Below are positions 1 through 64,000 of a stretch of 64,000 nucleotides of DNA, in pieces; the first letter of the stretch is position 1; every line of letters begins with the position of its first letter. The notes under the pieces are model-generated. The model was not told where the DNA came from, ran no database searches, and saw nothing but the letters and a program-made list of their open reading frames with translations. Both the position numbers and the translations under genes were made by a program. The stretch comes from Candidatus Undinarchaeota archaeon. GTDB lineage: Archaea; SpSt-1190; JASMDC01. Location: contig CAZFHY010000009.1 of the NCBI GenBank assembly GCA_964519305.1, forward strand, positions 32,001 to 96,000, in the 5' to 3' direction.

Positions 1-305
1 ACAGCACCGGTGGCGTCCTTGATCACGCCTTCATCATCGATGCCTTCCCTATGAAGGCAGACCATGGCGTTGCCCGAACGATGGCCCACGACCTCGCTCC
101 CGGCCACCACCATGAAACGGATGGCGGTATTGGCGATTACATTGACGATGATGCGCTCCAGCCCGAGGTTCTCGGTCTTGCATGAGCCCACGAGGAGAGC
201 CTCGATGTCCGAGAAGCGCTCTTTGTTGGAACCTACCGTGACGACCACTACCCTGCTGTCCTTCCTGACCTGGATAAAGTCGCCTTTCACGCGCGGCCAC
301 GCCAC
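1..305 (-). CDS. mtrA: MtrA-like corrinoid-binding protein (tetrahydromethanopterin S-methyltransferase subunit A family), partial; runs off the window edge
   Basis: Not in the ORF track. Manual translation from GTG at 305 gives MAWPRVKGDF...VVVVTVGS...GSCKTENLGLERIIVNVIANTAIRFMVVAGSEVVGHRSGNAM...GIDDEGVIKDATGA, matching the MtrA signatures WP-G, KTENLG-E, N-IRF and GHxxG. Confidence 0.85.
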   Translation of the reverse strand, partial: MAWPRVKGDFIQVRKDSRVVVVTVGSNKERFSDIEALLVGSCKTENLGLERIIVNVIANTAIRFMVVAGSEVVGHRSGNAMVCLHREGIDDEGVIKDATGA

Positions 306-342
306 AAACGTGAAAAACCTTTCGTATTTTAAAAGCCTTTAC

Positions 343-1131
343 ATGGCACGAAGACGACGACGGCTCGGTGCATGGGATAGGGTCAAACGTGTCATCAGAT
401 CCTCATATGTTGTGCTCGAAGTGCTCGATGCCCGTTCCCCTGACACGACACGATGCCACAAGCTCGAGGGATTCGCCCGCCGACTGCACAAGAGCATCGT
501 TCTCGTCGTGAACAAGACCGACCTCGTGGATGAAGCTGATGCCAAGGCGACCCAGCGCCGTCTGGCGACCGATCTTCCTTGCGTTCTTGTGTCCGCGAAG
601 TCCGGAAAGGGCAGGAACCGTCTAAAGGCCCATCTGCGGCCCAAGGCAGGGTCCGATATCCGCGTAGCGGTGTTCGGCTATCCCAATGTCGGTAAGTCGA
701 GCATCATCAACATGCTCACGCGCCGGGGCAAGGCACGGACGTCACCAGAACCCGGATTCACCAAGGGCGAACAGTGGATCAGGATGGACGAGAACATCCT
801 CCTCCTGGACACTCCAGGAGTGATCCCGAGGGACGAGGCGGCCGTCGATCTCGCCCTACTAGGTGCTTGGGACATCGACAAGCTCCGCGATCCGGTCCCT
901 GTTGCCTGGAAGCTCATCGAACACCTCACCGCCAAGCATCCTGCGGTCATAGTGCACTACGGCGGTGATCCATCCCTTTCCACTCACGAAGTGCTCGAAG
1001 CGATCGCGCGTTCCCGTGGACGGCTGCTCCAAGGCGGGGAGCCGGACGTGGACGAGATGGCCAAGATCCTCGTCCGCGACTGGTACCGTGGCCGCATCGC
1101 CAAGATCATCACCGACGAGGACGGGGATTGA
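343..1131 (+). CDS. YlqF/RbgA-family circularly permuted ribosome-biogenesis GTPase
   Basis: Motif order DAR, NKTD (G4), SAK (G5), GYPNVGKSS (G1), T (G2), DTPG (G3). Start moved to ATG 343 because the upstream part of the ORF overlaps mtrA on the opposite strand. Confidence 0.92.
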   Translation: MARRRRRLGAWDRVKRVIRSSYVVLEVLDARSPDTTRCHKLEGFARRLHKSIVLVVNKTDLVDEADAKATQRRLATDLPCVLVSAKSGKGRNRLKAHLRPKAGSDIRVAVFGYPNVGKSSIINMLTRRGKARTSPEPGFTKGEQWIRMDENILLLDTPGVIPRDEAAVDLALLGAWDIDKLRDPVPVAWKLIEHLTAKHPAVIVHYGGDPSLSTHEVLEAIARSRGRLLQGGEPDVDEMAKILVRDWYRGRIAKIITDEDGD

Positions 1132-1170
1132 ACCCGGGTCTTGCCTCTGGTTTTATATAGGTTCGGTGCC

Positions 1171-1773
1171 ATGTCTAGGATGATGCGTCGTACGCTCGGT
1201 AGTTGTCTGGTCGCTCTCGCCCTATTATCCGTGCTCGTCACGGCCGGTCCCTGCGACGATGCTGGCGACAAGAACACATGCTGGGTCAACCAGGCGAAGC
1301 TCATGGCCAAGACCGATCCACGGGGGGCCGTGGCCGTGTGCACCGACGAGCTCACCGACATCGACTGGACCGACTGGTGCCTTGCCACCGTGGGACCCGA
1401 GATAGCTACGGTGGACCCGGCCCGCGGGTCCTCTGTTTGCGACATGGTCGAGGACGGCTCGTGGAAGAGCAAATGCCGCTCCAAGGTGGGCGAAGTGCCC
1501 GAGCCCGTTGGCCCGCCACCCGATACGACAGGGGCGACCTCATATCCCATGCTCGTAGGAGGTCTGTTCGCCCTTGCCCTGCTGGCCGTTGTCAAGTTCA
1601 AGCTCATGGCCCACGAGCCTGAGCATCTAGCCGTTGATGAGGGTGACGAGATGAGCCGTGTGAAGCGGTACGTTGCCGAACAACGCACCCATGGTCACGA
1701 CGATAATGATATCAGGGCGATGCTCAAGCGTCACGACTACCCTTCCGATGTGATCGAGAAGGTCCTGAAGTAA
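1171..1773 (+). CDS. Membrane-anchored protein with Cys-spaced helical repeats
   Basis: Signal peptide, repeated C-x(n)-C units, one TM helix and a small C-terminal helical domain (YVAEQR..G...IRAMLKRHDYP..VIE). Confidence 0.75.
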   Translation: MSRMMRRTLGSCLVALALLSVLVTAGPCDDAGDKNTCWVNQAKLMAKTDPRGAVAVCTDELTDIDWTDWCLATVGPEIATVDPARGSSVCDMVEDGSWKSKCRSKVGEVPEPVGPPPDTTGATSYPMLVGGLFALALLAVVKFKLMAHEPEHLAVDEGDEMSRVKRYVAEQRTHGHDDNDIRAMLKRHDYPSDVIEKVLK

Positions 1774-1905
1774 GGCCGACGGCCACCATTGAAGGTTTTT
1801 TAAAGCTGTGTCAGGATTCGTTCTTGTACGGATGCCCGTGCGCTAGTAATACTGCAGGCCATCCATCGACGGTATACCGAACTGAACGTAAAAGGAGCGA
1901 TTAGA

Positions 1906-2472
1906 ATGGACGTAGAACAAGCCATCCGGAAGCGACGGTCGTACCGTGCACTGGAGGAGACCGAGATCACGCAACGCCTTATCGATCATCTTGCTGGCGC
2001 AGCGCAGCTCGCGCCCTCTTGCTTCAACAAGCAGCCGTGGAGGTACGTGTTCGTTCATGAAACGGATACGCTGTTCAGACTGCAGGAATGCCTCTCGCCC
2101 GGGAACCATTGGGCTAACGCGGCGAACCTCATCATCGCCGTGGTGAGCAAGAAAGAACTTGACTGCTCGGTGGAGGGACGGGACTACTACCTATTCGACA
2201 CGGGCATGGCCACCGGCATCCTCATGCTGCGCGCGACCGAGCTCGGTCTTGTCGCACATCCGATCGCCGGTTATGACGAGATCAAGGCCAAGAAGGTCCT
2301 GGACATCCCCGACGAACTCCAGCTCATCACCCTGCTCATCGTAGGCAAGCAATCTAAACGGAACATAGATGCGCTCCCCGACCATCAGCAGGAGTCCGAG
2401 CGGACACGACCCGATCGTCTCCCCCTCGACAAGATCGCTTTCAAGGACCGGTATCCGGACACTGAGGAATAG
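1906..2472 (+). CDS. Nitroreductase family protein
   Basis: RRSYR, APSCFNKQPW and D-G-A...LRATELGL motifs. Confidence 0.93.
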   Translation: MDVEQAIRKRRSYRALEETEITQRLIDHLAGAAQLAPSCFNKQPWRYVFVHETDTLFRLQECLSPGNHWANAANLIIAVVSKKELDCSVEGRDYYLFDTGMATGILMLRATELGLVAHPIAGYDEIKAKKVLDIPDELQLITLLIVGKQSKRNIDALPDHQQESERTRPDRLPLDKIAFKDRYPDTEE

Positions 2473-2552
2473 GACGCCCGTGTAGCCTGTCAGGGCACGG
2501 CCTGTGAACGACCCGTAACCGATGCTGGTCCGTTGCAGGAGCTACTTGATGC

Positions 2553-5500
2553 TCAGTCCCGCCGACGGCCCAAGTAAGCTCCTGCTAGCGCGAGAAGTGT
2601 CAGCGACTCAACTACACCCACACCAGGCGCGGTAACCAGATCGGAACCACCCGTGGAGCCTGACAGGACCACGAGGTTGACGGTGAGAGGTTCTGCGCGT
2701 ATCTCTTGCGGAACGGTGGCCATCGCCTCGATAACGAGGCTCGTGGTCCCGACCTTGCCCGCGATTATCGGGATCTGGATGACGCGCTGTTCGCCCTTGG
2801 CCAGCTTGTACGTGCACGTCTTGACCCCTACGTTCTCACCACAGTCAAGGACGACGTTGGTGGTGGCCGAGCCTGAGACGGTGAGCGTCACCGCTATCTC
2901 GCCCTCGTAGGGGTTCTGGATGTACACAGGGTAGAGGTGCATCGCACCCACGGTGAGCGCGAGCGACTTGGGCTGGCCCTCCGGATCGAAGAACGGCAGG
3001 TCGTCGACGCACATGGCCCTTAGCGGTGACCAGAACCATCCTGACCGGCAGCAACGGCCGACGGCAGTGATGCAGTTGCCTGTGACGCACTCCCAGTTGT
3101 ACCGACAGGTGCCGATCCGGTATCCGCCCACCTTCAGGTTCACCTTGAAGGGTATGTTCTGGACCACATCGCGACACTCTGCACCGCTCTCCAGGTCGGG
3201 ATCGCCCTTACACACGGTCGATGTGATCTTCACGGTGAAGTCAGTGGGACCCGATACAGGCAGGACCACGTACTTAGAGGCACGGGGTTGGAGTGTCAGG
3301 TTGTAGTACACACCGTCCGAGATAGTCAGCGGCTTGCCTGCCGCGTTGATGACCTGTATAGACACGGGCATCTTGAAGTCCGTGGGGTTCTTGATGAACA
3401 CCGGCACATCGATGATCTCGCCGGGACCAGTGGTTATCACGTTGGCCTTCACGTCCTTGGACCGGTCGCACTCGGCCTTGGACTGCTTGCACGCTTCAGA
3501 GCTCTCGTCCTCGAAGCAGGCATCGGAGAAGCACGCGTCCGAGATGGTCGCTTCGAACCCGCCGACGGTGATCGGGATCTTGTTGACCACCTTGTTGGCG
3601 AACGTACCATCGCCCACCTGGTTCTTGCTCTCCACGATGAGCTCGCCCTTCACGGGTCCGCTCACCGGGATGCGCACGATCTTGGTGGTCCGCGCCTCCA
3701 CGTGGCAGCCGCCGATGGAGGACATGTCGAGGTCGTTGGAGATCTTCGTGCCATCGTCCTTCTCGTACGCGAACGAGATGGCGCACTCCATCTCCGAGTC
3801 GGCGGTGTTGGACACCACGGCCTCGATGTAGTCCTTGCCGATAGCGGCCTGCTGGATCATCTGGGTGTTCTGGAAGAACACGCCCTGGCTCTCGCCTTCT
3901 TGCACGCCCACAGTCTCGCCTGTGGCGAGCTTGGCGGTGACGAACACCGTCACCTCGCCAACGTTCTCCAGCGCGGCCTCGAGGTCGGCAGGTGCCGTCG
4001 GGCACTCACCGGCAACGCAGTGCGCGATGCGCACCTTGATGTAGTAGGTCGCGATGCCCTCGCTGGTCACGTTGAACACGTACTGGTTGTCCGTCTCGGC
4101 ACCAAGGTCCTTGGGCGGATCGGGTAGGGTCTTGATCGGTGCGTGGTCTGCGTCAAAGATCTCGACCTTAAGGCCGAGCGGATAGGACAGGCGGTTGTCG
4201 ATACCGTAGTACCGGTTAAGCGTGGTCTGGGCGTCCTCGAGCGTGTACGTCAGTTCGTCAACGTTCAGCGCGCAAGCATCGTTCTCGCACGTAACGATGA
4301 ACGCGAGGTTCGCCACGAGCTGTGCCTTGGCCTCGTCATCTGTCAGGTCATCTTCCGTGACCTCACCTATCTCGATGTCCGTTTCAACGGACGTGGTGAT
4401 CCACGAGTCGTAGTAGATTAGCTGTGCGCCAGCGAACACGGCGTACTTGATCTGTAGGTCGGTGATCGAGGTCACTGTGAACTCGACGATCCTCGACTCT
4501 CCGGGAGCTATGCCGGAGAGCATTATGGATGCCAGCGTCTTGACACCGGTGGAAACGTTGACCTCTACTGAGACCGTGCTGCCGAGCTGGTTGGTGACCT
4601 TCAGGTACTTCTTTTTGACCTGGTCGATGTTGGTACGCATGCTCAGCACGGGCGGTGGTGAGATACCATCGAGCACGAACTCAGCGTCCGGGACGATACC
4701 TTCCACATCGGTGACGTCGGTGAGGCTTGTCTGTGCCTCGGGAACGGGCGGTAGTGGTGTGTAGCAGTCCGCGGGGCACTTGTTGGGACCGGTCTTCTCG
4801 TCCTCCTGACATACACCATCGGGGCAGGAGGCATCGAGGCAGTCGGCACAGTCGGGGCCCTCGCCCTTCGCGGGCTCGCACTCCCCGTCATTATCGCACG
4901 ACTCGCACACTCCACAGTCGGACGGGCAGTTCTCGCAGCTCTCGCCCTGGATCATGTCGCAGACAAGGGTGCCCGTGATCGGGTCGGGGACACCGCACAT
5001 GTCCGGCAACTGACAATCGTCAGGTGCGTTCTGCCAGCTCTCCCAATAGTCACAGAAGCCGTCAGCGCACACCGTCTGATCACCGGCCTGCTCGCCGGTC
5101 AGACCGCAGCAGTCGGCGGGGCACGTGTCCGTGGTCTCGCCGCGCTCGGATTGGCAGTTGTGGTCGCCGCAGACGTAGATCGGCGCAAGGCAGTCGCGCG
5201 GTAGCGGATCTAGACCCAGCTCGATTATATCGCACACATCGTTGTCCTGACACTCCTGAGGACAGTCCCCGTCGGTCAATGGATCGCACGCACCGTTGTC
5301 GCACGTGACCGGGCATGGGCCGCAGTCGTTGTCGTGGTCGGTGCAGTCCTCGCCCACCTCGCATCCGTTGGCGTCGGGGATGTGGCGTACGACCTCGCAC
5401 TCCTCGCAGATACCGCAGTTGGCCGCGCCCCCGCTGACGGTGCAGCACTCGTTGTAGAGGCACTCCGAGATGGGACCGCAATGGCCGGGGAAGCACGGTG

Positions 5501-8500
5501 ATGGACCGCTGGCCAGCGGTTCCATGCACAGCCCGCCATCGTCGGGCGAACAGTAGCCTTCTATGGAGGAATCGTCCTTGAAGAGCCGGCAGTCCGAGCC
5601 CGCGCCCAGCCAGCTGATGGTGATCTCCTTTGTCTCGAATGATCCCTGGGCGTCACGGTCCACCTGCTTGCAGTAGCGTTTTTCGGTGTCACCGGGCAGG
5701 GTCCGCGTGTGCGTGTCATCGTCGTAGCTCGAGCAATCGCACAGGTCCACGTACTTGAACTTCAGGGTGAAGCCGCGGTTGAACGAAGATTGCATGAACT
5801 GCCAGGTGTTGCACTCGACCTGGTACACGAGGATGCGGTTCTGTCCGGGCCGCAGGGTGTTGGAGACCAGCGGTTCGGCCGAGAGCGTGCAGAAGTTGGA
5901 CTTCCAGCTGGGATCGGGCTCGTCGTTCCCGAGATATAGCTGGTTCTCCCGCGGGTCGTAGTTTAGGATGTAGTCGTAGAGGTCGAAGCCGTTCTTGAGG
6001 TAGGCGATACCGTCCCCCACGTTGGTGAGCACTACCCTGATCTTCTGCACAGGCGAGCAGTGGGGCCATTCGTCATACCCGTCCGGTATGGCCGTGGTCA
6101 CCGTGGCGCTGGACACGACGACGTCGGCGGAGCGCCATATACCTGTTTGTCGGGTACCCTTGTGCTCGTCGAGCGCGTTGAAGAGCCGCAGTTCGTACTT
6201 GGGCCGGGTCATCTGGTCGGGGCCGAACGACTCCGTGGGCGTGAAGCTGCAGTCACCCTCGCACGAGGTGGCACCCTCGCCACAGGTACCTGTGGTGATC
6301 TGGCATTCCGGTGATGCGCCATCGTACTCGAACACCTTGTCATCATGATCATCGCCATGACGCAGGGATATCTTGCGCAGCTCGGTGGTGCACTGGCTCG
6401 TGAACCTGAAATAGAGCGGATCGCCCTTGGCGGGGCAGATGTTCAGGTCGAGGTCCACGGGCGGATCGTAGATGGCGATCTGGGGTTTCTGGATCTTGAT
6501 GTAGAACTCCCCGCACTCGCACCGCTCCTCGTCGAACGCACAGGTAGTTGGATCGCACGTGATGCTCCCGTCCTCGTCAACGTCCCGGGCTATGAGTATC
6601 TTGTGCTGGCCGAAGGGCGTCGATTCGGGAATCCGGATGGAACAGGTAGCGTCCTTCCTGTACTCCTTTCCCGTGCCAGCGTTACAGGTGCCAAGCTTGC
6701 GATCGTCGGCGATGCGGTCCAGGTACACGACAGCCTCGGGGCTCGAGCAGGTCACGGTGTAGGAGAAGGTGATGGTCGCTCCCGGGCACAGCTCGGTGAT
6801 GGGGGGTGCTTCGGTTAGCGTGATCTGGGGGTCCGCCACTTCGAACCCGAGGTCGGCCTGGCCCATCCGCCAGCCGTCGGCGCCCTTTGCAGAGTTGCAC
6901 GAACCGAACTTGCAGATGCTGCTCAGACCGCTGTCGGAGTACTGGTTGCACCCCCAGGCCCTGTCGCCCTCGCCACCGCAGTCGGGGCACACGAAGTTGC
7001 CCTGCGTGTCACAGACACGGGTGGCGGTGTCCACGTAGATGGTGTAGACACCGGGTGCTCTGGGCCCGAGGTATGTCTTCCCGGTATTGGCCCGGTAGTC
7101 GATGTCGTTCCCGGGCGCGTGACCGTAGCGTCGCCAGACATCGCATGTCTGTCCGTCCGATGCACGCAGGTAGGCGATGGCACCGGGGCTCGAGAGGACC
7201 GAGTTGCACGAACTGTCCTTGCACAGCATGCACTTACTCGTGGAGAGGTAGTTCTCGGACTTACCGCCCATGTCGATGATAGGCGACTTGTGCGGATCGC
7301 ACACGGGATTGGACCCGGCGTAATTGATATCACCACACCTCGAGATGCGACCATAGGAGTTGAACGAACCGGTGTTGCGTGCACCGTTCGAGCACACGAG
7401 GTTGTACTGGCTCACGGTGACGTAGAACTGTAGCGCGTCACCCGGACAGATCTGGTTGCCTGTCCGGTCCGGGTCGATATCCACGTTTATAGCACCGGAG
7501 TAGGAGATACCTGTGCTCTGAGTGGCCCCGACGCTGTGGGTGCAATGTGAACCGGCACAGGTGGCGCCGAGGTTCACCTTGCAGTTACCGTTCTTGCACG
7601 TGAACGTCTCATCGGCGTTCTGTCCGGCGAGCCTGAGCTTCACGGCCTGTGAGCCCGTGGTGGTCTTGGGATTGATGGCAAGACGACACCAGGGGTCCGG
7701 GTCCTGTTGTATCGTGGAACCCCCGTTCTCGAGCGACGTGGGTCCCGGACACGTACCTTGGAGCTTGTCCCCCAAGATCACGTCGAAGTAGGTGCCGGGC
7801 GGGTAGCACCGGCTCGCGATATGGAGGTAGAGCGATGCCGACAGACAGGTGCTGTCAGGGAACACGTACAAATCGATTCCCTTCTGGGCGATATCGAGGG
7901 TGACGCTGTCCGAGTCCTCGTAGTACATCCCGGACTGGGGCGCTTTTGCGACGATGTTGACCGATGTCTTGCTGAAGTCCGAGGGGAGCTTGAGCTCGAC
8001 GTACCCGAAGGCGTCCGGGGTCTGGGTCGCACCTATCTGCAGGTCACCGTCGAACATCTTGACGGCCACATGATTGCTACGGACGACGCCCTGACCCCAT
8101 TCATCGATGACGCGGACCTTGAACCTCACACCTGTGCATCCGCTCGGTGGAAGCTCGGTGACGGTCAACTTGCTGACAAGCTTCAGATCGGTGATGGCCG
8201 TGGAGTAACCGTTCTTGAAGGCCACGATCTCAAGGTCGCCCACGAAGTAGGCCATGTCGATGATCGCTTCTGCGGCGGAGTCCCAGGTGAACCTGCCTGT
8301 AGCGTCCGTGGTCCCTTGGGTCATGATCGTCTTGGTCTCGGCGTCACGCACCTCGATGTTCGCTTCCGGGACCGGGTCGTTGGAACTGGTCACAACGAAA
8401 CTGACTGTGCTCTCCGGGTGGATGCTGTTCACCTCCTGGTCGGAAACGTCAAGGATCTTGACGTCGATGATAGGGATGTCGATGGGGATGAACTGCTCCA

Positions 8501-9434
8501 TCTCCTGGAACGCGCCGAGCTCGTCCTTGGCGAAGGCGACAAGGCGGTAGTTGCCGTAGTCGACGTTGTGCAGTTCGCACTCCATGGCGTCACCGTCAAC
8601 AGAGCACTGATCGATTTTCCCTCCTTCCGGGTTGTAGAGCGCCAACGTCTTTTCCACGATCTCGTCATCCTCGGGATCGTTCCAAGTGATCGCTATGTCG
8701 AACTTCGTTATGGTGTCACCGCCCGAAGGGATGGTGTGGACCTCGATGCTCGCATCAGCGGCACGGGGGTGGAAGTTGGTGATGGCCAGGCGAGCACCTG
8801 TGCTGTCCCACTCATCCTCGCCCGAGTCGATGAAGATACCGCAGCCCAGGATAGGTGTTCCCAACGGATCGAACCGGAAGTAGAGGAAGTCGTTGTCGAT
8901 CCGGTCGATGGTCGCCTCGATCCGGTGATCGGCCATGGTCATCTCGCATGTATTGGTTATGGCCTCTGACCCGCGGAACTCGAACCATTCGTCACCGTTC
9001 TCCGGATCACAGTCCAATGTAGGGTAGTATGTATCGCTCGAGCAGAGGGCTACTCGGTACTCGGGAGGTGCCTCACAGTTGGTGGAAGCATAGTACCACA
9101 GCTCTGCTTTGTGATTACTGTAAGCCGTCGTGTTGAACAGCACTCGGACGTACTTGGGGTTCTGGGAAGGATCGTGATGCTGTGGTTCGTTTGTGATGCA
9201 TGCCTCGTTGCGTGTGAACCGCTTCCAGAGACAGGGATCATCCTCCTCACCTGAAGCGACAGCGCAGGCCGCGTCGATGATTGCATTGGTCACATTGTCG
9301 TCCTCACCGCTCTCGATGAGGACTATGAGCGTATCCTTTGAGCGGGCCTCACCTCCTTCCCCTACTGCCGGCAGCAGCACGAGAGCCAGGAACACGCATG
9401 TAATGAACAGGGCATCTTTTCGATCTATCGACAT
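2553..9434 (-). CDS. Giant (2293 aa) Cys-rich cell-surface protein with a PGF-CTERM-like C-terminal anchor
   Basis: N-terminal signal peptide, many beta-rich Ig-like segments, a central cluster of CGD/CDN-x-C...CPxDC repeats, and C-terminal APG + TM helix + RRRD. Confidence 0.88.
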   Translation of the reverse strand: MSIDRKDALFITCVFLALVLLPAVGEGGEARSKDTLIVLIESGEDDNVTNAIIDAACAVASGEEDDPCLWKRFTRNEACITNEPQHHDPSQNPKYVRVLFNTTAYSNHKAELWYYASTNCEAPPEYRVALCSSDTYYPTLDCDPENGDEWFEFRGSEAITNTCEMTMADHRIEATIDRIDNDFLYFRFDPLGTPILGCGIFIDSGEDEWDSTGARLAITNFHPRAADASIEVHTIPSGGDTITKFDIAITWNDPEDDEIVEKTLALYNPEGGKIDQCSVDGDAMECELHNVDYGNYRLVAFAKDELGAFQEMEQFIPIDIPIIDVKILDVSDQEVNSIHPESTVSFVVTSSNDPVPEANIEVRDAETKTIMTQGTTDATGRFTWDSAAEAIIDMAYFVGDLEIVAFKNGYSTAITDLKLVSKLTVTELPPSGCTGVRFKVRVIDEWGQGVVRSNHVAVKMFDGDLQIGATQTPDAFGYVELKLPSDFSKTSVNIVAKAPQSGMYYEDSDSVTLDIAQKGIDLYVFPDSTCLSASLYLHIASRCYPPGTYFDVILGDKLQGTCPGPTSLENGGSTIQQDPDPWCRLAINPKTTTGSQAVKLRLAGQNADETFTCKNGNCKVNLGATCAGSHCTHSVGATQSTGISYSGAINVDIDPDRTGNQICPGDALQFYVTVSQYNLVCSNGARNTGSFNSYGRISRCGDINYAGSNPVCDPHKSPIIDMGGKSENYLSTSKCMLCKDSSCNSVLSSPGAIAYLRASDGQTCDVWRRYGHAPGNDIDYRANTGKTYLGPRAPGVYTIYVDTATRVCDTQGNFVCPDCGGEGDRAWGCNQYSDSGLSSICKFGSCNSAKGADGWRMGQADLGFEVADPQITLTEAPPITELCPGATITFSYTVTCSSPEAVVYLDRIADDRKLGTCNAGTGKEYRKDATCSIRIPESTPFGQHKILIARDVDEDGSITCDPTTCAFDEERCECGEFYIKIQKPQIAIYDPPVDLDLNICPAKGDPLYFRFTSQCTTELRKISLRHGDDHDDKVFEYDGASPECQITTGTCGEGATSCEGDCSFTPTESFGPDQMTRPKYELRLFNALDEHKGTRQTGIWRSADVVVSSATVTTAIPDGYDEWPHCSPVQKIRVVLTNVGDGIAYLKNGFDLYDYILNYDPRENQLYLGNDEPDPSWKSNFCTLSAEPLVSNTLRPGQNRILVYQVECNTWQFMQSSFNRGFTLKFKYVDLCDCSSYDDDTHTRTLPGDTEKRYCKQVDRDAQGSFETKEITISWLGAGSDCRLFKDDSSIEGYCSPDDGGLCMEPLASGPSPCFPGHCGPISECLYNECCTVSGGAANCGICEECEVVRHIPDANGCEVGEDCTDHDNDCGPCPVTCDNGACDPLTDGDCPQECQDNDVCDIIELGLDPLPRDCLAPIYVCGDHNCQSERGETTDTCPADCCGLTGEQAGDQTVCADGFCDYWESWQNAPDDCQLPDMCGVPDPITGTLVCDMIQGESCENCPSDCGVCESCDNDGECEPAKGEGPDCADCLDASCPDGVCQEDEKTGPNKCPADCYTPLPPVPEAQTSLTDVTDVEGIVPDAEFVLDGISPPPVLSMRTNIDQVKKKYLKVTNQLGSTVSVEVNVSTGVKTLASIMLSGIAPGESRIVEFTVTSITDLQIKYAVFAGAQLIYYDSWITTSVETDIEIGEVTEDDLTDDEAKAQLVANLAFIVTCENDACALNVDELTYTLEDAQTTLNRYYGIDNRLSYPLGLKVEIFDADHAPIKTLPDPPKDLGAETDNQYVFNVTSEGIATYYIKVRIAHCVAGECPTAPADLEAALENVGEVTVFVTAKLATGETVGVQEGESQGVFFQNTQMIQQAAIGKDYIEAVVSNTADSEMECAISFAYEKDDGTKISNDLDMSSIGGCHVEARTTKIVRIPVSGPVKGELIVESKNQVGDGTFANKVVNKIPITVGGFEATISDACFSDACFEDESSEACKQSKAECDRSKDVKANVITTGPGEIIDVPVFIKNPTDFKMPVSIQVINAAGKPLTISDGVYYNLTLQPRASKYVVLPVSGPTDFTVKITSTVCKGDPDLESGAECRDVVQNIPFKVNLKVGGYRIGTCRYNWECVTGNCITAVGRCCRSGWFWSPLRAMCVDDLPFFDPEGQPKSLALTVGAMHLYPVYIQNPYEGEIAVTLTVSGSATTNVVLDCGENVGVKTCTYKLAKGEQRVIQIPIIAGKVGTTSLVIEAMATVPQEIRAEPLTVNLVVLSGSTGGSDLVTAPGVGVVESLTLLALAGAYLGRRRD

Positions 9435-9529
9435 AGTTCTACCTCCCCTGCATAATCAGTACGCCGTGTCCTTTTTATAGCTTGGGAAAGGTGTACGGGA
9501 TTGCCAAACCGATCATGGCATGCTCGGAT

Positions 9530-10039
9530 CTAATCCCCATGATCGACAGTTTCTAGCACTTCGAGAAGTCCGCCAATATCACCGCCCATGAGAAGGCATC
9601 CAGCCCCCATGTCGGATACATCATTGATGTTGAACGAACTGTCATCTACGAACAGGCATTCCTCGGGTCGCAGCTCGATGCCGTCCTTAGCGAGATCGCG
9701 CAGCATTTCCTTCACGGAACCACCCTTGGGCCGCCAGCATATGCTCAGACGTACGAAGGAATCACGCAGGTCCCAGCCATCCAGCGCTGCAAGGACCGGG
9801 GGTTCATCGTTGTGGGTGACAAGAGCAAGGAGCACATCACGCTCCTGCAGACCTTTCAGAAGCTCGCGAGCACCCGGGCGGAGGGCGATGGTGGCACCGC
9901 GGGTATCCTCCAGGGTATCAGCATCAAGTCGTCGGAGGGGAGGTCGGAGCAACGAAGCGTAGTCCGCACCCCGGCAGGTCCAAAGTGTCTCGTCACCGTC
10001 AAGGAGCACGAGCCGGTATGCCACGAATCCCACAACCAC
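9530..10039 (-). CDS. Magnesium-dependent phosphatase 1 (HAD IIIC) family
   Basis: LDGDETLW motif I, TH-N motif II, PK and FVDD. Confidence 0.85.
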   Translation of the reverse strand: MVVGFVAYRLVLLDGDETLWTCRGADYASLLRPPLRRLDADTLEDTRGATIALRPGARELLKGLQERDVLLALVTHNDEPPVLAALDGWDLRDSFVRLSICWRPKGGSVKEMLRDLAKDGIELRPEECLFVDDSSFNINDVSDMGAGCLLMGGDIGGLLEVLETVDHGD

Positions 10040-10081
10040 TTGAAAGGTTTTTTAATCCTAGCCTGTCTAATATATTTGCTG

Positions 10082-10654
10082 GTGGTATTCATAGGGGAGA
10101 AGGAGCGGGATACCGAGGGAATCGAATTCTACCGCCGCATGTCCCAGAAGCGGCCCGACTACGCTCACACTTGGTACCGTCAGGGCAACATGCACGCGCT
10201 CAACGAGGAGTACCAGAAGGCCATAGACTGCTACATGAAGGTCTTGGAGACACGCCCCGACCACGTCAATGCCCTCAACAACATCGGTAATGCCTACATG
10301 GCCAAGAAGATGTACAAGCAGGCCATCGACCACTACCGCAAGGCGCTCGAGCTCAATCCAATGGACGAGCTTGCCTGGGGGAACCGGGGCATCGCCCATG
10401 GTTTCCTCGGTGAGTACAAAGAGGCAATCCACTGCTTCGAACAGGCCCTGAAGTTCAATGATGAGAACGTCAAGGTCCTGAGCAACATGGGCATCACGTA
10501 TTTCAACAAGGGTGAGCACATCGAGGCGCGGAAGTGTTTCAGCAAGGTGCTCGAAATCAGTCCCGATGACGAACTGGCTCTCTCGTGCCTGTCACGCATG
10601 AAGGATGATGAAGAGGAGTCCAAGCGAGGCCTCCTCAGCAGGTTCTTCTCATAG
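10082..10654 (+). CDS. Tetratricopeptide repeat protein
   Basis: Four canonical TPRs (W..G....Y.KA..CY.K.L...P). Start uncertain: GTG 10082 or ATG 10139. Confidence 0.88.
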   Translation: MVFIGEKERDTEGIEFYRRMSQKRPDYAHTWYRQGNMHALNEEYQKAIDCYMKVLETRPDHVNALNNIGNAYMAKKMYKQAIDHYRKALELNPMDELAWGNRGIAHGFLGEYKEAIHCFEQALKFNDENVKVLSNMGITYFNKGEHIEARKCFSKVLEISPDDELALSCLSRMKDDEEESKRGLLSRFFS

Positions 10655-10756
10655 AACGTCAATATCCCTTCCTAATTCGTAATAGACTCTTGTTTACCCG
10701 TTAATATCGACCAATAGAAACAGCACTAGAGGTAGCATCTGTTTTTAATATGGATT

Positions 10757-10790
10757 TATTCACTACTCTTGAATAGTAACATATATAAAC
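10757..10790 (+). promoter_or_regulatory. Palindromic operator candidate TATTCA-N7-TGAATA just upstream of a TATA box (TATATAAA)
   Basis: Inverted repeat at 10757-10775 in an AT-rich intergenic region, followed by ATATATAAAC about 30 nt before ATG 10819. Confidence 0.5.
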
Positions 10791-10818
10791 CTCTGCTGAC
10801 TAGATAGTATCGGATCCA

Positions 10819-12405
10819 ATGACATATTCTCTCGAGGTAGCCCACGATGCTTCCTATGGCGCCCTTACTGAGGGTTCCTCTGTGACCATCGTCGGCGGCG
10901 GCCCTGGCGGGGTGGCCGCTGCTCTATACCTCCAGAAAGAGCGGCCTGACCTGGACATCAATGTCCTCGAATACCGGGACGAACGGAAGTCGCTCATGCC
11001 GGCCTGTGGCTCCTGCAAGGGTGGCGGTGGTGTCATGCCCGGTCAGGTGCTCAGCACCCTGGAAGAGGACCTTGGGATATCCGTACCCGACCGCCTCATC
11101 ATGAACCGCTACGCTGGCTACGATTTCCATCGCCTCGGTGCGGACAAGTCCTACTCGATGTCCATGCCGACGGCCGAGGTCATGCCTGGGGCCGACAAGG
11201 AGTACGGCACCGTATCAGTGTACCGTGGTAACGGACCTGCCCGCTTTAGCGGGGAGGAGCCCATCGGCTTCGATGCCTACCTCAGGAAGGAGGCGAACGA
11301 CAGGGGCATCAAGTTCACGTACGGGAGCGTGAACGACATCATCGTCCCCGAGTCACTGGACGGCAAGGTCATGGTGAACTACAAGCCCACGGGCAAGGGC
11401 GATGACCTCACGTTCGCCACCGACCTCCTCATCAACGCCGCCGGTGTCAAGGGCTCACAGCTCACCCGCATGGGCTACATGGACGATTCAGGCGCCCTGC
11501 AGTACCGTGACCGCGGTATCTCGCCCCGCTCCAGGACCTTCGGGCAGTTCGAGATCAAGCTCCCAAAGGCGGACGTGGAGTCCTACTTCGGTGATACCAT
11601 CTCGGTGTATACCGGGATCCCCAACTCCGAGTTCGTCGCCGTTACCCCCAAGTTCCCCGGACCGCAGAAGGTGAAGGGGAAGGACGGGTCCACGAAGGAA
11701 GTGGACTACGGTTACCTCTCGATCACCCTCGCGCTCGATCCCAGAAAGGAGAAAGAGCTCGATAATCTAGGCTCCGAGAAGGAAGTGCGAAGTGCCTACA
11801 CCCAGCAGCTCATGGGGCTGGAGAAGGCTCTGCTGGAGCACCCCGGATTCTCGTACAAGGTCGAAAACCGCATCGAGGACCGACCGTTCCACTGCCTCTG
11901 CCAGCCCTCTGCGCCCGTCTCCGCTTCGGAGAAACCCTTCGAGGACAGGTACGTGGAGATCGGCGACGCCGGTGGCGCCATCCGCTACGGTAAGAACGGC
12001 ATTGGCCACTCCATCCTCTCCGCCAGGTCGGCCGTGGAGAGCATCCTTGAGCGGGGTGTGTCAGAAAAGGCATTCCGCGACGGCTACTACACCGACTTCA
12101 TCAAGCCGCTCGAACGCGACAACGCCGTGGGCAAGGCGATGTTCGGCGCCAACAGGGTCGTGGCGGGCAACGACGTCCTCTCAGGCCTGTTCTACAGCAC
12201 GGCCAACAGTCCCGTGGGCAAGCCGATCAAGAAGATGGCCTACCGCATGGCCCGGGGTCACTACGGCGAGGACAGCTACAAGAGCATCGTTGGTAATGCC
12301 GTCGTCGACGCTGTCAAGCTGCCCTACGAGCTCGCCGGGCGCGCCATCAACTCCGCCGTGGACAAGTACCATGACTGGCGGGAACGACGCAACAGTGACG
12401 AGTAG
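10819..12405 (+). CDS. FAD-dependent oxidoreductase (geranylgeranyl reductase-like fold)
   Basis: IVGGGPGG Rossmann motif with E, CGSCKGGGG, NAAGV, IGDAGG and GIGHS. Confidence 0.8.
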   Translation: MTYSLEVAHDASYGALTEGSSVTIVGGGPGGVAAALYLQKERPDLDINVLEYRDERKSLMPACGSCKGGGGVMPGQVLSTLEEDLGISVPDRLIMNRYAGYDFHRLGADKSYSMSMPTAEVMPGADKEYGTVSVYRGNGPARFSGEEPIGFDAYLRKEANDRGIKFTYGSVNDIIVPESLDGKVMVNYKPTGKGDDLTFATDLLINAAGVKGSQLTRMGYMDDSGALQYRDRGISPRSRTFGQFEIKLPKADVESYFGDTISVYTGIPNSEFVAVTPKFPGPQKVKGKDGSTKEVDYGYLSITLALDPRKEKELDNLGSEKEVRSAYTQQLMGLEKALLEHPGFSYKVENRIEDRPFHCLCQPSAPVSASEKPFEDRYVEIGDAGGAIRYGKNGIGHSILSARSAVESILERGVSEKAFRDGYYTDFIKPLERDNAVGKAMFGANRVVAGNDVLSGLFYSTANSPVGKPIKKMAYRMARGHYGEDSYKSIVGNAVVDAVKLPYELAGRAINSAVDKYHDWRERRNSDE

Positions 12406-12461
12406 CCCGAAGCGTGAACACGCCCCGGGCAGTCCCCGTCAATTGTCCTTTCTATCCGTTC

Positions 12462-14063
12462 TCACGCATTCTCGTGCTCGCTGAAGGCCATGGCCTTCCA
12501 GTCCTTGCCCTTGAGCACGCGGCCCAGGATCTCCATTGCCTCCGACTTCGGTCGGGGGTAGGTGAACCCGATCTCCTTGATCTTGTTATCATAGTCCGCG
12601 GCGATCTCGTCCAGCGAGTAACCAGCGGCAGCGGCCTCGGCGGCCAAGCGCGCGGCCCAGGCGCCGTCCAGAGTACCGTAGCCGTGGATGCCTCCGCCCA
12701 TGGTGGTGACTGTGTCGGTGCCGAACATCTTGGCCAGCTCGATCAGGTGCTTGGGGTAGAGACCTCCCGAGTTGACGGGCATCACGGGGCGCATGCCGTA
12801 CCACTTCTGCGGGAAGAACCAGTTGTACTCGCCCTCCTCGACCTCGGGCACGTAGTCCTCCTGGCTGATGCAGTGGGCGTAGTTGAGGATCTCGGACTTG
12901 TCACCCTCCATCTTGCCCACAACGGTGCCGATGTGCAGCTCGTCGATACCCGCCAGGCGGCAGCACTTGGCGATCACCATCATGTCCACCCCGTGCATGG
13001 GGGTGCGAGCGAAGCTGGCGTGCATGGCGCGGTGGCCGTGGATGAGGAGCGGCGGACCGTGCTCGCGCAGGGTCTGGACCGCAGTGAACCCGCCGGTGAT
13101 TATGTCGATCATGCACCCGATGGCCCCCATCTCCTTGACGAAGTAGGCCTTCTCCAGCATGTCCATGGCGCTACCGGAGGTGACGTTTGCCACGTAAAGC
13201 TTGCGCTGGTCGATGCCCTTGGCCTTGTGCTCGGCCTCGACCTCCTCGATACGCTTGAAGGACAGGTAGGCCCTAAGGTAATAGGGATCGAACTCCTGGT
13301 CGGTGAGGTTCTCGTCATCCTTGACCACGGAGCAGTACTTGAAGGTCTTGTACAGCACCTCGGCCTGCTCGTCGGCGAAGAGCCCGGTCTTGGGCTTGGG
13401 GATGGTCCCCACCAGGGTGTGGCCATGGGTCTTGGTGACCTCACGGATCCCGGGGATACCGAAACGGGGTCCGGGGAACGTGGCGATGTACTCGGGGGGC
13501 ATGTGGAAGTCCATCACCTTGATGTACTCCACGGCCTTCATGGCCAGGATGTTACCGGTGATGCAGCTGAAGAGCTGGGGAATGCTCCCCGGCTCGAAAA
13601 GGGCCAGCGGGTAGGCCACCTTGACGTGACCGGCCTTGCCGTCGACCTCGGGGATGCACTCGTACACGGTGCCCGCGAGGCTCAGGGTGTAGGAGGTCTC
13701 GGTCTGGACGTCGGTCCAGGTGCCCGTCGACGACTCTAGCGTGACGTGGTTGGCGGCCTCTTCCAGGGTCTCCCCCTTGGGGGGCGTGACCTTGAACGAT
13801 GCCAAGAGGTATTTCTCCGGCTGCTTGCTGGGCTCGAACCCGATGTCTAGGAACCGGACGAGAGTGTCCTTCTCCTGGAGCCGGGCGGCCTTCTTGACCT
13901 GTGACTCGGTGAGTGTGGGGCGCTTCCAGGTGAAGGGTTTTGCGCGCTCGTCCTGCATCTTGCGAAGGGTCGCGAACATCGTGTCCCTTGCACGAGCCCG
14001 GGCCTCGTCGATATCCTTGCCGATGGCGCTGTTGAGCACTCCGTTCGCGTCGGTGATTTCCAT
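12462..14063 (-). CDS. rbcL: RuBisCO large subunit, form III-like, with N-terminal extension
   Basis: ESSTGTW, GN, GTIPKPK, KDDE, HGHRAMH, HIGTVVGKMEG, SGG and GGG are all present. Confidence 0.93.
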   Translation of the reverse strand: MEITDANGVLNSAIGKDIDEARARARDTMFATLRKMQDERAKPFTWKRPTLTESQVKKAARLQEKDTLVRFLDIGFEPSKQPEKYLLASFKVTPPKGETLEEAANHVTLESSTGTWTDVQTETSYTLSLAGTVYECIPEVDGKAGHVKVAYPLALFEPGSIPQLFSCITGNILAMKAVEYIKVMDFHMPPEYIATFPGPRFGIPGIREVTKTHGHTLVGTIPKPKTGLFADEQAEVLYKTFKYCSVVKDDENLTDQEFDPYYLRAYLSFKRIEEVEAEHKAKGIDQRKLYVANVTSGSAMDMLEKAYFVKEMGAIGCMIDIITGGFTAVQTLREHGPPLLIHGHRAMHASFARTPMHGVDMMVIAKCCRLAGIDELHIGTVVGKMEGDKSEILNYAHCISQEDYVPEVEEGEYNWFFPQKWYGMRPVMPVNSGGLYPKHLIELAKMFGTDTVTTMGGGIHGYGTLDGAWAARLAAEAAAAGYSLDEIAADYDNKIKEIGFTYPRPKSEAMEILGRVLKGKDWKAMAFSEHENA

Positions 14064-14240
14064 GATGATTCTCCTCGTTGGAAGGGGTGGACACGTCCAG
14101 TGTCTTTTAAAGGGTCCCTAGGGGGTGGCCCGTGGTCACCTAGAGCACGGCCGAGAAATATGCGAAAATAGAAGGATTCCGGGGCCTGGAGGCGAAAGAT
14201 TTAAGAACCGCCTGACATACTCTGTCACACTAGGGGCAAC

Positions 14241-16061
14241 ATGGGGAAAGAATCACCCTCCGAGAAGAAGCATCAGCAACCCGATCGGCCGCCGATATAC
14301 ATCGCTTTCGAGTGGCACATGCACCAGCCCATCTACCGCCCCTACGAGACCGTAACCGAGACAATGAACGGCGGCAAGAAGGTCAACTCGATCAAGGGCA
14401 CGATGCCTGACGGGAAGGGCACGCCCGACCTTAAGGAGATCTTCTACTCTCGGTGGGGCCCCTACACCACATGGGTGGCCGATGCCATCGAGTCAGGCAA
14501 GGACGCAGGGCTCGCCGACCTTGGAGCCAGCATGAGCTTCTCCGGCTCGCTCATCGAGAACCTCAATGCGCTGGAGGAGGCCGATCCCAACGGCCCGTTC
14601 AAGGACTGGGCGGACCGCTTCATCGAGGCCCGACACTGGGAGACATCGGAGGGCAATCCACGGCTAGACATCGTCGGGTTCGGGTACCACCACCCCCTCA
14701 TGGGGCTCATCGAGTACGACGACATCCGTCGGTCTGTGCAGGACCACAAGCAGATCGTCGCCGAGACCTTCGGTGACGACGTGGCGTACTCCAAGGGCAT
14801 CTTCCCGCCCGAGAACGCCTTCTCCGAACGCATGATCCCCGCTCTCGTTGATGAGGGCTTCGAATGGGCGCTCATCGACAACGTCCACCTGGAGCGGGCG
14901 TGCGAGAACTACCCCTACACCACCGGCTCCAACCTCAAGCCACCGAACCCGGCCGACCAGCAGAACCCCGATCCAGACGATTGGGTCCAGCTCAACGGCC
15001 TCTGGTCACCCGGGAAGGTGTCCGGCGGGTTCGCCCACCGGCCCCACTGGGTCGAGTACACCGACGCCAACGGTAAGACCTCGAAGATGATCGGTGTGTT
15101 CGCGGACCGGTACCTTGGCACCGAGGACGCCCGGGGCGGTTTCGGAGCGTTGAACTATGAACACGTTATGAGCCAGCTAGAGAAGTTCAACACAGATCCC
15201 GATCATCCTATTCTCATCGTGCTCCCCCACGACGGGGACAACTACGGCGGCGGTTCCGACTCATACTACCACCACAACTTCCAGCGGTTCGTCCAGTGGC
15301 TGCAGGCCAATCCGGACCGCTTCCAGTGCACGACCGTCCAGGACTATCTGGACAAGTTCCCCGTGGCCGACAACGATGTGGTCCATGTGGAACCGGGCTC
15401 CTGGAGCGGTGCGGACAACGGCGATCCCGAGTTCAAGAAATGGAACGGGGACCCGGTCAACGGCTACTCGCCCGACCGCAACTCCTGGGCCGTCATCGTC
15501 GCTGCAAAGAACCGCGTTAAGACGGCGGAGGCCATCGATCCAAAGGCTCCCGAGACGAAGGAGGCCTGGCGGTTCCTGGACGTGGGGCAGACCTCATGCT
15601 ACTGGTACTGGGACGGCAACACCGAGTGGGACTCGAACCCCACGCTGGCCGCTAATCAGGCGGTCGAGCAGGCGGACAAGGTCATCGGACAGGGCCCCGA
15701 CACCGTCGGACCCTCCCTCTACCTCCCCCAGCGCGATCCCTACAACCCGGGCGGTCTCGGGTGGGGCAACCAGCCCGAACCTGAGGACGTGCGCATCTGG
15801 ACGCTCGGGTACGATGTGTCTGGGATTGAGCGGGTCGACCTGAAGTACCGCGAGATTGGCGCACAGGACTGGCAGAGCGCGTCGATGGCAGCGAGCCCGA
15901 TGCCGGCCCCCAAGACGGATCCGCAACCGGTCTACCGCGGCGAGGAGTACGGCGCGGAGCTCACAGGGCTCCACGACGTGACCATCGAGTACTATGTCGA
16001 GGCCGAGGACGCGCTCGGGAACGTCTCCCAGACGGACGTCCAGCAGGTCTACATCGAGTGA
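14241..16061 (+). CDS. Glycoside hydrolase family 57 (amylase/amylopullulanase-like)
   Basis: WHMHQP, YHHPL, FPPENAF (nucleophile region), HDGDN and GSW. Confidence 0.88.
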   Translation: MGKESPSEKKHQQPDRPPIYIAFEWHMHQPIYRPYETVTETMNGGKKVNSIKGTMPDGKGTPDLKEIFYSRWGPYTTWVADAIESGKDAGLADLGASMSFSGSLIENLNALEEADPNGPFKDWADRFIEARHWETSEGNPRLDIVGFGYHHPLMGLIEYDDIRRSVQDHKQIVAETFGDDVAYSKGIFPPENAFSERMIPALVDEGFEWALIDNVHLERACENYPYTTGSNLKPPNPADQQNPDPDDWVQLNGLWSPGKVSGGFAHRPHWVEYTDANGKTSKMIGVFADRYLGTEDARGGFGALNYEHVMSQLEKFNTDPDHPILIVLPHDGDNYGGGSDSYYHHNFQRFVQWLQANPDRFQCTTVQDYLDKFPVADNDVVHVEPGSWSGADNGDPEFKKWNGDPVNGYSPDRNSWAVIVAAKNRVKTAEAIDPKAPETKEAWRFLDVGQTSCYWYWDGNTEWDSNPTLAANQAVEQADKVIGQGPDTVGPSLYLPQRDPYNPGGLGWGNQPEPEDVRIWTLGYDVSGIERVDLKYREIGAQDWQSASMAASPMPAPKTDPQPVYRGEEYGAELTGLHDVTIEYYVEAEDALGNVSQTDVQQVYIE

Positions 16062-16071
16062 GGGATAAGAG

Positions 16072-16170
16072 ATGAAGCTGCGCGACATGTTCTTCACAGC
16101 GGCCCTTTGCCTCAACTTCTACGTGCTCTGGGGACCTGTTGGCGTGCTGGACTTGTACGACCTCCTTTGA
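16072..16170 (+). CDS. Putative 32-aa hydrophobic micro-protein
   Basis: MKLRDMFFTAALCLNFYVLWGPVGVLDLYDLL, starting 10 nt after the GH57 stop behind a purine-rich RBS-like sequence. Confidence 0.4.
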   Translation: MKLRDMFFTAALCLNFYVLWGPVGVLDLYDLL

Positions 16171-16366
16171 GGGCAGACCTCTCCCGCAGGGGGATTCCCG
16201 ACATTACCAATCCCGCGTATGGTCAGCACCGCATTGACGCCCAAATGTGACCGTGAAAGGACGGACCGCGGACAGTGTATGATCTGCCCCGTTCTTGCTC
16301 AGACCGCCCAAAAGATAACTATTTAAGTGCCCCTAAATACTTAGGGGCTCCTAAAGGTGCATTATT

Positions 16367-16720
16367 ATGTACGACATCAGCGAACTTGAATCGATCGGGT
16401 ACGACTCAACCTGCGTGACCGATGAGGTCACGTACACTGACGACCTCTCCGGTGAGATGCTCGTCGGTAGTGCCATCGGTGGGGCGATATTGGGCTACGC
16501 GGTCGGTAACGGTGTTGGTCGCCTGGGTGCATGGTGGGCCGAGAAGACCGAAGCAGGGATCCAGAAAGCGGGACTTATCTCAGGTCTCAAGGGCGCCGGT
16601 ATCGGGGCCCTAGCGGCCGGTGGGACCTACGTTGTTGCCGATGCCCTGCACGGGAGTAGCAATGGTGGCGGGGAAGAAGAATCCGCCAATGACTGGACGC
16701 ACTACATGCGCGACGAATGA
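16367..16720 (+). CDS. Small Gly-rich hydrophobic protein with an acidic leader (family member 1)
   Basis: MYDISELESIGYD...TYTDDLSG leader followed by two glycine-zipper-like segments; own TATA box upstream. Confidence 0.75.
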   Translation: MYDISELESIGYDSTCVTDEVTYTDDLSGEMLVGSAIGGAILGYAVGNGVGRLGAWWAEKTEAGIQKAGLISGLKGAGIGALAAGGTYVVADALHGSSNGGGEEESANDWTHYMRDE

Positions 16721-16777
16721 TGATATGGGAGGCTGCGAGCGAACAGCATAAAAGTTTCGCCCCCACCCTCATCATCC

Positions 16778-17350
16778 ATGGAGGAAATCCTTCAGGACCA
16801 TCAGTCACGCATCAACAAGAGCCGCCGCACGGTGGTAGTGTGCCACGGCGACTCTCTTACCTGGGGCTTCATGGTCAACCGGGAGGATTGCTATCCTGCA
16901 CGCCTTGAGCGCCACCTGGGCGGTGACTGGCAGGTCATCAACACGGGCCAGAACGGTGACACCGCAGAAGGCGGGCTCACCCGGCTCACTCGCGAAGCGC
17001 TCCCCAATAACCCGCGTCTCGTCATAATAGGGTTCGGCACCAACGACTTCTACGACGGCGTCCCATCCAAGCGAGTGTTCGCAGCGATGGACGAGATGGT
17101 CGGACGCGTACTAGCTGATGGCTCAGAGGTCATCCTATGGGGATTCCCGCACTCCCAGGCGTACGGTCAGGGGTACGAGTTCATCGCGCGCAAGCATAAG
17201 GTCCCGCTCCTCGACTATCTGCACGATGATATCTATGGCCAGCAGGGGAACGTGTTCCCCGACGGAGTACACCTCACGGCCAGCGGGTATGCTGCAGTAG
17301 AGGCACGGGTCCTGCCGGTGGTCAGACGGGTGCTGGGGCTCGACGCCTGA
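16778..17350 (+). CDS. SGNH/GDSL hydrolase (arylesterase-like)
   Basis: GDSLT, G-NGDT, GTND and DGVH blocks. Confidence 0.92.
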   Translation: MEEILQDHQSRINKSRRTVVVCHGDSLTWGFMVNREDCYPARLERHLGGDWQVINTGQNGDTAEGGLTRLTREALPNNPRLVIIGFGTNDFYDGVPSKRVFAAMDEMVGRVLADGSEVILWGFPHSQAYGQGYEFIARKHKVPLLDYLHDDIYGQQGNVFPDGVHLTASGYAAVEARVLPVVRRVLGLDA

Positions 17351-17351
17351 G

Positions 17352-18629
17352 CTACTCGATGTTGGCGTGACGCTTCTTCATTTTCTCAGAAGTCTCGCTG
17401 AGCGCCTGCTGGAGGTTGAACACGACGCCCTCAAGGAATATGAGCGAGAGGATCTCGAACAATGAGCCCATGGGCGTCAGCTCCTCGATCTGCGAGGTTA
17501 GCTGGCGGGCGATGTACGACACCTCCTTGGACTCGCGCACCCTGCCGTGTATGAGGAACACAATCTCGGCCAGCTTGCTTAGCGTGCCCTCGGGATTGGA
17601 GGTGATGGCGACGACCGTGGCACCGTTGCCGTGGGCTGCCTGGATGGGGGCGATAGTGAGGCTGGTCTCTCCCGAGCCGGAGATACCGACGATGACGTCG
17701 TCAGCTTCCACGGCGGGCATTGTCACTTCGCCGATCACATGGACACGAAGCCCCATGTGCATGAGCCGCATCCCGAAGGCGGCCCCCACCAGCCGTGAGC
17801 GTCCGGTCCCGCATACGTACACCTTGCGGTCTTTCTCGCGTGCGTCCTTGATCAGCTCGACGAACCGGTCGATCGCCTTTCCATCTAGCTCCTCGGCCAG
17901 CTTGCTCGCCTGGCTGGCATAGAAGCGCATGGTCATCCCCACGGGGACGCTGAAGGCGACGTGGCGCATCCTCGAGATTATGGTGCGTGCGGTTGTCTGG
18001 GGGTCTTTGGACTCGCGTAGCGCCCGGCCGATGACGAGTCGCTGGGCCCCGTTCATCAGCACCCGTTCAACGTGCTCCTCGTCCAGAGCACCCGCGGCGA
18101 TGACGGGGATGGTCAGCTCCCGTGATACCTGCTCGATCTCCTGGAAGGGATCGACGGTGCGCTTGGTATGGAAGCTCGTATGGACCACGACCGCGTCCAC
18201 GCCGAGCTGCTCGGCCTCTTTCGCCTTCTCAACGACGCTGCGCTCCTTGTCCACGTGCGAGAGGTCCATGTAGACCTTCACGCCCTCGTTCTTTGCGTAC
18301 TGGAGAATCGTCTTGACGATGTGTGGGGCATGGTGAGCTGTGATGATTATCGCATGAGCGCCGAACTCCCTGATTGCGCGGATCGTCTTGAACTCCTCGA
18401 TGTGCTTCAGGTCGGCCACGACCTCGAAGGGTTCCCCACGTTCTGCAAAGGTCCCATGAAGACGGCCGAGCACGTACCGCGTCCCGAGGGTCTGAAGGGT
18501 GTGGTGGTCCACCTCGAAGATACGGGCACCACCAGCCCACAGCTCGTCAGCGAGCGCGATCAGCGCGTCGATGTCGTAGCTGTCGTCCACCTTCAGATAG
18601 ACCTGGAGTTCCGGCTTCGTAGTCTCCAT
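17352..18629 (-). CDS. Fused 3-hexulose-6-phosphate synthase-like / 6-phospho-3-hexuloisomerase (HPS-PHI)
   Basis: The C-terminal SIS domain is canonical PHI (GTGRS..VG.AFGMRLMH.G, ISGSGET, PMGSLFE, HANIE). The N-terminal OMPDC/HPS barrel has ADLK but degenerate motifs. Confidence 0.85.
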   Translation of the reverse strand: METTKPELQVYLKVDDSYDIDALIALADELWAGGARIFEVDHHTLQTLGTRYVLGRLHGTFAERGEPFEVVADLKHIEEFKTIRAIREFGAHAIIITAHHAPHIVKTILQYAKNEGVKVYMDLSHVDKERSVVEKAKEAEQLGVDAVVVHTSFHTKRTVDPFQEIEQVSRELTIPVIAAGALDEEHVERVLMNGAQRLVIGRALRESKDPQTTARTIISRMRHVAFSVPVGMTMRFYASQASKLAEELDGKAIDRFVELIKDAREKDRKVYVCGTGRSRLVGAAFGMRLMHMGLRVHVIGEVTMPAVEADDVIVGISGSGETSLTIAPIQAAHGNGATVVAITSNPEGTLSKLAEIVFLIHGRVRESKEVSYIARQLTSQIEELTPMGSLFEILSLIFLEGVVFNLQQALSETSEKMKKRHANIE

Positions 18630-18692
18630 GCTCCTCGCTTTTTGGAAGCTAGGGGAAGGGTTAAAAGACTAAGCCTCCCCCTCTGCCCTGCC

Positions 18693-19790
18693 ATGGAGAT
18701 GGAATCACCGGACCAGTCCCGACGCACGAGGTTGCTGGAGAACCGGGTCCACGAGCTAGAGGCGGCCATACAACGGTTCCTGGCCCCGCCAAACCTCGTG
18801 GCGACCATCTCCGAACGTCATCCCAACGGCATGGTCGTGGCACGCCTCTCGAACGGTCAGGAGGTGTTCACAACCGTGCGCCAGGGCCTTGAGGAGAAGG
18901 TGCTCCCCGGGGACCGCGTCCGTGTCGATCAGAAGAACTTCACGATCATCGACGTGCTCGGTGGCACCAGGGACTTCGATGTAGAGCGCTTCGTCGTCAT
19001 GGAGAAACCCGTGATATCCTGGGAGGACGTAGGTGGGCTTTCCGAAGAGATGCGGGAGCTAAAAGAGGTCGTGGAACTGCCGCTCACCAGTCCCGAACTG
19101 TTCCGCGAGGTGGGCATCACACCACCAAAGGGCGTGCTCCTTCACGGACCGCCCGGGACCGGTAAGACGCTGATGGCCAAGGCCGTTGCGAACGCTACCA
19201 ACGCCACGTTCATCGAAGTAGTGGGCTCGGAGCTCGCTCAGAAGTTCATCGGTGAGGGTGCAAAGCTCGTCAGGGACATATTCTCCCTGGCCCGCGACCG
19301 CTCTCCCACGCTCCTGTTCATCGACGAGGTGGACGCCATCGCTGCAAAGCGTATCGAGGTGGGCACATCCGGCGAGCGCGAGGTGCAGCGCACCTTCATG
19401 CAGCTGCTGGCAGAGATCGACGGTTTCCGCCCCTTGGGGGCCGTCAAGGTCGTCGCCGCGACCAACCGACCGGACATCCTCGATCCGGCCCTTGTGCGCC
19501 ACGGACGTCTCGACCGGCTCATCAAGGTACCGCTCCCCGACGAGAAGGGCAGGAAGGACATCGTCCAAATACACACACGTCCCATGAACACCGACGAGCT
19601 CGATGTCAAGAAGCTGGTCAAGTTCACCGACGAGATGTCGGGTGCCGACATCCACAACGTATGCACCGAGGCCGGCTACATGGCCATACGTGATAAACGT
19701 ACGAAAGTGACACAGAAGGACTTCGACGACGCCATCAAGAAGGTGCGTAAAGAGGACAAGGAAGCTGTCGTCTATTCGATGTTCAAGTAG
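18693..19790 (+). CDS. pan: Proteasome-activating nucleotidase (AAA+)
   Basis: Short coiled coil, OB domain, GPPGTGKT, FIDEVD, REVQRT..QLLAE.DGF and ATNR.DILD.AL.R.GR. Confidence 0.93.
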   Translation: MEMESPDQSRRTRLLENRVHELEAAIQRFLAPPNLVATISERHPNGMVVARLSNGQEVFTTVRQGLEEKVLPGDRVRVDQKNFTIIDVLGGTRDFDVERFVVMEKPVISWEDVGGLSEEMRELKEVVELPLTSPELFREVGITPPKGVLLHGPPGTGKTLMAKAVANATNATFIEVVGSELAQKFIGEGAKLVRDIFSLARDRSPTLLFIDEVDAIAAKRIEVGTSGEREVQRTFMQLLAEIDGFRPLGAVKVVAATNRPDILDPALVRHGRLDRLIKVPLPDEKGRKDIVQIHTRPMNTDELDVKKLVKFTDEMSGADIHNVCTEAGYMAIRDKRTKVTQKDFDDAIKKVRKEDKEAVVYSMFK

Positions 19791-19807
19791 AGCGGACGTG
19801 TCCGGGT

Positions 19808-20362
19808 TCAATCCCCTGACAGTGCATCGACTATCCCTGACGGTGAGCTCAATACACTGATGCCCATCATCGTATCCAGCTGCCGGGCGTTCGCTACGTC
19901 CACGGGGCGCATGGTGAGCGTTCCTGTCCGTCCCCCTGGCAGTGCCGTTATGACCTTACCTTCCTCGATGTCCGTGGGGAGCATGGTGATCGTTGCACCG
20001 CACTTGATGGCCTGTGCAACAAGATTGGGGACAAGGGTGTCCGCGATACCGCAGACGACCTTCGCCACGGTGTTCGCTGAGGCGGGAGCGACCAGAAAGG
20101 CCGCGTACACGCCCTTGTACAGATCACTGAGGAGCTTTGCCTGATTGGGCCCGTTCTCGATGACAGGTGCGGAGAACGCACCCTCGTCCAGACGATCCGT
20201 GAGCCCGTACATCCGAACCACCCGGGCGCCCTCGGCCGATAATACGGGCTGGACAATGGTCCCTTCGACGCTCACGTCCTCCATGGCCTCGAACGTAGCT
20301 TCGAGATGATGACCGGCGCCGGTGATCGCCCAGAGGATCCGTCGTGGATTGACAGGTGACAT
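19808..20362 (-). CDS. Archaeoflavoprotein (AfpA/DmrX-like flavoprotein family)
   Basis: WAITGAG, APASANTVAK..GIADTLV.N and PTD motifs. Confidence 0.85.
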   Translation of the reverse strand: MSPVNPRRILWAITGAGHHLEATFEAMEDVSVEGTIVQPVLSAEGARVVRMYGLTDRLDEGAFSAPVIENGPNQAKLLSDLYKGVYAAFLVAPASANTVAKVVCGIADTLVPNLVAQAIKCGATITMLPTDIEEGKVITALPGGRTGTLTMRPVDVANARQLDTMMGISVLSSPSGIVDALSGD

Positions 20363-20653
20363 TCAGATCATCCAGTCCTCGAGCACTTCGAGCACGAGGG
20401 CCTTCAGTTCACGAGGATCGTGCTCCCCTGGCTTCAATTCGTCCAAGGTTTCGGCCAGCGTGTGATCACCGATCACTTCCCGTACCCAGCTGGCCACGTC
20501 ATTGCAGTCGGGCCTGATGTGGAAAAGCAGCCCCTCTGGAGCCATTCCCAAGATGATCCAGTGCAGGTCCATGATGTCGCGGGCGACACCCTCTACACGA
20601 TCCTCGGACGACTTGACGATGAACTCGGATCCGTCGGGTGCGGAGGGCATCAT
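20363..20653 (-). CDS. Hypothetical protein
   Basis: ORF directly abuts the flavoprotein start and has normal codon usage. Confidence 0.6.
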   Translation of the reverse strand: MMPSAPDGSEFIVKSSEDRVEGVARDIMDLHWIILGMAPEGLLFHIRPDCNDVASWVREVIGDHTLAETLDELKPGEHDPRELKALVLEVLEDWMI

Positions 20654-20760
20654 CGGGGTTCCCTGCCACGTTTTCCGAGGTAAAGCTATTTATGTGGACT
20701 GGTCGGGCCGGGCCCTGTGTCTCCATAACCGTTATAATGCTCTGTGACGATAGGTAGTAT

Positions 20761-20907
20761 GTGGGCATCACCATCGACCCTGACGATCCACGATTCAAGA
20801 AGAAGCGTACACTTCGCCCCGAGGACGTAGAGGACATCGCCCTGGAGCGTCGCGAGGTCGACCTTCCTTCAACACAGCGTCCCCGTCGCAGGAAGGATGA
20901 GCGCTAG
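20761..20907 (+). CDS. Putative 48-aa charged small protein
   Basis: Manual translation MGITIDPDDPRFKKKRTLRPEDVEDIALERREVDLPSTQRPRRRKDER from GTG, with a TATA-like TTATAAT about 25 nt upstream. Confidence 0.5.
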   Translation: MGITIDPDDPRFKKKRTLRPEDVEDIALERREVDLPSTQRPRRRKDER

Positions 20908-20976
20908 CATCATCGCGCAGAGGGCGGGCGGGCGTCGCCGATTGATTTAAAACGCTCACCACTCATCCCGCTCCCG

Positions 20977-21462
20977 ATGGTCGCCGTACCACCCGCAGCA
21001 GGCCCCCTCATCGCCGCTGTAGGCTGCCTTGCCCTCGCTCCACGCGCTGCCAGGGGAGAGCGTGTCGAGGCAGGTGATGTGGCCTTCGGCGTGGTCGCGG
21101 GCCTGCTCCTGGCCGGCCTTACCGGGAATCTGACCACCGCTCTTGCGATGGCTATGTTCGGGGCATTGGCCTGGCCCGTGCTCCTTCTCCTGCTCGAGAT
21201 GGAGGACGCACGCATCATGCCTGCCCTTGGAGCGCTCCTGTTCGCCCCGATACCGGTTGACGGCCGTTCACTCCCGGCGTTCACTCTTGTAGCACCCTAT
21301 GCCCTGCTCGCCGCAATGACGCTGGACATGCTGGCCCAGCACGAGGTCTACGTCCCCGGCATCACCGTGGAGGTCGATGGCGGTCCCGACTTCCCGAACT
21401 TCGTCAACCTGCCTGCCGTGATCGCCATCGCGTGCCTGGCCTGCGCCCTTCTCGTCCGCTGA
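20977..21462 (+). CDS. Multi-pass membrane protein
   Basis: Several hydrophobic helices; TTTAAAA box upstream. Confidence 0.65.
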   Translation: MVAVPPAAGPLIAAVGCLALAPRAARGERVEAGDVAFGVVAGLLLAGLTGNLTTALAMAMFGALAWPVLLLLLEMEDARIMPALGALLFAPIPVDGRSLPAFTLVAPYALLAAMTLDMLAQHEVYVPGITVEVDGGPDFPNFVNLPAVIAIACLACALLVR

Positions 21463-21548
21463 TCCCTGCCCCGACCGGCTGCCTTCCCCAAGGATAGGTA
21501 GAAAAAGGCCCGCGATGCGCATCGCCTCTACTGGACGGGTGACCGAGC

Positions 21549-22355
21549 ATGCTCTATGAGAGGATTGTTGATACAGAAAGGCTCGAAGCGGACCTCTACG
21601 GCCTGTGCGCTGTGGAGTCCCTCACGACCGGCCGTGGCGAGTACATGGCCGACGGCTTCGAGGACATCGGGTTCTCCGTGGAGCGACAGCAGATGATCAA
21701 CTATCCCCACGAAAATAAGATGATGCAGGACCTGTGGAACGACGAGAACGTCATCGCTGAGTACAAGGGCGATCCGGGCTCGGACAGGTACCTGTTGGTG
21801 ATGGGCCACCACGACAAGGTCCCCGAGGGCAAAGGGGCCAACGACAATGGATCGGGATCGGTCATGCTCCTGGAGCTGGCACGTCAGCTGAGCGAGCGTG
21901 GCGAGAAGGTGAACGTGCGGTTCGCGTCCTACGGTCTGGAGGAGATTGGTCTCGACGGGGCCTCTGTGTACGTCAAATCTCTATCGGACACCGAGCGCGA
22001 CAACATCATCGCGGCAGTCAATCTGGACTGTATCGGTGCCGGCTCGGAGCTCACCCTCACCATGAAGGACCGTCGGAGCGCGACCACCGACTGGGTGAAC
22101 GACGCCATCAAGCAGAAGGCGGACAGCATGGGCATCTCCTACTACGAGCGTGCGTCAATGCGCGGTTCGAGCGACCATGCGGTGACCGCCAACGCCGGCA
22201 TCCCCACTGCATCGCTCTGCCGACAGGAGGACGGAAAGATCCCCAACCTCCACTCGAAGGACGACGTGGTCGAGAACATCGACCTCGGACTGCTGACCGA
22301 GACCGGTGACCTAGTCTACCACGCGATGGTCGACATCTATCGGGATAAGAGGTAG
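21549..22355 (+). CDS. M28 family metallopeptidase
   Basis: GHHD, GANDNGSG, EEIGLDG, NLDCIG, SDH and H..DD. Confidence 0.92.
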   Translation: MLYERIVDTERLEADLYGLCAVESLTTGRGEYMADGFEDIGFSVERQQMINYPHENKMMQDLWNDENVIAEYKGDPGSDRYLLVMGHHDKVPEGKGANDNGSGSVMLLELARQLSERGEKVNVRFASYGLEEIGLDGASVYVKSLSDTERDNIIAAVNLDCIGAGSELTLTMKDRRSATTDWVNDAIKQKADSMGISYYERASMRGSSDHAVTANAGIPTASLCRQEDGKIPNLHSKDDVVENIDLGLLTETGDLVYHAMVDIYRDKR

Positions 22356-22360
22356 ATCGA

Positions 22361-22681
22361 CTACTCGCCCTTTGCCTTCTTTACGAGCTCAGCGAGGTTA
22401 TCCTGCAGGCGCGCAGCCTCTGCCTCGGCCTTCGCCCTGACCTCTGCGGGAAGTTCTATCTGGGCCTCGAGGACGTCAGCGTACATCCGCGCGACCTTCG
22501 CCTTCTGCTCCCTTACGTCGACCTCGAGGACCACCTCGTGGTCACCGATGGACTTCTTGAGCAGGGTCGTTCCCTTGACCTTGGACGATACGGCCCAGCC
22601 GAGGTCCTTGAGCTTACCAAGGAGCGTGACCTCCTTAACCTCGCCTGAGACGAGTCCCCCCAACGAAAACGCGTACTTCAT
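22361..22681 (-). CDS. Hypothetical protein
   Basis: 106-aa ORF downstream of pnp with normal codon usage. Confidence 0.65.
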   Translation of the reverse strand: MKYAFSLGGLVSGEVKEVTLLGKLKDLGWAVSSKVKGTTLLKKSIGDHEVVLEVDVREQKAKVARMYADVLEAQIELPAEVRAKAEAEAARLQDNLAELVKKAKGE

Positions 22682-22739
22682 GTGATCACTTGGAGAGTAA
22701 GGAGCGGCTCAGACTTTTGTTCCTTTCGATTAGGGGACC

Positions 22740-22765
22740 CGCCCCGCGGGAATGCCCGCGGGGCG
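22740..22765 (-). terminator. Perfect 11-bp GC hairpin directly downstream of pnp
   Basis: CGCCCCGCGGG-AATG-CCCGCGGGGCG. Confidence 0.6.
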
Positions 22766-22778
22766 ATAGCTGTCTTCC

Positions 22779-25052
22779 CTAGTCTCTGCGGTCGCGGGAC
22801 CTGCGGTCGCGGTCCCTGCCGCCTCGGCGGTCACGGCCGCCACCACGGCGGTCGCGGTCACGGCCTCCACTGCGCCGGGGGCGTTCGGGCTCCACCCACC
22901 CGGGCGGCGGGGGGTGCAGGGCCTTCATGGAGACGTCGACCTTTCCGAAGGCTACCTTGGTCACGACGACCTTCACCGTGTCGCCGAGCTTGACCCGGTC
23001 CTCGATCTTGTCCACATGGCCGTACTCCAGCTCCGAGATGTGGAGCATCCCGTCCTTGCCGGGGATTAGGTTGACGAAGGCGCCGAAGGGCTTGATCGTG
23101 ACGACCTTGGCCTCCTCGAATATCTCGCCCACCTGCACCTCGCGAACGATGTCCCTGACGGCCTTCTCGGCCTTTGCGGCCATCTCGGCGTCGTTGGTGG
23201 TGATCATCACTGTACCGTCGTCCTCGATATCCATCTGGACGCCGGTCTCATCGGTGATGCTCCGGATCATCTTCCCGCCAGGGCCGATGACCGCGCCGAT
23301 CTTTTCCGGATCGATCTTTAAGGCAATGATACGCGGCGCGTACGCGGACAGCTCCTGCCTCGGCTCGGCGATCGCGCCCTGGATGACGTTAAGGATGAAG
23401 TTGTTCGCCATCCTTCCCTGGGTGATCGCTTCTCGGATGATGGGCATGGAGATACCACGGGTCTTTGTGTCCATCTGGACGGCTGTGACACCGTCACGGG
23501 TGGCGGTGATCTTGAAGTCCATACCGCCGTTCCCATCCTCCATGTCCTGGATGTCCGTGATGACCTTCCAGCGCTCACCGTCGGAAGCAAGCCCGATAGC
23601 TATCCCGGCCACGGGCTTCTTGATCGGGACACCCGCGTCCAGGAGGGCCAGCGTCGATGCGCATGTGGAGCCCATGGACGAGGAGCCGTTGGAGCTCATG
23701 ACCTCGGAGACCATCCTGATCGTGTAGGGGAACTCCTCCAGCGTGGGGAGCACCGGGCGAAGGGCTTTCTCCGCCAGCATGCCATGGCCCTGCTCTCGTC
23801 GACCGGCGCCGCGGAGCTTCTTTACCTCGCCCACGCTGAACGGTGGGAAGTTGTAGTGATGGAAGTACCGCTTCTTGATGTCGTCCTCCATCGACTCCAC
23901 GATGAGAGTGTCACCGGGGGCACCCAGGGTGACCACCGATAGAATGTGGGTCTCTCCTCGCTGGAAGAATCCCGTGCCATGGAGGCGAGGGAGCACGGCC
24001 ACGTCGGCCGCGAGGTGCCGGATATCGGTAATATTGCGGCCGTCGACGCGCTGTTCGCGGTCCAGGAGAGCCCGGGTGACCTGATCGTCGATGAACTCCT
24101 GGAAGCACTTCTTGAGGATGCCCTTGAGGTAGTCCTTGGCGGCCTCCTCGTCACGCTCCTGGTTGACGTACTCCCTGGCCATCTCGTTGACAACCAGTTC
24201 TTTCATCTCTCTCATGATCTCCTTGCGCTCGCCCTTTGAGCCGCGGGGCTGGTTGAAGACGTAGGTCTGGAGATGCGGGATCATGCGCTCCTTGAGCCGG
24301 TCAGCAACGACCTTCTCCTCGGGAGAGAGCTCGCCCGTGAACTTCAGGTCCTCCTTCTTCGCCTTGGGCTTACCGATCTGCTGGCGGACTTCCTCGATGA
24401 AGGCGCACAGCGGCCCGAGGGCACGCATGGCCTCTTCGAAGGCGCCGGCCATGACGTCGTCCGGGGCCTCGTTGCAGTCGCACTCCACCATGGTGATGCG
24501 GGAGCCGTCACCGGTGACCAGAAGGTCTACAATGGACTCCTCGAGCTCCTCCACGGTGGGGTTCACGATGTACCGACCGTCGATGTAACCGATGCGGACA
24601 CCGGCCACAGGTCCGTCGAATGGGATGCTGGAGAGGTGGAGGGCCATGCAGCCGCCGATGATGGCAGGGACGTCGGGCTTGTTCGCCTCGTCGAAGGTGA
24701 GGGGCATGCAGATGACTTGGACCTCGTTGCGCATGTTCTGGTCGAAGAGCGGGCGGATACCGCGGTCGATGGAGCGTCCGGTCAGCACAGCGTCGAGGGA
24801 AGGTCTGCCTTCCCGCTTGGTGAACCGGGAGCCTTTGATGCGCCCGCACGCGTAGTATCGCTCTTCGTATTCGACCATGAGAGGGAAGAAGTCCATCCCT
24901 TCGCGAGCGGAGGGGGACATGTTCGCTGAGCAGAGCACTACGGTCTCGCCTAGTTTTATGGTGAGTGCGGCATCGGATTGAGGTCCGTACCTACCTGTCT
25001 CGATCGTGAGCGTCTTTCCTGCTACATCGCAGGTGAATTGTCGAATGTTCAT
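22779..25052 (-). CDS. pnp: Polyribonucleotide nucleotidyltransferase (bacterial-type PNPase)
   Basis: DFFPL.V.Y.E, REGRPS, R.IDR.IRPLF, RVDGR, F.RGET, HHYNFPPFSVGE, RRE.GHG.LAE, SNGSSSM, D..GGMDFK, KH domain (IG.VIGPGGK), S1 domain and an R/D/G-rich tail. Confidence 0.97.
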   Translation of the reverse strand: MNIRQFTCDVAGKTLTIETGRYGPQSDAALTIKLGETVVLCSANMSPSAREGMDFFPLMVEYEERYYACGRIKGSRFTKREGRPSLDAVLTGRSIDRGIRPLFDQNMRNEVQVICMPLTFDEANKPDVPAIIGGCMALHLSSIPFDGPVAGVRIGYIDGRYIVNPTVEELEESIVDLLVTGDGSRITMVECDCNEAPDDVMAGAFEEAMRALGPLCAFIEEVRQQIGKPKAKKEDLKFTGELSPEEKVVADRLKERMIPHLQTYVFNQPRGSKGERKEIMREMKELVVNEMAREYVNQERDEEAAKDYLKGILKKCFQEFIDDQVTRALLDREQRVDGRNITDIRHLAADVAVLPRLHGTGFFQRGETHILSVVTLGAPGDTLIVESMEDDIKKRYFHHYNFPPFSVGEVKKLRGAGRREQGHGMLAEKALRPVLPTLEEFPYTIRMVSEVMSSNGSSSMGSTCASTLALLDAGVPIKKPVAGIAIGLASDGERWKVITDIQDMEDGNGGMDFKITATRDGVTAVQMDTKTRGISMPIIREAITQGRMANNFILNVIQGAIAEPRQELSAYAPRIIALKIDPEKIGAVIGPGGKMIRSITDETGVQMDIEDDGTVMITTNDAEMAAKAEKAVRDIVREVQVGEIFEEAKVVTIKPFGAFVNLIPGKDGMLHISELEYGHVDKIEDRVKLGDTVKVVVTKVAFGKVDVSMKALHPPPPGWVEPERPRRSGGRDRDRRGGGRDRRGGRDRDRRSRDRRD

Positions 25053-25174
25053 GTGGCATTCACTAAAGGGGTATCCTTTTAAATGAGCCGGTCAGGCCTC
25101 CGCAGTGGGCCGCGGTATCACGGTTCTTGCCATGGGAAAGGTATATATAGCGGTCGTGGGGCCGCGCCGACAAG

Positions 25175-25720
25175 GTGACGCTGATGGACATATCCATTGA
25201 CTATCTGGAGCGCGAGCAGATGAAGGTCGGACCGAGCGTCGGTATGGGTTTCGGGCCCACATATGGCATCCCACCATCAGGCCCCTTCCACACCAGCGAT
25301 GTCGTGTTCGACAACAACTACGTCGCAAGGCAGACCGAGGAGTTCGAGCCCGCCATCGAAGCGTTGGCCGAGCAGTACGCTGCCAAGGACGGTTGTGAGG
25401 TCATGGCCTACCACGACCACAGCCATACGACGTGGTACAATACCATCGATAAAGAGATGGAACACGTCCACTTCAAGGGCGAGATGGACGACTTCAAGGG
25501 CTTCATCGAGGACGCGAAGGCGGCCGGGTACGGCACGCCCGAGAACGTCCGGGTGAACGCCTCAGTGGTCGACTGGCTCACCCACCCGGTCCAGACCTGG
25601 CGCACGAAGCAGGCTGTATCCTCCTACATGGAGGAGGTCGGCTCCGAGCTCAAGGTCACAGAGACCGAAGAGGACGTAGGCAACCGACACATCTACAAGC
25701 GCGAGATTACGTTCGAATGA
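25175..25720 (+). CDS. Hypothetical acidic protein
   Basis: Own TATA box (TATATATA near 25142) and GGTGA RBS-like sequence. Start may be ATG 25184. Confidence 0.7.
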   Translation: MTLMDISIDYLEREQMKVGPSVGMGFGPTYGIPPSGPFHTSDVVFDNNYVARQTEEFEPAIEALAEQYAAKDGCEVMAYHDHSHTTWYNTIDKEMEHVHFKGEMDDFKGFIEDAKAAGYGTPENVRVNASVVDWLTHPVQTWRTKQAVSSYMEEVGSELKVTETEEDVGNRHIYKREITFE

Positions 25721-25734
25721 ACTGACCTCAATCC

Positions 25735-25774
25735 ACGGGGGCGGTCGTTACCGCGGCCGTCCCCGTTTCCTTTT
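25735..25774 (+). terminator. GC-rich hairpin followed by a pyrimidine tract between convergent genes
   Basis: ACGGGGGCGGTCG...CGGCCGTCCCCGT followed by TTCCTTTT. Confidence 0.55.
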
Positions 25775-25855
25775 ATCATGCACTGCGGGAAAAGGCTGTG
25801 TATGAATCTCACACTACCGGTGAGGTTGCTCGTTCCAGATAGGGTGGTCCGCTCG

Positions 25856-26263
25856 TTACCGGACAATACGTGAGTTCTCGGGAGCCATGACGAGCCAGTC
25901 CTCGTCGATGCCCGCCATATCGGACCCGCTGGTGGAGCAGTGCGTCTTGAGGCGGTTGATCGAGCGCTTGAGCTCGGACATGTCCTTCTCGCGCAGTTGC
26001 TTGATCTTGACGAGCATGATGGTGTTGCCCTTCCGGAAGTGCGTGAGGATGGTCTCTGTATCTGCGAAGTCCTCGAGCTGGGACGTACGGATCTGGAGAG
26101 CCGAGTCGCCCGAGTCCACGTTCTTGAACTTGATCTCGGGGATATCCGAGGTCTTTGAAGCATGAGCATTATGGATATGATGGTACTCGTCGAGGTGTGT
26201 GGGTCGTTTGTGCTTGAAGCGCTCCAACAGCTTCTCGCCCATTCTGTAGAACCGTTCGACCAT
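25856..26263 (-). CDS. sepF: Cell division protein SepF (archaeal type)
   Basis: R.GN.I.LV.I..L...D..ELKR.I..LK...G.D.AGI....L...P pattern. Confidence 0.88.
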   Translation of the reverse strand: MVERFYRMGEKLLERFKHKRPTHLDEYHHIHNAHASKTSDIPEIKFKNVDSGDSALQIRTSQLEDFADTETILTHFRKGNTIMLVKIKQLREKDMSELKRSINRLKTHCSTSGSDMAGIDEDWLVMAPENSRIVR

Positions 26264-26314
26264 AATCTATCCCAAGATGCTGGAGCGGTCTTCCTTTAAA
26301 TTCCTTCCGCCGAG

Positions 26315-26581
26315 CTATCTTTGGAGCGTCTCCAGAGTACTGGCGATGTTCCAGATATCGGTCCTTGTGTGCTCTGGCAGGTTCGGATCATTGGAGATAT
26401 CGTCCAACCGGTTGATTGCCTCGTTCACGCGAACGGCCATTGCTCTGTCCTTGCCTACAAGGATGCTCTTTACGTCCTCGGCAGTCTTGCGTATGTTCCG
26501 CGGCACCGATCGATCATCGAGTATCTCTTCGAGTATCTCGCAAACCTGAGAAAGGATGTTTTCAGCGTCCATGTCCCTCAT
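26315..26581 (-). CDS. UPF0147 family protein
   Basis: D.SVPRNIR, LDDISNDPNLP.H.RT.IW. Confidence 0.93.
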   Translation of the reverse strand: MRDMDAENILSQVCEILEEILDDRSVPRNIRKTAEDVKSILVGKDRAMAVRVNEAINRLDDISNDPNLPEHTRTDIWNIASTLETLQR

Positions 26582-27560
26582 CTCCTAGCCTTTCCCTCAG
26601 GACCCTCAGGAGGCCCTTGATACCCTCGTCCATTTCCACCACGCCATTGACGCTGGCAGCGGCATCGTGACCACCACCACTCCCTTGGATGATGGCCTCA
26701 ATGTTCGCGAGAAGGTCCTTGTAGACGTGAATCCCAGTGCTTTTTATAAAGGTTTTTCTCGCCCGCGCTGTTATCCGGAACCCCTTCTTCTTCTTGGCAC
26801 CGACGAAGGCTATGTCGGCACCGAACCTGATGAGAGCATTGGCCACATCGGCCTCGAAGGAGTTCACCCTCGAGACGGCCACTATCCACGGACCGGTCAA
26901 AGTGAGCTCGGCCCGTTGGGCTCCCTTGAGGATCGCGATCCTCGAGGAGCGATCAGGTTCCAGGTGGATGGCATCGAGCACCTCCTGGTAATCCACGTCG
27001 GTCGTGGCCAGGAGCTTGGCCATGTCTCGGAAGGTGCTGGCCTGTGCCCGTCTGAATGACATTGTGTCCGCGACCATGCCTGCGATCATCGCTGCGGCCG
27101 CACGCTTCGTGGGTTCTACGTCCGCTGCCTCGAAGAGGCGGAACACGAGCTCGCATGCAGACGGAGAGGTGGCGTCCGTCAGGGAAGCATGATAATCGCA
27201 TGGTCCCGAATAGGGATGATGGTCCACAACGACAGGCCGCTTCCATGGGACCAGGGGCGCGAACTGGTCGGGGTTCTGGACGTCCACGAGAACGGGAAGC
27301 CCTCCCGGGTTCGGAGGCCTGACCTCGAACTCGGCGTCCAGGTAGTCGATGAGCTTACGCGCGGCAACGCTCGCATGCGAACCCGATCCGATCCTCGACG
27401 GGATATCGAGCTTTTTCAACAGTTCCTGGAGCGCTATGCAGGCTCCTGCGGCATCGAGGTCGGCGTTCTGATGAGTGATGAGGAAAGCGCCCTCCCTCGC
27501 AGCGGTGAGGGCCTCAAGGACGTTTTGAACGTCCTCCCCGGTACCTTTTTTCTCAGGCAA
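26562..27560 (-). CDS. DHH/DHHA1 family phosphoesterase
   Basis: H.NAD.D, VD, DHH, DT..F and GGGH..AA motifs. Confidence 0.92.
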   Translation of the reverse strand: MPEKKGTGEDVQNVLEALTAAREGAFLITHQNADLDAAGACIALQELLKKLDIPSRIGSGSHASVAARKLIDYLDAEFEVRPPNPGGLPVLVDVQNPDQFAPLVPWKRPVVVDHHPYSGPCDYHASLTDATSPSACELVFRLFEAADVEPTKRAAAAMIAGMVADTMSFRRAQASTFRDMAKLLATTDVDYQEVLDAIHLEPDRSSRIAILKGAQRAELTLTGPWIVAVSRVNSFEADVANALIRFGADIAFVGAKKKKGFRITARARKTFIKSTGIHVYKDLLANIEAIIQGSGGGHDAAASVNGVVEMDEGIKGLLRVLRERLGDEGHGR

Positions 27561-27906
27561 TGGGGCCGGCCGGTCCCTGGAGGAGCTTGGTCACCTTGTC
27601 AGAGAGGTCGGTCACCTTCTCGTTGACCTTCTCCTCCTGACGGGTGAGAGTCTTGATTCGAAGCTCCAGGGTCTCACGCCGGTCGTCCAGTTCCTTTGTC
27701 ACGTCCTTGGCCTTCATCTTGGCAAGGATGGGGCCCACTGCCTTGTACACGTCCTCGTCCTTGACCCCTTCCAGGGATTCAAGGGCGGACATGACATCGG
27801 TCAGCTGGGTCTCGATCTGCTGTTTCTGGATGAGAATTGTCTGTGCCTGCTGCTGATACTGTTGCAGCTGGAGCACCATGTGCTGTGCTTGTGGGGATAT
27901 GTCCAT
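27553..27906 (-). CDS. pfdB: Prefoldin beta subunit
   Basis: Coiled coil with VYK.VG.IL hairpin; typical gene context. Confidence 0.93.
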   Translation of the reverse strand: MDISPQAQHMVLQLQQYQQQAQTILIQKQQIETQLTDVMSALESLEGVKDEDVYKAVGPILAKMKAKDVTKELDDRRETLELRIKTLTRQEEKVNEKVTDLSDKVTKLLQGPAGPIA

Positions 27907-27907
27907 G

Positions 27908-28123
27908 TCAACTCACCTCGTCAACGCTGAGGATTATCTTAAGCCACCTGCAGGTGGCGTTCATTGCGGCACGAAGTGCAGTCAGATCGTCGGCCTCGAT
28001 CAATATGTCGTCACCATCGAACCGAGTTCGTGCTCGCCGCTGCTCGTTAGTTCCTAGAGGCTGCGTCAGCACCGTGCGGACGAGCTCCGGTCGTTCCGTG
28101 GTCAGGCGGGCTGTGAAGGGGAT
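27908..28123 (-). CDS. pcc1: KEOPS complex subunit Pcc1; apparent non-canonical ATC start
   Basis: Not in the ORF track. Translation ...ILIEADDLTALRAAMNATCRWL... is the Pcc1 signature, and it lies between rpoP and pfdB as expected. Confidence 0.82.
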   Translation of the reverse strand: MPFTARLTTERPELVRTVLTQPLGTNEQRRARTRFDGDDILIEADDLTALRAAMNATCRWLKIILSVDEVS

Positions 28124-28135
28124 AACAGGAGCCCC

Positions 28136-28273
28136 CTACTGGCACAGCACCGACTTGATGACCCGAGGTCGAGCCTTGGCCAGGATCTTATAGCCGCAGA
28201 ACGGGCATCTGATCCGGCGCATCTCCGAGGTCGAAGGGTCGATCGTACGCTTGCACTTGAGACAGACGAACAC
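28136..28273 (-). CDS. rpoP: DNA-directed RNA polymerase subunit P (Rpo12)
   Basis: C..C...IRCP.CG.KIL.K.RP. GTG start 6 nt after GGAGGTG. Confidence 0.93.
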   Translation of the reverse strand: MFVCLKCKRTIDPSTSEMRRIRCPFCGYKILAKARPRVIKSVLCQ

Positions 28274-28278
28274 CCGGT

Positions 28279-28503
28279 TCACCTCCGCCTCGTGGATGGA
28301 GCGTAAGCGCCTCCAGCGATCTTGACGCCACACTTGGTACAGGACCAGAGTCCTGCGTTGGCGCGCTTCAGCTTCGGAGCCTTGCACTGGGGGCAGACAT
28401 GGAACGCGCGGGAACTGTTCTCTACCTTCGCCACCATCCTGCGGACCCTCTTACCGTAGCGGCAGCCGAAACGGCCGGCGCTTCCTACTTTCTTTGTTGC
28501 CAT
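28279..28503 (-). CDS. rpl37ae: 50S ribosomal protein L37Ae (eL43)
   Basis: KKVG.AGRFG.RYG, CP.C and W.C.KC...AGGAY.P. Confidence 0.96.
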   Translation of the reverse strand: MATKKVGSAGRFGCRYGKRVRRMVAKVENSSRAFHVCPQCKAPKLKRANAGLWSCTKCGVKIAGGAYAPSTRRR

Positions 28504-28530
28504 GATGATCGCCTGTTGTCGTGATGTGAA

Positions 28531-28608
28531 TGGTGGGGCCGCCGAGATTTGAACTCAGGTCACTACCACCCCAAGGTAGGAGGATAGACCAAGCTACCCT
28601 ACGGCCCC
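28531..28608 (-). tRNA. tRNA-Pro(GGG), CCA encoded
   Basis: GGGGCCG acceptor stem, anticodon arm CTACC-TTGGGGT-GGTAG, TTCAAAT T-loop, ends ACCA. Confidence 0.95.
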
Positions 28609-28642
28609 TTGATCACGTCTTGTGTGTACCCTCCACCTCCTA

Positions 28643-28840
28643 TTAGGCCCTCTTGTACCGCGCGATCTCGCTCACGAGATCGATCTGCGAGAGGAGCATG
28701 CGCCTACAGCAGTATCGCATGACGTTCAGGTCGTTGAGCACCGTTTCGGGGTGCTCACCCGCGGCTATGCGGCTCTGGTACGTATCGAAGTGCTCAGAGA
28801 CGGGTGCACCACAGGTAAAGCATCGTACGGGGATAATCAT
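28643..28840 (-). CDS. rpoN: DNA-directed RNA polymerase subunit N (Rpo10)
   Basis: MIIPVRCFTCG...RYCCRRM. Confidence 0.97.
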   Translation of the reverse strand: MIIPVRCFTCGAPVSEHFDTYQSRIAAGEHPETVLNDLNVMRYCCRRMLLSQIDLVSEIARYKRA

Positions 28841-28847
28841 TGTTCGC

Positions 28848-29258
28848 TCACCGGTATGACTTCTGTCGCCTCGACCGGGGCTTGGACCGGTTGGGCTTGG
28901 ACTTCTCGGTGCGCCGGGGATCGGCCACCAGGAGATGGCGGTCGTAGGTGAGGAAGAGGCGCTTGAGCTTCTCGTCCTCGGTGAACTCCACCAATCCCTT
29001 CGCGATGGCGAGCCGCACGGCCTCTGACTGTGCGATCCGGCCGCCGCCGCTGACGTTAACACGGATGTTGACGCTCTTTACGGCCTTTCCCGCCAGGAGC
29101 AGGGGCTCACGGATGCGTTCCCGGGCAAAGGCGGGCGTGAACAGTTCCAGGGGGACGCTGTTGATCTTGATGACGCCCTTTCCCTTGGAGAGGGTGGCCC
29201 TCGCCGTGGATCTCTTCCGCTTGCCGCTCGTATGGATGATCTTGCTCATGACTCCCAC
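28848..29258 (-). CDS. rps9: 30S ribosomal protein S9 (uS9)
   Basis: GKRK...A.A, GGG...Q..A.R.AIA, YDR.LLV.D.RR.E and QKSYR. Confidence 0.97.
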   Translation of the reverse strand: MGVMSKIIHTSGKRKRSTARATLSKGKGVIKINSVPLELFTPAFARERIREPLLLAGKAVKSVNIRVNVSGGGRIAQSEAVRLAIAKGLVEFTEDEKLKRLFLTYDRHLLVADPRRTEKSKPNRSKPRSRRQKSYR

Positions 29259-29677
29259 CTGTCACGTGATATACCGAGCTCCCGGGAGATGTCCCCCAGG
29301 CGCATGTACTTTCCGGTGTTTGAGGAGGCGATATTGATATCAGAGATGGTCTGGCTCTCAATGTCCTTGAGGGCCTGGGGCTTGCCGATGAACACCTTGA
29401 GGCGGTGGAAAGCATCGCGTCCGCGCTTGCGCTTGTAGGGCAGCATGCCGCGGACCGCCCTACGAAGGATGCGGTCAGGCATACGGGGGAAGTGGGGTCC
29501 GTGATAGGGATGACCCCTTGACCGGCGCTGGCGGTAGCGACTGAGTATGTGATCGCGGCTGCCTGTGATGATGGCCGACTCAGCGTTTATGATGCTGATC
29601 TTCTCGCCCTCCAGGAGCTTTTTTGCGACTTGGGCGGCCAACCGCCCCATGATGAGGTCCTTGGCATCGATGATCAT
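29246..29677 (-). CDS. rpl13: 50S ribosomal protein L13 (uL13)
   Basis: IIDA...GRLA..VAK, GP.FPR.PD.I.RR.VRGMLP. Confidence 0.97.
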   Translation of the reverse strand: MIIDAKDLIMGRLAAQVAKKLLEGEKISIINAESAIITGSRDHILSRYRQRRSRGHPYHGPHFPRMPDRILRRAVRGMLPYKRKRGRDAFHRLKVFIGKPQALKDIESQTISDINIASSNTGKYMRLGDISRELGISRDRWES

Positions 29678-29680
29678 AGT

Positions 29681-30034
29681 CTACACCATCACCCGCACGT
29701 CGGTGCCCTTGGGGTGCTTCTTGACCATCTCCTCGATGGAGAGGGTCTTGCCCCCGGCCTTTGTGATCTTGTCCCGGGCCTTCTCGGAGAAGGTGAGAGC
29801 AGCGATGGTGAGCTTGTGGTTGAGCTCGCCGGTACTGAGCACCTTTCCCGGAACAACGATGGTCTCGCCCTTGTTGGTATGGCGGTTGAGCCGGGAGAGG
29901 TTGATGACCGGTCTTCCCCGGGTCGGCTTAGTAAGCCGCTCGGAGAGGTCCTGCCAGATAGGGGCGTCTCCCTTGGTCCCAGCCCGCTTAAGGGCGATTA
30001 TGAGCCTTCTGAGGTTATCGTCCGTCTTTTTCAT
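29681..30034 (-). CDS. rpl18e: 50S ribosomal protein L18e (eL18)
   Basis: IW....L.KP.R...INL..LNR, VVPGKVL..G and FS..A..KI..AGG. Confidence 0.96.
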   Translation of the reverse strand: MKKTDDNLRRLIIALKRAGTKGDAPIWQDLSERLTKPTRGRPVINLSRLNRHTNKGETIVVPGKVLSTGELNHKLTIAALTFSEKARDKITKAGGKTLSIEEMVKKHPKGTDVRVMV

Positions 30035-30234
30035 GGTCTCGACCCGTGAACTTGTGAAATCGCCGGTCCGAGGCGAGCATTGCCTCCCGGCTTGCCTTGC
30101 GGATTCAAAGACTAATGGTTTTATAGGTTGCGGTTAAGCGAGCCCAGTCTCCCGGGGGACGGAAGGCCAGTCCGGTCGTCGGAAGACTTCGTTCGCCATA
30201 ACCTTTTTATCGCTCCCTAGCTGAACAATGATCA

Positions 30235-30315
30235 CCCGGATGATGAGCTCGCGTTCCCGATGCCCCGGACCCGGCGGGTCCGGTCGCTGTGACGAGGATT
30301 TTGAGTTCTGACGGG
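30235..30315 (+). ncRNA. Box C/D 2'-O-methylation guide sRNA
   Basis: Terminal stem CCCG/CGGG, box C ATGATGA (30240-46), D' CCGA (30257-60), internal 8-bp hairpin, C' GTGACGA (30289-95), box D CTGA (30308-11), and a TTTTTAT box about 25 nt upstream. Confidence 0.88.
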
Positions 30316-30361
30316 CGCTCCTCCGCTGCCTTTTTAAATGATATACCGGCGAGTCATTTGT

Positions 30362-30985
30362 ATGATCATCGCCACCGACCTCGAGGGGATCCTCATGCCC
30401 GAGATCTGGGAGCATATCGCCATAGAGACCGGTATCGAAGCATTGAAGGTCACAACGCGGGACGAGCCCGACTTCGTGAAGCTCATGGAGCATCGCGTCA
30501 GCGTTCTTCGGGAGCATGATATCAAGCTACCTGACCTCGTCGCCATGGCGCATCAGGTGGAGCCGTTCCTCGCCACCAGAGCGTTCCTCAAATGGGCCCG
30601 GACCAAGGGCCAGATCATGATCATCTCCGATACGTTCCAGGAGTTCGCCGACCATTTCATCGACGTGGTCGGAGCATACAACCTCTTTGCCAACAGGTTC
30701 CAGTTCGCTCCCGATGGCACCATCCTCGGATGCAACCTCCGGATCCGTGGCAAGAAGGAGCGCGTTACTCAGTCACTGAAGGATATCGGTTTCTTCGTAG
30801 TGGGCATCGGGGACTCGTTCAACGACATCTCGCTGCTCAAGAGCTGCTCGTTCCCCATCCTGTACCGGACCCCCAGCGAGGTGACCAAGCAGTTCCCTAA
30901 CGCGCCGCGGGTCACGAATCTCGATGACCTCAAGAGCACCATCGAGGCCCTTCCGGACGAACCGAACGGGAACGGTTCCGCCTGA
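30362..30985 (+). CDS. thrH: Phosphoserine phosphatase / homoserine phosphotransferase (HAD)
   Basis: DLEG.L.PEIW, L..TTRDEPD, ISDTF.EF and GDSFND are ThrH hallmarks. Confidence 0.88.
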   Translation: MIIATDLEGILMPEIWEHIAIETGIEALKVTTRDEPDFVKLMEHRVSVLREHDIKLPDLVAMAHQVEPFLATRAFLKWARTKGQIMIISDTFQEFADHFIDVVGAYNLFANRFQFAPDGTILGCNLRIRGKKERVTQSLKDIGFFVVGIGDSFNDISLLKSCSFPILYRTPSEVTKQFPNAPRVTNLDDLKSTIEALPDEPNGNGSA

Positions 30986-30989
30986 ATCT

Positions 30990-31382
30990 TCATAGGGAAA
31001 AAGGATACTCATCGGAATCACACTCGGAGTCCTCGCTCTCGACCGGTTCGTCAGGCGTGGTCGTGTACGCACCGATGAACCCTCCGACGAGATACCCAGT
31101 CAAGGAGAACGTAGGGCCAAGGACCGCAAGACCTGCGGCTGTCCCCGTGATGTCCATGCCCAGATGGACGATGGGACCCGCATCGTCGAGGTACTCGTGG
31201 TTGAGGTAATCAGTCCAAGCGTACCCGGTGAACGCGGCCAGACCAAGGCCGATATAGCCACCGATGCGAGCGCCGCCGAACCAGCCCACGCCGCCCAGGT
31301 CGTCGCTCACTTCATAACCATCAGCAGACCGAGTAGTATCATGACCATCGGTCTCCAGATCCATGTCGAACATCATCATCAC
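30990..31382 (-). CDS. Small Gly-rich hydrophobic protein with an acidic leader (family member 2)
   Basis: MFDMDLETDGHD...YEVSDDLGG leader, two Gly-rich hydrophobic segments and an acidic tail. Confidence 0.75.
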   Translation of the reverse strand: MMMMFDMDLETDGHDTTRSADGYEVSDDLGGVGWFGGARIGGYIGLGLAAFTGYAWTDYLNHEYLDDAGPIVHLGMDITGTAAGLAVLGPTFSLTGYLVGGFIGAYTTTPDEPVESEDSECDSDEYPFSL

Positions 31383-31500
31383 CGATTTTAGAGAGCCCTA
31401 ACTATTCGGGACGCCTAATATACCTTGACTTTGGGGGTGATAAGTAATGTCACACTGCGTGAAGTGACGATCGATACCTCTAACGCATGTTGTTATCGCA

Positions 31501-31845
31501 CTATTCCTCGGTAGCGATGAGGTATCCGGCGGTAGCACCGGCGGCAGTGCAGCCTACATAGAGCGCGATGTCAGCAGCGTCCATCGGGGGAGGCGCATAG
31601 CGCTCCTGGATCGCAGGGATCTCTCGCAGGAGCTGGGGGATTATGCCATCGCCGGGAGGGCCCGTGGGGCCCCGGGGTTCGAACGTATTGTGTACGAGCT
31701 CGGCCAGTCCGAGACCTAACAGCCCACCGGCGAGAGTACCGGTCACGGAACCTGCGTCCAGGTCATCGGTAATACCATACGTGGGAGATGCGTCGCTCTC
31801 ACTGTATCCTTCTGTCATGAGGTCCATGTCGTACATCGCGTCCAC
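31501..31845 (-). CDS. Small Gly-rich hydrophobic protein with an acidic leader (family member 3)
   Basis: MYDMDLMTEGYS...YGITDDLDAG leader followed by two Gly/Ala-rich segments. Confidence 0.75.
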   Translation of the reverse strand: MDAMYDMDLMTEGYSESDASPTYGITDDLDAGSVTGTLAGGLLGLGLAELVHNTFEPRGPTGPPGDGIIPQLLREIPAIQERYAPPPMDAADIALYVGCTAAGATAGYLIATEE

Positions 31846-31991
31846 CTCTAGCTTCCTACAGGCGTTCGGGCATGCAGTCCCTTCTTATACCTGCTCTTGG
31901 GAGCCGTCCGTCACACCGCTTCGCACGGTCCGGGCCCGCCACGGGGCAACCCTTTTAACCCTTGCCTCCCCAGTCCCGGACAGGGATCACC

Positions 31992-32375
31992 ATGATGCCG
32001 ATGAACTCTCGCAACAGGCGCCAGATGCAAAAGATGATGAAGGGAATGGGGATGCAGGACCTCGATGTCAAGCGCGTGATCTTTGAATTCGGGGACAAGA
32101 AACAGGTAATCCTCAATCCTAAGGTCGTTAAGATGAGCATGCAGGGCGTTGACACATTCCAGGTGGTGGGCCAGGCCCAACTACTCAAGGAAGAGCCTGT
32201 CGTGGCCCCTACCGCAGCACCTGTCGCCGAGACCGAGCGCCCCGAGAAGCCCACTGTGTCCGAGGACGATGTCAAGCTCATCGCGCAGCAGACCGGTTCC
32301 AGTCTGGCCGATGCCCGGGCCGCTCTCGAAGAGTCAGGCGACCTCGCTGCCGCCATCCTCAAGCTGTCTAGCTAG
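31992..32375 (+). CDS. nac: Nascent polypeptide-associated complex protein
   Basis: MM..MG, P.V..M...G..TFQV.G and C-terminal UBA-like EDDV.L...Q.G.....A..AL....GDLAAAI. Confidence 0.94.
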   Translation: MMPMNSRNRRQMQKMMKGMGMQDLDVKRVIFEFGDKKQVILNPKVVKMSMQGVDTFQVVGQAQLLKEEPVVAPTAAPVAETERPEKPTVSEDDVKLIAQQTGSSLADARAALEESGDLAAAILKLSS

Positions 32376-32428
32376 TGCCCGCACCCGCCAGGGGAGAGCT
32401 TAAAACGATTTGCCCATGAAGTGGTCAC

Positions 32429-32902
32429 GTGCGCGAGCGTAGGATGCTGTTCGCAGAAGTACTCCTTATCCTATGCATAGTGCTCATCTACGACCAGCTC
32501 ACCGGGATCGATCCCATGAACGTGACCTTGGAGAGCGGTGAGTCGATAGCGGTCGCCGGGAGCACGTTCGATTACATGGACGCGATCATCTTCATCATCA
32601 CGTCCTTTGTCGCTGGTGCGAGCTTCGCATTCCTCTTCCTCAGCGGAGATGAGAAGGAGGACACATCGACACCACAGACCGAGAGCGCACCGCCCGACAT
32701 CGCTCTTCTGCTCACGCCTGACGAGCGGAAGGTCTACAAGAAGATACAGGAGAACGAGGGCCAGATGCTCCAGAAGGACCTGGTCGCAGAGATGCCGTTC
32801 GGCGGAGTTAAGGTCAGCCGCATCATCACCCGACTGGAGAAGAAGGGCGTGGCCGTTCGCTACAAGCATGGCCTTACCAACCGGATCGCCCTCAAGACCT
32901 AG
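32429..32902 (+). CDS. Membrane-anchored winged-helix regulator
   Basis: Two TM segments plus L..DE..V...I....G...Q.DL......VKVSR...RLE.KG. Confidence 0.82.
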   Translation: MRERRMLFAEVLLILCIVLIYDQLTGIDPMNVTLESGESIAVAGSTFDYMDAIIFIITSFVAGASFAFLFLSGDEKEDTSTPQTESAPPDIALLLTPDERKVYKKIQENEGQMLQKDLVAEMPFGGVKVSRIITRLEKKGVAVRYKHGLTNRIALKT

Positions 32903-33009
32903 AAGACTTGTGTTCTTTCAGGTGTTTTCATCCAGGTGAAAGCAGCTTCACATCATTACCGGGAACCTTCTTTAACCATTTCAGCGCTCATTGTTCCCGG
33001 TTGATCACA

Positions 33010-33666
33010 ATGGGCGTATACCAGCGAATATCTGACATGGGCAAGTGGAAGCGGATCGCTCTGATCGTCGTGTGCATCTTCGGCCTCTTTCTAATAGGGG
33101 CGGTCCACAAGCATCGCGGATCGATCTCGGACCTCTCGGACACACAGAAGGCAAGTATCCTTGCCATCGCCGAGGCCGAGATGGGCACGGAGGGTACTCT
33201 GACAGCGCTCGAAAAGGCGCAGACGCTCAGGACCTGGGATGGCGAGTACACGATCACTAATGTCTACTATAATGGCACTGACGGGGACGCCCTGCTCACC
33301 ATCGATCTCGATTCGGAACAGGTCATCCAGCGTATCGAACGTCGTGGCTGGATGGCACATGACAAGTACCGTGCGTACGACCGATCCCGCAAAGTCAAAC
33401 AGGGAAGCCCGGGTCAACCTCCGATCCCCGCGCTCTTGCTGGATAGACGTCACCGGGGTTCGGGAGGCCCAATCATCCCCCTCGTGGTCCTCGTCGTGCT
33501 CGCATACGGCATCGACTGGCTCTTCTTCTCGCGGAAGGTAGAAGAAGAGTTTGACCGTGATGAAGAATCCGATAATGTTATAATCTCCGAAGAAAAAGAG
33601 GCGCTCTCAGAGGACGAAGAGCCCGAAGAAGAACCTGTCAAGAAGAAGAAGAAGAAGAAGAAGTGA
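33010..33666 (+). CDS. Hypothetical membrane protein with an acidic and poly-Lys tail
   Basis: Two TM helices; ends in an E-rich stretch and K8. Confidence 0.7.
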   Translation: MGVYQRISDMGKWKRIALIVVCIFGLFLIGAVHKHRGSISDLSDTQKASILAIAEAEMGTEGTLTALEKAQTLRTWDGEYTITNVYYNGTDGDALLTIDLDSEQVIQRIERRGWMAHDKYRAYDRSRKVKQGSPGQPPIPALLLDRRHRGSGGPIIPLVVLVVLAYGIDWLFFSRKVEEEFDRDEESDNVIISEEKEALSEDEEPEEEPVKKKKKKKK

Positions 33667-33712
33667 GCTGCGAGATATCGAATTCATGTGAGAGCCTGAG
33701 AGGAAATGTGCC

Positions 33713-34540
33713 ATGGCGGATAGAGAACTGGAGAATAAAAAGACGGTGATCATCACCAAGCACATAACGAAAGAGTACCATCTGGGCAAGGTCATCGTCC
33801 ATGCCCTCCGTGACCTATCTCTCGAGGTGGAGGAAGGCTCGTTCGTTGCCATCATGGGGCCCTCTGGTTCGGGCAAGAGCACGCTCTTGCACATGATCTC
33901 GGCCCTGGACCGGCCGACGAGCGGTCAGGTCATCCTGGAGGACGAGGATATCACTGCTGCCTCGGACCGACGTCTCGCCCGCATCCGGAACAAGCAGGTG
34001 GGCTTCGTGTTCCAGTTCTTCAATCTCTTCCCCACGATGTCCGCCCAGGACAACGTGGAGTTCCCCATGATGATCGCGAACATGTCCGGGAGCAAGCGAA
34101 GGAAGCGCGCAAAAGAGCTCCTGGAGCTGGTCGGCCTCGGCGAACGACGCCACCATACACCGGGTGAGCTCTCAGGCGGACAGCGGCAACGCGTCGCCAT
34201 CGCCCGGGCGCTCGCTAACGATCCACCCGTGGTCTTCTGTGACGAACCGACAGGCAATCTGGACTCGACGGCCTCAAAAGAGATCATGGAGCTCCTGCAC
34301 CGGTTGTGCAAGGAGCAGGGAAAGACCATCGTCATTGTCACGCATGATCCTGCCGTGGGCGCGGTCACGGATCGAATGATCGAGCTGTGCGACGGACAGA
34401 TCAGCAAGGATCAAAAGAACGGCAAAGGTGAGAAACATGACAAGGAAGAGAAGCCTGCAAAGAAACGATCGAAGCGGAAGCGTTCCGCTGTCAAGAAACG
34501 TCCGAAGAAGGCAAAAGGAGGAGTGAAGAATGCAGAATGA
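33713..34540 (+). CDS. ABC transporter ATP-binding protein (LolD/MacB type)
   Basis: [29 protein letters not shown]; Lys-rich tail. Confidence 0.95.
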
Positions 34541-36224
34541 TAACACCATCTACAACCTCGGGCTCGTGCTCGTGCTAGCGCTCGTTATGCTCACGACACC
34601 TGCGACCGCGGCTTCGTCATCGGTCAAGATCCCCACGCTGGCCAACGTCCAGGTGTCCGTGCTGAATACCGATCCAGATACTGTTGAACCTGGTCGCGAT
34701 CTCCTGCTCACACTCAAAGTGGAGAACTACGGGAGCGAAGCGGCCGATAACGTTACTGTAACGTTCAAGCCACGATACCCCTTCGAGCTCAAACCCGGCG
34801 AGGATGCCATGACCGATGTGGGTCGTCTCGGCCCCCTTCGTGAGGCCTATGTCGAGTACGACCTTCTCGTACGCGAGGACGCTGTCGAGGGTGCGTACAC
34901 GTTCGTCATCGACTCGTGCATGGATAGCTGCGAGAAGGACCGGTCATCCACCGAGCTCGACATCCGGGTGAACGCCGCACCAAGCGTCTTGCTTACCGCC
35001 ACAAAGGTGCCCGAGCTCATCGGCTCCGACATGGAGGTACCGGTCAGGATCACTGTTGAGAACGTAGGGGCCGGGCAGGCCCGCAAGGTGCAGGTCGAGT
35101 TCAGCACGGTACCATCGGGCTCAACGGACGCGTCCCTGTTCACACTGGTGGACTCGGCACAGGTCGCGTTCCTCGGAGACATGGCACCCCGCTCGCTGCG
35201 TCACATCGACCTCATCTACCGTACCGGCGAGAAAGCCAGCGGCATCTACAAGCTTCCGGTCACGATCACCTACTCAGACGATGATGATGTGGAGAAGGAT
35301 TTCACCGTCACCATTGACGTGAACGCTCAGCCCGACATCACCATCGGCCAGATCTCGGTCGATCCGCCCCGCATCCTTCCCGGCTCTGTGGTCAGCGCTA
35401 CCATCCCCTTCACGAACACTGGCGACTGGAAGGCAGAGGACCTCAAGATCGTGCTTTCCACCATCCCCGTTGGCGCCACTGGCCAGACCACGCCCTTCGG
35501 GCTGGTGGACGGTACCGCCCAGCGCACCTATGACATCATCGCCGCGAACGGCTCCGACATGGCCACGTTCTCCCTGCTCGTGGACCCTGACGCCAGTGGT
35601 GTCTACACGCTCAAGGCCTATCTCACCTACAAGGGGCTCGCTGCGCCCATGGAGGGCGTCATCTCCGTCCCCGTGTTCGGCGAACCCAGGCTCGAGGCCG
35701 CCGTGCGCGGTGTGAGCCAGGAGAACGGGAACCTCCAGCTCTCGGTGGACGTCATGAACTCCGGCAGCGGCACGGCCAACGCCATCGTGGTGGAGCTTGC
35801 GCCCTCGGACGAGGACGTGAAGCTCGTATCATCACCACGCTCGCTCCTGGGATCGCTCGCGCCCAACGAGATCCAGACCGTGGACTTCACGCTAAAAGTG
35901 CCACAACCCGAGCCCGCGTTCACACGGCCCGGGGGACATGGCGAAGAACCCGAGGGAACACCGATGCCCACACCGGAGCCGGTGAAGCGCACCTTCTCCG
36001 CTGATGTGAGCCTCCACTACAAGAACGCCATGAACCAGGACCTTTCAGAGCCCACAGAGCTCTCATTCTCCGAGCCCCAGCGACAGTCATCTGGTATGGC
36101 CTCGGCCCATGGGGCGGGGGGCATGAGCAGGAACATCCAGTACGGGATGTATGCCTTGACGCTCATCGGTGCCCTGACCATCGTGCGCTGGCTCTTCGGC
36201 AAGCTGTTCGGAGGCGGGGACTAG
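34530..36224 (+). CDS. COG1361-type S-layer-domain protein
   Basis: Signal peptide, repeated N.G...A..V Ig-like domains and a C-terminal TM helix. Confidence 0.82.
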   Translation: MQNDNTIYNLGLVLVLALVMLTTPATAASSSVKIPTLANVQVSVLNTDPDTVEPGRDLLLTLKVENYGSEAADNVTVTFKPRYPFELKPGEDAMTDVGRLGPLREAYVEYDLLVREDAVEGAYTFVIDSCMDSCEKDRSSTELDIRVNAAPSVLLTATKVPELIGSDMEVPVRITVENVGAGQARKVQVEFSTVPSGSTDASLFTLVDSAQVAFLGDMAPRSLRHIDLIYRTGEKASGIYKLPVTITYSDDDDVEKDFTVTIDVNAQPDITIGQISVDPPRILPGSVVSATIPFTNTGDWKAEDLKIVLSTIPVGATGQTTPFGLVDGTAQRTYDIIAANGSDMATFSLLVDPDASGVYTLKAYLTYKGLAAPMEGVISVPVFGEPRLEAAVRGVSQENGNLQLSVDVMNSGSGTANAIVVELAPSDEDVKLVSSPRSLLGSLAPNEIQTVDFTLKVPQPEPAFTRPGGHGEEPEGTPMPTPEPVKRTFSADVSLHYKNAMNQDLSEPTELSFSEPQRQSSGMASAHGAGGMSRNIQYGMYALTLIGALTIVRWLFGKLFGGGD

Positions 36225-36228
36225 ACAT

Positions 36229-37464
36229 ATGGACCTGCTCTCCCTGTCGCTCGCCAACATCGGACGTCGCCTGTTCCGTAACGGGTTCACCGTGGTGAGT
36301 ATCGCCATTGGCATCGCTGCCATAGTCGCGCTCCTGGCCCTTGGTGACGGGATGAAGGCATCGCTGGGCGACCAGCTCGGGCCCATGGCCGCCGACATAA
36401 TCGTCATGCCCAAGTCCAAGGGCGTCCAGCGGGCCCGGGGCGGGCGCATGGGTCACGGTCCTCCCGGCCGGATGCGGTCGTTCGGCGGCGTCTACCCCAT
36501 GGATGAGTCCATCCTCTCAGATCTTCGACGTGTGAACGGCATCAAGTTCGTGGTCCCTCGTTACTCCACCCGCGGTCAGCTCAAGGTGGCGTCGGACGAC
36601 TTCTCTGTATCGGTCATGGGCATCGATCCCGACGCCGAGAAGGACTATGATCAGATACCTGACTTCGCGGAAGGGAAGATGTTCCTCTCTCGTGACCGGA
36701 ACATGGTGGTGCTGGGTGACCGTGTGGTGAGCGACTTCTTCCAGTTCCGCCGCCCCCAGGTCCGCTCCACGGTGGTCATCGAGGGACGCAAGTTCCAGGT
36801 TGCGGGCATCCTTGAGAAGGGCGGACAGGGGGGACCGGGAGGCTCCTATGACAACGCGATTCTCATGAGCCTCGAGGACGCGCGGGAGATCGGGGATCCC
36901 GAGGTGAAGGACCAACTCAGCAACCTCATCGTGCGCGCAACATCCCCTGAGATCGCCGAGGACGTGGCCGAGGACATAGTCAAAGTGGTCGACACGGTCC
37001 AGACCATGGCCCTCTCCACCATGCTGGAGACCATCCAGGAGATCATGGGCACCTTCACGGCCTTCCTTGCAGGCATCGCGGGCATCTCACTGTTCGTGGC
37101 CGCAATCACTATCCTCAACAACATGTACACCGCAGTCATGGAGCGCCGGCGCGAGATCGGCACCATGAAGGCCCTTGGTATGGACAGCAGTCAGGTGCTC
37201 ATCACTTTCTCCATCGAGGCGGGCATCCTCGGTCTCCTGGGCGGCGCCTTGGGCATCGCCATCGGCCTGGGCATCGGCCGGTTCGTGGAGTACATGCGAC
37301 TGGGCGCCCCAGGGCCTGGTGACGCCTACCTCATCCCGGTCTACCTCCCCGAGTACATGGTGGCCAGCGTGGTGTTCGGCGTCATGGTGGCGTTGCTGTC
37401 AGGCCTCTACCCCGCCTGGCGAGCATCGCAGCTCTCTCCTGTAGAGGCTCTGCGATTCGAGTGA
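36229..37464 (+). CDS. ABC transporter permease (MacB/FtsX type)
   Basis: N-terminal TM, large extracellular domain, ERRREIG.MKALG and YPA.RAS.L.P.EALR. Confidence 0.94.
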   Translation: MDLLSLSLANIGRRLFRNGFTVVSIAIGIAAIVALLALGDGMKASLGDQLGPMAADIIVMPKSKGVQRARGGRMGHGPPGRMRSFGGVYPMDESILSDLRRVNGIKFVVPRYSTRGQLKVASDDFSVSVMGIDPDAEKDYDQIPDFAEGKMFLSRDRNMVVLGDRVVSDFFQFRRPQVRSTVVIEGRKFQVAGILEKGGQGGPGGSYDNAILMSLEDAREIGDPEVKDQLSNLIVRATSPEIAEDVAEDIVKVVDTVQTMALSTMLETIQEIMGTFTAFLAGIAGISLFVAAITILNNMYTAVMERRREIGTMKALGMDSSQVLITFSIEAGILGLLGGALGIAIGLGIGRFVEYMRLGAPGPGDAYLIPVYLPEYMVASVVFGVMVALLSGLYPAWRASQLSPVEALRFE

Positions 37465-37470
37465 GGCGGC

Positions 37471-38358
37471 ATGAGTATGGCCCCAAACGCACAATGGAAA
37501 GGTTTGGTGTTATCCTTCCTGCTTCTCGCCCTGGTCTGTGCCCAGGACGCTGCGCTCGACTCCTACCACCTCTCAGTTGATGTGCTGGAGAGCGGGGAGG
37601 CCCACTGTACCCTCTCGCTCACGTACCGGCAGGAGGGTGACGAGCTCTCTGGAGGCTATCTGGTGTTGCCCGGGAAGGCAAGCTATGTCTCCGTCACAGA
37701 TAAAGAGGGTGCGCTCAAGTTCGGCTCGGCCGAGGTCGAGAACCTCACAGAAGTGAAGTTCTTGTTCCGCGACATCTTTCTCGATGGTGAGAGGTACACC
37801 GTCTCCGTGGAGTTCTGGACCTTCGACCTTACACGGAAGATGCTGGACGAGTGGGTGCTGGAGGTGGCGTATACCGACCCACCAGAGGTCGATAGCTATT
37901 CGCTATCGGTCACCCTTCCCGAGGGTGCCAAGTACATTCCCGGCGACGAGGTATGGTCTGCGGTGCAGGCCGAAGGGGGCCGTGTCATCCTCTCTACAGA
38001 GGGTGCAATGAGCGATACCATGGTCGCCTACTCCCTCACTTCCGACCGAAATACTGCTCTTCCCGACCTGTTCATGGGCCTGCTTGTATTCCTCGTGGGT
38101 GCGTTCGCAGGCTATCGCATGTTCCGGCAAGAGCCCCCTGCTGAACAGGAGCATGACATCACGCGCCTCTTGGATGACACCGAGAGGAAGGTCTACCAGC
38201 TTCTTTCCACTGACGGCCCGAGCCTGAGACAGTCCGACATCGTCGAGCGCACAGGATTACCAAAATCAACGGTATCTAGAACGCTGGATCGGCTCGAACG
38301 GAAGAAGATAGTGAAGAAGGAGCGCCATGGACGAGAATACAGGATAATACTTGCTTGA
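37471..38358 (+). CDS. Membrane-anchored winged-helix regulator with an extracellular domain
   Basis: Signal peptide, beta-rich domain, TM helix, then Q..I...TG.PKSTVSR.L..LE.K. Confidence 0.82.
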   Translation: MSMAPNAQWKGLVLSFLLLALVCAQDAALDSYHLSVDVLESGEAHCTLSLTYRQEGDELSGGYLVLPGKASYVSVTDKEGALKFGSAEVENLTEVKFLFRDIFLDGERYTVSVEFWTFDLTRKMLDEWVLEVAYTDPPEVDSYSLSVTLPEGAKYIPGDEVWSAVQAEGGRVILSTEGAMSDTMVAYSLTSDRNTALPDLFMGLLVFLVGAFAGYRMFRQEPPAEQEHDITRLLDDTERKVYQLLSTDGPSLRQSDIVERTGLPKSTVSRTLDRLERKKIVKKERHGREYRIILA

Positions 38359-38441
38359 TTCACCCCAGTTCCGCAGTTCCGCACGATATACGCCTTCGTT
38401 CCGCAGAAATTATTTATTTCGTTCCAGATATAGATGTAGTC

Positions 38442-39071
38442 ATGGTCAGTTCTGGAGAAAAGAAAGTAAGGGTCATCGGGGCGGTCCTCGTCGTCCTCAT
38501 CCTATCCCTTATCACCGTCGAGGCCTTCAGGGGTCGTGGCAAGCACAGCTTCATCAGACAGAAACCCGCGTGGAAGCACCGACCCGGCGACATGCTCGTG
38601 GCCTTCGACATCACCGCGGCCGATGATGGCTCGATCGGTGCGCTCAAGGTGAAGCTTGATGAAGAAGGGTTCGAGAGCATCGCGAAGAAGACCTTCGACA
38701 AGGGCGAGGGTCCCCGGGACTACCTGATCGTAAAGGGCCCCGTCGATAGCAGGGCGCTGCTCCCTGCCATCTCCGAGGCCACGGGATTCAAGGCAATCGG
38801 GCTCGGTTCGAAGAAGGATATCGGTTTCGCCCGTAAGGGGAAACGCGAGCGCTACGTCAAGCTCATGGTACCAAAAGAGAACATGGACGCCTTCGTTGAG
38901 GGCGCAACGGCCGCCAACGCGACCGCTACGGTCGAGGACGGGTACGTCCTCGTCGTCGTGAAGATGGGTGAAGGAGCGGACGGCGGTAAGCTCCGCGAGC
39001 TCATCGGAAGCCAGAACGGAATACCGCTCACTTCGGGCGAGCGATGCGCATCGAGGGCGCGGAAGAGGTGA
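38442..39071 (+). CDS. Hypothetical exported or membrane-anchored protein
   Basis: N-terminal TM helix; operonic with the downstream genes. Confidence 0.65.
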   Translation: MVSSGEKKVRVIGAVLVVLILSLITVEAFRGRGKHSFIRQKPAWKHRPGDMLVAFDITAADDGSIGALKVKLDEEGFESIAKKTFDKGEGPRDYLIVKGPVDSRALLPAISEATGFKAIGLGSKKDIGFARKGKRERYVKLMVPKENMDAFVEGATAANATATVEDGYVLVVVKMGEGADGGKLRELIGSQNGIPLTSGERCASRARKR

Positions 39072-39076
39072 TTACC

Positions 39077-41269
39077 ATGGTAGAAAGGCAGCGTTTGGTC
39101 AATCAATTGATAGTAGCGCTCTTGGCGCTCTGTACAATTCTCACCATGGTCACCGCCCCCGCCCTGTCCGACACGGTGACGCGATACCAGATCCTCGCCT
39201 CCGACATCGAGGTGGGTGATCCGGTGTTCAGCACCTATCCCACGGCCGGTACATGCTTCCTGATGAAGGTGCCCGCCACAAACAACGGCAACACCGAGGC
39301 CGATGAGATCGTTTTCAACCTGACCGTTGAAGAACCGTTCAGCTTCGACGGTGATAGTGGCGTCAAGACCATCAGCCGCCTTGGGTCCGGTGTGTGGGGA
39401 TGGGTGGATTACAACCTCTGCGTCGACTCGGTAGCGCCTGAGGGCGAGTACGCTCTGGACATAACCCACACCTATGAGGAGCTTGGATCGGACTCCTACG
39501 TGCTCGGGAACATCACGCTCCCCGTGGGTGGGGTCCCACGCTTCGATCTCACGGTGGAGCCCACCACCGCTGACCTCAAGCTCGAGACCATGACATTCAC
39601 CCTGGAGAACATCGGGACGGGTATAGCAAAGGACATCGAGCTCTTACTGGCCACCGATGGGACACCGCTGGTGCTAGAGGGGATGAACATCATCAACATC
39701 AAGTCCATCGAGGCGGGGGCGTCCCAGGCCTTCGAGTTCAAGGTACAGGTCACCGAGCTCACCCCCTTCAACCTACCGGTCACCATCACCTACTCCTCCA
39801 GCCTCGGCGAGACCACGACCCAGTCCATCAAGGTGGGCATCTCGGCCCGTCAGAAGATCAGCACCGAGGGCCTGGAGATCGCGGAGGTCGCCATCGAGCC
39901 GGAGTTCGTGTTCCCGGGCCAGCGCTTCACGGTCAAGTTCAGCGTGGAGAACGTGGGGCTATACGACGCCCGGCTGGTCAAGGTGGTCATGGGCAAGGTG
40001 GAGACCAATGACATCGTCACCGAAGTGTTCGTCCCTTCGGGGCAGGGGAACACCGTCCACCTGGGCACCATCCCTCCCGAGGGCTCGAAGAACGTTACCT
40101 TCACCATGCTCACCAGCGGTAACGCCAACTCGGGCTCCTACTCGGTCCCGATAACGCTGCTGTTCGTTGACTTCGAGGACAACGACCGGGAGATCGACCG
40201 GAACATCGGTGTGGCGGTGCGCTCCAAGTCCACCCTTACGCCGACCGAGGTGACCACCGTGCCTGCCACCGTGACCGCGGGCTCCAGCTTCACACTCACC
40301 CTGGGAGTGTCCAACGGCGGCCCGGCCAAGGCCACATCGCTCAAGGTGCGGTTCCGCAAGAATGACAACTTCCAGCCAGTGGGGAAGGATACGGTGTTCA
40401 TCGGTACGCTGGACGTGGACCTTGCAGACTCTGCGGAGTTCGCAGTTATGGTCAGCCCGAAGGCCTCCGGTTCTGTCAGGCTTCCCGTCTTCTTCGAGTA
40501 CGTTGACGACTACGGTAACACCATCCGGGAGATCGTGGAAGCTTCCATCACGGTCCAGGGTATCTCCCCCGAGGACCTTGCGGCGATGGGTGACAAGGGC
40601 GCAGGAAAGCGCACTACGATCAACAACGGGGCCGCGGCGGGCATCAGCATCATCTCGCCGGAGAAGAACGCTCTTGTGACAACGAAGCCGGTGAACATGG
40701 CCCTGGGGGCAGTAGGTCTCCTCGTCGTTGTTTACATACTTGGGAAGCTCATCGAGCCCAAGCGCTCCGAGAAGCACAGTGCGCTCATGCGCACCTTCAG
40801 CACTCTGGTGGCCAACCGTATGGCGCTCGCAGTGGTTGTGCTCATCGCTGGCGGTATCTGGCTTTATGGTGAGCGCGCCACGCTCCAAGAAGAGGTCACT
40901 ATCTCCCAGCTGATTTCCGCCAACGCCGAGGTGAAAAAGCAGCTCTCCAAGGTCCCCGACATCACTTCCTGGCGCATCATGGCCATGGAGAAGGGGAGCC
41001 TCGACCAGAAGGTGGATGCGGGCAAGCTGCAGTTCATCACGACCTACGTGGTGACCCTCGAACCGGACATGGCGTCGGACAAGCGCGTGAAGGCCGAGGT
41101 CGACACCCGCATGGGCTCAGTGACCTCAATGGACCTGTGCACGGTCGCAGGTGGCAAGGAGGACTGCAAGATCCTCTACGAGGCCAAGGACGAGGAGACC
41201 GACATGATGAAGAAGCTAGCCCAGGCCTACGGCAAGGGTGGCGGCAGGATGAGAGTTCCCCGAAAGTGA
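39077..41269 (+). CDS. COG1361-type S-layer-domain protein
   Basis: Signal peptide, repeated N.G...A Ig-like domains and two C-terminal TM helices. Confidence 0.82.
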   Translation: MVERQRLVNQLIVALLALCTILTMVTAPALSDTVTRYQILASDIEVGDPVFSTYPTAGTCFLMKVPATNNGNTEADEIVFNLTVEEPFSFDGDSGVKTISRLGSGVWGWVDYNLCVDSVAPEGEYALDITHTYEELGSDSYVLGNITLPVGGVPRFDLTVEPTTADLKLETMTFTLENIGTGIAKDIELLLATDGTPLVLEGMNIINIKSIEAGASQAFEFKVQVTELTPFNLPVTITYSSSLGETTTQSIKVGISARQKISTEGLEIAEVAIEPEFVFPGQRFTVKFSVENVGLYDARLVKVVMGKVETNDIVTEVFVPSGQGNTVHLGTIPPEGSKNVTFTMLTSGNANSGSYSVPITLLFVDFEDNDREIDRNIGVAVRSKSTLTPTEVTTVPATVTAGSSFTLTLGVSNGGPAKATSLKVRFRKNDNFQPVGKDTVFIGTLDVDLADSAEFAVMVSPKASGSVRLPVFFEYVDDYGNTIREIVEASITVQGISPEDLAAMGDKGAGKRTTINNGAAAGISIISPEKNALVTTKPVNMALGAVGLLVVVYILGKLIEPKRSEKHSALMRTFSTLVANRMALAVVVLIAGGIWLYGERATLQEEVTISQLISANAEVKKQLSKVPDITSWRIMAMEKGSLDQKVDAGKLQFITTYVVTLEPDMASDKRVKAEVDTRMGSVTSMDLCTVAGGKEDCKILYEAKDEETDMMKKLAQAYGKGGGRMRVPRK

Positions 41270-41279
41270 GGGTGCCGCC

Positions 41280-42536
41280 GTGCTATACGCTGCCTACTAC
41301 GCTGTCCGGTACATCTGGAGCCGCAAGCTCCGCAGCCTCCTGACCGTGCTTGGTATCGCTGTAGGCGTTGCTGCTATCGTGTCGCTCCTAGGCATCTCCG
41401 CAGGGATGGAGGCCCAGGTGCTATCCTGGGTGGACACTCTTGGCATCAACAACATGGGTGTCTATCCCGCCGGTGGTGAGGACGACTATCCTGACGAGGA
41501 CGACCTCGAGTACATCCTCCAGATGGAGCACGTGGACACCGCAGCCCTGTTCTACACCACAAACGGCCAGGTGCCTCCCCACGTGCGCAAGCGGGCCGAG
41601 CGCCTGTCGAAGGAAGTCCGAGGCATCGAGCCTACGGGGTCCGTGACCTTGGTGGGGACGGACCTTGCAGCCCTCCAGCGTATCCTGTCCATAGACATGC
41701 AGGACGGTGACTTTCCCACGACGCGGCAAGGCACCGCCATCGGGGCACGGGTCGCCCGGGGCCTGGTCTCGTCCGCCAACGAGCTCGAAGGAGTGGGCGG
41801 AAGGCTCCAACTCTTCCGCCTCGGCGCAGGCCAGGGCTCCAAGGGGAAGGCCGCCACCCTGGTCATCGATGGCGTCCTCACGGAGATGGGGAGGAGCTTC
41901 GTAGAGGTCGACTCCTCGGCCATCGTGTCGGTGGAGACATTCAAGAAGGTCACAGGGAACCTCAATCCCACGGCAGGCTACCTTGTGGTCCGGGTGGACA
42001 GCTATGAGAACGTAGACCTGGTGGAGTCGTCCCTGCAGTCCTACTTCACCTCGCGGGACAAGCAGGTGGACGTCAAGAGCTCCAAATCCGTCGTTGACTC
42101 CCAGCAGCAGGAGATGTACACCATGCAGATCTTCTTCGGCAGCATCGGGGCCATCGCCCTGGTGGCCGGGTGCATCGGCGCTATCAACACCGTGCTCACC
42201 TCGGTCCTTGAGCGCACCCGGGAGATCGGGATGATGAAGGCCGTTGGGGCGTCATACAATTACGTGCTCATGCTCTTCATTTTAGAGTCGGCGGTGCTGG
42301 GTGTTCTCGGAGGCATCGTCGGCAATATCATCGCCATCGGGATCTCCAGCGCCCTTTCAGGCGTCCTGGGGGGCGGCTCCAGCGGTATGCTCCGGCGTCT
42401 TGGCTCCGGTGCCGTGCTCTCCAATGAGCTCATGGTGTTCGGATTCCTCGTGGGGCTGGGCGCCTCCCTGCTCGCCGGATACTACCCTGCCAAGCAGGCT
42501 GCCAAGATGGACCCCATAACGGCACTGAGGTACTGA
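41280..42536 (+). CDS. ABC transporter permease (MacB/FtsX type)
   Basis: KLRS.LT.LGI.VG, ERTREIG.MKAVGA and YPA..AA.MDPI.ALRY. Confidence 0.94.
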   Translation: MLYAAYYAVRYIWSRKLRSLLTVLGIAVGVAAIVSLLGISAGMEAQVLSWVDTLGINNMGVYPAGGEDDYPDEDDLEYILQMEHVDTAALFYTTNGQVPPHVRKRAERLSKEVRGIEPTGSVTLVGTDLAALQRILSIDMQDGDFPTTRQGTAIGARVARGLVSSANELEGVGGRLQLFRLGAGQGSKGKAATLVIDGVLTEMGRSFVEVDSSAIVSVETFKKVTGNLNPTAGYLVVRVDSYENVDLVESSLQSYFTSRDKQVDVKSSKSVVDSQQQEMYTMQIFFGSIGAIALVAGCIGAINTVLTSVLERTREIGMMKAVGASYNYVLMLFILESAVLGVLGGIVGNIIAIGISSALSGVLGGGSSGMLRRLGSGAVLSNELMVFGFLVGLGASLLAGYYPAKQAAKMDPITALRY

Positions 42537-42538
42537 CC

Positions 42539-43354
42539 ATGACCCTCATCGAGACCCATGCGCTGAAGAAGGAGTACCTCATGGGCAAGGTCATCGTCAA
42601 CGCTCTGCGGGGAGTGGACGTAAAGATCGGTAAGGGGGAGTTCGTGGCCCTCGTCGGTCCGTCCGGCTCGGGGAAGAGCACCCTCATGCACCTCATCGGC
42701 GGCCTCGACTACCCCACAGAGGGCACGGTATCCGTTGAGGGTGAGGACCTCTACAAGATGACCGAGGGGGAGCTCGCTCACTTCCGGGGCATGAAAGTGG
42801 GATTCGTGTTCCAGTCCTTCAACCTCTTCAACCTCCTCTCGGCCAGGGAGAACGTGTATTTCCCCATGCAGTTCTCCGACATACCGTTCAACCAGTGGGG
42901 AGTGCGTGCCGACGAGCTGCTGGAGCTGGTGAAGCTCGGTGACTGGAAGCACCACAAGCCCACAGAGATGTCCGGCGGCCAGCAGCAGCGGGTGGCCATC
43001 GCCCGGGCGCTCGCTAACCACCCGGACATCCTGCTCGCCGACGAGCCCACAGGGGAGCTGGATACCACGACGTCGCTTGAGATAATGGCGCTATTCGACC
43101 GCATCCGGAAGGAACAGGGCACGACCGTCATCATAGTGACCCACGACACGGAGATGGCCGCCCTTGCTGACCGGCAGATCAAGCTCATTGATGGCCATGT
43201 CGTGTCGGACATACGGAACCACAAGCCTGAAGTGAAAGCAAAAGGCAAGCAGTCGAAGAAGATCCCTAAGAAGAAGAAGAAGAAGACCGCTCCCAAGAAG
43301 AAAGTGACTGGAAAGAAAGGGACCGGTAAGAAGAAGACCAAGAAACCTGCTTGA
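42539..43354 (+). CDS. ABC transporter ATP-binding protein (LolD/MacB type)
   Basis: [24 protein letters not shown]; Lys-rich tail. Confidence 0.95.
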   Translation: MTLIETHALKKEYLMGKVIVNALRGVDVKIGKGEFVALVGPSGSGKSTLMHLIGGLDYPTEGTVSVEGEDLYKMTEGELAHFRGMKVGFVFQSFNLFNLLSARENVYFPMQFSDIPFNQWGVRADELLELVKLGDWKHHKPTEMSGGQQQRVAIARALANHPDILLADEPTGELDTTTSLEIMALFDRIRKEQGTTVIIVTHDTEMAALADRQIKLIDGHVVSDIRNHKPEVKAKGKQSKKIPKKKKKKTAPKKKVTGKKGTGKKKTKKPA

Positions 43355-43363
43355 ATAACGGGC

Positions 43364-43780
43364 TCACGACTGCATGAGCGCCCGCTCCACACTGTCCCGC
43401 AGTTCCCACTCGGTATCGTACTCCCATACCTTGAGATTGGGGTGAGCGTTCCCTGCCACCAGTGCCGAGAGCCGGGTGCCCTTCTGGCAGAAGCAGTGGA
43501 CTGGCTTCCCCCACTCCAGGGCCAGCCCGATCTCCATCCCAACGCCCAGGCTCGGACGTGACACCTCGGCGATGAGCATCTCGCTCGTCCTCAGCCACTT
43601 CATGTCCCGGTCGAATATCTCCCGTTGCGTGAGGGCGGCCTCCCGCTCCATCACATCAGGTGCTACGACATGCTCGGTGAGCACCGTGTGCCCGAGGTCC
43701 CTGATGGCATCGGCCATGGCGCGGGCGTTCCCGATAGCAGCGCGGTCACCGGCGATGGGGGCGGCGAGATAGACGTCCAT
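43364..43780 (-). CDS. Nucleoside 2-deoxyribosyltransferase / DNPH1 (Rcl)-like N-glycosidase
   Basis: VY.A..I.G, VLTEH, IF.RD..W, AEVS.PSLGVG.E.G.A and LSA...G. Confidence 0.9.
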   Translation of the reverse strand: MDVYLAAPIAGDRAAIGNARAMADAIRDLGHTVLTEHVVAPDVMEREAALTQREIFDRDMKWLRTSEMLIAEVSRPSLGVGMEIGLALEWGKPVHCFCQKGTRLSALVAGNAHPNLKVWEYDTEWELRDSVERALMQS

Positions 43781-43831
43781 GGGAGGCGATAATGGGACGC
43801 AGCCTTTTATTTCTTGGTCGGGAGGTGAACA

Positions 43832-44611
43832 ATGGTGGACATGGTGCCCCTGCCCCGTCGCATCCTTCTTGCCTGTGACCTGGACGACACGGTCGCAGGC
43901 GATACAGAGGGTGAGCGCCGGTTCACAACTGCCGTGAAGCTGGCACGTGACGCAGGCGTGCTTGTCCTTGCTTACGTCACCGGAAGATACCTTGCATCGG
44001 GCCAGCGACTGGTCGCCCAGCTCGGTCTTCCGGAACCGGACTGGTGGGGATGCGACTCGGGAGCTTCGTTGTATCAGGTAGTGGATGGGGAAGCTATTGA
44101 ACTGACCGGAGAGCTTTCTCAGGGACAATGGGACGCTGAACAAGTACGCTCACGTCTGTCCGGGCACCCCGCGCTCGTCCCGCAGGACTTCGACAACGTC
44201 CGTCGTGTGAGCTATATCGTGACGAACGTGGAGCCACAATCTGTTGTCCAGGAAGTGAGAGGAGCGCTGGTAGGACTAGATGTCAGCGTCGCGCTCATCA
44301 AGGGCAACGGTCTGGACGTGCTCCCCGTAGGATGTGACAAGGGCGTGGCCGTAGCGTTCATAGCAGAGCACGAGGGTATCCCTGCAGGTAACGTCCTGGT
44401 GGTGGGTGACAGCGAGAACGATGTCCCCATGCTCACGGGAGGATTCGGCCGGGCCGTTATAGTGGGGAACGCGGAGCCACATGTTAAAGAGGCGTTAAAG
44501 AATGAGGGCGTCATTGTAGAATCGGCCACCCATGGGACTGCCGTGGCCGATGCTCTCGAATCGTTCATCTCAGAACGTGGATTTGCCCCTTCACCTACGA
44601 AAAGTTATTAA
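43832..44611 (+). CDS. HAD-IIB hydrolase, sucrose-phosphate phosphatase-like
   Basis: DLDDT, YVTGR, L..PD, LDVLP...KG.A and GDSEND. Confidence 0.85.
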   Translation: MVDMVPLPRRILLACDLDDTVAGDTEGERRFTTAVKLARDAGVLVLAYVTGRYLASGQRLVAQLGLPEPDWWGCDSGASLYQVVDGEAIELTGELSQGQWDAEQVRSRLSGHPALVPQDFDNVRRVSYIVTNVEPQSVVQEVRGALVGLDVSVALIKGNGLDVLPVGCDKGVAVAFIAEHEGIPAGNVLVVGDSENDVPMLTGGFGRAVIVGNAEPHVKEALKNEGVIVESATHGTAVADALESFISERGFAPSPTKSY

Positions 44612-44648
44612 GCGACGACCCTCGCCCATTCTTACCTGACGGGGTAAC

Positions 44649-45677
44649 TTGGACGTGTTGTCCGAACATCTTACTTTAGATGGGGAGAAGGATTCCCCCT
44701 CGCCCCAGGGCTGGGCACCCGAGGACAAGTACCTCTGGGACTTCTGGACCGTCGAGAAGGATGGCCAGCACCACATGTTCTACCTCCAGGCACCCCGTGA
44801 CATCTCCGATCCCGAGATGCGCCACGGGATGGCGACTGTGGGGCATGCCGTCTCCGACGACCTCGTCAACTGGGAGGAGATCGGTACTGCTTTGGGACCG
44901 GGACCGAAGGGCTCGTGGGACGACACCAGTATCTGGACCGGCTCCGTCATCGAGAAGGACGGGCGCTACTTCATGTTCTACACGTCCCGCTCCTCCGAGG
45001 ATGACGGCCTGATCCAGCGCGTGGGTCTGGCGACCTCGGACGACCTCGTCAACTGGGAGAAGCAGCCCGGACCCGTCATGGAGGCCGACGCCAGGTGGTA
45101 CGAGAAGCTCGGCGATCCCGGTGCGACAACCGAGTCATGGCGCGATCCGCAAGTGGTGTACGACCCGTCAGATGGTTTCTACCACGCCTACGTGTGCGCC
45201 CGTACCAACGAGGGACCGCTCGATAGCAGAGGATGCATCGCCCATGCCCGCTCCAAGGACCTCTATGACTGGGAGGTGATGGCGCCCATCAGCGCCCCCG
45301 GGCACTTCTCGCAGATGGAGGTGCCCGTAATGCACAAGCACGGGGACAAGTACCACCTATTCTTCGCCACAGACGAACGGTCGTACTCTTCGACGCACGA
45401 GAACGAGATAGAGGGCGCTCCGCAGACAGGAGTGTTCATGTACGTGTCCGACCGGCCAGACGGCGGGTTCCGACCTGCTGGCAACGAGGTGGTCATGGGC
45501 AGCGATACCAACGCCTACACATGTCGGATCGTGCAGGGTGAGGACGGTCGCGACCGGCTGCTCACCTGGCTCTTCGAGGCCGAGGGCAGGGACGGGTTCG
45601 CGGGCGTCATCGACACGCCGTACATCGTCAGCTACAACGACGATGGTTCCATCGAACTGGAGCGCGAGGTCTACTAG
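44649..45677 (+). CDS. Glycoside hydrolase clan J (GH32/GH68) beta-fructosidase-like
   Basis: WDFW nucleophile region, WTGS, WRDP and QMEVP; no signal peptide. Confidence 0.88.
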   Translation: MDVLSEHLTLDGEKDSPSPQGWAPEDKYLWDFWTVEKDGQHHMFYLQAPRDISDPEMRHGMATVGHAVSDDLVNWEEIGTALGPGPKGSWDDTSIWTGSVIEKDGRYFMFYTSRSSEDDGLIQRVGLATSDDLVNWEKQPGPVMEADARWYEKLGDPGATTESWRDPQVVYDPSDGFYHAYVCARTNEGPLDSRGCIAHARSKDLYDWEVMAPISAPGHFSQMEVPVMHKHGDKYHLFFATDERSYSSTHENEIEGAPQTGVFMYVSDRPDGGFRPAGNEVVMGSDTNAYTCRIVQGEDGRDRLLTWLFEAEGRDGFAGVIDTPYIVSYNDDGSIELEREVY

Positions 45678-45734
45678 CCCGCTCGTCCAAAAGGTAGTTA
45701 AATCGATATACCTCCTAGTCTGAGGAGGATCATC

Positions 45735-46442
45735 ATGGAGAGAGCGTCACATGCAAAGAGGACGGGACCCATCATCGCCGTCCTTGCGACCATAATCCTT
45801 CTGTCCTTCATCCCGCTTGCGTTCGATACCTACTCCGTAACGAGGGAGAAGGGAGAGGTCGGTGCTTTCAAGGAGGGTGTCCAGTTCGGGTACGAGATGG
45901 CCACCGAGATGCTGGCTCGCGAAGTGGGTTCTTGCCAGCCTATAGAGCTGTCGCTGGGAGACAAGATCGTGAACGTGACCGCCGTCGACTGTATCCGTGA
46001 GCGGGATGTCCAGGCGGGAGCACGCGTAGGGCATGACCAGGCGCTCATTCAGCTCATAAACCAGGCCGCGTCGTGCGAACCGGTCGCCGTCCATATGCAG
46101 GACCAGACCATCAACCTCACCATGGTCGAGTGCGTCCAGAACCGTGAGCTGCAGTTGGGTGCTCAGTACGGGTACGAGCGCGCCCTCACGCAGGTCGTCG
46201 CGCAGGCAGTTACGTGCGAGCCCGTCCCTATCCAGCTACAGAACCAGACGGTCAATGTGACGGCGTCAGGTTGCGTGCAGCAGAAGGACGTCCAGGCCGG
46301 CGTCCAGTACGGCTACGAGATGGCGGTGACACAGCTGATGACCGAAGCACAGAAGTGCCAGCCGGTCACAGCAAAGGTGCACAATAGGACGATCGACCTG
46401 ATAGCCGTTGAATGCCTACAACCAATGAACGTGACCACCTGA
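45735..46442 (+). CDS. Membrane-anchored protein with four tandem ~43-aa two-Cys repeats
   Basis: Unit G.Q.GYE.A...L...A..C(Q/E)P......T.N.TAV.C repeated four times. Confidence 0.8.
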   Translation: MERASHAKRTGPIIAVLATIILLSFIPLAFDTYSVTREKGEVGAFKEGVQFGYEMATEMLAREVGSCQPIELSLGDKIVNVTAVDCIRERDVQAGARVGHDQALIQLINQAASCEPVAVHMQDQTINLTMVECVQNRELQLGAQYGYERALTQVVAQAVTCEPVPIQLQNQTVNVTASGCVQQKDVQAGVQYGYEMAVTQLMTEAQKCQPVTAKVHNRTIDLIAVECLQPMNVTT

Positions 46443-46529
46443 TACGTGATCAGTGATCCACACAAGTACTCCTTTCAGTAGTCACGAAAACATATCATCA
46501 CCGGGGACCATCATTACTGATGGCCCCCT

Positions 46530-46594
46530 GGCGATGATGAGAGCCTTATGATGGTAGGGGAGCTATCTCCGATGACCGACCAGGGTACTGAGCC
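46530..46594 (+). ncRNA. Candidate box C/D sRNA
   Basis: GGC/GCC terminal stem, box C ATGATGA (46534-40), box D CTGA (46588-91), degenerate D'/C' (ATGA, CCGATGA); intergenic. Confidence 0.6.
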
Positions 46595-46633
46595 TGTGGG
46601 GCCACCAACCTTTTCAACCTTTCCCCGCGCGCC

Positions 46634-47668
46634 CTACTCCAGGTCACCGCGCAAGAGCTCCTTGATCTCGTTGCGCTCATGCCGTGCCTGCTGTAGCGAT
46701 TCGGGAACCCTGAGAAGGTGGTCCATGGACATACCCTTGTAGAAGTATCCGCCCACATCCTCGTCAGGAGCGAGCTTCTCCTTGTGGGAGACAGCATACG
46801 AGAGGTTGTGGAGGTAGTCCTTCCCGAGACAGACCGCATACTTCGGGACGTTGAACAGTAGGCGCCATCGCATGCCACCCTTCACGTCGTTGTCCGTCAG
46901 CTTCCGCTTCGCGGCCAGTTGGGCAAGGTTGAAGAACCTCGTCGAGGCGATGCGGCCCAGGGAGTGCAGGACAGGTGAATCATACCACGAACCGCCCCGC
47001 TCTCCTGTGTACTCGTAGATCGGGTTCTCACCGCCCCATACGTGCTTTATCCGCCCCTCTTCCTCGAGACGGTCGAAGGCGGACTGGTAGGAGCTCTTGA
47101 TCTGCTGGAACATCTCACCGTACGTACCGGCCACCTCCATGCGCTCGATGCGTTCGGCCATCTCTGGCAGTGCCAGCACCTTCTTCACGATGGCGGTCTC
47201 GACGATGTCGTTGCGGGTCAGGTAGATGGGGACGTCCTCGTCGAGCCCCTTGGCCAGGTAAGCAACGTCGTCTAGCGCTTTTGTAGCGATCTCATACTTG
47301 TTCTCCACGTCAAGGGATTCAACGTACTCTCCGCCCACGGGCGCCTCGTAGTTGAACATAGTGGTCCCCACGTGCTCCAGGGACAGGCCACGCGCATCGG
47401 TGATGCCCCGCTCGAAACCGTCACGAGTGAGGGCGATCGCATGCACCTCCACGTCGTCGATGTAGAAGGATTCGAACCCGGCCTTGTCCTCGTACCCGTC
47501 CTCGAGAACAACGAAACAGTCGACGTCGGATGCGGGCTTTGCGTATCCGTTGACCCGGGAGCCGTACACAAGGACCGCCTTGGCAGCGTCGCCGTAAAGC
47601 TCACCGATACCGTCAACTGCGCCCTCGATGAGGTCCGCGTTCTCCTCAGGTGTGGCCAGCATGGTCAT
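46634..47668 (-). CDS. Pol-beta-family nucleotidyltransferase domain protein
   Basis: YGSRVNGYAKPASDVD motif; ATG 47668 follows GGAGG. Confidence 0.78.
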   Translation of the reverse strand: MTMLATPEENADLIEGAVDGIGELYGDAAKAVLVYGSRVNGYAKPASDVDCFVVLEDGYEDKAGFESFYIDDVEVHAIALTRDGFERGITDARGLSLEHVGTTMFNYEAPVGGEYVESLDVENKYEIATKALDDVAYLAKGLDEDVPIYLTRNDIVETAIVKKVLALPEMAERIERMEVAGTYGEMFQQIKSSYQSAFDRLEEEGRIKHVWGGENPIYEYTGERGGSWYDSPVLHSLGRIASTRFFNLAQLAAKRKLTDNDVKGGMRWRLLFNVPKYAVCLGKDYLHNLSYAVSHKEKLAPDEDVGGYFYKGMSMDHLLRVPESLQQARHERNEIKELLRGDLE

Positions 47669-47875
47669 CCGCAGGTCCTCCGTCCTACTAGACTGCATTT
47701 GGAGGCAGATCACCCCTATTTAAGTCGTATCTTGGGGCGCAGGTGTGCTGTTTTGTGTCACGTTCCGCTGCGGCTCTTCCATGTGCCGCAAGGGGTCCAG
47801 AATTAGGTCCGGCCACTGGCCGGTTCGGTCCCATCATTACCGAGGGCGGGAGGCCGTCCACCTTCAGGTGGAGCC

Positions 47876-48091
47876 TCACTCCCGCCGCTCGCGTGCCCTA
47901 CGGTTTATCGTCGTGTTGTGGATACGGGTGAGGTATCCGGCAACCTTATTGCGCAGCTTGGATGTCGGGAAGGTAAGAAGTTCTTCCGCCATCTGCTTGT
48001 TCTTGTAGAAGTCACTTGAGAACACTTCAGGGTGGTCCTCATAGAGCTTACCTGCTACGCGCTTTACGAGCGTTGTGCGAATTCGTCCCAG
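47876..48091 (-). CDS. rps17e: 30S ribosomal protein S17e (eS17); apparent CTG start
   Basis: Not in the ORF track. Translation (M)GRIRTTLVKR...F..DF..NK...SKLRNKVAGY.T is the S17e signature. Confidence 0.93.
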   Translation of the reverse strand: MGRIRTTLVKRVAGKLYEDHPEVFSSDFYKNKQMAEELLTFPTSKLRNKVAGYLTRIHNTTINRRARERRE

Positions 48092-48110
48092 TCATTTCAC
48101 CTCCTTTTCA

Positions 48111-48611
48111 TCATATCGTGTCCAGCTCGATGAGCTGAGGCTCCATGGAGCCAAGGTCGACTATCATTACCGTAGGGACACCCGTGAGGTACGGGCAGGT
48201 CTCTCCGGGATTGACCAGCAGGGTGTCGTCCCGCTGGATGATCTCATGCTTGTGGGTGTGGCCGCGCACGACCAGGTCGTAGTTACCGGATGAGAGCACG
48301 GCGGATACAAGCTTGGGGCTCTCGCCGTGGAGCATGGCGACCCGGCGGTTGGCCAGCTCTAGGTCGGCGAACCTCCCGTGGAAGGTGGCGATCCCATCGA
48401 ACTTCTTGGTGAGGAAGGGTATGTCGCCGTCGTTGTTCCCGAACACCGCGGCCATGGGCGGTTTGAGCTCCCTGAAGGCGCGTGCGGTGAACGGGGAGAC
48501 GAGGTCACCGGCGTGGAGCACGTACTCCACGTCCTCCCGGTTGAAGGTGGCCACAGCGGACTCGATGAAGTCGATGTTATCATGCGAGTCGGACATCACT
48601 CCGATCCTCAT
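48111..48611 (-). CDS. Metallophosphoesterase (YfcE/MJ0936 family)
   Basis: SDSH, HAGD, GNND, HG, GHTH and NPG. Confidence 0.93.
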   Translation of the reverse strand: MRIGVMSDSHDNIDFIESAVATFNREDVEYVLHAGDLVSPFTARAFRELKPPMAAVFGNNDGDIPFLTKKFDGIATFHGRFADLELANRRVAMLHGESPKLVSAVLSSGNYDLVVRGHTHKHEIIQRDDTLLVNPGETCPYLTGVPTVMIVDLGSMEPQLIELDTI

Positions 48612-48640
48612 GCAATACACCTCCTGTCATGTACCATGGT

Positions 48641-49888
48641 CTACACCGAGTTCTCCAGGATGCGGATGAAGGCGGGGCGAGATACGAGCACGCTGACGAG
48701 CACCCCGAGGATGGTCGTGATGGCGAAGCCCTTCACAGCGCCCAGACCGACGAAGGTCAATGGCACCATCGCGCAGATGGTAGTGGAGGCGGCGGCGAAG
48801 ATGATGAAGAACGCACGCTTGATGCGCGCCCGCCAGCCGTACACACGCTTCGTGTCCACGTCGCCCCGAATCATGGTGTCAGCGATGATGACCTGGTGGT
48901 CCACACCGGTCCCCACCGCGGCGATGATGCCAGCGATGGCGGCCAGGTCGATCTGCCAGTGGATGAGCGAGGCCATCCCGAGGATGAGGATTATCTCCGA
49001 GGTGGAGGTGAAGAGGATGGAACCGACCATGTAGGGCTCCCGGTACTTGACGATGAGGACGCACGCCACTCCGAGCAGTGCGACGAGGCCCGAGACCACG
49101 GATTGCTGCTTGAAGTCGGAACCGAGCTTGGGCGACACGTCGTTGATGGTCACGATGGATAGCTTGGTCGGTAACGCACCGGTAGACAGCACTGCCTGGA
49201 GGTAACGCATCTCGGAGAGCGCCTCCTCGCGGCTGGACGACGAGCCCTCGATACGGGCCTCGGTCGCTGGCTTGCACGCCATGCCCGACGCGATGCGGAG
49301 GTCTGACTTGACCACATCGTCCACCCTCAGGACCAGGTTGCACGCGGGCTCCAGGTACTCGCCTGTGGGATCGCGGGTGCAGTTGCACGTGGCGTCGGCG
49401 AACTTCCGCGCCTCATCGAAGTGCATCTCCACAGAGAACCAGAAGCGGAATACGTTCTCGCTCACCTGCGAGGTCCCGCTGCGCTGGGCATCGGTGAAAA
49501 CGCGCTTGGTCTTTGTGAAGATTGTCTTGTTGCGGATCTGGCCCTCGAACTTGCCCTCTGCTTCGAGGTACCGTTCCGCCTCGGTGCGGTTCACACCGGC
49601 GAAGTCGATTATGATATACGAATTGCCCGAGAGCACATCGCTGACCACGCGGGTCGTCACGTCCTTAAGGGCGATGCGGTTGATACGCTGGTTGATGACG
49701 TTCCGTGCCGTCTCCAGGACGTCGGGGCCCACGGTGGCGTTGGGGGCCATGACGACGCGGACACCGCCCGAGATGTCGAGCCCGGTGTCGATACCACGGA
49801 ACACGACGAGCGTGATGGACGCGATGAGGATGATCACGAGCAGGAGCACTTGAGGCTCCTTCAGGATCTTCTCGAAGTCCGGTTTCAT
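48641..49888 (-). CDS. secD: Protein translocase subunit SecD
   Basis: GLD..GG, L..GALP, P.LG..F, IAGIIA.VGTGVDHQ.II.D and GFAITTILG. Confidence 0.92.
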   Translation of the reverse strand: MKPDFEKILKEPQVLLLVIILIASITLVVFRGIDTGLDISGGVRVVMAPNATVGPDVLETARNVINQRINRIALKDVTTRVVSDVLSGNSYIIIDFAGVNRTEAERYLEAEGKFEGQIRNKTIFTKTKRVFTDAQRSGTSQVSENVFRFWFSVEMHFDEARKFADATCNCTRDPTGEYLEPACNLVLRVDDVVKSDLRIASGMACKPATEARIEGSSSSREEALSEMRYLQAVLSTGALPTKLSIVTINDVSPKLGSDFKQQSVVSGLVALLGVACVLIVKYREPYMVGSILFTSTSEIILILGMASLIHWQIDLAAIAGIIAAVGTGVDHQVIIADTMIRGDVDTKRVYGWRARIKRAFFIIFAAASTTICAMVPLTFVGLGAVKGFAITTILGVLVSVLVSRPAFIRILENSV

Positions 49889-50856
49889 TCGTCCACCCCC
49901 TCAAGTCGCCACTTGATGATGCCAGCGTTCTGGATCCAAGTGTTGATGACGTCGACGCTGATACCCAGAAGGAGCACTGTGGCGATCTCCTGTAGTACAG
50001 CGGCGTTGGATAGCAGGAGGATGGCGGTCACTGCGGCGATGGTAGTGGCCTCCATGGTGAGTCCTGTCATCATGGCGTCGAATATCCGATCGACGATACG
50101 ACCCTCGCGACGCTTGAGTATGCGGGTAGTAAGGAGGATGTCCGAGTCAACGGAATAACCGATGAGCATCAGAAGCGCGGCGATGGTGGGCATCGAAAGC
50201 TTGATGCCCAATAGAGACATGAGCGCGTAGCTCTCCACTATATCGGAGAAGGCCGCGAGCATCACTGCCCCGGAGATGACGGGCTCACGGAAGAGTAGCG
50301 CGATAACAGCCCCCATGAGGACGAATGCAATCAATACTGCACGCTGTGCACCGGCGAAGGTGGACGCACTGATGGACGGATTGACCTGGTGGATGCTGTA
50401 GCTCCCGGTATCAATGTCTATGTTCAGCTGCTTCCCCAGTTCGGCCAGTATGGCATCCTTGTCGGGATCGCCCCCGACCTCGACCGCCACCTGGGTCTCG
50501 CCAGTGAGCGCGTTCTTGAGGACACGCAGCCGGATGTCCGAGCCGAAGCGACTTTGGAGCGCGCTCTCCAGCGTATTGGCGTTGACAGCAATATCGGTCT
50601 GGATGACTATCGAAAGTCCACCCTTGAGATCTATGTCCTGCTCGGGCGGCATGGTGAATGCTATGACGAGAGCAATTGCGAGCATGGCGAAGGGGAGGAT
50701 CATGAGCGTCTTGTAGTTCTTGTCGTAGTATTCTCTGAATTCGGCGATCTTAGGATGGAGCTCCTCCTTGGTCGTCTCTTCCTCGACCTTCTTTTTTTGG
50801 ACCTTCTTAGGGACTTTGTCCTTCTTCCGGCCCTTGCTCTTCTTCTTGTCCGCCAT
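49885..50856 (-). CDS. secF: Protein translocase subunit SecF
   Basis: IDLKGG, FR.P..S, AALLMLIGYSVDSDILLT and D..NTW..NA. Confidence 0.93.
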   Translation of the reverse strand: MADKKKSKGRKKDKVPKKVQKKKVEEETTKEELHPKIAEFREYYDKNYKTLMILPFAMLAIALVIAFTMPPEQDIDLKGGLSIVIQTDIAVNANTLESALQSRFGSDIRLRVLKNALTGETQVAVEVGGDPDKDAILAELGKQLNIDIDTGSYSIHQVNPSISASTFAGAQRAVLIAFVLMGAVIALLFREPVISGAVMLAAFSDIVESYALMSLLGIKLSMPTIAALLMLIGYSVDSDILLTTRILKRREGRIVDRIFDAMMTGLTMEATTIAAVTAILLLSNAAVLQEIATVLLLGISVDVINTWIQNAGIIKWRLEGVDE

Positions 50857-50922
50857 GCGCTCGCCGCCTTCCAAAATGCTTTTCAATCTGGCCCCCTAAG
50901 AGGGGACTAGGTGGGATGGCCG

Positions 50923-51519
50923 ATGCCTGATATTTATAAAGCTAACCGAAACGTGTTCGCGCTCTCAAGAAGGTTCCGTCGGTCGGGTAATGTGGCCTCA
51001 CCGATGGACTTCGGGATTATTGTCGCCGTCACAGGAGTCGGGCGCGGCTGGCGCGTGCTCGAGGCGGGATGCGGTTCCGGATTCCTGACCTCCTTCCTCT
51101 CGGACTATGTCGGTCCGGAAGGGTCCATTTTGACCTATGAGGTACGCGAGGAGGCCGTGCGCATCGCCCGATCCAACCTCGCGATAGCCGGCGCTGATAA
51201 CGTGGAGCTCGTGGAGGGGCCCCTGAGCGTAGAAGGGCACGAGCAGCCCTTCGACCTTGTCTGCCTCGACATGCGTGACGCGGACGCGGTCCTCCCGGAA
51301 GTCACGGGAGTGGTGAAGAAAGGGGGCTGGGTGTTCGTGTACTCGCCCTTCATGGAACAGGTCGCTGCCGTTCATCGGGCGGCTGGTGACCTCCCCCTCA
51401 AGAACATCGTCACTTATGAGCCGCTCGTACGCGAGATGCATGTTGACGACAGGGGTACTCGCGGTCGGACCCAGTTCCTCGGACAGGCCAGGTTCCTGAC
51501 CTTCGCCCAAAAGGCATAG
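50923..51519 (+). CDS. trmI: tRNA (adenine-N1)-methyltransferase (TrmI-like), short form
   Basis: VLEAGCGSG.L, YE.RE, D...LD, YSP..EQV and R. Confidence 0.78.
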   Translation: MPDIYKANRNVFALSRRFRRSGNVASPMDFGIIVAVTGVGRGWRVLEAGCGSGFLTSFLSDYVGPEGSILTYEVREEAVRIARSNLAIAGADNVELVEGPLSVEGHEQPFDLVCLDMRDADAVLPEVTGVVKKGGWVFVYSPFMEQVAAVHRAAGDLPLKNIVTYEPLVREMHVDDRGTRGRTQFLGQARFLTFAQKA

Positions 51520-51551
51520 GTTTTTTCAAGTTTGACGACATAGTTGCTAAC

Positions 51552-51962
51552 ATGCCGGGCAAAGGGAGCAAGAAGAAGAGTACTAAGGAGAAGGAGGAGA
51601 AGTCCGTGCGAAAGGAGAAGCTCGTCGAGAAAAAGGAAGAGACGGAGGCCGCTCCCGCCAAGAAAGAGGTCGAGGTAAAGGAAGCTGAGGTCGAGCTTCC
51701 GCCCGTCCCTCACCCAAAGAAGCGCAGGCCGATATCCACCTGGCAGAAGCCGGAGATCCTGGGTCTAGGATTCGGATTGTGCGCGCTTGGACTCGCTATC
51801 GTGATCGTGTACTATTCCTATATTATCGAGAAGGGCGTGGACTGGAGCATTGCCCACTTCGGTACCGAGTTCTACCACTTCTCCGTGCTGGGGATCTTCC
51901 TCATGGTCACAGGATCCATGTTCTTAGGAATGTACTTCGCGACGCCCAAGGAGTTCATGTAG
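51552..51962 (+). CDS. Hypothetical membrane protein with a Lys/Glu-rich N-terminus
   Basis: Charged N-terminal region and two TM helices. Confidence 0.7.
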   Translation: MPGKGSKKKSTKEKEEKSVRKEKLVEKKEETEAAPAKKEVEVKEAEVELPPVPHPKKRRPISTWQKPEILGLGFGLCALGLAIVIVYYSYIIEKGVDWSIAHFGTEFYHFSVLGIFLMVTGSMFLGMYFATPKEFM

Positions 51963-52054
51963 ACAGATCCTCACAATTATGAGACATATCTCTCGTCAGC
52001 GTGAGCTGCATTTCTATCCGATCAATAAGTGACGATCGATAGAAGGCAGGTTAT

Positions 52055-52080
52055 TGCGGGGGAGCGTAAGCCCCCCCGCA
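52055..52080 (-). terminator. GC hairpin directly 3' of tRNA-Lys
   Basis: Minus strand TGCGGGGGGGC-TTAC-GCTCCCCCGCA. Confidence 0.5.
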
Positions 52081-52212
52081 TGGGCCCGACGGGATTTGAA
52101 CCCGCGACAAACAGGTGTCTCCATCTCATTGCCAAGTGGCTCGAAACACCCGATTTCGGGATGCCGCAGTGGCTTAAGAGCCTGCCGCTCTGCCAGACTG
52201 AGCTACGGGCCC
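52081..52212 (-). tRNA. tRNA-Lys(CTT) with a 58-nt intron at position 37/38 (intron about 52117-52174)
   Basis: GGGCCCG acceptor stem, GCAGG-CTCTTA / ACCTGT anticodon arm split by an insert, TTCAAAT T-loop. Anticodon-loop CTCT pairs with intron GGAG, flanked by 3-nt bulges. Confidence 0.9.
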
Positions 52213-52239
52213 GCTGGATTACCTATGCGGGACCTGGCC

Positions 52240-52425
52240 CTACCAGAGCCGGATCCGGTTGAATTGCTTTCTTTGCCAGTTGTACCTTCGGATTCGCGAG
52301 GTGGCGCCATACCCGCAGGCCGAGCAGCGTTTCTTCACTCGATGGTACGAGTGCCTGCCGCAGCGCCTGCACGGGAGGTGCATCGCCTTCTGGTGCTTAC
52401 CGAAGGATGGTGTACCTTTGCTCAT
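52240..52425 (-). CDS. rpl37e: 50S ribosomal protein L37e (eL37)
   Basis: KGTPSFGK, CRRCG..SYH....C..CG.G and R.YNW. Confidence 0.97.
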   Translation of the reverse strand: MSKGTPSFGKHQKAMHLPCRRCGRHSYHRVKKRCSACGYGATSRIRRYNWQRKQFNRIRLW

Positions 52426-52655
52426 GCTCCCACCTCAGGTGATACGATGAGGACATTATCCCCACGGATGAGGACCCGCCCCAGACGTCGTATCTTTTTT
52501 CCTTCGTTCTGTTCCTCGGTGTTATCGAGGACAAGGTTGATGTGAATATCGAACGCCTGCAACTCACCGACGTACGAGGTGCCATTCTTCAGCTCCACGA
52601 ACACCCGTTTTCCCTTCGCGGCATTGAGTGCGTCCAAGGGTCGCTGTACGTTCAT
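52422..52655 (-). CDS. Sm-like (SmAP/Lsm) RNA-binding protein
   Basis: RP.D.L, G.L..FD.H.NLVL and IRGDNV; canonical linkage to rpl37e. Confidence 0.95.
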   Translation of the reverse strand: MNVQRPLDALNAAKGKRVFVELKNGTSYVGELQAFDIHINLVLDNTEEQNEGKKIRRLGRVLIRGDNVLIVSPEVGA

Positions 52656-52707
52656 AAATTCACCCTCTATTTCGTCCTCGACACGACCTGCTTTTTTTAA
52701 ACCTATC

Positions 52708-53088
52708 CTATTGGACGAGCACGGCGTTCAGGATGCCGTGCTGGCCAGGTCGGCTGGTGACACGCGCCTTACCGGCCTCGGTCTCGATGATGGCGCCCTT
52801 CGTGATTATACCGCGTCGCACGTAGTGCGGGTTCGCGGTGTTCTCTACCACGCTGGTGACCTTGACATGCTTCTGGACCTTCTTCTTGGGATCGAACAGG
52901 TTCACGAGCTCGTCAGAGAGGAGCCGGAACTTCTGGTTTCCCCCGAGACATTGGATCTTCTTAACGCGGCGGGATCCTATCTTGGTCTCGAGGTGTGCCC
53001 GCCCTAGGTCGAATTTGCGATGTTTGCGGGCTCGCACGATGCGTTTCCCCGTAATTTTCCTTCTTGAGAATCCCTGCCAGACAGCCAT
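52708..53088 (-). CDS. rps8e: 30S ribosomal protein S8e (eS8)
   Basis: WQG.S.RK.TG, GGN.K, N.AN..Y.RR.IITKG and VTSRPGQ.G. Confidence 0.97.
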   Translation of the reverse strand: MAVWQGFSRRKITGKRIVRARKHRKFDLGRAHLETKIGSRRVKKIQCLGGNQKFRLLSDELVNLFDPKKKVQKHVKVTSVVENTANPHYVRRGIITKGAIIETEAGKARVTSRPGQHGILNAVLVQ

Positions 53089-53211
53089 TTGTGATGCCTC
53101 TGTTCTGCTACTCCAATAGAAGATGCTAAAAACCTTTCGACTTCCGGGCCGGCTTATTAAATATTTTGCGAACGATTTATAAACCATGAAAGCACCGTTC
53201 CCCCTAAGAAC

Positions 53212-54171
53212 ATGGCCGAAGAGGGCAAACTCCGGAAGCAGGAGATAACCGAGTGCCCCGAGTGCGGGAGCAGGGACCTCTACCGCGACGAGGACCGTGG
53301 CGAAGTCGTCTGCGCCGGTTGCGGGCTGGTCATCGAGGAGTCCATGGTGGACACCTCACAAGAATGGCGCGAGTTCGACCATGAGCAAGCCTCCAAGCGC
53401 CGACGTACTGGAGCTCCACTATCGGCCGCACGACACGACCGCGGGCTCACGACAGACATCGGTAAAGGCATCAGCGAGATCTACTCCGCTCTCCCAGCCG
53501 GCAAGCGTGCCCAGTACATGCGTCTGCGCAAGTGGCAGAGCCGCATGGTCAGCGCCACGGAGCGCAACCTCCGCTTCGCTTTATCGGAACTGAAGCGTTA
53601 CTCTTCCTATCTCAATCTCCCGACGAACATCGAGGAGACCACCGCTATCCTCTACCGTAAGGCCGTGAGCAAGGGTCTGGTGCGGGGAAGGTCCATGGAG
53701 AGCGTCATTGCTGGCGCCCTCTATGCCGCGTGCCGCCGCCATAACACTCCGCGCACTCTCGAAGAGATCGCTGAGGTCTCCAAGGTGAGCAAGCGTGACA
53801 TCGGCCGTGCCTACAGGTACCTGGCCAGGGAGCTGGGCCTGCGTATCCTTCCTACCAAACCCGAGGACTATATCCCCCGGTTCGCTTCCGAGCTGGGCCT
53901 CTCGGGCGAGGTGCAGGCGACCGCCATAGAGATCATCAAGCAGGCGGAGGCAAACGAGCTAATCTCGGGCAAGGGTCCCACGGGCATCGCCGCCGCCACC
54001 CTCTATCTGGCATCCCAGATCGTCGGGGAGCGACGCACCCAGCGTCAGGTCGCAGAGGTCGCAGGTGTCACCGAGGTAACGATCCGGAACCGGTGCAAGG
54101 ACCTTATCGAGCGCCTCACACTCGAGGTACCCTCCGGCCGCCGAGGTCGACGGCGACGGAAGCGCGAGTAG
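53212..54171 (+). CDS. tfb: Transcription initiation factor IIB
   Basis: Zn ribbon CPECG...C..CG, EWR.F, RTGAP, ERNL..AL, two cyclin repeats and VTEVTIRNR. Confidence 0.97.
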   Translation: MAEEGKLRKQEITECPECGSRDLYRDEDRGEVVCAGCGLVIEESMVDTSQEWREFDHEQASKRRRTGAPLSAARHDRGLTTDIGKGISEIYSALPAGKRAQYMRLRKWQSRMVSATERNLRFALSELKRYSSYLNLPTNIEETTAILYRKAVSKGLVRGRSMESVIAGALYAACRRHNTPRTLEEIAEVSKVSKRDIGRAYRYLARELGLRILPTKPEDYIPRFASELGLSGEVQATAIEIIKQAEANELISGKGPTGIAAATLYLASQIVGERRTQRQVAEVAGVTEVTIRNRCKDLIERLTLEVPSGRRGRRRRKRE

Positions 54172-54282
54172 CCCGTCACGGACAATCGAGAATCCCTTCT
54201 TCATGACCGATTTCTGTAGACGTGGTGATTACTGAATTAAGATTCAGTAACGATTTCATTTCCCCTACAAGGGCGCACATCC

Positions 54283-54417
54283 CTACCCGAAGACGTTGTC
54301 CCTGTCGAGCTTTACCATGGCCTTGTTGATGCGCGACAGCTCATACCAGACATAGAACCCGATAACGAAATAGATCCACTGTGTGTACAGCAGAGCATCG
54401 GCCGTTGTGTCGATCAC
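54283..54417 (-). CDS. 44-aa single-TM micro-protein
   Basis: MIDTTADALLYTQWIYFVIGFYVWYELSRINKAMVKLDRDNVFG; its GTG overlaps the stop of the upstream peptide (GTGA coupling). Confidence 0.65.
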   Translation of the reverse strand: MIDTTADALLYTQWIYFVIGFYVWYELSRINKAMVKLDRDNVFG

Positions 54418-54557
54418 TCGTCACCGCCATCCTTTCCACTCTTCACTGCGAGCTCTTCGACCGCCTGGCGGAGCCGTCGCACCTCGTAGCATAGAAGGGC
54501 ACCGAAGATGGCCAGTGGCACCTGACTGATTATGACCGATTCCGGTGTCGTTAGCAT
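54414..54557 (-). CDS. 47-aa single-TM micro-protein
   Basis: MLTTPESVIISQVPLAIFGALLCYEVRRLRQAVEELAVKSGKDGGDE; GGAGTGA RBS-like sequence upstream. Confidence 0.65.
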   Translation of the reverse strand: MLTTPESVIISQVPLAIFGALLCYEVRRLRQAVEELAVKSGKDGGDE

Positions 54558-54581
54558 GTTCGTCACTCCGTTGGATTATCC

Positions 54582-55703
54582 TTATACGTCTTTTCCACCG
54601 CGGGCACCACCACCTAGACCCACGGCCTGTTTCGCCCGCAATCCCAGATAGCGGTAGATAGCTCCTGTCAGACGTCGCAGCTGCTTGTTCCAGAGGGATG
54701 CTGCCGAGAAGTACACCAGGCCCTCAACGAACATCGACGACAGCATGGAGAACCGCACTATATCACCAATGGCCCGGTTGGATGCACCGGCCTCATCGTA
54801 ACGCTGCCGGATGGTCTTGGCGGTCTGCTCCTCGACCGAGAGTTCGCGACGATGGTCCATACTCTCGAGCACGTCTTCTGGTGGTATCGGCTGCTCACGC
54901 ACACGCTCGATGAGCGCGTCGAGGTCCTCTCCCTTCTCCTCGAAGTAGGTACGGATGATCGACCGACCGTATTCGAGGTCCGACTCCAAGTGGCGCACGA
55001 CCTCCTCATGGATGAGATTGTCCGAGTAGGGATTGGAGAGGAACACGCCCACGACGTTGGCGAGCACACAGTAGGGCTGACGGTGTATGTGGTAGCCCTT
55101 GAGGCCTGGTGCACGGACCCGGTTCCCCATATCGATGCCCAGCTCGCCCAGGGCTGCGTCCTCCTTCCCTACTGTATAGAAATAGGATGGATGGATATGT
55201 CGGATTCCGAACTCACCGTAGAAGCGCTTGAGAGTATCGAGAACTCCGGGCATCTGCTCGGGATTATGCACCTCTTCCTGGATGGCCCCATCAGCCGCCA
55301 GCGGTATAGCGTTCTCGAGACAGTAGATGACCGTCCGCACGTGCATGATGAACTTGCAAGTGATGCAGGCGAAGTGGAGGCAGTCCCAGTGACGTACCTG
55401 GTTGTCCATCCACCAGGGAGGGATCGGCATGATCGAATGACGTACCTTTCCAGGGAAGGCCTTCTTCAGTGCATCGGACGACTTCTCCGAGAACTTCACG
55501 AAGATATCGACGTCCGTCTCGTAGGTGACGAGATGGACCTCGTCAAGGAGCCGGGAGAGAATGCCCGAGGCCAGTGACGAGTCGCCGCCACCCGAGAACA
55601 TCACCGCTGCCCGTAGAGGTGTGCCCTTCGTCACGTCCCCCGGGTCCGTGTCGGTTGATTTAAAGGTTTGCGCTCCGCCGCTGTCGGCGCGATCATCCTT
55701 CAT
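54582..55703 (-). CDS. PP-loop (adenine nucleotide alpha-hydrolase) protein with CxxC and QPxC, paralogue A
   Basis: FSGGGDS, VHLVT, CITCK..MH, PEQ and QPYC; C-terminal extension. Confidence 0.82.
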   Translation of the reverse strand: MKDDRADSGGAQTFKSTDTDPGDVTKGTPLRAAVMFSGGGDSSLASGILSRLLDEVHLVTYETDVDIFVKFSEKSSDALKKAFPGKVRHSIMPIPPWWMDNQVRHWDCLHFACITCKFIMHVRTVIYCLENAIPLAADGAIQEEVHNPEQMPGVLDTLKRFYGEFGIRHIHPSYFYTVGKEDAALGELGIDMGNRVRAPGLKGYHIHRQPYCVLANVVGVFLSNPYSDNLIHEEVVRHLESDLEYGRSIIRTYFEEKGEDLDALIERVREQPIPPEDVLESMDHRRELSVEEQTAKTIRQRYDEAGASNRAIGDIVRFSMLSSMFVEGLVYFSAASLWNKQLRRLTGAIYRYLGLRAKQAVGLGGGARGGKDV

Positions 55704-55715
55704 CTGCGAGCCACC

Positions 55716-56096
55716 TCACGCTATTGAGAGCTGTCCGATGGCCCCGAGAACGACAAGGACGAGCGCCAGCGTCATCACGACGCCCGATAGCGCGCACAGG
55801 GGAGCGAAGTTACGGTAAACGATACCGCCTACGCCGGGCGAGTGCCTGAGGAGGCGTCCTACGATCCGGCACCTCGCTCGCGGGCTCACGTCGGGTTCGG
55901 CAAGGAGTACGGGAGCTGTGTCGGCCAGATAGGATAGGTAGAATCGAGCAGGTGCCCTGTACCGCGGGAGCACGAGGGCCGTGAGAACTAGCACGGGAAC
56001 GAACACGATGTTGAACGCTGTCGTGACCGCGAGCGCCAAGAGGAAACCCACATACGAAACAGGTTCCCGTCCCTCGTTCCCACCACAGCAAACCAT
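55716..56096 (-). CDS. Small membrane protein starting MxCCG, paralogue A
   Basis: MVCCGG, TM helix, R.RCR..G.L....P.....Y..F, then TM helix. True start is ATG 56096. Confidence 0.78.
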   Translation of the reverse strand: MVCCGGNEGREPVSYVGFLLALAVTTAFNIVFVPVLVLTALVLPRYRAPARFYLSYLADTAPVLLAEPDVSPRARCRIVGRLLRHSPGVGGIVYRNFAPLCALSGVVMTLALVLVVLGAIGQLSIA

Positions 56097-56127
56097 TAAA
56101 GGTACTCTCCTGTATCGCTCAATAATA

Positions 56128-56165
56128 CTTAACGGGGTAAAATATATTAACTTAACGCCGTTAAG
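56128..56165. promoter_or_regulatory. Bidirectional TATA element flanked by two copies of a palindromic operator
   Basis: Perfect CTTAACG-C-CGTTAAG at 56151-65 and degenerate CTTAACG-G-GGTAAAA at 56128-42 on either side of TATATTAA. Confidence 0.7.
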
Positions 56166-56175
56166 GTAGTGTATT

Positions 56176-56520
56176 ATGAAACCACCATGCGAGATTGTGA
56201 CAATGCACATTCTCCCCGCTGTCCGGTCATCCTTGTCGCGTATGCTGGTCGAGAAGCACGGGATGACGCGCGCTGCCGTCGCCAAGCGACTGGGCGTCAC
56301 CCAAGCGGCCGTGACCCAGTACTTCAAGGCGGTGAGGGGCACCCGGAACAAGGAGGTCATCGACGAGAACTTCAGTGACCTCATCGATGATATCGCCACC
56401 CGCATCGCGCGGGGTGAGGACGAGCTCGAGGGCATCTGTGGTCTCTGCAAGACCATCAGGAACGATGAGCGGTTCAAGCGGTACATCGAGCGGGGCAAGT
56501 GCGACGTCTGTACGGGATAG
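56176..56520 (+). CDS. Cys-rich HTH transcriptional regulator (COG2522-like)
   Basis: PCE...LP..R, HTH (VAKRLGVTQAAVTQY...RG), C..C and a C-terminal C..C. Confidence 0.88.
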   Translation: MKPPCEIVTMHILPAVRSSLSRMLVEKHGMTRAAVAKRLGVTQAAVTQYFKAVRGTRNKEVIDENFSDLIDDIATRIARGEDELEGICGLCKTIRNDERFKRYIERGKCDVCTG

Positions 56521-56523
56521 GTC

Positions 56524-57276
56524 ATGCCAAAGCGTGAAAAAGAGCGAGAGGAACCACCTGACGATCGCGGGGACGATGTTGCCGTCCTGTTCTCAGGGGG
56601 AGTCGACTCGACAACGGTCGCCGTGCTGGCCGCCGAGCGGTTCAAGCGGGTTCATCTCCTCACCTTCAACACAGGCTTCCTCTACAACATGGACCTATCG
56701 GGCAAGCACGTGGTCACCCTCAAAGAGCTCTTCGGTGATGATGCCATACGTCACGAGCTCATCGACATCCGTCGCGTCTGGCGCGCCGTCCAGCGCACGA
56801 ACATCACCTCGGACCTGCTGCGCTACCGATCATGGTTCATCCTGTGCATGGGATGCAAGCTGACCATGCACGCTGCCACCATCCGCTACTGTCGTGAGCA
56901 CGGGATACACCATGCCTATGGCGGCGAGAACGTATGCCAGGACCAGTATCCCGAGCAGAAGCAGGCCATTCTCGACGAACTCCAAGGTCTGTATAAAGAG
57001 TACGACATCACCTATGAGTCGCCGGTGTACAACTTCACGAATATTGAGGAGGACACCAAGCTCCAGTCCCTCGGGTTCCGGCTCGGACATCACCTCAAGC
57101 TCTTCCCTAATACCAAGGGTTCCTATCACGGCACCCAGCCTTTCTGTCTCTCCTTCCCGATCTATCCTTTCGCGAACATGTTCCCACCAAAGGACACGCC
57201 CGTAGTCGAGTATCTCCAAGAGCACCTTCCACGGGCACGTGCGTTCATCGAGGACGAGCATAGGGAGGATGACTGA
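56524..57276 (+). CDS. PP-loop protein with CxxC and QPxC, paralogue B
   Basis: FSGGVDS, VHLLT, CMGCK..MH, PEQ and QPFC. Confidence 0.85.
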   Translation: MPKREKEREEPPDDRGDDVAVLFSGGVDSTTVAVLAAERFKRVHLLTFNTGFLYNMDLSGKHVVTLKELFGDDAIRHELIDIRRVWRAVQRTNITSDLLRYRSWFILCMGCKLTMHAATIRYCREHGIHHAYGGENVCQDQYPEQKQAILDELQGLYKEYDITYESPVYNFTNIEEDTKLQSLGFRLGHHLKLFPNTKGSYHGTQPFCLSFPIYPFANMFPPKDTPVVEYLQEHLPRARAFIEDEHREDD

Positions 57277-57597
57277 ATGCCGTGCTGTGGCGTGTCCCCG
57301 GACACTAACACTCCGTTCATGCGGCTCTTCGTCTTCGTGCTCGGCCTATTCCTCAGCTTCCTAGCGCTCGTGAGGCCCGGGTATAGTAAGCTGGCGAGGA
57401 ACGCCTATGCTTACGTCTTCAAGGGCACGGACATGGAGCGGCGGGTGAAATGCAAGCTCACCGGCCAGCTCATGCCCCGATACCCGCGCCTGGCAAGCTA
57501 TCTCTACAAGACCTTCGAAGTGAACTTCCTGCGTGTGTCGGTCGTCGGGATGATCGCTCTCGTCTTCCTGGTCCGCCAGGCAATAGTGACGTTCTAG
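57277..57597 (+). CDS. Small membrane protein starting MxCCG, paralogue B
   Basis: MPCCG, TM helix, R.KCK..G.L....P.....Y..F, then TM helix. Confidence 0.78.
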   Translation: MPCCGVSPDTNTPFMRLFVFVLGLFLSFLALVRPGYSKLARNAYAYVFKGTDMERRVKCKLTGQLMPRYPRLASYLYKTFEVNFLRVSVVGMIALVFLVRQAIVTF

Positions 57598-57601
57598 CGG
57601 C

Positions 57602-58636
57602 TCATGCCCCTATGTAGCGGGCATAGAGCGAGCGTGCCACGCTCGGATCATCGGTCCCTCGTACTAGCGCACGACCATCCTTGAAGACGACAAGCTCGTT
57701 CTCGGCCAGCGAGAGTGTGAGCGTGTGCTCTGTCAGCTGCACCTCGCCAAGGCCCCGGAGACGCTCCGATAGCTCCGGAAGGGAGAGTTCTCCTGATTTG
57801 GCCGGTGTCACCTGCACCATCTCTCGACCGCACATGATAGTGGTCAGACCGGTCCGTCCACCCTCAAGGAACTCGTAACGCCCCTCTCCACAGCATCCGC
57901 ATCGCGGGTCCCGTGCGACCTCCACTCGCCGCAGCTCGCGCCGCCAGGCATCGTAGACGACAAGGTCCCTGTCAATGTCCTCCCGGCCCAGGATGAGCTT
58001 GAGGGCTTCAGAGGTCTCCAGTGCCCCGATCACAAGGGGGAGGGTGTTGAGCACGCCGACGCGATCGCACGTATCCAGCGATCCGGGCGGGGGCAGGGAG
58101 GGAAGACAGCACCGGAGGCATGGCGTATCCCCAGGTACTATCGTCAGGCTCATCCCCAAGGTGGACACGGCACCACCGTACACCCACGGCACACCATGTT
58201 TCACGCATGCGTCGTTGAGTAGGAACCTGCTCTCGAGGTTGTCGGTGCCATCTATGACGACGTCCATTCCGTCAAGGAGGTCCTCAACGGTCTTAGGGCC
58301 CACGTCCTTGACAACACCTTCCACGACCACATCATGGTTGATGGCCTGGAGGCGCTCGACCGCAGCGATTGCCTTGGGCGAACCTACGTCGCCCTCGTCG
58401 AACAGCACCTGACGCTGTAGGTTGCTCAGTTCCACAAGGTCCCGGTCGACCAGCCTCACATGTCCCACGCCCGCCCGGACGAGAGCGGATGCCACGACCG
58501 TGCCCAGGGCCCCGACACCGATGACCAGTGCCGACCCACCAGCGAGCCGTTCCTGTCCCTCGGTACCGACCTCGGGAAGGATTACCTGCCTTCCATACCT
58601 GTCGTCGGAGGGTCTGGGACCATCGGTAGTCGCCAT
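57602..58636 (-). CDS. ThiF/MoeB E1-like adenylyltransferase with an extra C-terminal domain
   Basis: RY.RQ, G.GALG, DRD.VELSNLQRQ, DN..SR, C..C, active-site TC and C..C. Confidence 0.92.
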   Translation of the reverse strand: MATTDGPRPSDDRYGRQVILPEVGTEGQERLAGGSALVIGVGALGTVVASALVRAGVGHVRLVDRDLVELSNLQRQVLFDEGDVGSPKAIAAVERLQAINHDVVVEGVVKDVGPKTVEDLLDGMDVVIDGTDNLESRFLLNDACVKHGVPWVYGGAVSTLGMSLTIVPGDTPCLRCCLPSLPPPGSLDTCDRVGVLNTLPLVIGALETSEALKLILGREDIDRDLVVYDAWRRELRRVEVARDPRCGCCGEGRYEFLEGGRTGLTTIMCGREMVQVTPAKSGELSLPELSERLRGLGEVQLTEHTLTLSLAENELVVFKDGRALVRGTDDPSVARSLYARYIGA

Positions 58637-58740
58637 GATGGTGATATGATGGAGGAACAGGGATAAAAACATGGCCTTTTGGGCCTTTCCACGCCCAGGC
58701 CCAAGCGAAAAGTCCTAAAACCTTCCCCTCCTGCGACGGG

Positions 58741-59925
58741 GTGATGGCGCTACCGGGTACCGTGCTCGTGCGATATGGTGAGCTCGCACTGAAGAAGGGC
58801 ACGATCCGCACAGGTTTCGAGCGGGAGCTCGTCCGTAATATCCAGCGCCTCCTTGAGCACAAGGGCATTCAAGGAAAGGTCACCCGGGACCGCGGACGCG
58901 TGTTCATCGCTACCGACGAGCCACGTGCTGCTGCCGAGGCGACCGCACGCGTGTTCGGTGTCACATCGTGTTCCGTCGTCGAGACCTGTGGCGTAGAGAT
59001 GGATGTCATCGTAAACGCCGTCGCGTCCTTCGCAGCAGAGCACCTCCCCTCTGACACATCGTTCGCCGTCCGGGCCCGCCGCGCAGGCACCCACTCGTTC
59101 ACCAGCATCGATGTCGGTAAGGCCGTCGGCCAGGGTATACGCGACGAACGGCCTGACCTCACCGTCGACCTGGATGCACCTGTGAGCGAGGTGTTCGTCG
59201 AAGTGCGACAGAAAGAAGCGTACTACTTCCTCGACCGTGTGGAGGGCACCGGCGGCCTCCCCCTCGCCACCCAGGGCAGGACCGCAGTGCTCATCTCGGG
59301 TGGTATCGACTCGCCCGTTGCCGCATGGCTCATGATGAAGCGCGGTTGTGTCCCCATCTTCATCCACTTCGTGCTCGATCCCTTCTCCGACATGGCCAAC
59401 CGCGACCGCGCAGTGGACATGTGCCACCGGCTCAAGTGCTGGGCCATCGGCCGCAAGGTCAAGCTATACCTCGTCCCGCACGGTGAGAACCTAGCCGAGA
59501 TCGCGCGATCGTGCCCGCACCACCTCCAGTGCGTCCTGTGTCGCAGGATGATGTACCGTATCGCCGACGTCATCGCAGAACGCGAGCGTGCTCTCTCGCT
59601 CACCACAGGGGAGAGCCTCGGACAGGTGGCATCACAGACCGCTGAGAACCTCTTCGTCGAGGACAGGGTGTCCACACGACCTGTGTTCCGCCCGCTCATC
59701 GGCCTGGACAAGCTCGAGATCACGCGTATCGGTGAGCGCATCGGTACGTTCGAGGTTTCGGTCAAACCGGCCGGGTGCTGCACGATAACCCCTGACCGCC
59801 CCGAGAAGCGGGGGAAGCTCCCTATCGTCGAGGAGGCGGAGCAGGCGCTGGACATCGACGCCCTTGTGAAGGCTGCCCTGGAGGGCGCCAAGATCGTCGA
59901 GGTGGAGGCGAAAGGATGCGAGTGA
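58741..59925 (+). CDS. thiI: tRNA 4-thiouridine synthase ThiI (rhodanese-less, CxxC+C type)
   Basis: VRYGE..LK, THUMP domain, SGGIDSPVA, CVLCRR, GESLGQVASQT, RPLIG.DK and CC. Confidence 0.95.
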   Translation: MMALPGTVLVRYGELALKKGTIRTGFERELVRNIQRLLEHKGIQGKVTRDRGRVFIATDEPRAAAEATARVFGVTSCSVVETCGVEMDVIVNAVASFAAEHLPSDTSFAVRARRAGTHSFTSIDVGKAVGQGIRDERPDLTVDLDAPVSEVFVEVRQKEAYYFLDRVEGTGGLPLATQGRTAVLISGGIDSPVAAWLMMKRGCVPIFIHFVLDPFSDMANRDRAVDMCHRLKCWAIGRKVKLYLVPHGENLAEIARSCPHHLQCVLCRRMMYRIADVIAERERALSLTTGESLGQVASQTAENLFVEDRVSTRPVFRPLIGLDKLEITRIGERIGTFEVSVKPAGCCTITPDRPEKRGKLPIVEEAEQALDIDALVKAALEGAKIVEVEAKGCE

Positions 59926-60179
59926 TCCGGCCCTGCACGTCCAAGGGAGGTTTCGTGCTCGAGTTCCCTAAAGGTCGGCGCCTGGGCATGGGCGATGTGA
60001 GCGACCTCCTCGCCCCTGTAGATGACGCAAAGGTGCTGTCAACGACGCCGGTCGTTGTGATGGCCGAGGTCAGTGGTGTACGCGTGAGCGTCCACCCGCG
60101 AAAGCTCCTTGTGCTGACACGCGAGAAGGATACTGCCCAAGAGGTCGCGGAGCGTGTGTACGATGCGCTTTTCCCATGA
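59916..60179 (+). CDS. Small protein resembling the C-terminal domain of the neighbouring ThiF
   Basis: Overlaps the thiI stop; pattern PC...F...P...L...L...TP.V....VSV..RKLLV....A. Confidence 0.65.
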   Translation: MRVIRPCTSKGGFVLEFPKGRRLGMGDVSDLLAPVDDAKVLSTTPVVVMAEVSGVRVSVHPRKLLVLTREKDTAQEVAERVYDALFP

Positions 60180-60192
60180 GGGGCGACTTGAA

Positions 60193-61500
60193 CTATAACA
60201 GACCTGGCAGCCCGGTCACCAGCATCACGACACCGATGAACAGGAAGAAGATGGTGGCGGCGATCTTGGTCCCTGCCACATGCTTCTTGAACAGGTCCTG
60301 CATGCTCTTTGACGTGGTCTCAAGGTAGGCGGCAACGAACACGATGACGAGCGGGGAGATGAACAGCAAGTTGTACAGGATCAGGTAGAACATGGCCTGT
60401 GAGCGCAGTTCGGGCACTCCGAGGATATACACGATGGTCGGGAGATAGACCTGCCCCGTGCAGAGGAACTCGAAGAACGTGATGCCGAAGCCAACAAAGA
60501 AGGCGAAGGCCGCAAGGTACTCGGAGCGCGCTGCCGTCCGGACGATCGTATGGGTGGCCTTCTTGGCCCACTTGGGCATCTGAAGCGTCATCTCGTTCGG
60601 GTCACCGTCCCGGGCCCGGCAATAGTCGCGATAAGACAGGGCAGCGAACACGAGCGCTATGAATCCGGTGGCGGGATAGATAAGGGCCGACACAAGTGAG
60701 AAGCGCTCGACATAGACGAGCATACGCCTGAACCAGAGCCCCAGGAGAAGGTTGGCAGAGAAGACGCCAGCCGAGTAGAGGATTCCAATGAAGAGCACCT
60801 CCTTACCCTTCCGCTGGATGTAGGCAAGATAGGATATGAAGAAGATGAGACCGGCGATAGCACAGGGATTGATGCTGTCGACAAGACCGGCTATGATCAC
60901 AGCGGACGCAGAGAAGCTCGTGAAACGGTCGATGATTGAGTTACGTCCGGCCTCGACGCCTCCCGTATGGAAGACTTCGCACGAGCACGGGATCCCCTCT
61001 TCCGGTGCGGTGGATATGCTCTTCTCGAGCCCAGCGCGGACCTCCTCCTCACCTATGAAGTGGGTCTGGCCGACATAGAGGGCCGGGACGAAGGCACGTT
61101 TTTCCGGTGGGACGCCGAACTGTGCGTCCATCGCCTCTTTGATCTCGGCGTTCTCAGGGAATAGGATGTTCATCTTATGGACATAGAGCCGAGGATGTCG
61201 GACCGCGAGCTCATCGAGGTAGGTCGACACTCGTGCGCAAGAGCCACAGGTCGGAGAGTAGAAGTAGGCAACGCAAATGCCATTCGGTGGGCAGTCCATA
61301 GGCTCGTCGGCCACCAGCTCCTGTACAGTGGGAGTGGTGTCGGTCCCGCATGATTCGGCTACGATGGAGCATGCCTCGCCCTCAGCAGGCTCGGAAGTGC
61401 TCGTGCCAATATCTGAGGATGAGGCGATTGCCTCAAGACCCTGAGCGGCAGCTGCCGCGGGGACTAATATGAGAAGGAGCGCGATGATGAGCGCTCGCAC
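60193..61500 (-). CDS. Thioredoxin-domain / CcdA (DsbD-like) membrane protein
   Basis: Signal peptide, YFYSPTCGSC with VP, GLVDSINPCA, EFLCTGQVY and six TM helices. Start approximate. Confidence 0.88.
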   Translation of the reverse strand: MRALIIALLLILVPAAAAAQGLEAIASSSDIGTSTSEPAEGEACSIVAESCGTDTTPTVQELVADEPMDCPPNGICVAYFYSPTCGSCARVSTYLDELAVRHPRLYVHKMNILFPENAEIKEAMDAQFGVPPEKRAFVPALYVGQTHFIGEEEVRAGLEKSISTAPEEGIPCSCEVFHTGGVEAGRNSIIDRFTSFSASAVIIAGLVDSINPCAIAGLIFFISYLAYIQRKGKEVLFIGILYSAGVFSANLLLGLWFRRMLVYVERFSLVSALIYPATGFIALVFAALSYRDYCRARDGDPNEMTLQMPKWAKKATHTIVRTAARSEYLAAFAFFVGFGITFFEFLCTGQVYLPTIVYILGVPELRSQAMFYLILYNLLFISPLVIVFVAAYLETTSKSMQDLFKKHVAGTKIAATIFFLFIGVVMLVTGLPGLL

Positions 61501-61507
61501 GACAGCG

Positions 61508-62044
61508 TCAGCAGCCCGCAATGCCCTCACCGATCCCGCACACGATCCTGCGAAGCTCGTCGTAGGCAGTGAACCCGACCTTGACACGATCGCAGGCGAA
61601 CACCAGAGTGGGTGTCGCCCGTATACTGTAGCCTCGGCTCATCCTCATGGCCTCGTCGAACGCTGTCTGTCCCACCTCGTCGACACACTTAGCACCGTCG
61701 TCATCCTTGAAGGCGATGCATTGCTTGTTGAGGTCGAATCCGTCACCGAGCTCCTCCTTCAGGCGCTCGAGGCCCGGTTTCGTCTTCACGCAAGCACCAC
61801 ACGATGGCGCATAGAAGTAGTCCAGGCGTATCTTTCCCGGCTCAAGGCACTCGTCGATCCGGTCGAGGACCCGGAGCCCGAATCCATCCACAACGGGAGC
61901 ACTGCCGCCACCAGGGCCCATAAGGAACACACCTCCGACGACGACCGTCATGAACAGGCCGACCAGGAGGAGAGTGCGCGCGACAGGGATTTCGATATCC
62001 GTGTCCTTTCCCTTGTTCCGTTTCTTATGGGTCACTCTCCCCAT
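61508..62044 (-). CDS. Membrane-anchored thioredoxin-like protein
   Basis: TM helix, YFYAPSCGAC and ATPTLV. Confidence 0.85.
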   Translation of the reverse strand: MGRVTHKKRNKGKDTDIEIPVARTLLLVGLFMTVVVGGVFLMGPGGGSAPVVDGFGLRVLDRIDECLEPGKIRLDYFYAPSCGACVKTKPGLERLKEELGDGFDLNKQCIAFKDDDGAKCVDEVGQTAFDEAMRMSRGYSIRATPTLVFACDRVKVGFTAYDELRRIVCGIGEGIAGC

Positions 62045-62069
62045 GGTCGTTGCCTCCAGTACGACTACT

Positions 62070-63947
62070 CTATGCAGCCTTGGCCAGCTCTTTATCGATG
62101 ATGTCCTTGAAGACCGCGAACGGCTGGGCACCGCTGATCGAGAATCCGTTCACGAAGAACGCCGGGGTTCCGGACACGCCGTACTCCTGACCATCATCCA
62201 GGTCCTTCTGGACCTCGTTGGCGTACTTGCCGCTGTCAAGGCACGTCTTGAACGCATCCATGTCGAGGCCGATGTCCTTGGCGAACTGCTCGAGCCCTGC
62301 TGCGTTTATGCCTGCTTGGTTCTCATAGAGGGCGTCATGGTACTCCCAGAACTTGCCCTGCTCCTCCGCACAGTGACTGGCCTCTGAGGCCTTCCGGGCG
62401 AAGGGGTGGAGCTGGTCGAGCGGGAAGTCGCGGTAGACGAAGCGCACCTTGTCACCGTACTCCTCGAGTATCTGCTTGATCGTGGGCTCGGCGCGCGAGC
62501 AGAAGGGGCACTGGTAATCTGAGAACTCGATGATGGTCACCGGTGCGTCCTCAGGACCCAGGGCCGGATCGTCGTCCACGCCCGGCGGCTGCAGGTACTT
62601 GCCGGCACCGACCGCACCGGGGCTGACTAGATATTGATCGCCCTTCTGGATCAGCACTTGGGCGACCTTATCGTAGTTACCCGCCTGTAGCACGCTCGAA
62701 TCGAATATGTACGCAGGTACTGCCTTGATATCCAGGTCCTCTATCATCTTCTTCCCCTCTGCAGAGGAGATATCTACATTGGTGACCTGGACCGTGGGGA
62801 ACAGTTGCGTGCGGAAGATACCGATGAGCTCGGAAGGATCACAGGCATCACAGGCCTCGTCGTTCAGGACCGTGAGCTTCACGACCGGATCGTTGTCGCT
62901 GGGCCGCTCGCCGGTGAGTATCAACTCGATGACCTCCTCGAAGGCCGGGTAGGGCTGTGCTCCGGAGATTGTCTCCTCCATGAGTCGTCCGTTCGCGTCC
63001 GTCCCCTGGATAATGAAGCCCGGCGTACCGGTGATGCCCTTGGCCTGACCTTCGGCCATGTCGTCCTTGACCTTCTGTGCCTTCTCATCCGAGTCCAGAC
63101 AGTTATCGAAGGTCGCTGTGTCGAGGCCCAGGTTCTTAGCGTACCCCTTGAGTGAGGGGACAGTTAGAGCGTTCTGGTTTTCGAAGAGCATGTCATGGTA
63201 CTCCCAGAACTTGCCCTGGTCACGAGCACATTCCGATGCTTCTGCGGCCTTCTGAGCGTTCTCGTGGAAGCCCAGCGGGAAGTGCTTGAAGATTATATTG
63301 ACCTTATCCCCGTAGGTGGCCTTGATCTGTTCCATAATAGGAACGGCCCTCGAACAGAACGGGCACTGGAAGTCGCTGTACTCCAGGATCGTGATCTCTG
63401 CATCCGTCGCCCCTCCGCTTGGGCGTTGAGTGGCTGTAGGGGCCTTCGTCGGGGCCGCCGTGGGCGCTGCTGTCGGTTTAGCTGTCACCTTCGGGGTGCT
63501 ATCCGTACCGGTCTCCTTCTGGATGATCGTGTCGACCGCTGCTCCTTGGACGCCCATGAGCTCTAGACTGGCCTTGACGTCCGCTGCCGCAACACCACGT
63601 GCGAGCTGGTACTGCACGAAGGCCTCGACGTTCTTTGCAGGGATCCCTGCAGAGGTTTGAGTTGTGCCGGTGGCACCGATCCGTATGCTGCCCATGGACA
63701 GTCCCACCGCAGCGATCACCATCACGGCGGCCAGCACCATCGCAGCGACCATCCAGGCGTTCGTTCCGTTCTCTGCGTTATCCAAGCGCTCCTCGACCTC
63801 ATCGAGTTCATCCGCTAGTTCTGTGAACCGACGGTTCATCTCGACGATACCGTCGTCCACTTCATCGAGACGCTCTTTGACGAGCTTGAGGGATACTCCT
63901 GATGTTCTCGCTTTCACCGGCCTTGCAGCCTTCTTCTTCTCTACCAT
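62070..63947 (-). CDS. Multi-domain DsbA-family oxidoreductase (two DsbA domains and a central Trx-like domain)
   Basis: Two SD(F/Y)QCPFC...FPL...GTP.F domains, central CDAC/VP, and an N-terminal coiled coil, TM helix and PT-rich linker. Confidence 0.9.
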   Translation of the reverse strand: MVEKKKAARPVKARTSGVSLKLVKERLDEVDDGIVEMNRRFTELADELDEVEERLDNAENGTNAWMVAAMVLAAVMVIAAVGLSMGSIRIGATGTTQTSAGIPAKNVEAFVQYQLARGVAAADVKASLELMGVQGAAVDTIIQKETGTDSTPKVTAKPTAAPTAAPTKAPTATQRPSGGATDAEITILEYSDFQCPFCSRAVPIMEQIKATYGDKVNIIFKHFPLGFHENAQKAAEASECARDQGKFWEYHDMLFENQNALTVPSLKGYAKNLGLDTATFDNCLDSDEKAQKVKDDMAEGQAKGITGTPGFIIQGTDANGRLMEETISGAQPYPAFEEVIELILTGERPSDNDPVVKLTVLNDEACDACDPSELIGIFRTQLFPTVQVTNVDISSAEGKKMIEDLDIKAVPAYIFDSSVLQAGNYDKVAQVLIQKGDQYLVSPGAVGAGKYLQPPGVDDDPALGPEDAPVTIIEFSDYQCPFCSRAEPTIKQILEEYGDKVRFVYRDFPLDQLHPFARKASEASHCAEEQGKFWEYHDALYENQAGINAAGLEQFAKDIGLDMDAFKTCLDSGKYANEVQKDLDDGQEYGVSGTPAFFVNGFSISGAQPFAVFKDIIDKELAKAA

Positions 63948-64000
63948 TGATCATTCACCTTGTAACCGGGGCAACTCACGGAGCCCTTCCACCAATAGAA

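What the first reader, a model, noticed from the sequence alone, without database searches (positions are those of the whole stretch)
22740..28608. Bacterial PNPase in an archaeon, beside the gene cluster that normally carries the exosome
Seen: a full PH1-alpha-PH2-KH-S1 PNPase flanked on both sides by archaeal genes, with similar GC, a TTTAAAA box about 30 nt upstream and a strong 3' hairpin. About 0.8 kb away is the rpl37ae-rpoP-pcc1-pfdB-DHH block, and directly upstream of rpl37ae lie tRNA-Pro and rpoN instead of rrp4-rrp41-rrp42. Established: archaea normally use the Rrp41/42 exosome, encoded just upstream of rpl37ae, and generally lack PNPase. Inference: non-orthologous replacement of the exosome by a horizontally acquired PNPase. 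The GRIKGSRF segment resembles, from memory, Patescibacteria (CPR) PNPases.
Basis: partly seen in the sequence, partly recalled or inferred. Interest (0 to 1): 0.85.

Follow-up and report, generated by a model that had tools for sequence, protein, structure and literature searches.

The report
Archaeal PNPase beside a dead exosome
An archaeon carries a working bacterial-type RNA-degrading enzyme (PNPase) while its own exosome genes, found elsewhere in the genome, have lost every catalytic residue yet are still kept, a pattern like the inert exosome core of yeast and human cells.

Summary
Window 22779-25052 (-) encodes a full-length PNPase with an intact active site. It has an archaeal TATA box and host-like codon usage, and it lies in the same place in a second species, so it is not a chimera.

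The exosome was not lost. rrp4-rrp41-rrp42 lie on another contig (G000:C12), joined to rpS2. That junction is shared by 11 of 14 phylum-mate loci, so it predates PNPase.

The new point is that this Rrp41 has lost all four catalytic residues (R99H, R139L, D182A, D188T; D182A is the engineered dead mutant) and the RNA-neck arginine. The genes are still under purifying selection (dN/dS 0.15-0.18).

All 36 PNPase-less archaea examined keep these residues. Of 11 PNPase-bearing genomes with an Rrp41, 5 have lost them. In one class of genomes whose named PNPase records read Thermoplasmata/Thermoplasmatota, 24 of 27 carry this PNPase and 16 of those 24 have no Rrp41 or Rrp4.

Best reading: PNPase took over phosphorolytic decay and tailing, and the exosome ring survives as a non-catalytic part. 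I found no paper describing this.

The parts
22779..25052 (-). pnp: a 757-aa polynucleotide phosphorylase with PH1, helical region, PH2, KH, S1 and an Arg/Asp/Gly-rich C-terminal tail
   Evidence: TIGR03591 scores 817 bits (cut-off 525). The NGSSSM and MED...GGMDFK motifs align to PDB PNPases.
25077..25083 (-). TTTAAAA TATA-like box, 24 nt before the pnp ATG; the spacing suggests a leaderless or near-leaderless mRNA
   Evidence: The same box and the same 24-nt spacing occur at 20946-20952 before the ATG at 20977. No sigma-70-like site was found.
22731..22781 (-). 3' stem-loop that starts at the stop codon; its core is a 12-bp G+C stem at 22739-22766
   Evidence: dG -34.7 kcal/mol, z -4.74, 0 of 200 shuffles fold as well. 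No T-run follows.
22361..22681 (-). 106-aa ORF downstream of pnp on the same strand; function unknown
   Evidence: no Pfam family at E <= 1e-4; one sub-threshold match. It is 92.5% identical in the sister species, with dN/dS 0.079.
25175..25720 (+). 181-aa ORF divergent from pnp; function unknown
   Evidence: no Pfam hit. dN/dS 0.096. It is not a pnp neighbour in the other 18 archaeal pnp loci compared.
25856..26263 (-). SepF-like gene
   Evidence: PF04472, 28.5 bits.
26315..26581 (-). UPF0147 gene
26562..27560 (-). DHH-family phosphoesterase
27553..27906 (-). prefoldin beta (pfdB)
27908..28072 (-). Pcc1 (KEOPS subunit), C-terminal match
   Evidence: PF09341, 24.7 bits (cut-off 20.9).
28136..28273 (-). 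zinc-ribbon ORF at the rpoP (Rpo12) position
   Evidence: PF03604 scores 16.7 bits, below its cut-off of 24. The name rests on position only.
28279..28503 (-). rpl37ae: the back half of the usual exosome superoperon starts here
   Evidence: PF01780, 97.4 bits.
28531..28608 (-). tRNA-Pro (GGG)
28643..28840 (-). rpoN, the end of the L18e-L13-S9-rpoN cluster, joined here to rpl37ae

Best explanation
The window encodes a functional PNPase of bacterial, Patescibacteria-like origin that is long settled in an archaeal chromosome. The genome does not lack the exosome. rrp4-rrp41-rrp42 lie on contig C12. The Rrp41 subunit, however, has lost both phosphate-binding arginines, both Mg2+-binding aspartates and the basic neck residue.

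PNPase is therefore the only protein in this genome with an intact RNase-PH-type phosphorolytic site. No RNase R, bacterial RNase PH or second Rrp41 was found.

I infer that PNPase now carries out phosphorolytic 3'-to-5' RNA decay and heteropolymeric 3' tailing. I also infer that the Rrp4/Rrp41/Rrp42 proteins persist under purifying selection as a non-catalytic part, by analogy with the inert Exo9 core of yeast and human.

Shown:
- identity of the gene, its intact active-site motifs and its native location;
- its place in the PNPase tree;
- loss of the Rrp41 residues and purifying selection on the exosome genes;
- the association of this loss with PNPase across genomes.

Inferred: enzymatic activity, the division of labour, and that the ring still assembles.
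For: 1. Identity and active site. TIGR03591 scores 817 bits against a cut-off of 525. The NGSSSM and D..D.K motifs align to solved PNPases. PMC3539426 names D486 and D492 of E. coli as the metal ligands (passages).

2. Native location.
- The region is collinear at about 90% nucleotide identity with an independently assembled sister species across window 22198-27888.
- Four Logan contigs of 17.5-19.3 kb cover 20000-29500 with 0 differences. They may come from the source samples.
- The gene has an archaeal TATA box.
- Its codon-usage distance is 0.050, within the 0.046-0.068 range of long window genes.

3. Exosome genes. Rpp30, Pop5, PsmA, SBDS, Rrp4 (174.5 bits, cut-off 200), Rrp41 (115.9, cut-off 318.7), Rrp42 (186.2, cut-off 280) and S2 lie in that order on C12.

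4. Dead Rrp41.
- The alignment to S. solfataricus Rrp41 (2br2_B) gives R99 to H88, S138/R139 to V126/L127, D182 to A175 and D188 to T181.
- The D182A mutant chain 2je6_B differs from the wild type at exactly that column.
- The roles of these residues come from PMC3539426 (passages).
- Neck residue R67 is N66 here. R67G lowers RNA affinity 1000-fold (PMC4824110 passages).
- Rrp42 does not supply the missing residues.

5. Controls. All 36 PNPase-less archaeal genomes examined keep R99, R139 and D188, and have D (34) or E (2) at position 182. Of 11 PNPase-bearing genomes with an Rrp41, 5 have lost them: G000, its sister species, G048, G049 and G050.

6. Selection, G000 against the sister species. 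dN/dS is 0.150 for Rrp41, 0.182 for Rrp42 and 0.176 for Rrp4. It is 0.092 for PNPase, 0.067 for SBDS and 0.077 for PsmA.

7. No other candidate enzyme. The Rrp41 model has only three matches in the genome: Rrp41, Rrp42 and PNPase. No RNB domain was found.

8. Clade-wide pattern. PNPase is in 24 of 27 genomes of the sampled class. Rrp41 and Rrp4 are both present in the same 10 and both absent in the other 17. Of those 17, 16 carry PNPase.
Against: - No biochemical, expression or RNA 3'-end data exist. No RNA run was listed for the stretch.
- Six PNPase-bearing genomes keep an intact Rrp41, so PNPase does not force inactivation.
- The genomes counted are related. The five dead Rrp41s may stand for as few as three events: the G000 genus, G048, and G049 with G050, whose PNPases are sisters.
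- dN/dS of the exosome genes is about twice that of neighbouring housekeeping genes, so selection is relaxed. Slow decay towards loss is not excluded.
- Alignment around R99 is less certain because of a 7-8-residue deletion there.
- Ring assembly was not tested.
- PNPase may have been acquired for another purpose, namely RNA catabolism as proposed for Patescibacteria. The exosome may have decayed for unrelated reasons.
Confidence: 0.7

Rival explanations
1. This is the first reader's reading: complete non-orthologous replacement. The archaeon lost the exosome genes and PNPase stands in for the whole complex.
For: No rrp genes lie upstream of rpl37ae in the window. In the sampled class, 16 of 24 PNPase-bearing genomes have neither Rrp41 nor Rrp4, so this end state does exist in other genomes that carry this PNPase.
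Against: G000 has full-length rrp4, rrp41 and rrp42 reading frames on C12. They are conserved in the sister species with dN/dS 0.15-0.18. The rrp42-rpS2 junction is shared by 11 of 14 PNPase-less phylum-mate loci, so the gap upstream of rpl37ae predates PNPase.
Confidence: 0.03
2. PNPase serves mainly as a catabolic or salvage enzyme. It would turn RNA plus phosphate into NDPs for nucleotide supply and energy, as proposed for its Patescibacteria donors. The decay of the exosome would be unrelated or secondary.
For: A 2026 preprint (10.64898/2026.06.21.733656; passages only) proposes that Patescibacteria use PNPase with Adk/Cmk to feed on host RNA. A form-III-type RuBisCO, which belongs to the nucleoside-degradation pathway according to PMC7414124 (passages), lies 8.7 kb from pnp. 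In 9 of the 18 other archaeal pnp loci compared, a RuBisCO gene lies within about two genes upstream of pnp.
Against: Those nine loci belong to one subclade, so they are close to a single observation. In G000 the two genes are not adjacent. This reading does not explain why dead or missing Rrp41 is seen only in PNPase-bearing genomes (0 of 36 against 5 of 11, plus 16 complete losses). The two readings are compatible: a salvage enzyme could later make Rrp41 dispensable.
Confidence: 0.15
3. Both systems are active and redundant. Rrp41 would still catalyse phosphorolysis with other residues, and PNPase would be an accessory enzyme.
For: Six PNPase-bearing genomes keep a canonical Rrp41, so the two can coexist. 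The exosome genes of G000 are under purifying selection.
Against: D182A alone abolishes activity (PMC3539426 passages), and G000 has exactly A at that position. R99, R139, D188 and neck R67 are lost too. Rrp42 offers no substitutes. The family score fell to 116 bits, against 288-322 in its phylum mates.
Confidence: 0.05
4. The feature is an artefact: a bacterial contig or bin contaminant, or a chimeric join, placed pnp among archaeal genes.
For: The genome is a metagenome assembly with 4.29% estimated contamination. PNPase is otherwise bacterial.
Against: The sister species has the same gene order across both pnp borders. Four single-run contigs span window 20000-29500. The gene has an archaeal promoter box with the same spacing as a native gene and host-like GC3 and codon usage. 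Closely related PNPases sit on archaeal contigs of up to 5.1 Mb.
Confidence: 0.01
5. The exosome genes of G000 are decaying relics on the way to loss and have no remaining function.
For: Their scores are far below the family cut-offs. Their dN/dS is about twice that of their neighbours. Complete loss is common among the other PNPase-bearing genomes surveyed.
Against: All three ORFs are intact in two species that have diverged by dS 0.4-0.6. A dN/dS of 0.15-0.18 is far from neutral. Three other genomes with a dead Rrp41 keep an Rrp4 that scores above its cut-off, at 210-223 bits.
Confidence: 0.06

Closest known systems
Bacterial polynucleotide phosphorylase (pnp; TIGR03591), especially that of Uhrbacteria/Parcubacteria (Patescibacteria)
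   Same: It has the same domain order and a full-length match above the equivalog cut-off. The phosphate-binding and metal-binding motifs are conserved. It shares the signatures IKGSRF and QDLEDGxGGMDFK, and an Arg/Gly-rich tail, with Uhrbacteria-type sequences.
   Different: The host is an archaeon. The gene has an archaeal TATA box and apparently no leader. It belongs to a separate archaeal clade on a long stem: 0.37-0.47 changes per column, support 100. The nearest bacterial sequences are 44-51% identical. It coexists with exosome genes.
Archaeal exosome (Rrp4/Rrp41/Rrp42) of Sulfolobus, Archaeoglobus and Methanothermobacter
   Same: The same three genes lie in the same order after Rpp30-Pop5-PsmA-SBDS. 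The best PDB matches of the Rrp41 homologue are archaeal Rrp41 chains.
   Different: Rrp41 lacks R99, R139, D182, D188 and R67, and has two loop deletions. Csl4 was not found. That holds for the whole phylum and was already reported for Undinarchaeota (PMC7414124 passages). rrp42 is followed by rpS2, not rpl37ae.
Yeast and human Exo9, the catalytically inert eukaryotic exosome core
   Same: A PH-domain ring protein is retained although the phosphorolytic residues are gone, and the activity is supplied by another enzyme. PMC5735172 (passages) states that yeast and animal Exo9 lost phosphorolysis and rely on Rrp44 and Rrp6.
   Different: The enzyme that stands in here is a phosphorolytic PNPase, not the hydrolytic Rrp44 (no RNB domain). 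Nothing shows that it binds the ring. The neck arginine is also lost, so threading of RNA through the ring is doubtful. An RNase D-like protein, the family to which Rrp6 is related by my recollection, is present, but no link to the ring was tested.
Exosome-less archaea that use RNase R (Halobacteria, Methanomicrobiales)
   Same: A bacterial-type 3'-to-5' exoribonuclease stands in for exosome activity (PMC7144898 passages).
   Different: Those lineages lost the exosome genes and use a hydrolytic RNase R. Here the enzyme is PNPase, the structural relative of the exosome, and the exosome genes remain.

Membership tests
Polynucleotide phosphorylase (TIGR03591 / NF008805) | Full-length match above the curated equivalog cut-off | tested here: met
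   TIGR03591 scores 817.1 bits (cut-off 525.05) over profile 2-688 of 689. NF008805 scores 813.2 bits (cut-off 471).
Polynucleotide phosphorylase (TIGR03591 / NF008805) | Two RNase PH domains followed by KH and S1 domains | tested here: met
   Pfam finds RNase_PH in 2 stretches, RNase_PH_C, KH_1 at 578-633 and S1 at 639-700.
Polynucleotide phosphorylase (TIGR03591 / NF008805) | PH2 active site: the phosphate-binding serine motif and two metal-binding aspartates (E. coli D486 and D492) | tested here: met
   NGSSSM and DMEDGNGGMDFK align to the same motifs in PDB PNPases and across 55 sequences. The residue roles come from PMC3539426.
Polynucleotide phosphorylase (TIGR03591 / NF008805) | Homotrimer with phosphate-dependent 3'-to-5' RNase and NDP-polymerase activity | not testable with these tools
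   This needs recombinant protein.
Archaeal exosome catalytic subunit Rrp41 (TIGR02065) | Match above the curated equivalog cut-off | tested here: not met
   It scores 115.9 bits against a cut-off of 318.7. Its phylum mates score 288-322 bits.
Archaeal exosome catalytic subunit Rrp41 (TIGR02065) | Gene lies between rrp4 and rrp42 in the superoperon | tested here: met
   Positions in L004 are Rrp4 9211-9894, Rrp41 8508-9230 and Rrp42 7738-8511, all on the minus strand.
Archaeal exosome catalytic subunit Rrp41 (TIGR02065) | Phosphate-binding residues R99 and S138/R139 | tested here: not met
   The aligned residues are H88 and V126/L127.
Archaeal exosome catalytic subunit Rrp41 (TIGR02065) | Mg2+-binding residues D182 and D188 | tested here: not met
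   The aligned residues are A175 and T181. D182A is the engineered dead mutant.
Archaeal exosome catalytic subunit Rrp41 (TIGR02065) | Basic neck residue R67 at the RNA entry pore | tested here: not met
   It is N66 in a loop that is 3 residues shorter and acidic. All 14 phylum mates have R or K.
Archaeal exosome catalytic subunit Rrp41 (TIGR02065) | Forms a hexameric ring with Rrp42, capped by Rrp4 | not tested
   This is only inferred from co-retention of the genes and dN/dS 0.15-0.18. No complex prediction was run.
Exosome superoperon (Rpp30...Rrp42-L37ae-RpoP...PfdB) | rrp42 directly followed by rpl37ae | tested here: not met
   G000 has rrp42-rpS2 on C12 and rpoN-tRNA-Pro-rpl37ae in the window. 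The rrp42-rpS2 junction is in 11 of 14 phylum-mate loci. The canonical junction is in 9 of 11 loci of the sampled PNPase-bearing class and G042.

The most novel reading that the evidence does not exclude
After archaea acquired a Patescibacteria-type PNPase, the exosome repeatedly followed the path once taken in eukaryotes. The catalytic Rrp41 subunit died while the ring and its cap were kept for a non-catalytic job, such as RNA binding, substrate delivery or ribosome-biogenesis scaffolding. In some lineages the whole complex was then lost. If so, G000 and three genomes of the sampled class (G048, G049, G050) are natural prokaryotic counterparts of the inert Exo9 core. In the boldest version, the dead ring works together with PNPase or with the RNase D-like protein.
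Probability: 0.3. Interest if true: 0.9.

Novelty: new variant of a known kind. Interest (0 to 1): 0.8.

Why it matters
Reviews place PNPase in bacteria and organelles and the exosome in archaea and eukaryotes. A 2020 paper lists only the exosome, RNase R or nothing as the archaeal 3'-to-5' activity (PMC7144898 passages).

This work shows a whole clade of archaeal PNPases. It is in 24 of 27 genomes of one class and in this genus, and the 120 best database relatives that were listed are 54-95% identical. With it comes a graded series:
- exosome intact;
- Rrp41 catalytically dead but the genes kept;
- exosome gone.

That series is a natural experiment on two open questions. The first is how a non-orthologous enzyme displaces a conserved machine. 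The second is why an inert PH ring is worth keeping, a question so far asked only of the eukaryotic Exo9 core.

There is also a practical point for annotation. The G000 protein is named 'exosome complex component RRP41' by one source, although it cannot be the exonuclease.

Tried and rejected
- Csl4 loss as a sign of decay in G000 was rejected. NF034126 gave no hit over its cut-off in any of the 17 phylum genomes, and the hits it gave are Rrp4 cross-matches. The Pfam model PF10447 was insensitive even in the control genomes. The lack of Csl4 is already published for Undinarchaeota.
- A conserved pnp operon partner was not found. The neighbours shared within one subclade are thioredoxin, RuBisCO and an ABC/FtsX transporter. 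None is shared with G000.
- Expression could not be assessed. No RNA holder was listed for window 21500-26500.
- Taxonomy from Rrp41 failed. Outside its own genus the best relatives are only 36% identical and come from many phyla.
- An aEF-2 search was used instead. Of 19 organism-named hits, 16 were Woesearchaeota or Nanoarchaeota and none was Thermoplasmatota. This is a single gene and best hits only, not a species tree.
- No complex or structure prediction was run. A pass for a textbook pair would have added little.
- Five literature searches for an archaeal PNPase and one for Rrp41 in metagenome-assembled archaea found no description. A seventh found only the Patescibacteria preprint. Its PNPase tree is in a supplement that I could not see and may already include archaeal sequences.

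Full report
**1. What is in the window**

The ORF at 22779-25052 (-) encodes a 757-aa protein.
- Pfam finds two RNase PH domains, RNase_PH_C, KH and S1.
- NCBIfam's PNPase equivalog TIGR03591 scores 817 bits against a cut-off of 525, over nearly the whole profile.
- Against solved structures the best match is a bacterial PNPase (5yjj_A, 623 bits). The phosphate-binding NGSSSM and the metal-binding D..D.K block (DMEDGNGGMDFK) are conserved.
- PMC3539426 (passages read) names the two aspartates of E. coli PNPase, D486 and D492, as the metal ligands equivalent to Rrp41 D182 and D188.
- The C-terminus is an Arg/Asp/Gly-rich tail. Similar tails occur in the other archaeal PNPases and in close Patescibacteria sequences.

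The flanks are archaeal.
- On one side lie SepF-like, UPF0147, DHH, prefoldin beta, Pcc1, a zinc ribbon at the rpoP position, L37ae, tRNA-Pro(GGG), rpoN, S9, L13 and L18e.
- Further out lie PAN, HPS-PHI, a form-III-type RuBisCO, TFB, S8e and SecDF.

- TTTAAAA lies 24 nt before the ATG.
- The heptamer occurs 8 times in the window against 0.56 expected. One copy has the same 24-nt spacing before the ATG at 20977.
- A 12-bp G+C stem follows the stop codon, with dG -34.7 kcal/mol and z -4.74.
- No sigma-70-like promoter was found.

**2. It is not a chimera or a contaminant**

- The window is collinear with an independently assembled species of the same genus (G001 = G043) across both pnp borders. 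Window 22198-27888 matches at about 90% nucleotide identity, and the alignment continues on both sides.
- Four single-run Logan contigs of 17.5-19.3 kb each cover window 20000-29500 in one piece with no differences. These runs may be the source samples, so they give an independent assembly, not independent DNA.
- GC, GC3 and codon usage of pnp fall within the range of the window's genes. The transfer is therefore not recent.

**3. The exosome is not missing**

A search of the whole genome (3.63 Mb, 99.83% complete) with the Rrp41 model gave three matches: PNPase itself and two adjacent genes on contig C12.

That locus reads Rpp30, Pop5, PsmA, SBDS, Rrp4, Rrp41, Rrp42, then rpS2 and MEMO. This is the front half of the exosome superoperon.

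The junction rrp42-rpS2 is also present in 11 of 14 loci from PNPase-less members of the same phylum. By contrast, rrp42-rpl37ae is present in 9 of 11 loci from the PNPase-bearing class described in section 7 and from G042.

The rearrangement that left rpoN-tRNA-Pro next to rpl37ae is therefore old and phylum-wide. It does not mark a site where the exosome was deleted.

**4. The Rrp41 is catalytically dead**

Its family score is 116 bits against a cut-off of 319. The other 15 genomes of the phylum score 288-322 bits where the gene is whole.

HMMER alignments to S. solfataricus Rrp41 (2br2_B) let the residues be counted directly:

| S. solfataricus | G000 |
|---|---|
| R99 | H88 |
| S138/R139 | V126/L127 |
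| D182 | A175 |
| D188 | T181 |

- A 7-8-residue deletion lies just before the R99 loop.
- The chain 2je6_B differs from 2br2_B at exactly the D182 column. It is the D182A mutant, so G000 carries the same substitution as the engineered inactive enzyme.
- PMC3539426 (passages) states that R99, R139 and S138 bind phosphate, that D182 and D188 bind the metal, and that D182A abolishes activity.
- The neck arginine R67 is N66 in G000, in a loop that is 3 residues shorter and acidic. R67G lowers RNA affinity 1000-fold (PMC4824110 passages).
- Rrp42 does not carry substitute residues.
- Outside its own genus the closest relatives of this Rrp41 are only 36% identical.

**5. The dead genes are still under selection**

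Between G000 and its sister species, dN/dS values are as follows:

| Gene | dN/dS |
|---|---|
| Rrp41 | 0.150 |
| Rrp42 | 0.182 |
| Rrp4 | 0.176 |
| PNPase | 0.092 |
| SBDS | 0.067 |
| PsmA | 0.077 |

Selection on the exosome genes is relaxed about twofold but is clearly purifying.

**6. Controls for the residue loss**

I aligned Rrp41 from 47 genomes.

The 36 PNPase-less genomes comprise 14 phylum mates, 2 from the sampled class and 20 from 20 other archaeal families.
- All keep R99, R139 and D188.
- Position 182 is D in 34 and E in 2.
- Absence of PNPase in the phylum mates and the 20 families rests.

Of the 11 PNPase-bearing genomes that have an Rrp41:
- six are intact (G042, G044, G046, G056, G057, G065);
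- five are not (G000, its sister species, G048, G049, G050).

Rows left out: G014 (gene split), G020 and G035 (no locus returned), and G032 and G039 (no match at E <= 1e-30).

These genomes are related, so the five cases may be as few as three events.

**7. The wider clade**

The closest database relatives of this PNPase are 54-69% identical. Of the 14 that carry an organism name, 13 are Thermoplasmata, Thermoplasmatota or Proteinoplasmatales MAGs, some on contigs of 3.6-5.2 Mb. One is labelled [Eubacterium] cellulosolvens.

I took the genome that holds one of these hits (G041; its record title reads 'Thermoplasmata archaeon') and searched its class. The tool gives no taxon names for the other genomes of that class. 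I call it Thermoplasmatota from the names carried by identical PNPase records.
- 24 of 27 genomes of at least 80% completeness carry PNPase.
- Rrp41 and Rrp4 are found in the same 10 genomes and in no others.
- Among the 24 PNPase-bearing genomes, 5 have an intact Rrp41, 3 have a dead Rrp41 with Rrp4 still above its cut-off, and 16 have no exosome genes.
- Two of the three PNPase-less genomes have an intact exosome. The third (G068) showed neither.
- Nine genomes also have a PH protein of about 245 aa. The one I checked (G067) is bacterial-type RNase PH, with TIGR01966 at 313 bits.

G000 represents an intermediate state.

**8. Origin of the PNPase**

- An exhaustive HMMER search of 1.84 billion cluster representatives found no non-self representative above 51% identity. 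The three organism-named proteins among the top ten are Uhrbacteria or Patescibacteria.
- A pattern-seeded scan of GTDB species genomes gave, after two Thermoplasmata and the sister species, mostly Patescibacteria at 40-51%.
- FastTree on 99 sequences puts all 38 archaeal PNPases in one clade, with support 100 and a stem of 0.37.
- IQ-TREE (LG+C20+F+G4 PMSF, quick search, 55 sequences) puts all 21 archaeal rows in one clade with SH-aLRT 100. It joins them to an Uhrbacteria/Parcubacteria group with support 99.
- Two shared signatures, IKGSRF and QDLEDGxGGMDFK, back this up. Other bacteria have IPGGFF and GxEDHxGDMDFK.
- The trees are unrooted and the bacterial sample is biased towards near relatives. 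Even so, the archaeal clade is nested several layers deep inside bacterial sequences.

**9. Who the host is**

- The held taxonomy puts G000 in a phylum of 17 genomes. The other 15 are 0.6-1.2 Mb.
- The sister species' record is titled Candidatus Undinarchaeales archaeon.
- The shared rrp42-rpS2 junction, the lack of Csl4 across the phylum (reported for Undinarchaeota in PMC7414124, passages) and DPANN-like best hits for aEF-2 agree with that placement.
- Only this genus in the phylum has PNPase (2 of 17).
- Its PNPase, together with one unnamed 69%-identical relative, is a basal branch of the archaeal clade.
- The gene therefore moved between archaeal phyla, or was acquired more than once from the same source. 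I cannot say which, or in which direction.

**10. Mechanism proposed**

PNPase is the only protein with an intact PH-type phosphorolytic site in this genome. No RNase R and no bacterial RNase PH are present.

I infer that PNPase performs phosphorolytic 3'-to-5' decay and NDP-dependent tailing. In other archaea these belong to Rrp41 (PMC7144898 passages).

The Rrp4/Rrp41/Rrp42 genes persist for a non-catalytic role that I cannot specify. With the neck arginine gone, canonical threading of RNA is doubtful. The S1/KH cap protein Rrp4 may be the functional part.

The G+C hairpin at the 3' end of pnp would be a natural barrier to 3' exonucleases. That is conjecture.

**11. Rival worth keeping**

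A 2026 preprint (passages only) argues that Patescibacteria use PNPase to catabolise host RNA. The nearby form-III RuBisCO, and the closeness of RuBisCO to pnp in one subclade of the other archaeal loci, fit a salvage role. The two readings are compatible.

**12. Novelty**

Seven full-text searches found no description of an archaeal PNPase or of a catalytically dead archaeal Rrp41.

The library lacks most subscription journals, and supplements were closed. The PNPase tree of the 2026 preprint is in a supplement that I could not see.

Noticed in passing
whole genome G000 (window = G000:C9:32001-96000): G000 is 3.63 Mb at about 60% GC, and its sister species is 3.8 Mb. The held taxonomy places them in a phylum whose other 15 genomes are 0.6-1.2 Mb. 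The published Undinarchaeales MAGs whose table rows I saw are 0.37-0.62 Mb at 40-42% GC (PMC7414124). A large-genome member of a DPANN-type phylum would be of interest in its own right.
   Followed up: partly
G000:C1:100733-101806 (L178:868-2028, -): A 386-aa RNase D-like protein has a DEDD exonuclease domain and two HRDC stretches. TIGR01388 scores 195 bits, below its cut-off of 299. It is found only in G000 and its sister species among the 17 phylum genomes. It is a second bacterial-type 3' exonuclease in this genus and, by my recollection, belongs to the family related to eukaryotic Rrp6.
   Followed up: partly
L133:1498-2226 (-) in G067; similar hits in G044, G049-G052, G063, G066 and G069: Bacterial-type RNase PH (TIGR01966, 313 bits, cut-off 141.5) occurs in the PNPase-bearing archaeal class. 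Only the G067 copy was checked. The other eight hits are similar in size and score.
   Followed up: partly
window 2553-9434 (-): A 2293-aa ORF has no Pfam family at E <= 1e-6.
   Followed up: no
window 12462-14063 (-); L159:3897-5234 and eight other loci: A 533-aa form-III-type RuBisCO with an N-terminal extension lies 8.7 kb from pnp. In 9 of the 18 other archaeal pnp loci compared, a RuBisCO gene lies within about two genes upstream of pnp, and in 10 an ABC ATPase follows pnp downstream, mostly with an FtsX/MacB permease after it. The G000 window also has ABC/MacB genes at 33713-43354. This may be an echo of old synteny or a link to nucleotide salvage.
   Followed up: partly
P0052; L011 and L012: These look like taxonomic mislabels in public records. 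A PNPase labelled [Eubacterium] cellulosolvens sits inside the archaeal clade next to G041. Several MAGs labelled 'uncultured Gammaproteobacteria' carry PNPases that group with Uhrbacteria/Parcubacteria.
   Followed up: partly
window 21462-22198: The M28 peptidase gene (21549-22355, +) just downstream of pnp has no counterpart at this site in the sister species. About 740 bp in G000 correspond to about 60 bp there. Another M28 peptidase lies next to the RNase D-like gene on C1.
   Followed up: no
window 327-334, 1798-1804, 14105-14111, 20946-20952, 30332-30338, 52695-52701: TTTAAAA is about 14-fold over-represented in the window (8 copies against 0.56 expected). At 20946-20952 it lies 24 nt before an ORF start, the same spacing as at pnp. 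It is probably the organism's preferred TATA box.
   Followed up: partly
G068 (the class of G041): One 3.0-Mb genome of the PNPase-bearing class showed neither PNPase, Rrp41 nor Rrp4. It had only a 182-aa PH-like fragment. The cause may be an incomplete assembly or a lineage without any known phosphorolytic 3' exonuclease.
   Followed up: no

Follow-up and report, generated by a model that had tools for sequence, protein, structure and literature searches.

Which reaction could be served by two gene pairs, each encoding a PP-loop ATPase and an M-x-C-C-G two-helix membrane protein, that are arranged back-to-back at 54582-57597 of the window (the whole analysed stretch of 64,000 nucleotides)? 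An earlier note on this DNA had proposed sulfur transfer that is driven by ATP and located at the membrane, with a Cys-rich protein as regulator. This is also the best-supported reading of the present analysis, since a Cys triad is conserved throughout the PP-loop family and relatives of the regulator are encoded beside sulfur enzymes. With a probability of about one half, the locus comprises two paralogous membrane-tethered thiolation modules under their own repressor.

Gene organization of the cassette

The host is an uncultured, marine archaeon. Both cassette arms are separated by a promoter region, and the right arm is headed by the gene for an HTH protein with five Cys (residues 5, 88, 91, 109 and 112):

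54283..54417, minus strand: small conserved ORF, 44 aa, final gene of the left arm
54414..54566, minus strand: ORF for a small membrane protein with one helix, 50 aa as listed, one hydrophobic segment (Kyte-Doolittle)
54582..55703, minus strand: PP-loop ATPase A, 373 aa (SGGGDS, CITCKFIMH, PEQ, QPYC)
55716..56096, minus strand: MVCCGG two-helix membrane protein, 126 aa, first gene of the left arm
56097..56175, no strand: divergent control region (palindrome, degenerate copy, A/T-rich boxes)
56176..56520, plus strand: Xre-type HTH regulator, 114 aa (Pfam HTH_3)
56524..57276, plus strand: PP-loop ATPase B, 250 aa (SGGVDS, CMGCKLTMH, PEQ, QPFC)
57277..57597, plus strand: MPCCG two-helix membrane protein, 106 aa
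57602..58672, minus strand: ThiF/MoeB/UbaA-type E1 adenylyltransferase (context; Pfam ThiF 3.5e-71)
58741..59925, plus strand: ThiI (THUMP + PP-loop; context; TIGR00342 310 bits, cut-off 264.5)

The composition described earlier (one PP-loop and one MxCCG membrane protein per arm, the HTH protein with five Cys as first right-arm gene product) was recovered with all genes in place. Sequence comparison points to a real duplication of the pair, with PP-loop A and B sharing 30 % identity over 231 residues (E 2e-26) and the left and right membrane proteins 31 % (E 3e-7). In the right arm, the start codon of the MPCCG gene begins at the base directly after the stop codon of PP-loop B.

Codon changes relative to the sister species indicate purifying selection on all cassette genes, including the Cys-Cys tail of the membrane proteins. 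The 44-aa ORF displays 13 synonymous and 4 non-synonymous changes and has no relatives beyond the genus among the loci compared. The 50-aa ORF (13 synonymous, 8 non-synonymous changes), among these loci also found in this genus only, differs in codons 1-3 while the remainder is kept; its true start is likely to be the ATG at codon 4, placing the gene end at ~54557.

Genes for ThiF/MoeB, ThiI, thioredoxin and a double DsbA follow downstream. These had been correctly recognized before, whereas the label CcdA was not confirmed for a 464-aa protein with weak thioredoxin/glutaredoxin and ArsG-family matches only. The ThiF-type E1 is syntenic in the sister species, matches NCBIfam PRK12475 (9e-94) and SAMP-activating E1 (1e-62), both under cut-off, and is a possible sulfur-carrier activator.

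YcfA-like PP-loop enzymes with a cysteine triad

The top Foldseek match of the PP-loop B model (AF2, pLDDT 92.6) is YcfA (TM-score 0.85-0.88, target-normalised; 28 % identity) of the YcfA-YcfC system for 6-thioguanine thioamide synthesis in Erwinia amylovora (PDB 9KQ6/9KQ7/9KQ9/9KQD), with the fold common over the full length; QueC is next best (TM-score 0.55-0.60). YcfA was also matched by phmmer (E 1.1e-22) and by profile search (E 2.5e-35), and is by a wide margin the nearest solved relative of the cassette PP-loop enzymes. Assignment to QueC, ThiI or TtuA was rejected. The earlier note had named two outcomes that would refute its reading, namely orthology to a characterised family such as QueC and a gene pairing not conserved elsewhere, and neither came true. 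HMM and structure searches revealed no orthology to QueC or any other characterised family; even YcfA is only 28 % identical and lacks the triad described below.

The YcfA system and the family have the PP-loop in common, and in both a class-V PLP enzyme occurs as partner, for relatives of the cassette enzymes either as paired gene or as fused domain. In YcfA, D19, Q129, F132, E134 and Q135 serve catalysis and base binding, and R18 and Y128 form the site for free L-Cys. Of these residues and K169, PP-loop B keeps D19, Q129, E134, Q135 and K169, with F132 replaced by Tyr, R18 by Val and Y128 by Cys. According to the alignment, PP-loop A retains D19, E134 and Q135, but not R18 (Gly), Y128 (Glu), Q129, F132 and K169. 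The YcfA report (PMC12494993) describes the use of free L-Cys without a Cys triad, chemistry via a Cys S-adduct, and a YcfC without a persulfide Cys. Arg18, which anchors L-Cys and GTP in YcfA, is the position occupied by Val or Gly in the cassette enzymes. Moreover, YcfA has Leu or a gap plus Glu where the PP-loop family has CxxC, and no membrane partner, whereas the cassette enzymes have one.

The family is small, with 825 clusters at E<=1e-3 (492 at <=1e-10, 166 at <=1e-30) in a set of 1.84 billion representatives. Of 152 aligned rows, 140 carry C108, 144 carry C111 and 136 carry C208, and nearly all contain the PP-loop; at the sequence level, the CxxC...C triad is thus a hallmark of the whole family (~90 % of roughly 170 clusters). 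In contrast, the 'PEQ' general base common with YcfA occurs in only 34 of 150 family representatives, which counts against the thiolation reading. PP-loop A appears from its sequence to consist of a YcfA-like core with the triad and a lineage-specific C-terminal extension of ~120 aa, for which no clear transmembrane segment (Kyte-Doolittle) and, among the loci compared, no relatives outside the genus were detected.

The combination of PP-loop, CxxC and distal Cys had been regarded as a signature of sulfur insertases, and the family-wide triad with a spacing as in CtaC sustains this. The distance from the PP-loop Asp to CxxC is 77 residues in CtaC (D77; C154, C157, C284) and 80 in the cassette enzyme. 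As stated in the CtaC study (PMC6772006), mutating C154, C157 or C284 or removing the Fe-S cluster diminishes or abolishes thioamidation, and the enzyme acts on carrier-tethered substrates. The three-Cys [4Fe-4S] sulfur insertases in general display the same ligand pattern (PP-loop, CxxC ~80 residues on, third Cys ~100 further) and presumably share the chemistry of adenylation followed by sulfur insertion, but are only distant fold matches (Foldseek E ~1e-5, TM-score 0.38-0.42). The cassette enzymes also contain no zinc-finger or tRNA-binding parts, and Pfam ATP_bind_3 was matched neither by A or B (E<=0.1) nor by 81 family members (E<=0.001). By their ligand pattern, the cassette modules are probably Fe-S-dependent; the triad could also be a zinc site, which counts against the preferred reading.

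M-x-C-C membrane proteins

The N-terminal Cys-Cys is invariant in the membrane protein family (12 of 12 aligned members), and a loop Cys is found in 11 of 12. Relative to the sister species, the MVCCGG gene has 30 synonymous and 15 non-synonymous changes. In the right-arm membrane gene, codons 1-14 differ by 5 synonymous and 0 non-synonymous changes, and the internal Met chosen as start by the gene caller is Thr in the sister species; together, this suggests that the Cys-Cys tail is translated. The AF2 model of the MPCCG protein is all-helical with a disordered tail (residues 1-12) and of poor quality (pLDDT 58.5). From the net charge of the loops (+9 and +6) and the positive-inside rule, the loop is predicted to be cytoplasmic and the Cys-Cys tail to point outward, away from the ATP-using enzyme. 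With such an orientation, a sulfur relay would require the loop Cys, or else the topology would differ from the prediction; this counts against the thiolation modules as proposed.

The persulfide acceptors SufE, CsdE, SufU and TusA are small Cys-bearing partners of cysteine desulfurases. The M-x-C-C proteins resemble them as small Cys proteins encoded beside a SufS-type desulfurase, and resemble MerT/MerF in the vicinal Cys pair near a transmembrane helix. However, there is no sequence or family match to either group, and the M-x-C-C protein differs in being membrane-embedded, in its N-terminal Cys-Cys tip and in its tie to a PP-loop enzyme.

Linkage to sulfur donors in other genomes

Neighbourhood analysis confirmed that the PP-loop/MxCCG pairing is conserved elsewhere, i.e., in Myxococcota genomes and together with SufS-type cysteine desulfurases. 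Among 401 genomes from the phylum to which the L028 genome belongs, the membrane-partner profile matched 7, and six membrane-partner loci were counted as credible. A PP-loop gene is adjacent in four of them (L028, L187, L188, L189) and an Aminotran_5 gene likewise in four (L028, L185, L186, L189), so that all six carry at least one of the two. The partner SufS-type desulfurases of the bacterial relatives retain the catalytic His-Cys in 6/6 aligned sequences, in contrast to YcfC with no persulfide Cys. One locus argues against the thiolation reading, since L186 (Myxococcota) combines membrane protein and desulfurase with no PP-loop gene within 12 kb.

Within the wider PP-loop family, L024 and L097 encode fusions of the enzyme with Aminotran_5, and in L028 the two are adjacent; the enzyme clusters with CysK, CysE and NifS in L026 and L099, and adjoins SepCysS-like PLP enzymes in L014 and at the C1 copy of the host genome. 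Three further observations count against the preferred reading: the membrane-associated PP-loop enzymes are not monophyletic in the tree, the other three PP-loop paralogues in the genome are devoid of an M-x-C-C partner, and a cysteine desulfurase is neither adjacent in the archaeon nor encoded in the window. The archaeal cassette contains no PLP enzyme, and the nearest Aminotran_5 genes lie ~13 kb off on this contig, headed by the gene for a paralogous HTH protein; the archaeal cassette is a duplicated version without an adjacent desulfurase. A search of the literature retrieved no description of a PP-loop/M-x-C-C/desulfurase cassette, and the gene pair is regarded as undescribed.

Regulation

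The divergent control region contains a sole perfect palindrome, CTTAACG-C-CGTTAAG (56151-56165). Its core TTAACGCCGTTAA, conserved in the sister species, occurs exactly once in the 3.63-Mb genome. Two such operators had been proposed, but the upstream copy (56128-56141) is degenerate, with 2 mismatches and a left half not kept in the sister species. Likewise, the single shared TATA element assumed before gives way to two A/T-rich boxes (~56119-56127 and ~56141-56150), which by sequence are probably promoters, one per arm. The HTH protein matches Pfam HTH_3 (25.7 bits, cut-off 23, residues 23-54) and carries a C-terminal CxxC-x17-CxxC motif. Its paralogue heads the two-desulfurase operon 13 kb away. 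Members of the HTH family occur in 33 of 61 archaeal genomes, where their genes often adjoin those for ThiI, PP-loop enzymes or a desulfurase; four relatives are located next to a ThiI.

Proposed function and alternatives

In the preferred reading, suggested by the PP-loop motif, the fold and a general base of the YcfA type, each PP-loop enzyme would adenylate its substrate at a carbonyl or lactam oxygen with the aid of ATP. The conserved triad points to subsequent exchange of the adenylated oxygen for sulfur that is bound to a [4Fe-4S] cluster, in the manner of TtuA and CtaC, and the free-cysteine adduct route of YcfA would not be used. Judging from the conserved gene pairing, the M-x-C-C protein may tether the enzyme to the membrane and hand on persulfide sulfur via its invariant cysteines. 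The sulfur source would be the neighbouring SufS-type desulfurase in bacteria, and in the archaeon the two desulfurases 13 kb away or a ThiF-activated carrier. Since A and B differ in the substrate pocket, two substrates or two steps are probably involved. The Cys4 HTH protein may repress both divergent arms by binding to the unique palindrome, which is flanked by the promoter box of the right arm and the start codon; the signal it responds to might be a thiol, a metal or Fe-S.

A less probable alternative is that, instead of relaying sulfur, the M-x-C-C protein serves as substrate or as covalent carrier. Its Cys thiol might attack the adenylated substrate and thereby tether the intermediate to the membrane, as L-Cys does in YcfA, or the tail itself might be thioamidated or form a heterocycle. 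The invariant tip and the strong purifying selection on the tail would fit, as would the one enzyme and one membrane protein per arm, which suggest one-to-one matching. The Cys S-adduct of YcfA (PMC12494993) and the carrier-tethered substrates of CtaC (PMC6772006) provide precedents. However, the tail does not start with Cys (the initial Met is followed by Ala, Pro, Val or Gly), so that processing by a PLP lyase like free Cys is impossible. The persulfide-forming Cys is retained in the partner desulfurases, the putative Fe-S triad favours sulfide or persulfide delivery, and the tail may be outside the cell by its predicted topology.

It is rather unlikely that no sulfur is inserted at all and that the enzymes form amides or nitriles via adenylation (as QueC, ArtA or Asn synthetase-like proteins), with the triad as structural zinc site. 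Pfam and NCBIfam matches of the PP-loop enzymes are confined to the first ~60 residues (PP-loop) and include weak ones to QueC and Asn synthase; Foldseek likewise matched QueC and the nitrile synthetase ArtA (E ~1e-6), and carbamoyltransferase genes recur near family members (L007, L024, L097, L187). But the likeness to QueC, the best Pfam match of PP-loop B (33 bits), is limited to the PP-loop N-terminus: of the 210 profile positions, only 3-63 are covered, the score against TIGR00364 is 34 bits (cut-off 150), and the C-terminal zinc Cys cluster of QueC is absent, as the earlier note had recognized. By fold, YcfA is the much closer relative (TM-score 0.85-0.88 versus 0.33-0.60), and fusion or adjacency to cysteine desulfurases and cysteine-synthesis genes is repeated.

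Still more doubtful is a role as housekeeping tRNA or nucleotide thiolases, i.e., functional kin of ThiI and NcsA with the small membrane genes as unrelated neighbours. The adjoining ThiI and ThiF-type E1, syntenic in the sister species, the family member beside a ThiI (L096) and the YcfA guanine-base-holding residues retained in PP-loop B might be taken in this sense. Domain searches, however, revealed no THUMP, zinc-finger or other RNA-binding domain, as claimed before. With 3 of 41 related archaeal genomes, the family is too patchy for such a role, and the M-x-C-C pairing recurs across domains, with the membrane gene directly abutting PP-loop B in the right arm.

Transport of a thiophilic metal or soft ligand by the M-x-C-C proteins, modelled on the vicinal-Cys mercury transporters MerT/MerF and with the PP-loop enzymes otherwise employed, is very improbable: the two-helix build with vicinal Cys pair and conserved loop Cys and the extracytoplasmic thiol-disulfide proteins among the neighbours would agree with it, but the cassette has no metal-resistance genes, the linkage is to desulfurases and PP-loop enzymes rather than to reductases or metallochaperones, and the M-x-C-C proteins match no Pfam family.

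Finally, one may tentatively speculate that the M-x-C-C proteins represent a new class of membrane sulfur conduits serving thiolation of envelope lipid or glycan precursors, with two substrates or steps. Sulfane sulfur would travel across or along the membrane via the outward vicinal Cys pair and the loop Cys on the cytoplasmic side, by analogy to the passage of mercury in MerT/MerF, and this would couple the desulfurase and the Fe-S thiolase to the envelope precursor. To our knowledge, natural glycans or lipids with a thio-carbonyl modification have not been described. If the speculation is true, archaea as well as bacteria would make thio-carbonyl (thioamide or thiocarbamate-type) envelope components.

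Organization and conservation of the divergent locus

Two divergent transcription units, flanked by the TFB gene (53212-54171) and a ThiF-type gene, form a locus which, judged from its sequence, is an archaeal, duplicated and divergent version of an undescribed sulfur-insertion cassette composed of a PP-loop enzyme and a Cys-Cys membrane protein. The PP-loop enzymes would catalyze an ATP-dependent, Fe-S-type exchange of oxygen for sulfur at the membrane, with the M-x-C-C partner serving as tether and sulfur relay. This proposal draws on homology, on residue conservation and on the gene context. The interpretation of the earlier note (a redox- or metal-regulated, ATP-dependent sulfur-transfer system at the membrane) is largely right. 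The two arms comprise:

54283-54417, minus strand: small ORF, end of left arm
54414-54566, minus strand: small ORF, left arm, after PP-loop A
54582-55703, minus strand: PP-loop A, left arm
55716-56096, minus strand: MVCCGG membrane protein, left arm
56176-56520, plus strand: HTH protein, right arm
56524-57276, plus strand: PP-loop B, right arm
57277-57597, plus strand: MPCCG membrane protein, right arm, its first base directly following the stop codon of PP-loop B

All motifs quoted in the earlier note for both arms were found, and the arrangement of one PP-loop gene and one membrane protein gene per divergent arm is borne out by the gene layout; by pairwise identity, both genes have their counterpart in the other arm (PP-loop A versus PP-loop B, 30 % identity, E 2e-26; MVCCGG versus MPCCG protein, 31 % identity, E 3e-7).

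The source genome (3.63 Mb, 42 contigs) has a sole close relative, a sister species labelled 'Candidatus Undinarchaeales' at NCBI (G001); in this single species, synteny of the block from TFB to thioredoxin is complete (loci L022 and L095). Codon comparison between the two reveals purifying selection on every cassette gene. Codons 1-14 of the MPCCG gene show five synonymous and no non-synonymous changes, and the internal Met picked as start by the gene caller is Thr in the sister species; therefore, the Cys-Cys tail is translated and constrained. The two small left-arm ORFs (window 54283-54566) display an excess of synonymous changes and have no relatives beyond the genus among the loci compared.

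A series of extracytoplasmic thiol-redox genes (window 60193-63947) keeps its place next to the cassette in the sister species as far as the contig of the latter extends, and includes:

within 60193-63947: 464-aa polytopic membrane protein with N-terminal thioredoxin-like part (family matches weak only)
within 60193-63947: membrane-anchored thioredoxin
within 60193-63947: 625-aa protein with two DsbA domains

Identity of the PP-loop enzymes

Pfam and NCBIfam recognize the N-terminal PP-loop alone in PP-loop A and B (QueC, Asn synthase and DUF7411, ~40-65 residues each), with no NCBIfam model above cut-off for either enzyme, and the source names of the nearest clusters ('hypothetical protein' and one COG-style tRNA methyltransferase-subunit label) are uninformative. 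Among solved structures, YcfA of Erwinia amylovora, a 6-thioguanine thioamide synthetase, is far ahead as match to PP-loop B (phmmer E 1.1e-22; family profile E 2.5e-35). A structure search with the AF2 model of PP-loop B (pLDDT 92.6) likewise retrieved YcfA chains first, over the full length (target-normalised TM-score 0.85-0.88, 28 % identity), followed by QueC, MJ0690, TtuA, NcsA, ThiI and LarE as lower-ranked fold matches (E ~1e-6 to 1e-5, TM-score <=0.6). Profile coverage and fold scores thus rule out an identity as QueC, ThiI, TtuA, LarE or DndC; orthology with QueC, which the earlier note had named as one example of a competing assignment, was not found, the closest solved relative being YcfA. 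Hydropathy does not support transmembrane anchoring of PP-loop A by its C-terminal extension.

According to the YcfA study (PMC12494993), YcfA adenylates the lactam carbonyl of guanine, which is then attacked by free L-cysteine, and the resulting Cys adduct is cleaved to the thioamide by the PLP lyase YcfC; E134 acts as general base, while R18 and Y128 hold L-Cys. By residue alignment, PP-loop B has kept the equivalents of D19, Q129, E134, Q135 and K169, with F132 replaced by Tyr, whereas R18 and Y128 are replaced by Val and Cys, respectively. PP-loop A has kept the equivalents of D19, E134 and Q135 only, and thus the substrate pockets of the two paralogues differ.

While retaining the YcfA fold, the family additionally carries an iron-sulfur-type Cys triad (CxxC...C). 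In an alignment of the best 150 family clusters plus PP-loop A and B (152 rows), the PP-loop is near-universal and the triad is widely kept (PP-loop B numbering: C108 in 140, C111 in 144 and C208 in 136 rows), a fourth Cys (C123) being present in 100 rows. In YcfA, by contrast, the CxxC positions are taken by a gap or Leu, and by Glu; therefore, YcfA either branched off from the PP-loop triad family as a Cys-less member or is its sister. The PP-loop is followed after ~80 residues by the CxxC and after a further ~100 residues by the third Cys, the same spacing pattern as in the three-Cys [4Fe-4S] sites of TtuA, TtcA and NcsA. It also matches that of the three-Cys [4Fe-4S] site of CtaC (D77/S78, C154/C157/C284), for which PMC6772006 reports that cluster loss abolished thioamidation. 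By analogy, PP-loop A and B are predicted to bind an Fe-S cluster.

The enzyme family is small: among 1.84 billion cluster representatives searched by profile, 825 clusters match at E<=1e-3, of which 492 reach <=1e-10 and 166 reach <=1e-30. A midpoint-rooted family tree of 64 rows, built by a quick method with SH-aLRT as its sole support measure, places PP-loop A and B in one clade (support 89), with a copy on contig C1 of the same genome as closest paralogue of PP-loop B (support 98); judged from this topology, A and B are not a recent tandem duplicate. Partner-associated enzymes are spread over several separate clades, and the partnership is therefore old or has been repeatedly exchanged.

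The Cys-Cys membrane partner

The partner matches no Pfam or NCBIfam family, and for the left-arm copy a protein atlas returned unnamed clusters only, with recognition below a useful level. It is very rare, a word-indexed search of 5.8 billion proteins yielding eight clusters by profile (three in the first search), restricted to the genus of the archaeon and a single lineage of Myxococcales; one of the eight (P0162) belongs to an apparently chimeric contig. A regex scan of the fetched family loci for M-x-CCG ORFs matched the archaeal own-genus loci and one locus of a Myxococcales metagenome-assembled genome (L028), but none in loci L023-L027 and L096-L109. In L028, a class-V aminotransferase is followed by a MACCGG protein, with the PP-loop gene divergent.

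When searched against 401 genomes of the phylum of L028, the partner profile matched in seven genomes, of which six loci were analyzed. The partner lies immediately 3' of the PP-loop gene in L187 (with a carbamoyltransferase nearby) and L188; in L189, the PP-loop gene and the partner are each present twice, in a row with an aminotransferase; in L185 (contig of only 3.7 kb) an aminotransferase is located between two divergent partners; and L186 combines partner, aminotransferase and GDSL protein, with no PP-loop gene in 12 kb. The sixth match (L190) is weak and, like those at G425:C70 and G059:C43, partial, inside a larger ORF and unconvincing. Across the six credible loci (L028 and L185-L189), a PP-loop gene is adjacent in four, an aminotransferase in four and at least one of them in all six. 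The pairing with MxCCG proteins noticed in the archaeal locus thus recurs in Myxococcota (L028, L187, L188, L189).

In a 12-row partner alignment, Cys-Cys is invariant (M-x-C-C in ten rows, MQSTGCCG in two), and the loop motif R-C-x-L-S-G-x-L...Y-R-x-F has retained its Cys in 11 rows. All six aligned partner-linked aminotransferases keep the SufS-type His-Cys catalytic pair, the catalytic Cys of which is lacking in YcfC (PMC12494993). This difference speaks for a persulfide route rather than for cleavage by a YcfC-style lyase.

Both partners contain two hydrophobic segments, connected by a loop with a net charge of +9 (right arm) or +6 (left arm), and approximately neutral tails. By the positive-inside rule, the loop would be cytoplasmic and the Cys-Cys tip would point outward, which counts against a simple relay model; confidence in the AF2 model of the partner is low (pLDDT 58.5). 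The extracytoplasmic thiol-redox genes close to the cassette could matter if the Cys-Cys tips do point outward.

Gene neighbourhoods and sulfur donors

Neighbourhoods of family members from genomes and metagenomes were annotated by Pfam. Since metagenome loci partly duplicate genome loci (L025 and L102 have identical ORFs), the contexts represent examples rather than frequencies. A class-V aminotransferase is fused to the family enzyme in L024 and L097 and adjoins it in L028; L026 and L099 combine the enzyme with CysK, CysE and NifS (± HcyBio, NIL-ferredoxin) behind an Rrf2 regulator; SepCysS-like PLP enzymes adjoin it in L014 and at the C1 copy of the window's own genome; and ThiI is a neighbour in L096, as in the window. 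Further contexts include carbamoyltransferase, glycosyltransferase, B12-radical-SAM and GDSL genes (L007, L023, L024, L097), a Mo-hydroxylase (L102) and an AMP-binding enzyme (L100).

The window's genome (G000) harbours five PP-loop paralogues, i.e., the window pair, a second divergent pair (C1) and a single copy (C4); M-x-C-C partners accompany the window pair alone, with none beside the other three. The second YcfA-like pair (G000:C1:268582-271326; L006 4582-7326) is arranged tail-to-tail with a SepCysS/SepSecS-like PLP enzyme, and the adjacency of PLP enzyme and PP-loop gene is found again in another archaeal genome (L014). The fifth paralogue (G000:C4; L007 1523-6846) is located behind a NodU/CmcH-type carbamoyltransferase and two LPG_synthase_TM membrane proteins. 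Family members in L024, L097 and L187 likewise have carbamoyltransferases nearby, which hints at carbamoyl- or thiocarbamoyl-type chemistry on envelope molecules.

Regulation

The 79-bp intergenic region contains one perfect palindrome, CTTAACG-C-CGTTAAG (56151-56165). Of the two CTTAACG-N-CGTTAAG operators described in the earlier note, this one was confirmed; the upstream copy (56128-56141) is degenerate, with two mismatches and a left half that is not kept in the sister species. The core TTAACGCCGTTAA, in contrast, is identical in the sister species despite variable flanks, and its exact form occurs only once genome-wide. At <=2 mismatches the palindrome has three matches in the window (0.45 expected by chance), and with one mismatch there are four sites genome-wide besides the exact one (control: two). 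The perfect palindrome lies downstream of an A/T-rich box (~56141-56150) and ahead of the ATG at 56176, as would suit a repressor site in a leaderless or short-leader archaeal promoter, and a second A/T-rich box (~56119-56127) would represent the promoter element of the left arm.

The HTH protein is of the Xre type (Pfam HTH_3 above cut-off), with a C-terminal CxxC-x17-CxxC. A paralogue (133 aa; 31 % identity, E 3e-17, identical Cys pattern) is encoded 13 kb away on the same contig, outside the window (G000:C9:102336-105600; L201 6336-9600), heading an operon of NifS-like and SufS-like desulfurases and a MOSC-domain protein. The spacer between this operon and the divergent CysK-CysE genes contains a tRNA-like stretch, and the operon looks like a sulfur-mobilisation regulon of the same regulator family. 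The region upstream of it contains no match to the cassette palindrome at <=2 mismatches; a common regulon is thus not supported.

HTH relatives were detected in 33 of 61 archaeal genomes searched. Neighbours in the 18 loci inspected (L203-L220) include ThiI (L203, L204, L215, L218), a LarE-like PP-loop enzyme (L203, L204), a TtcA-type PP-loop protein (L217), a class-V aminotransferase (L212), CysRS (L206) and thioredoxin-like proteins (L211, L216), those in the remaining loci being unrelated or without assignment. Owing to these sulfur-enzyme neighbours, the HTH family looks like a sulfur-trafficking regulator. In bacteria, sulfur trafficking is regulated by Rrf2/IscR-type proteins, of which the HTH family with CxxC...CxxC may be the archaeal counterpart.

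Distribution

The enzyme family is present in three of 41 related archaeal genomes, i.e., the window's genome, the sister species and one distant match, and convincing partner matches among the 17 genomes of the phylum are restricted to the window's own genus. The small genomes G008, G011 and G013 of the phylum gave partner-profile matches that are partial, inside larger ORFs and unconvincing. The genomes of G000 (3.6 Mb) and the sister species (3.8 Mb) compare with 0.6-1.2 Mb for the other 15 of these genomes; either the window's genome is exceptionally large for a lineage with reduced genomes, or its classification is doubtful. No description of the cassette was found in a literature search on YcfA/YcfC, CtaC, thioamides and PP-loop/desulfurase clusters.

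Implications

Enzymatic replacement of a carbonyl oxygen by sulfur is known from tRNA, from a small number of cofactors and from a small number of antibiotics (6-thioguanine, closthioamide). The present family would represent a separate branch of such enzymes, tied to a dedicated partner in the membrane, the Cys-Cys tip of which is invariant, and in bacteria also to its own cysteine desulfurase; the archaeal cassette contains no desulfurase and has a dedicated Cys4-HTH regulator. Linkage to membrane partner and desulfurase, together with the YcfA fold and the Cys triad, suggests that a sulfur-containing product not recognised so far is made at the membrane. With two enzyme-partner pairs of differing pockets, one small regulator and one genome-unique operator, the archaeal locus would provide a compact test bed, and it suggests a widespread archaeal HTH+Cys4 family controlling sulfur trafficking.
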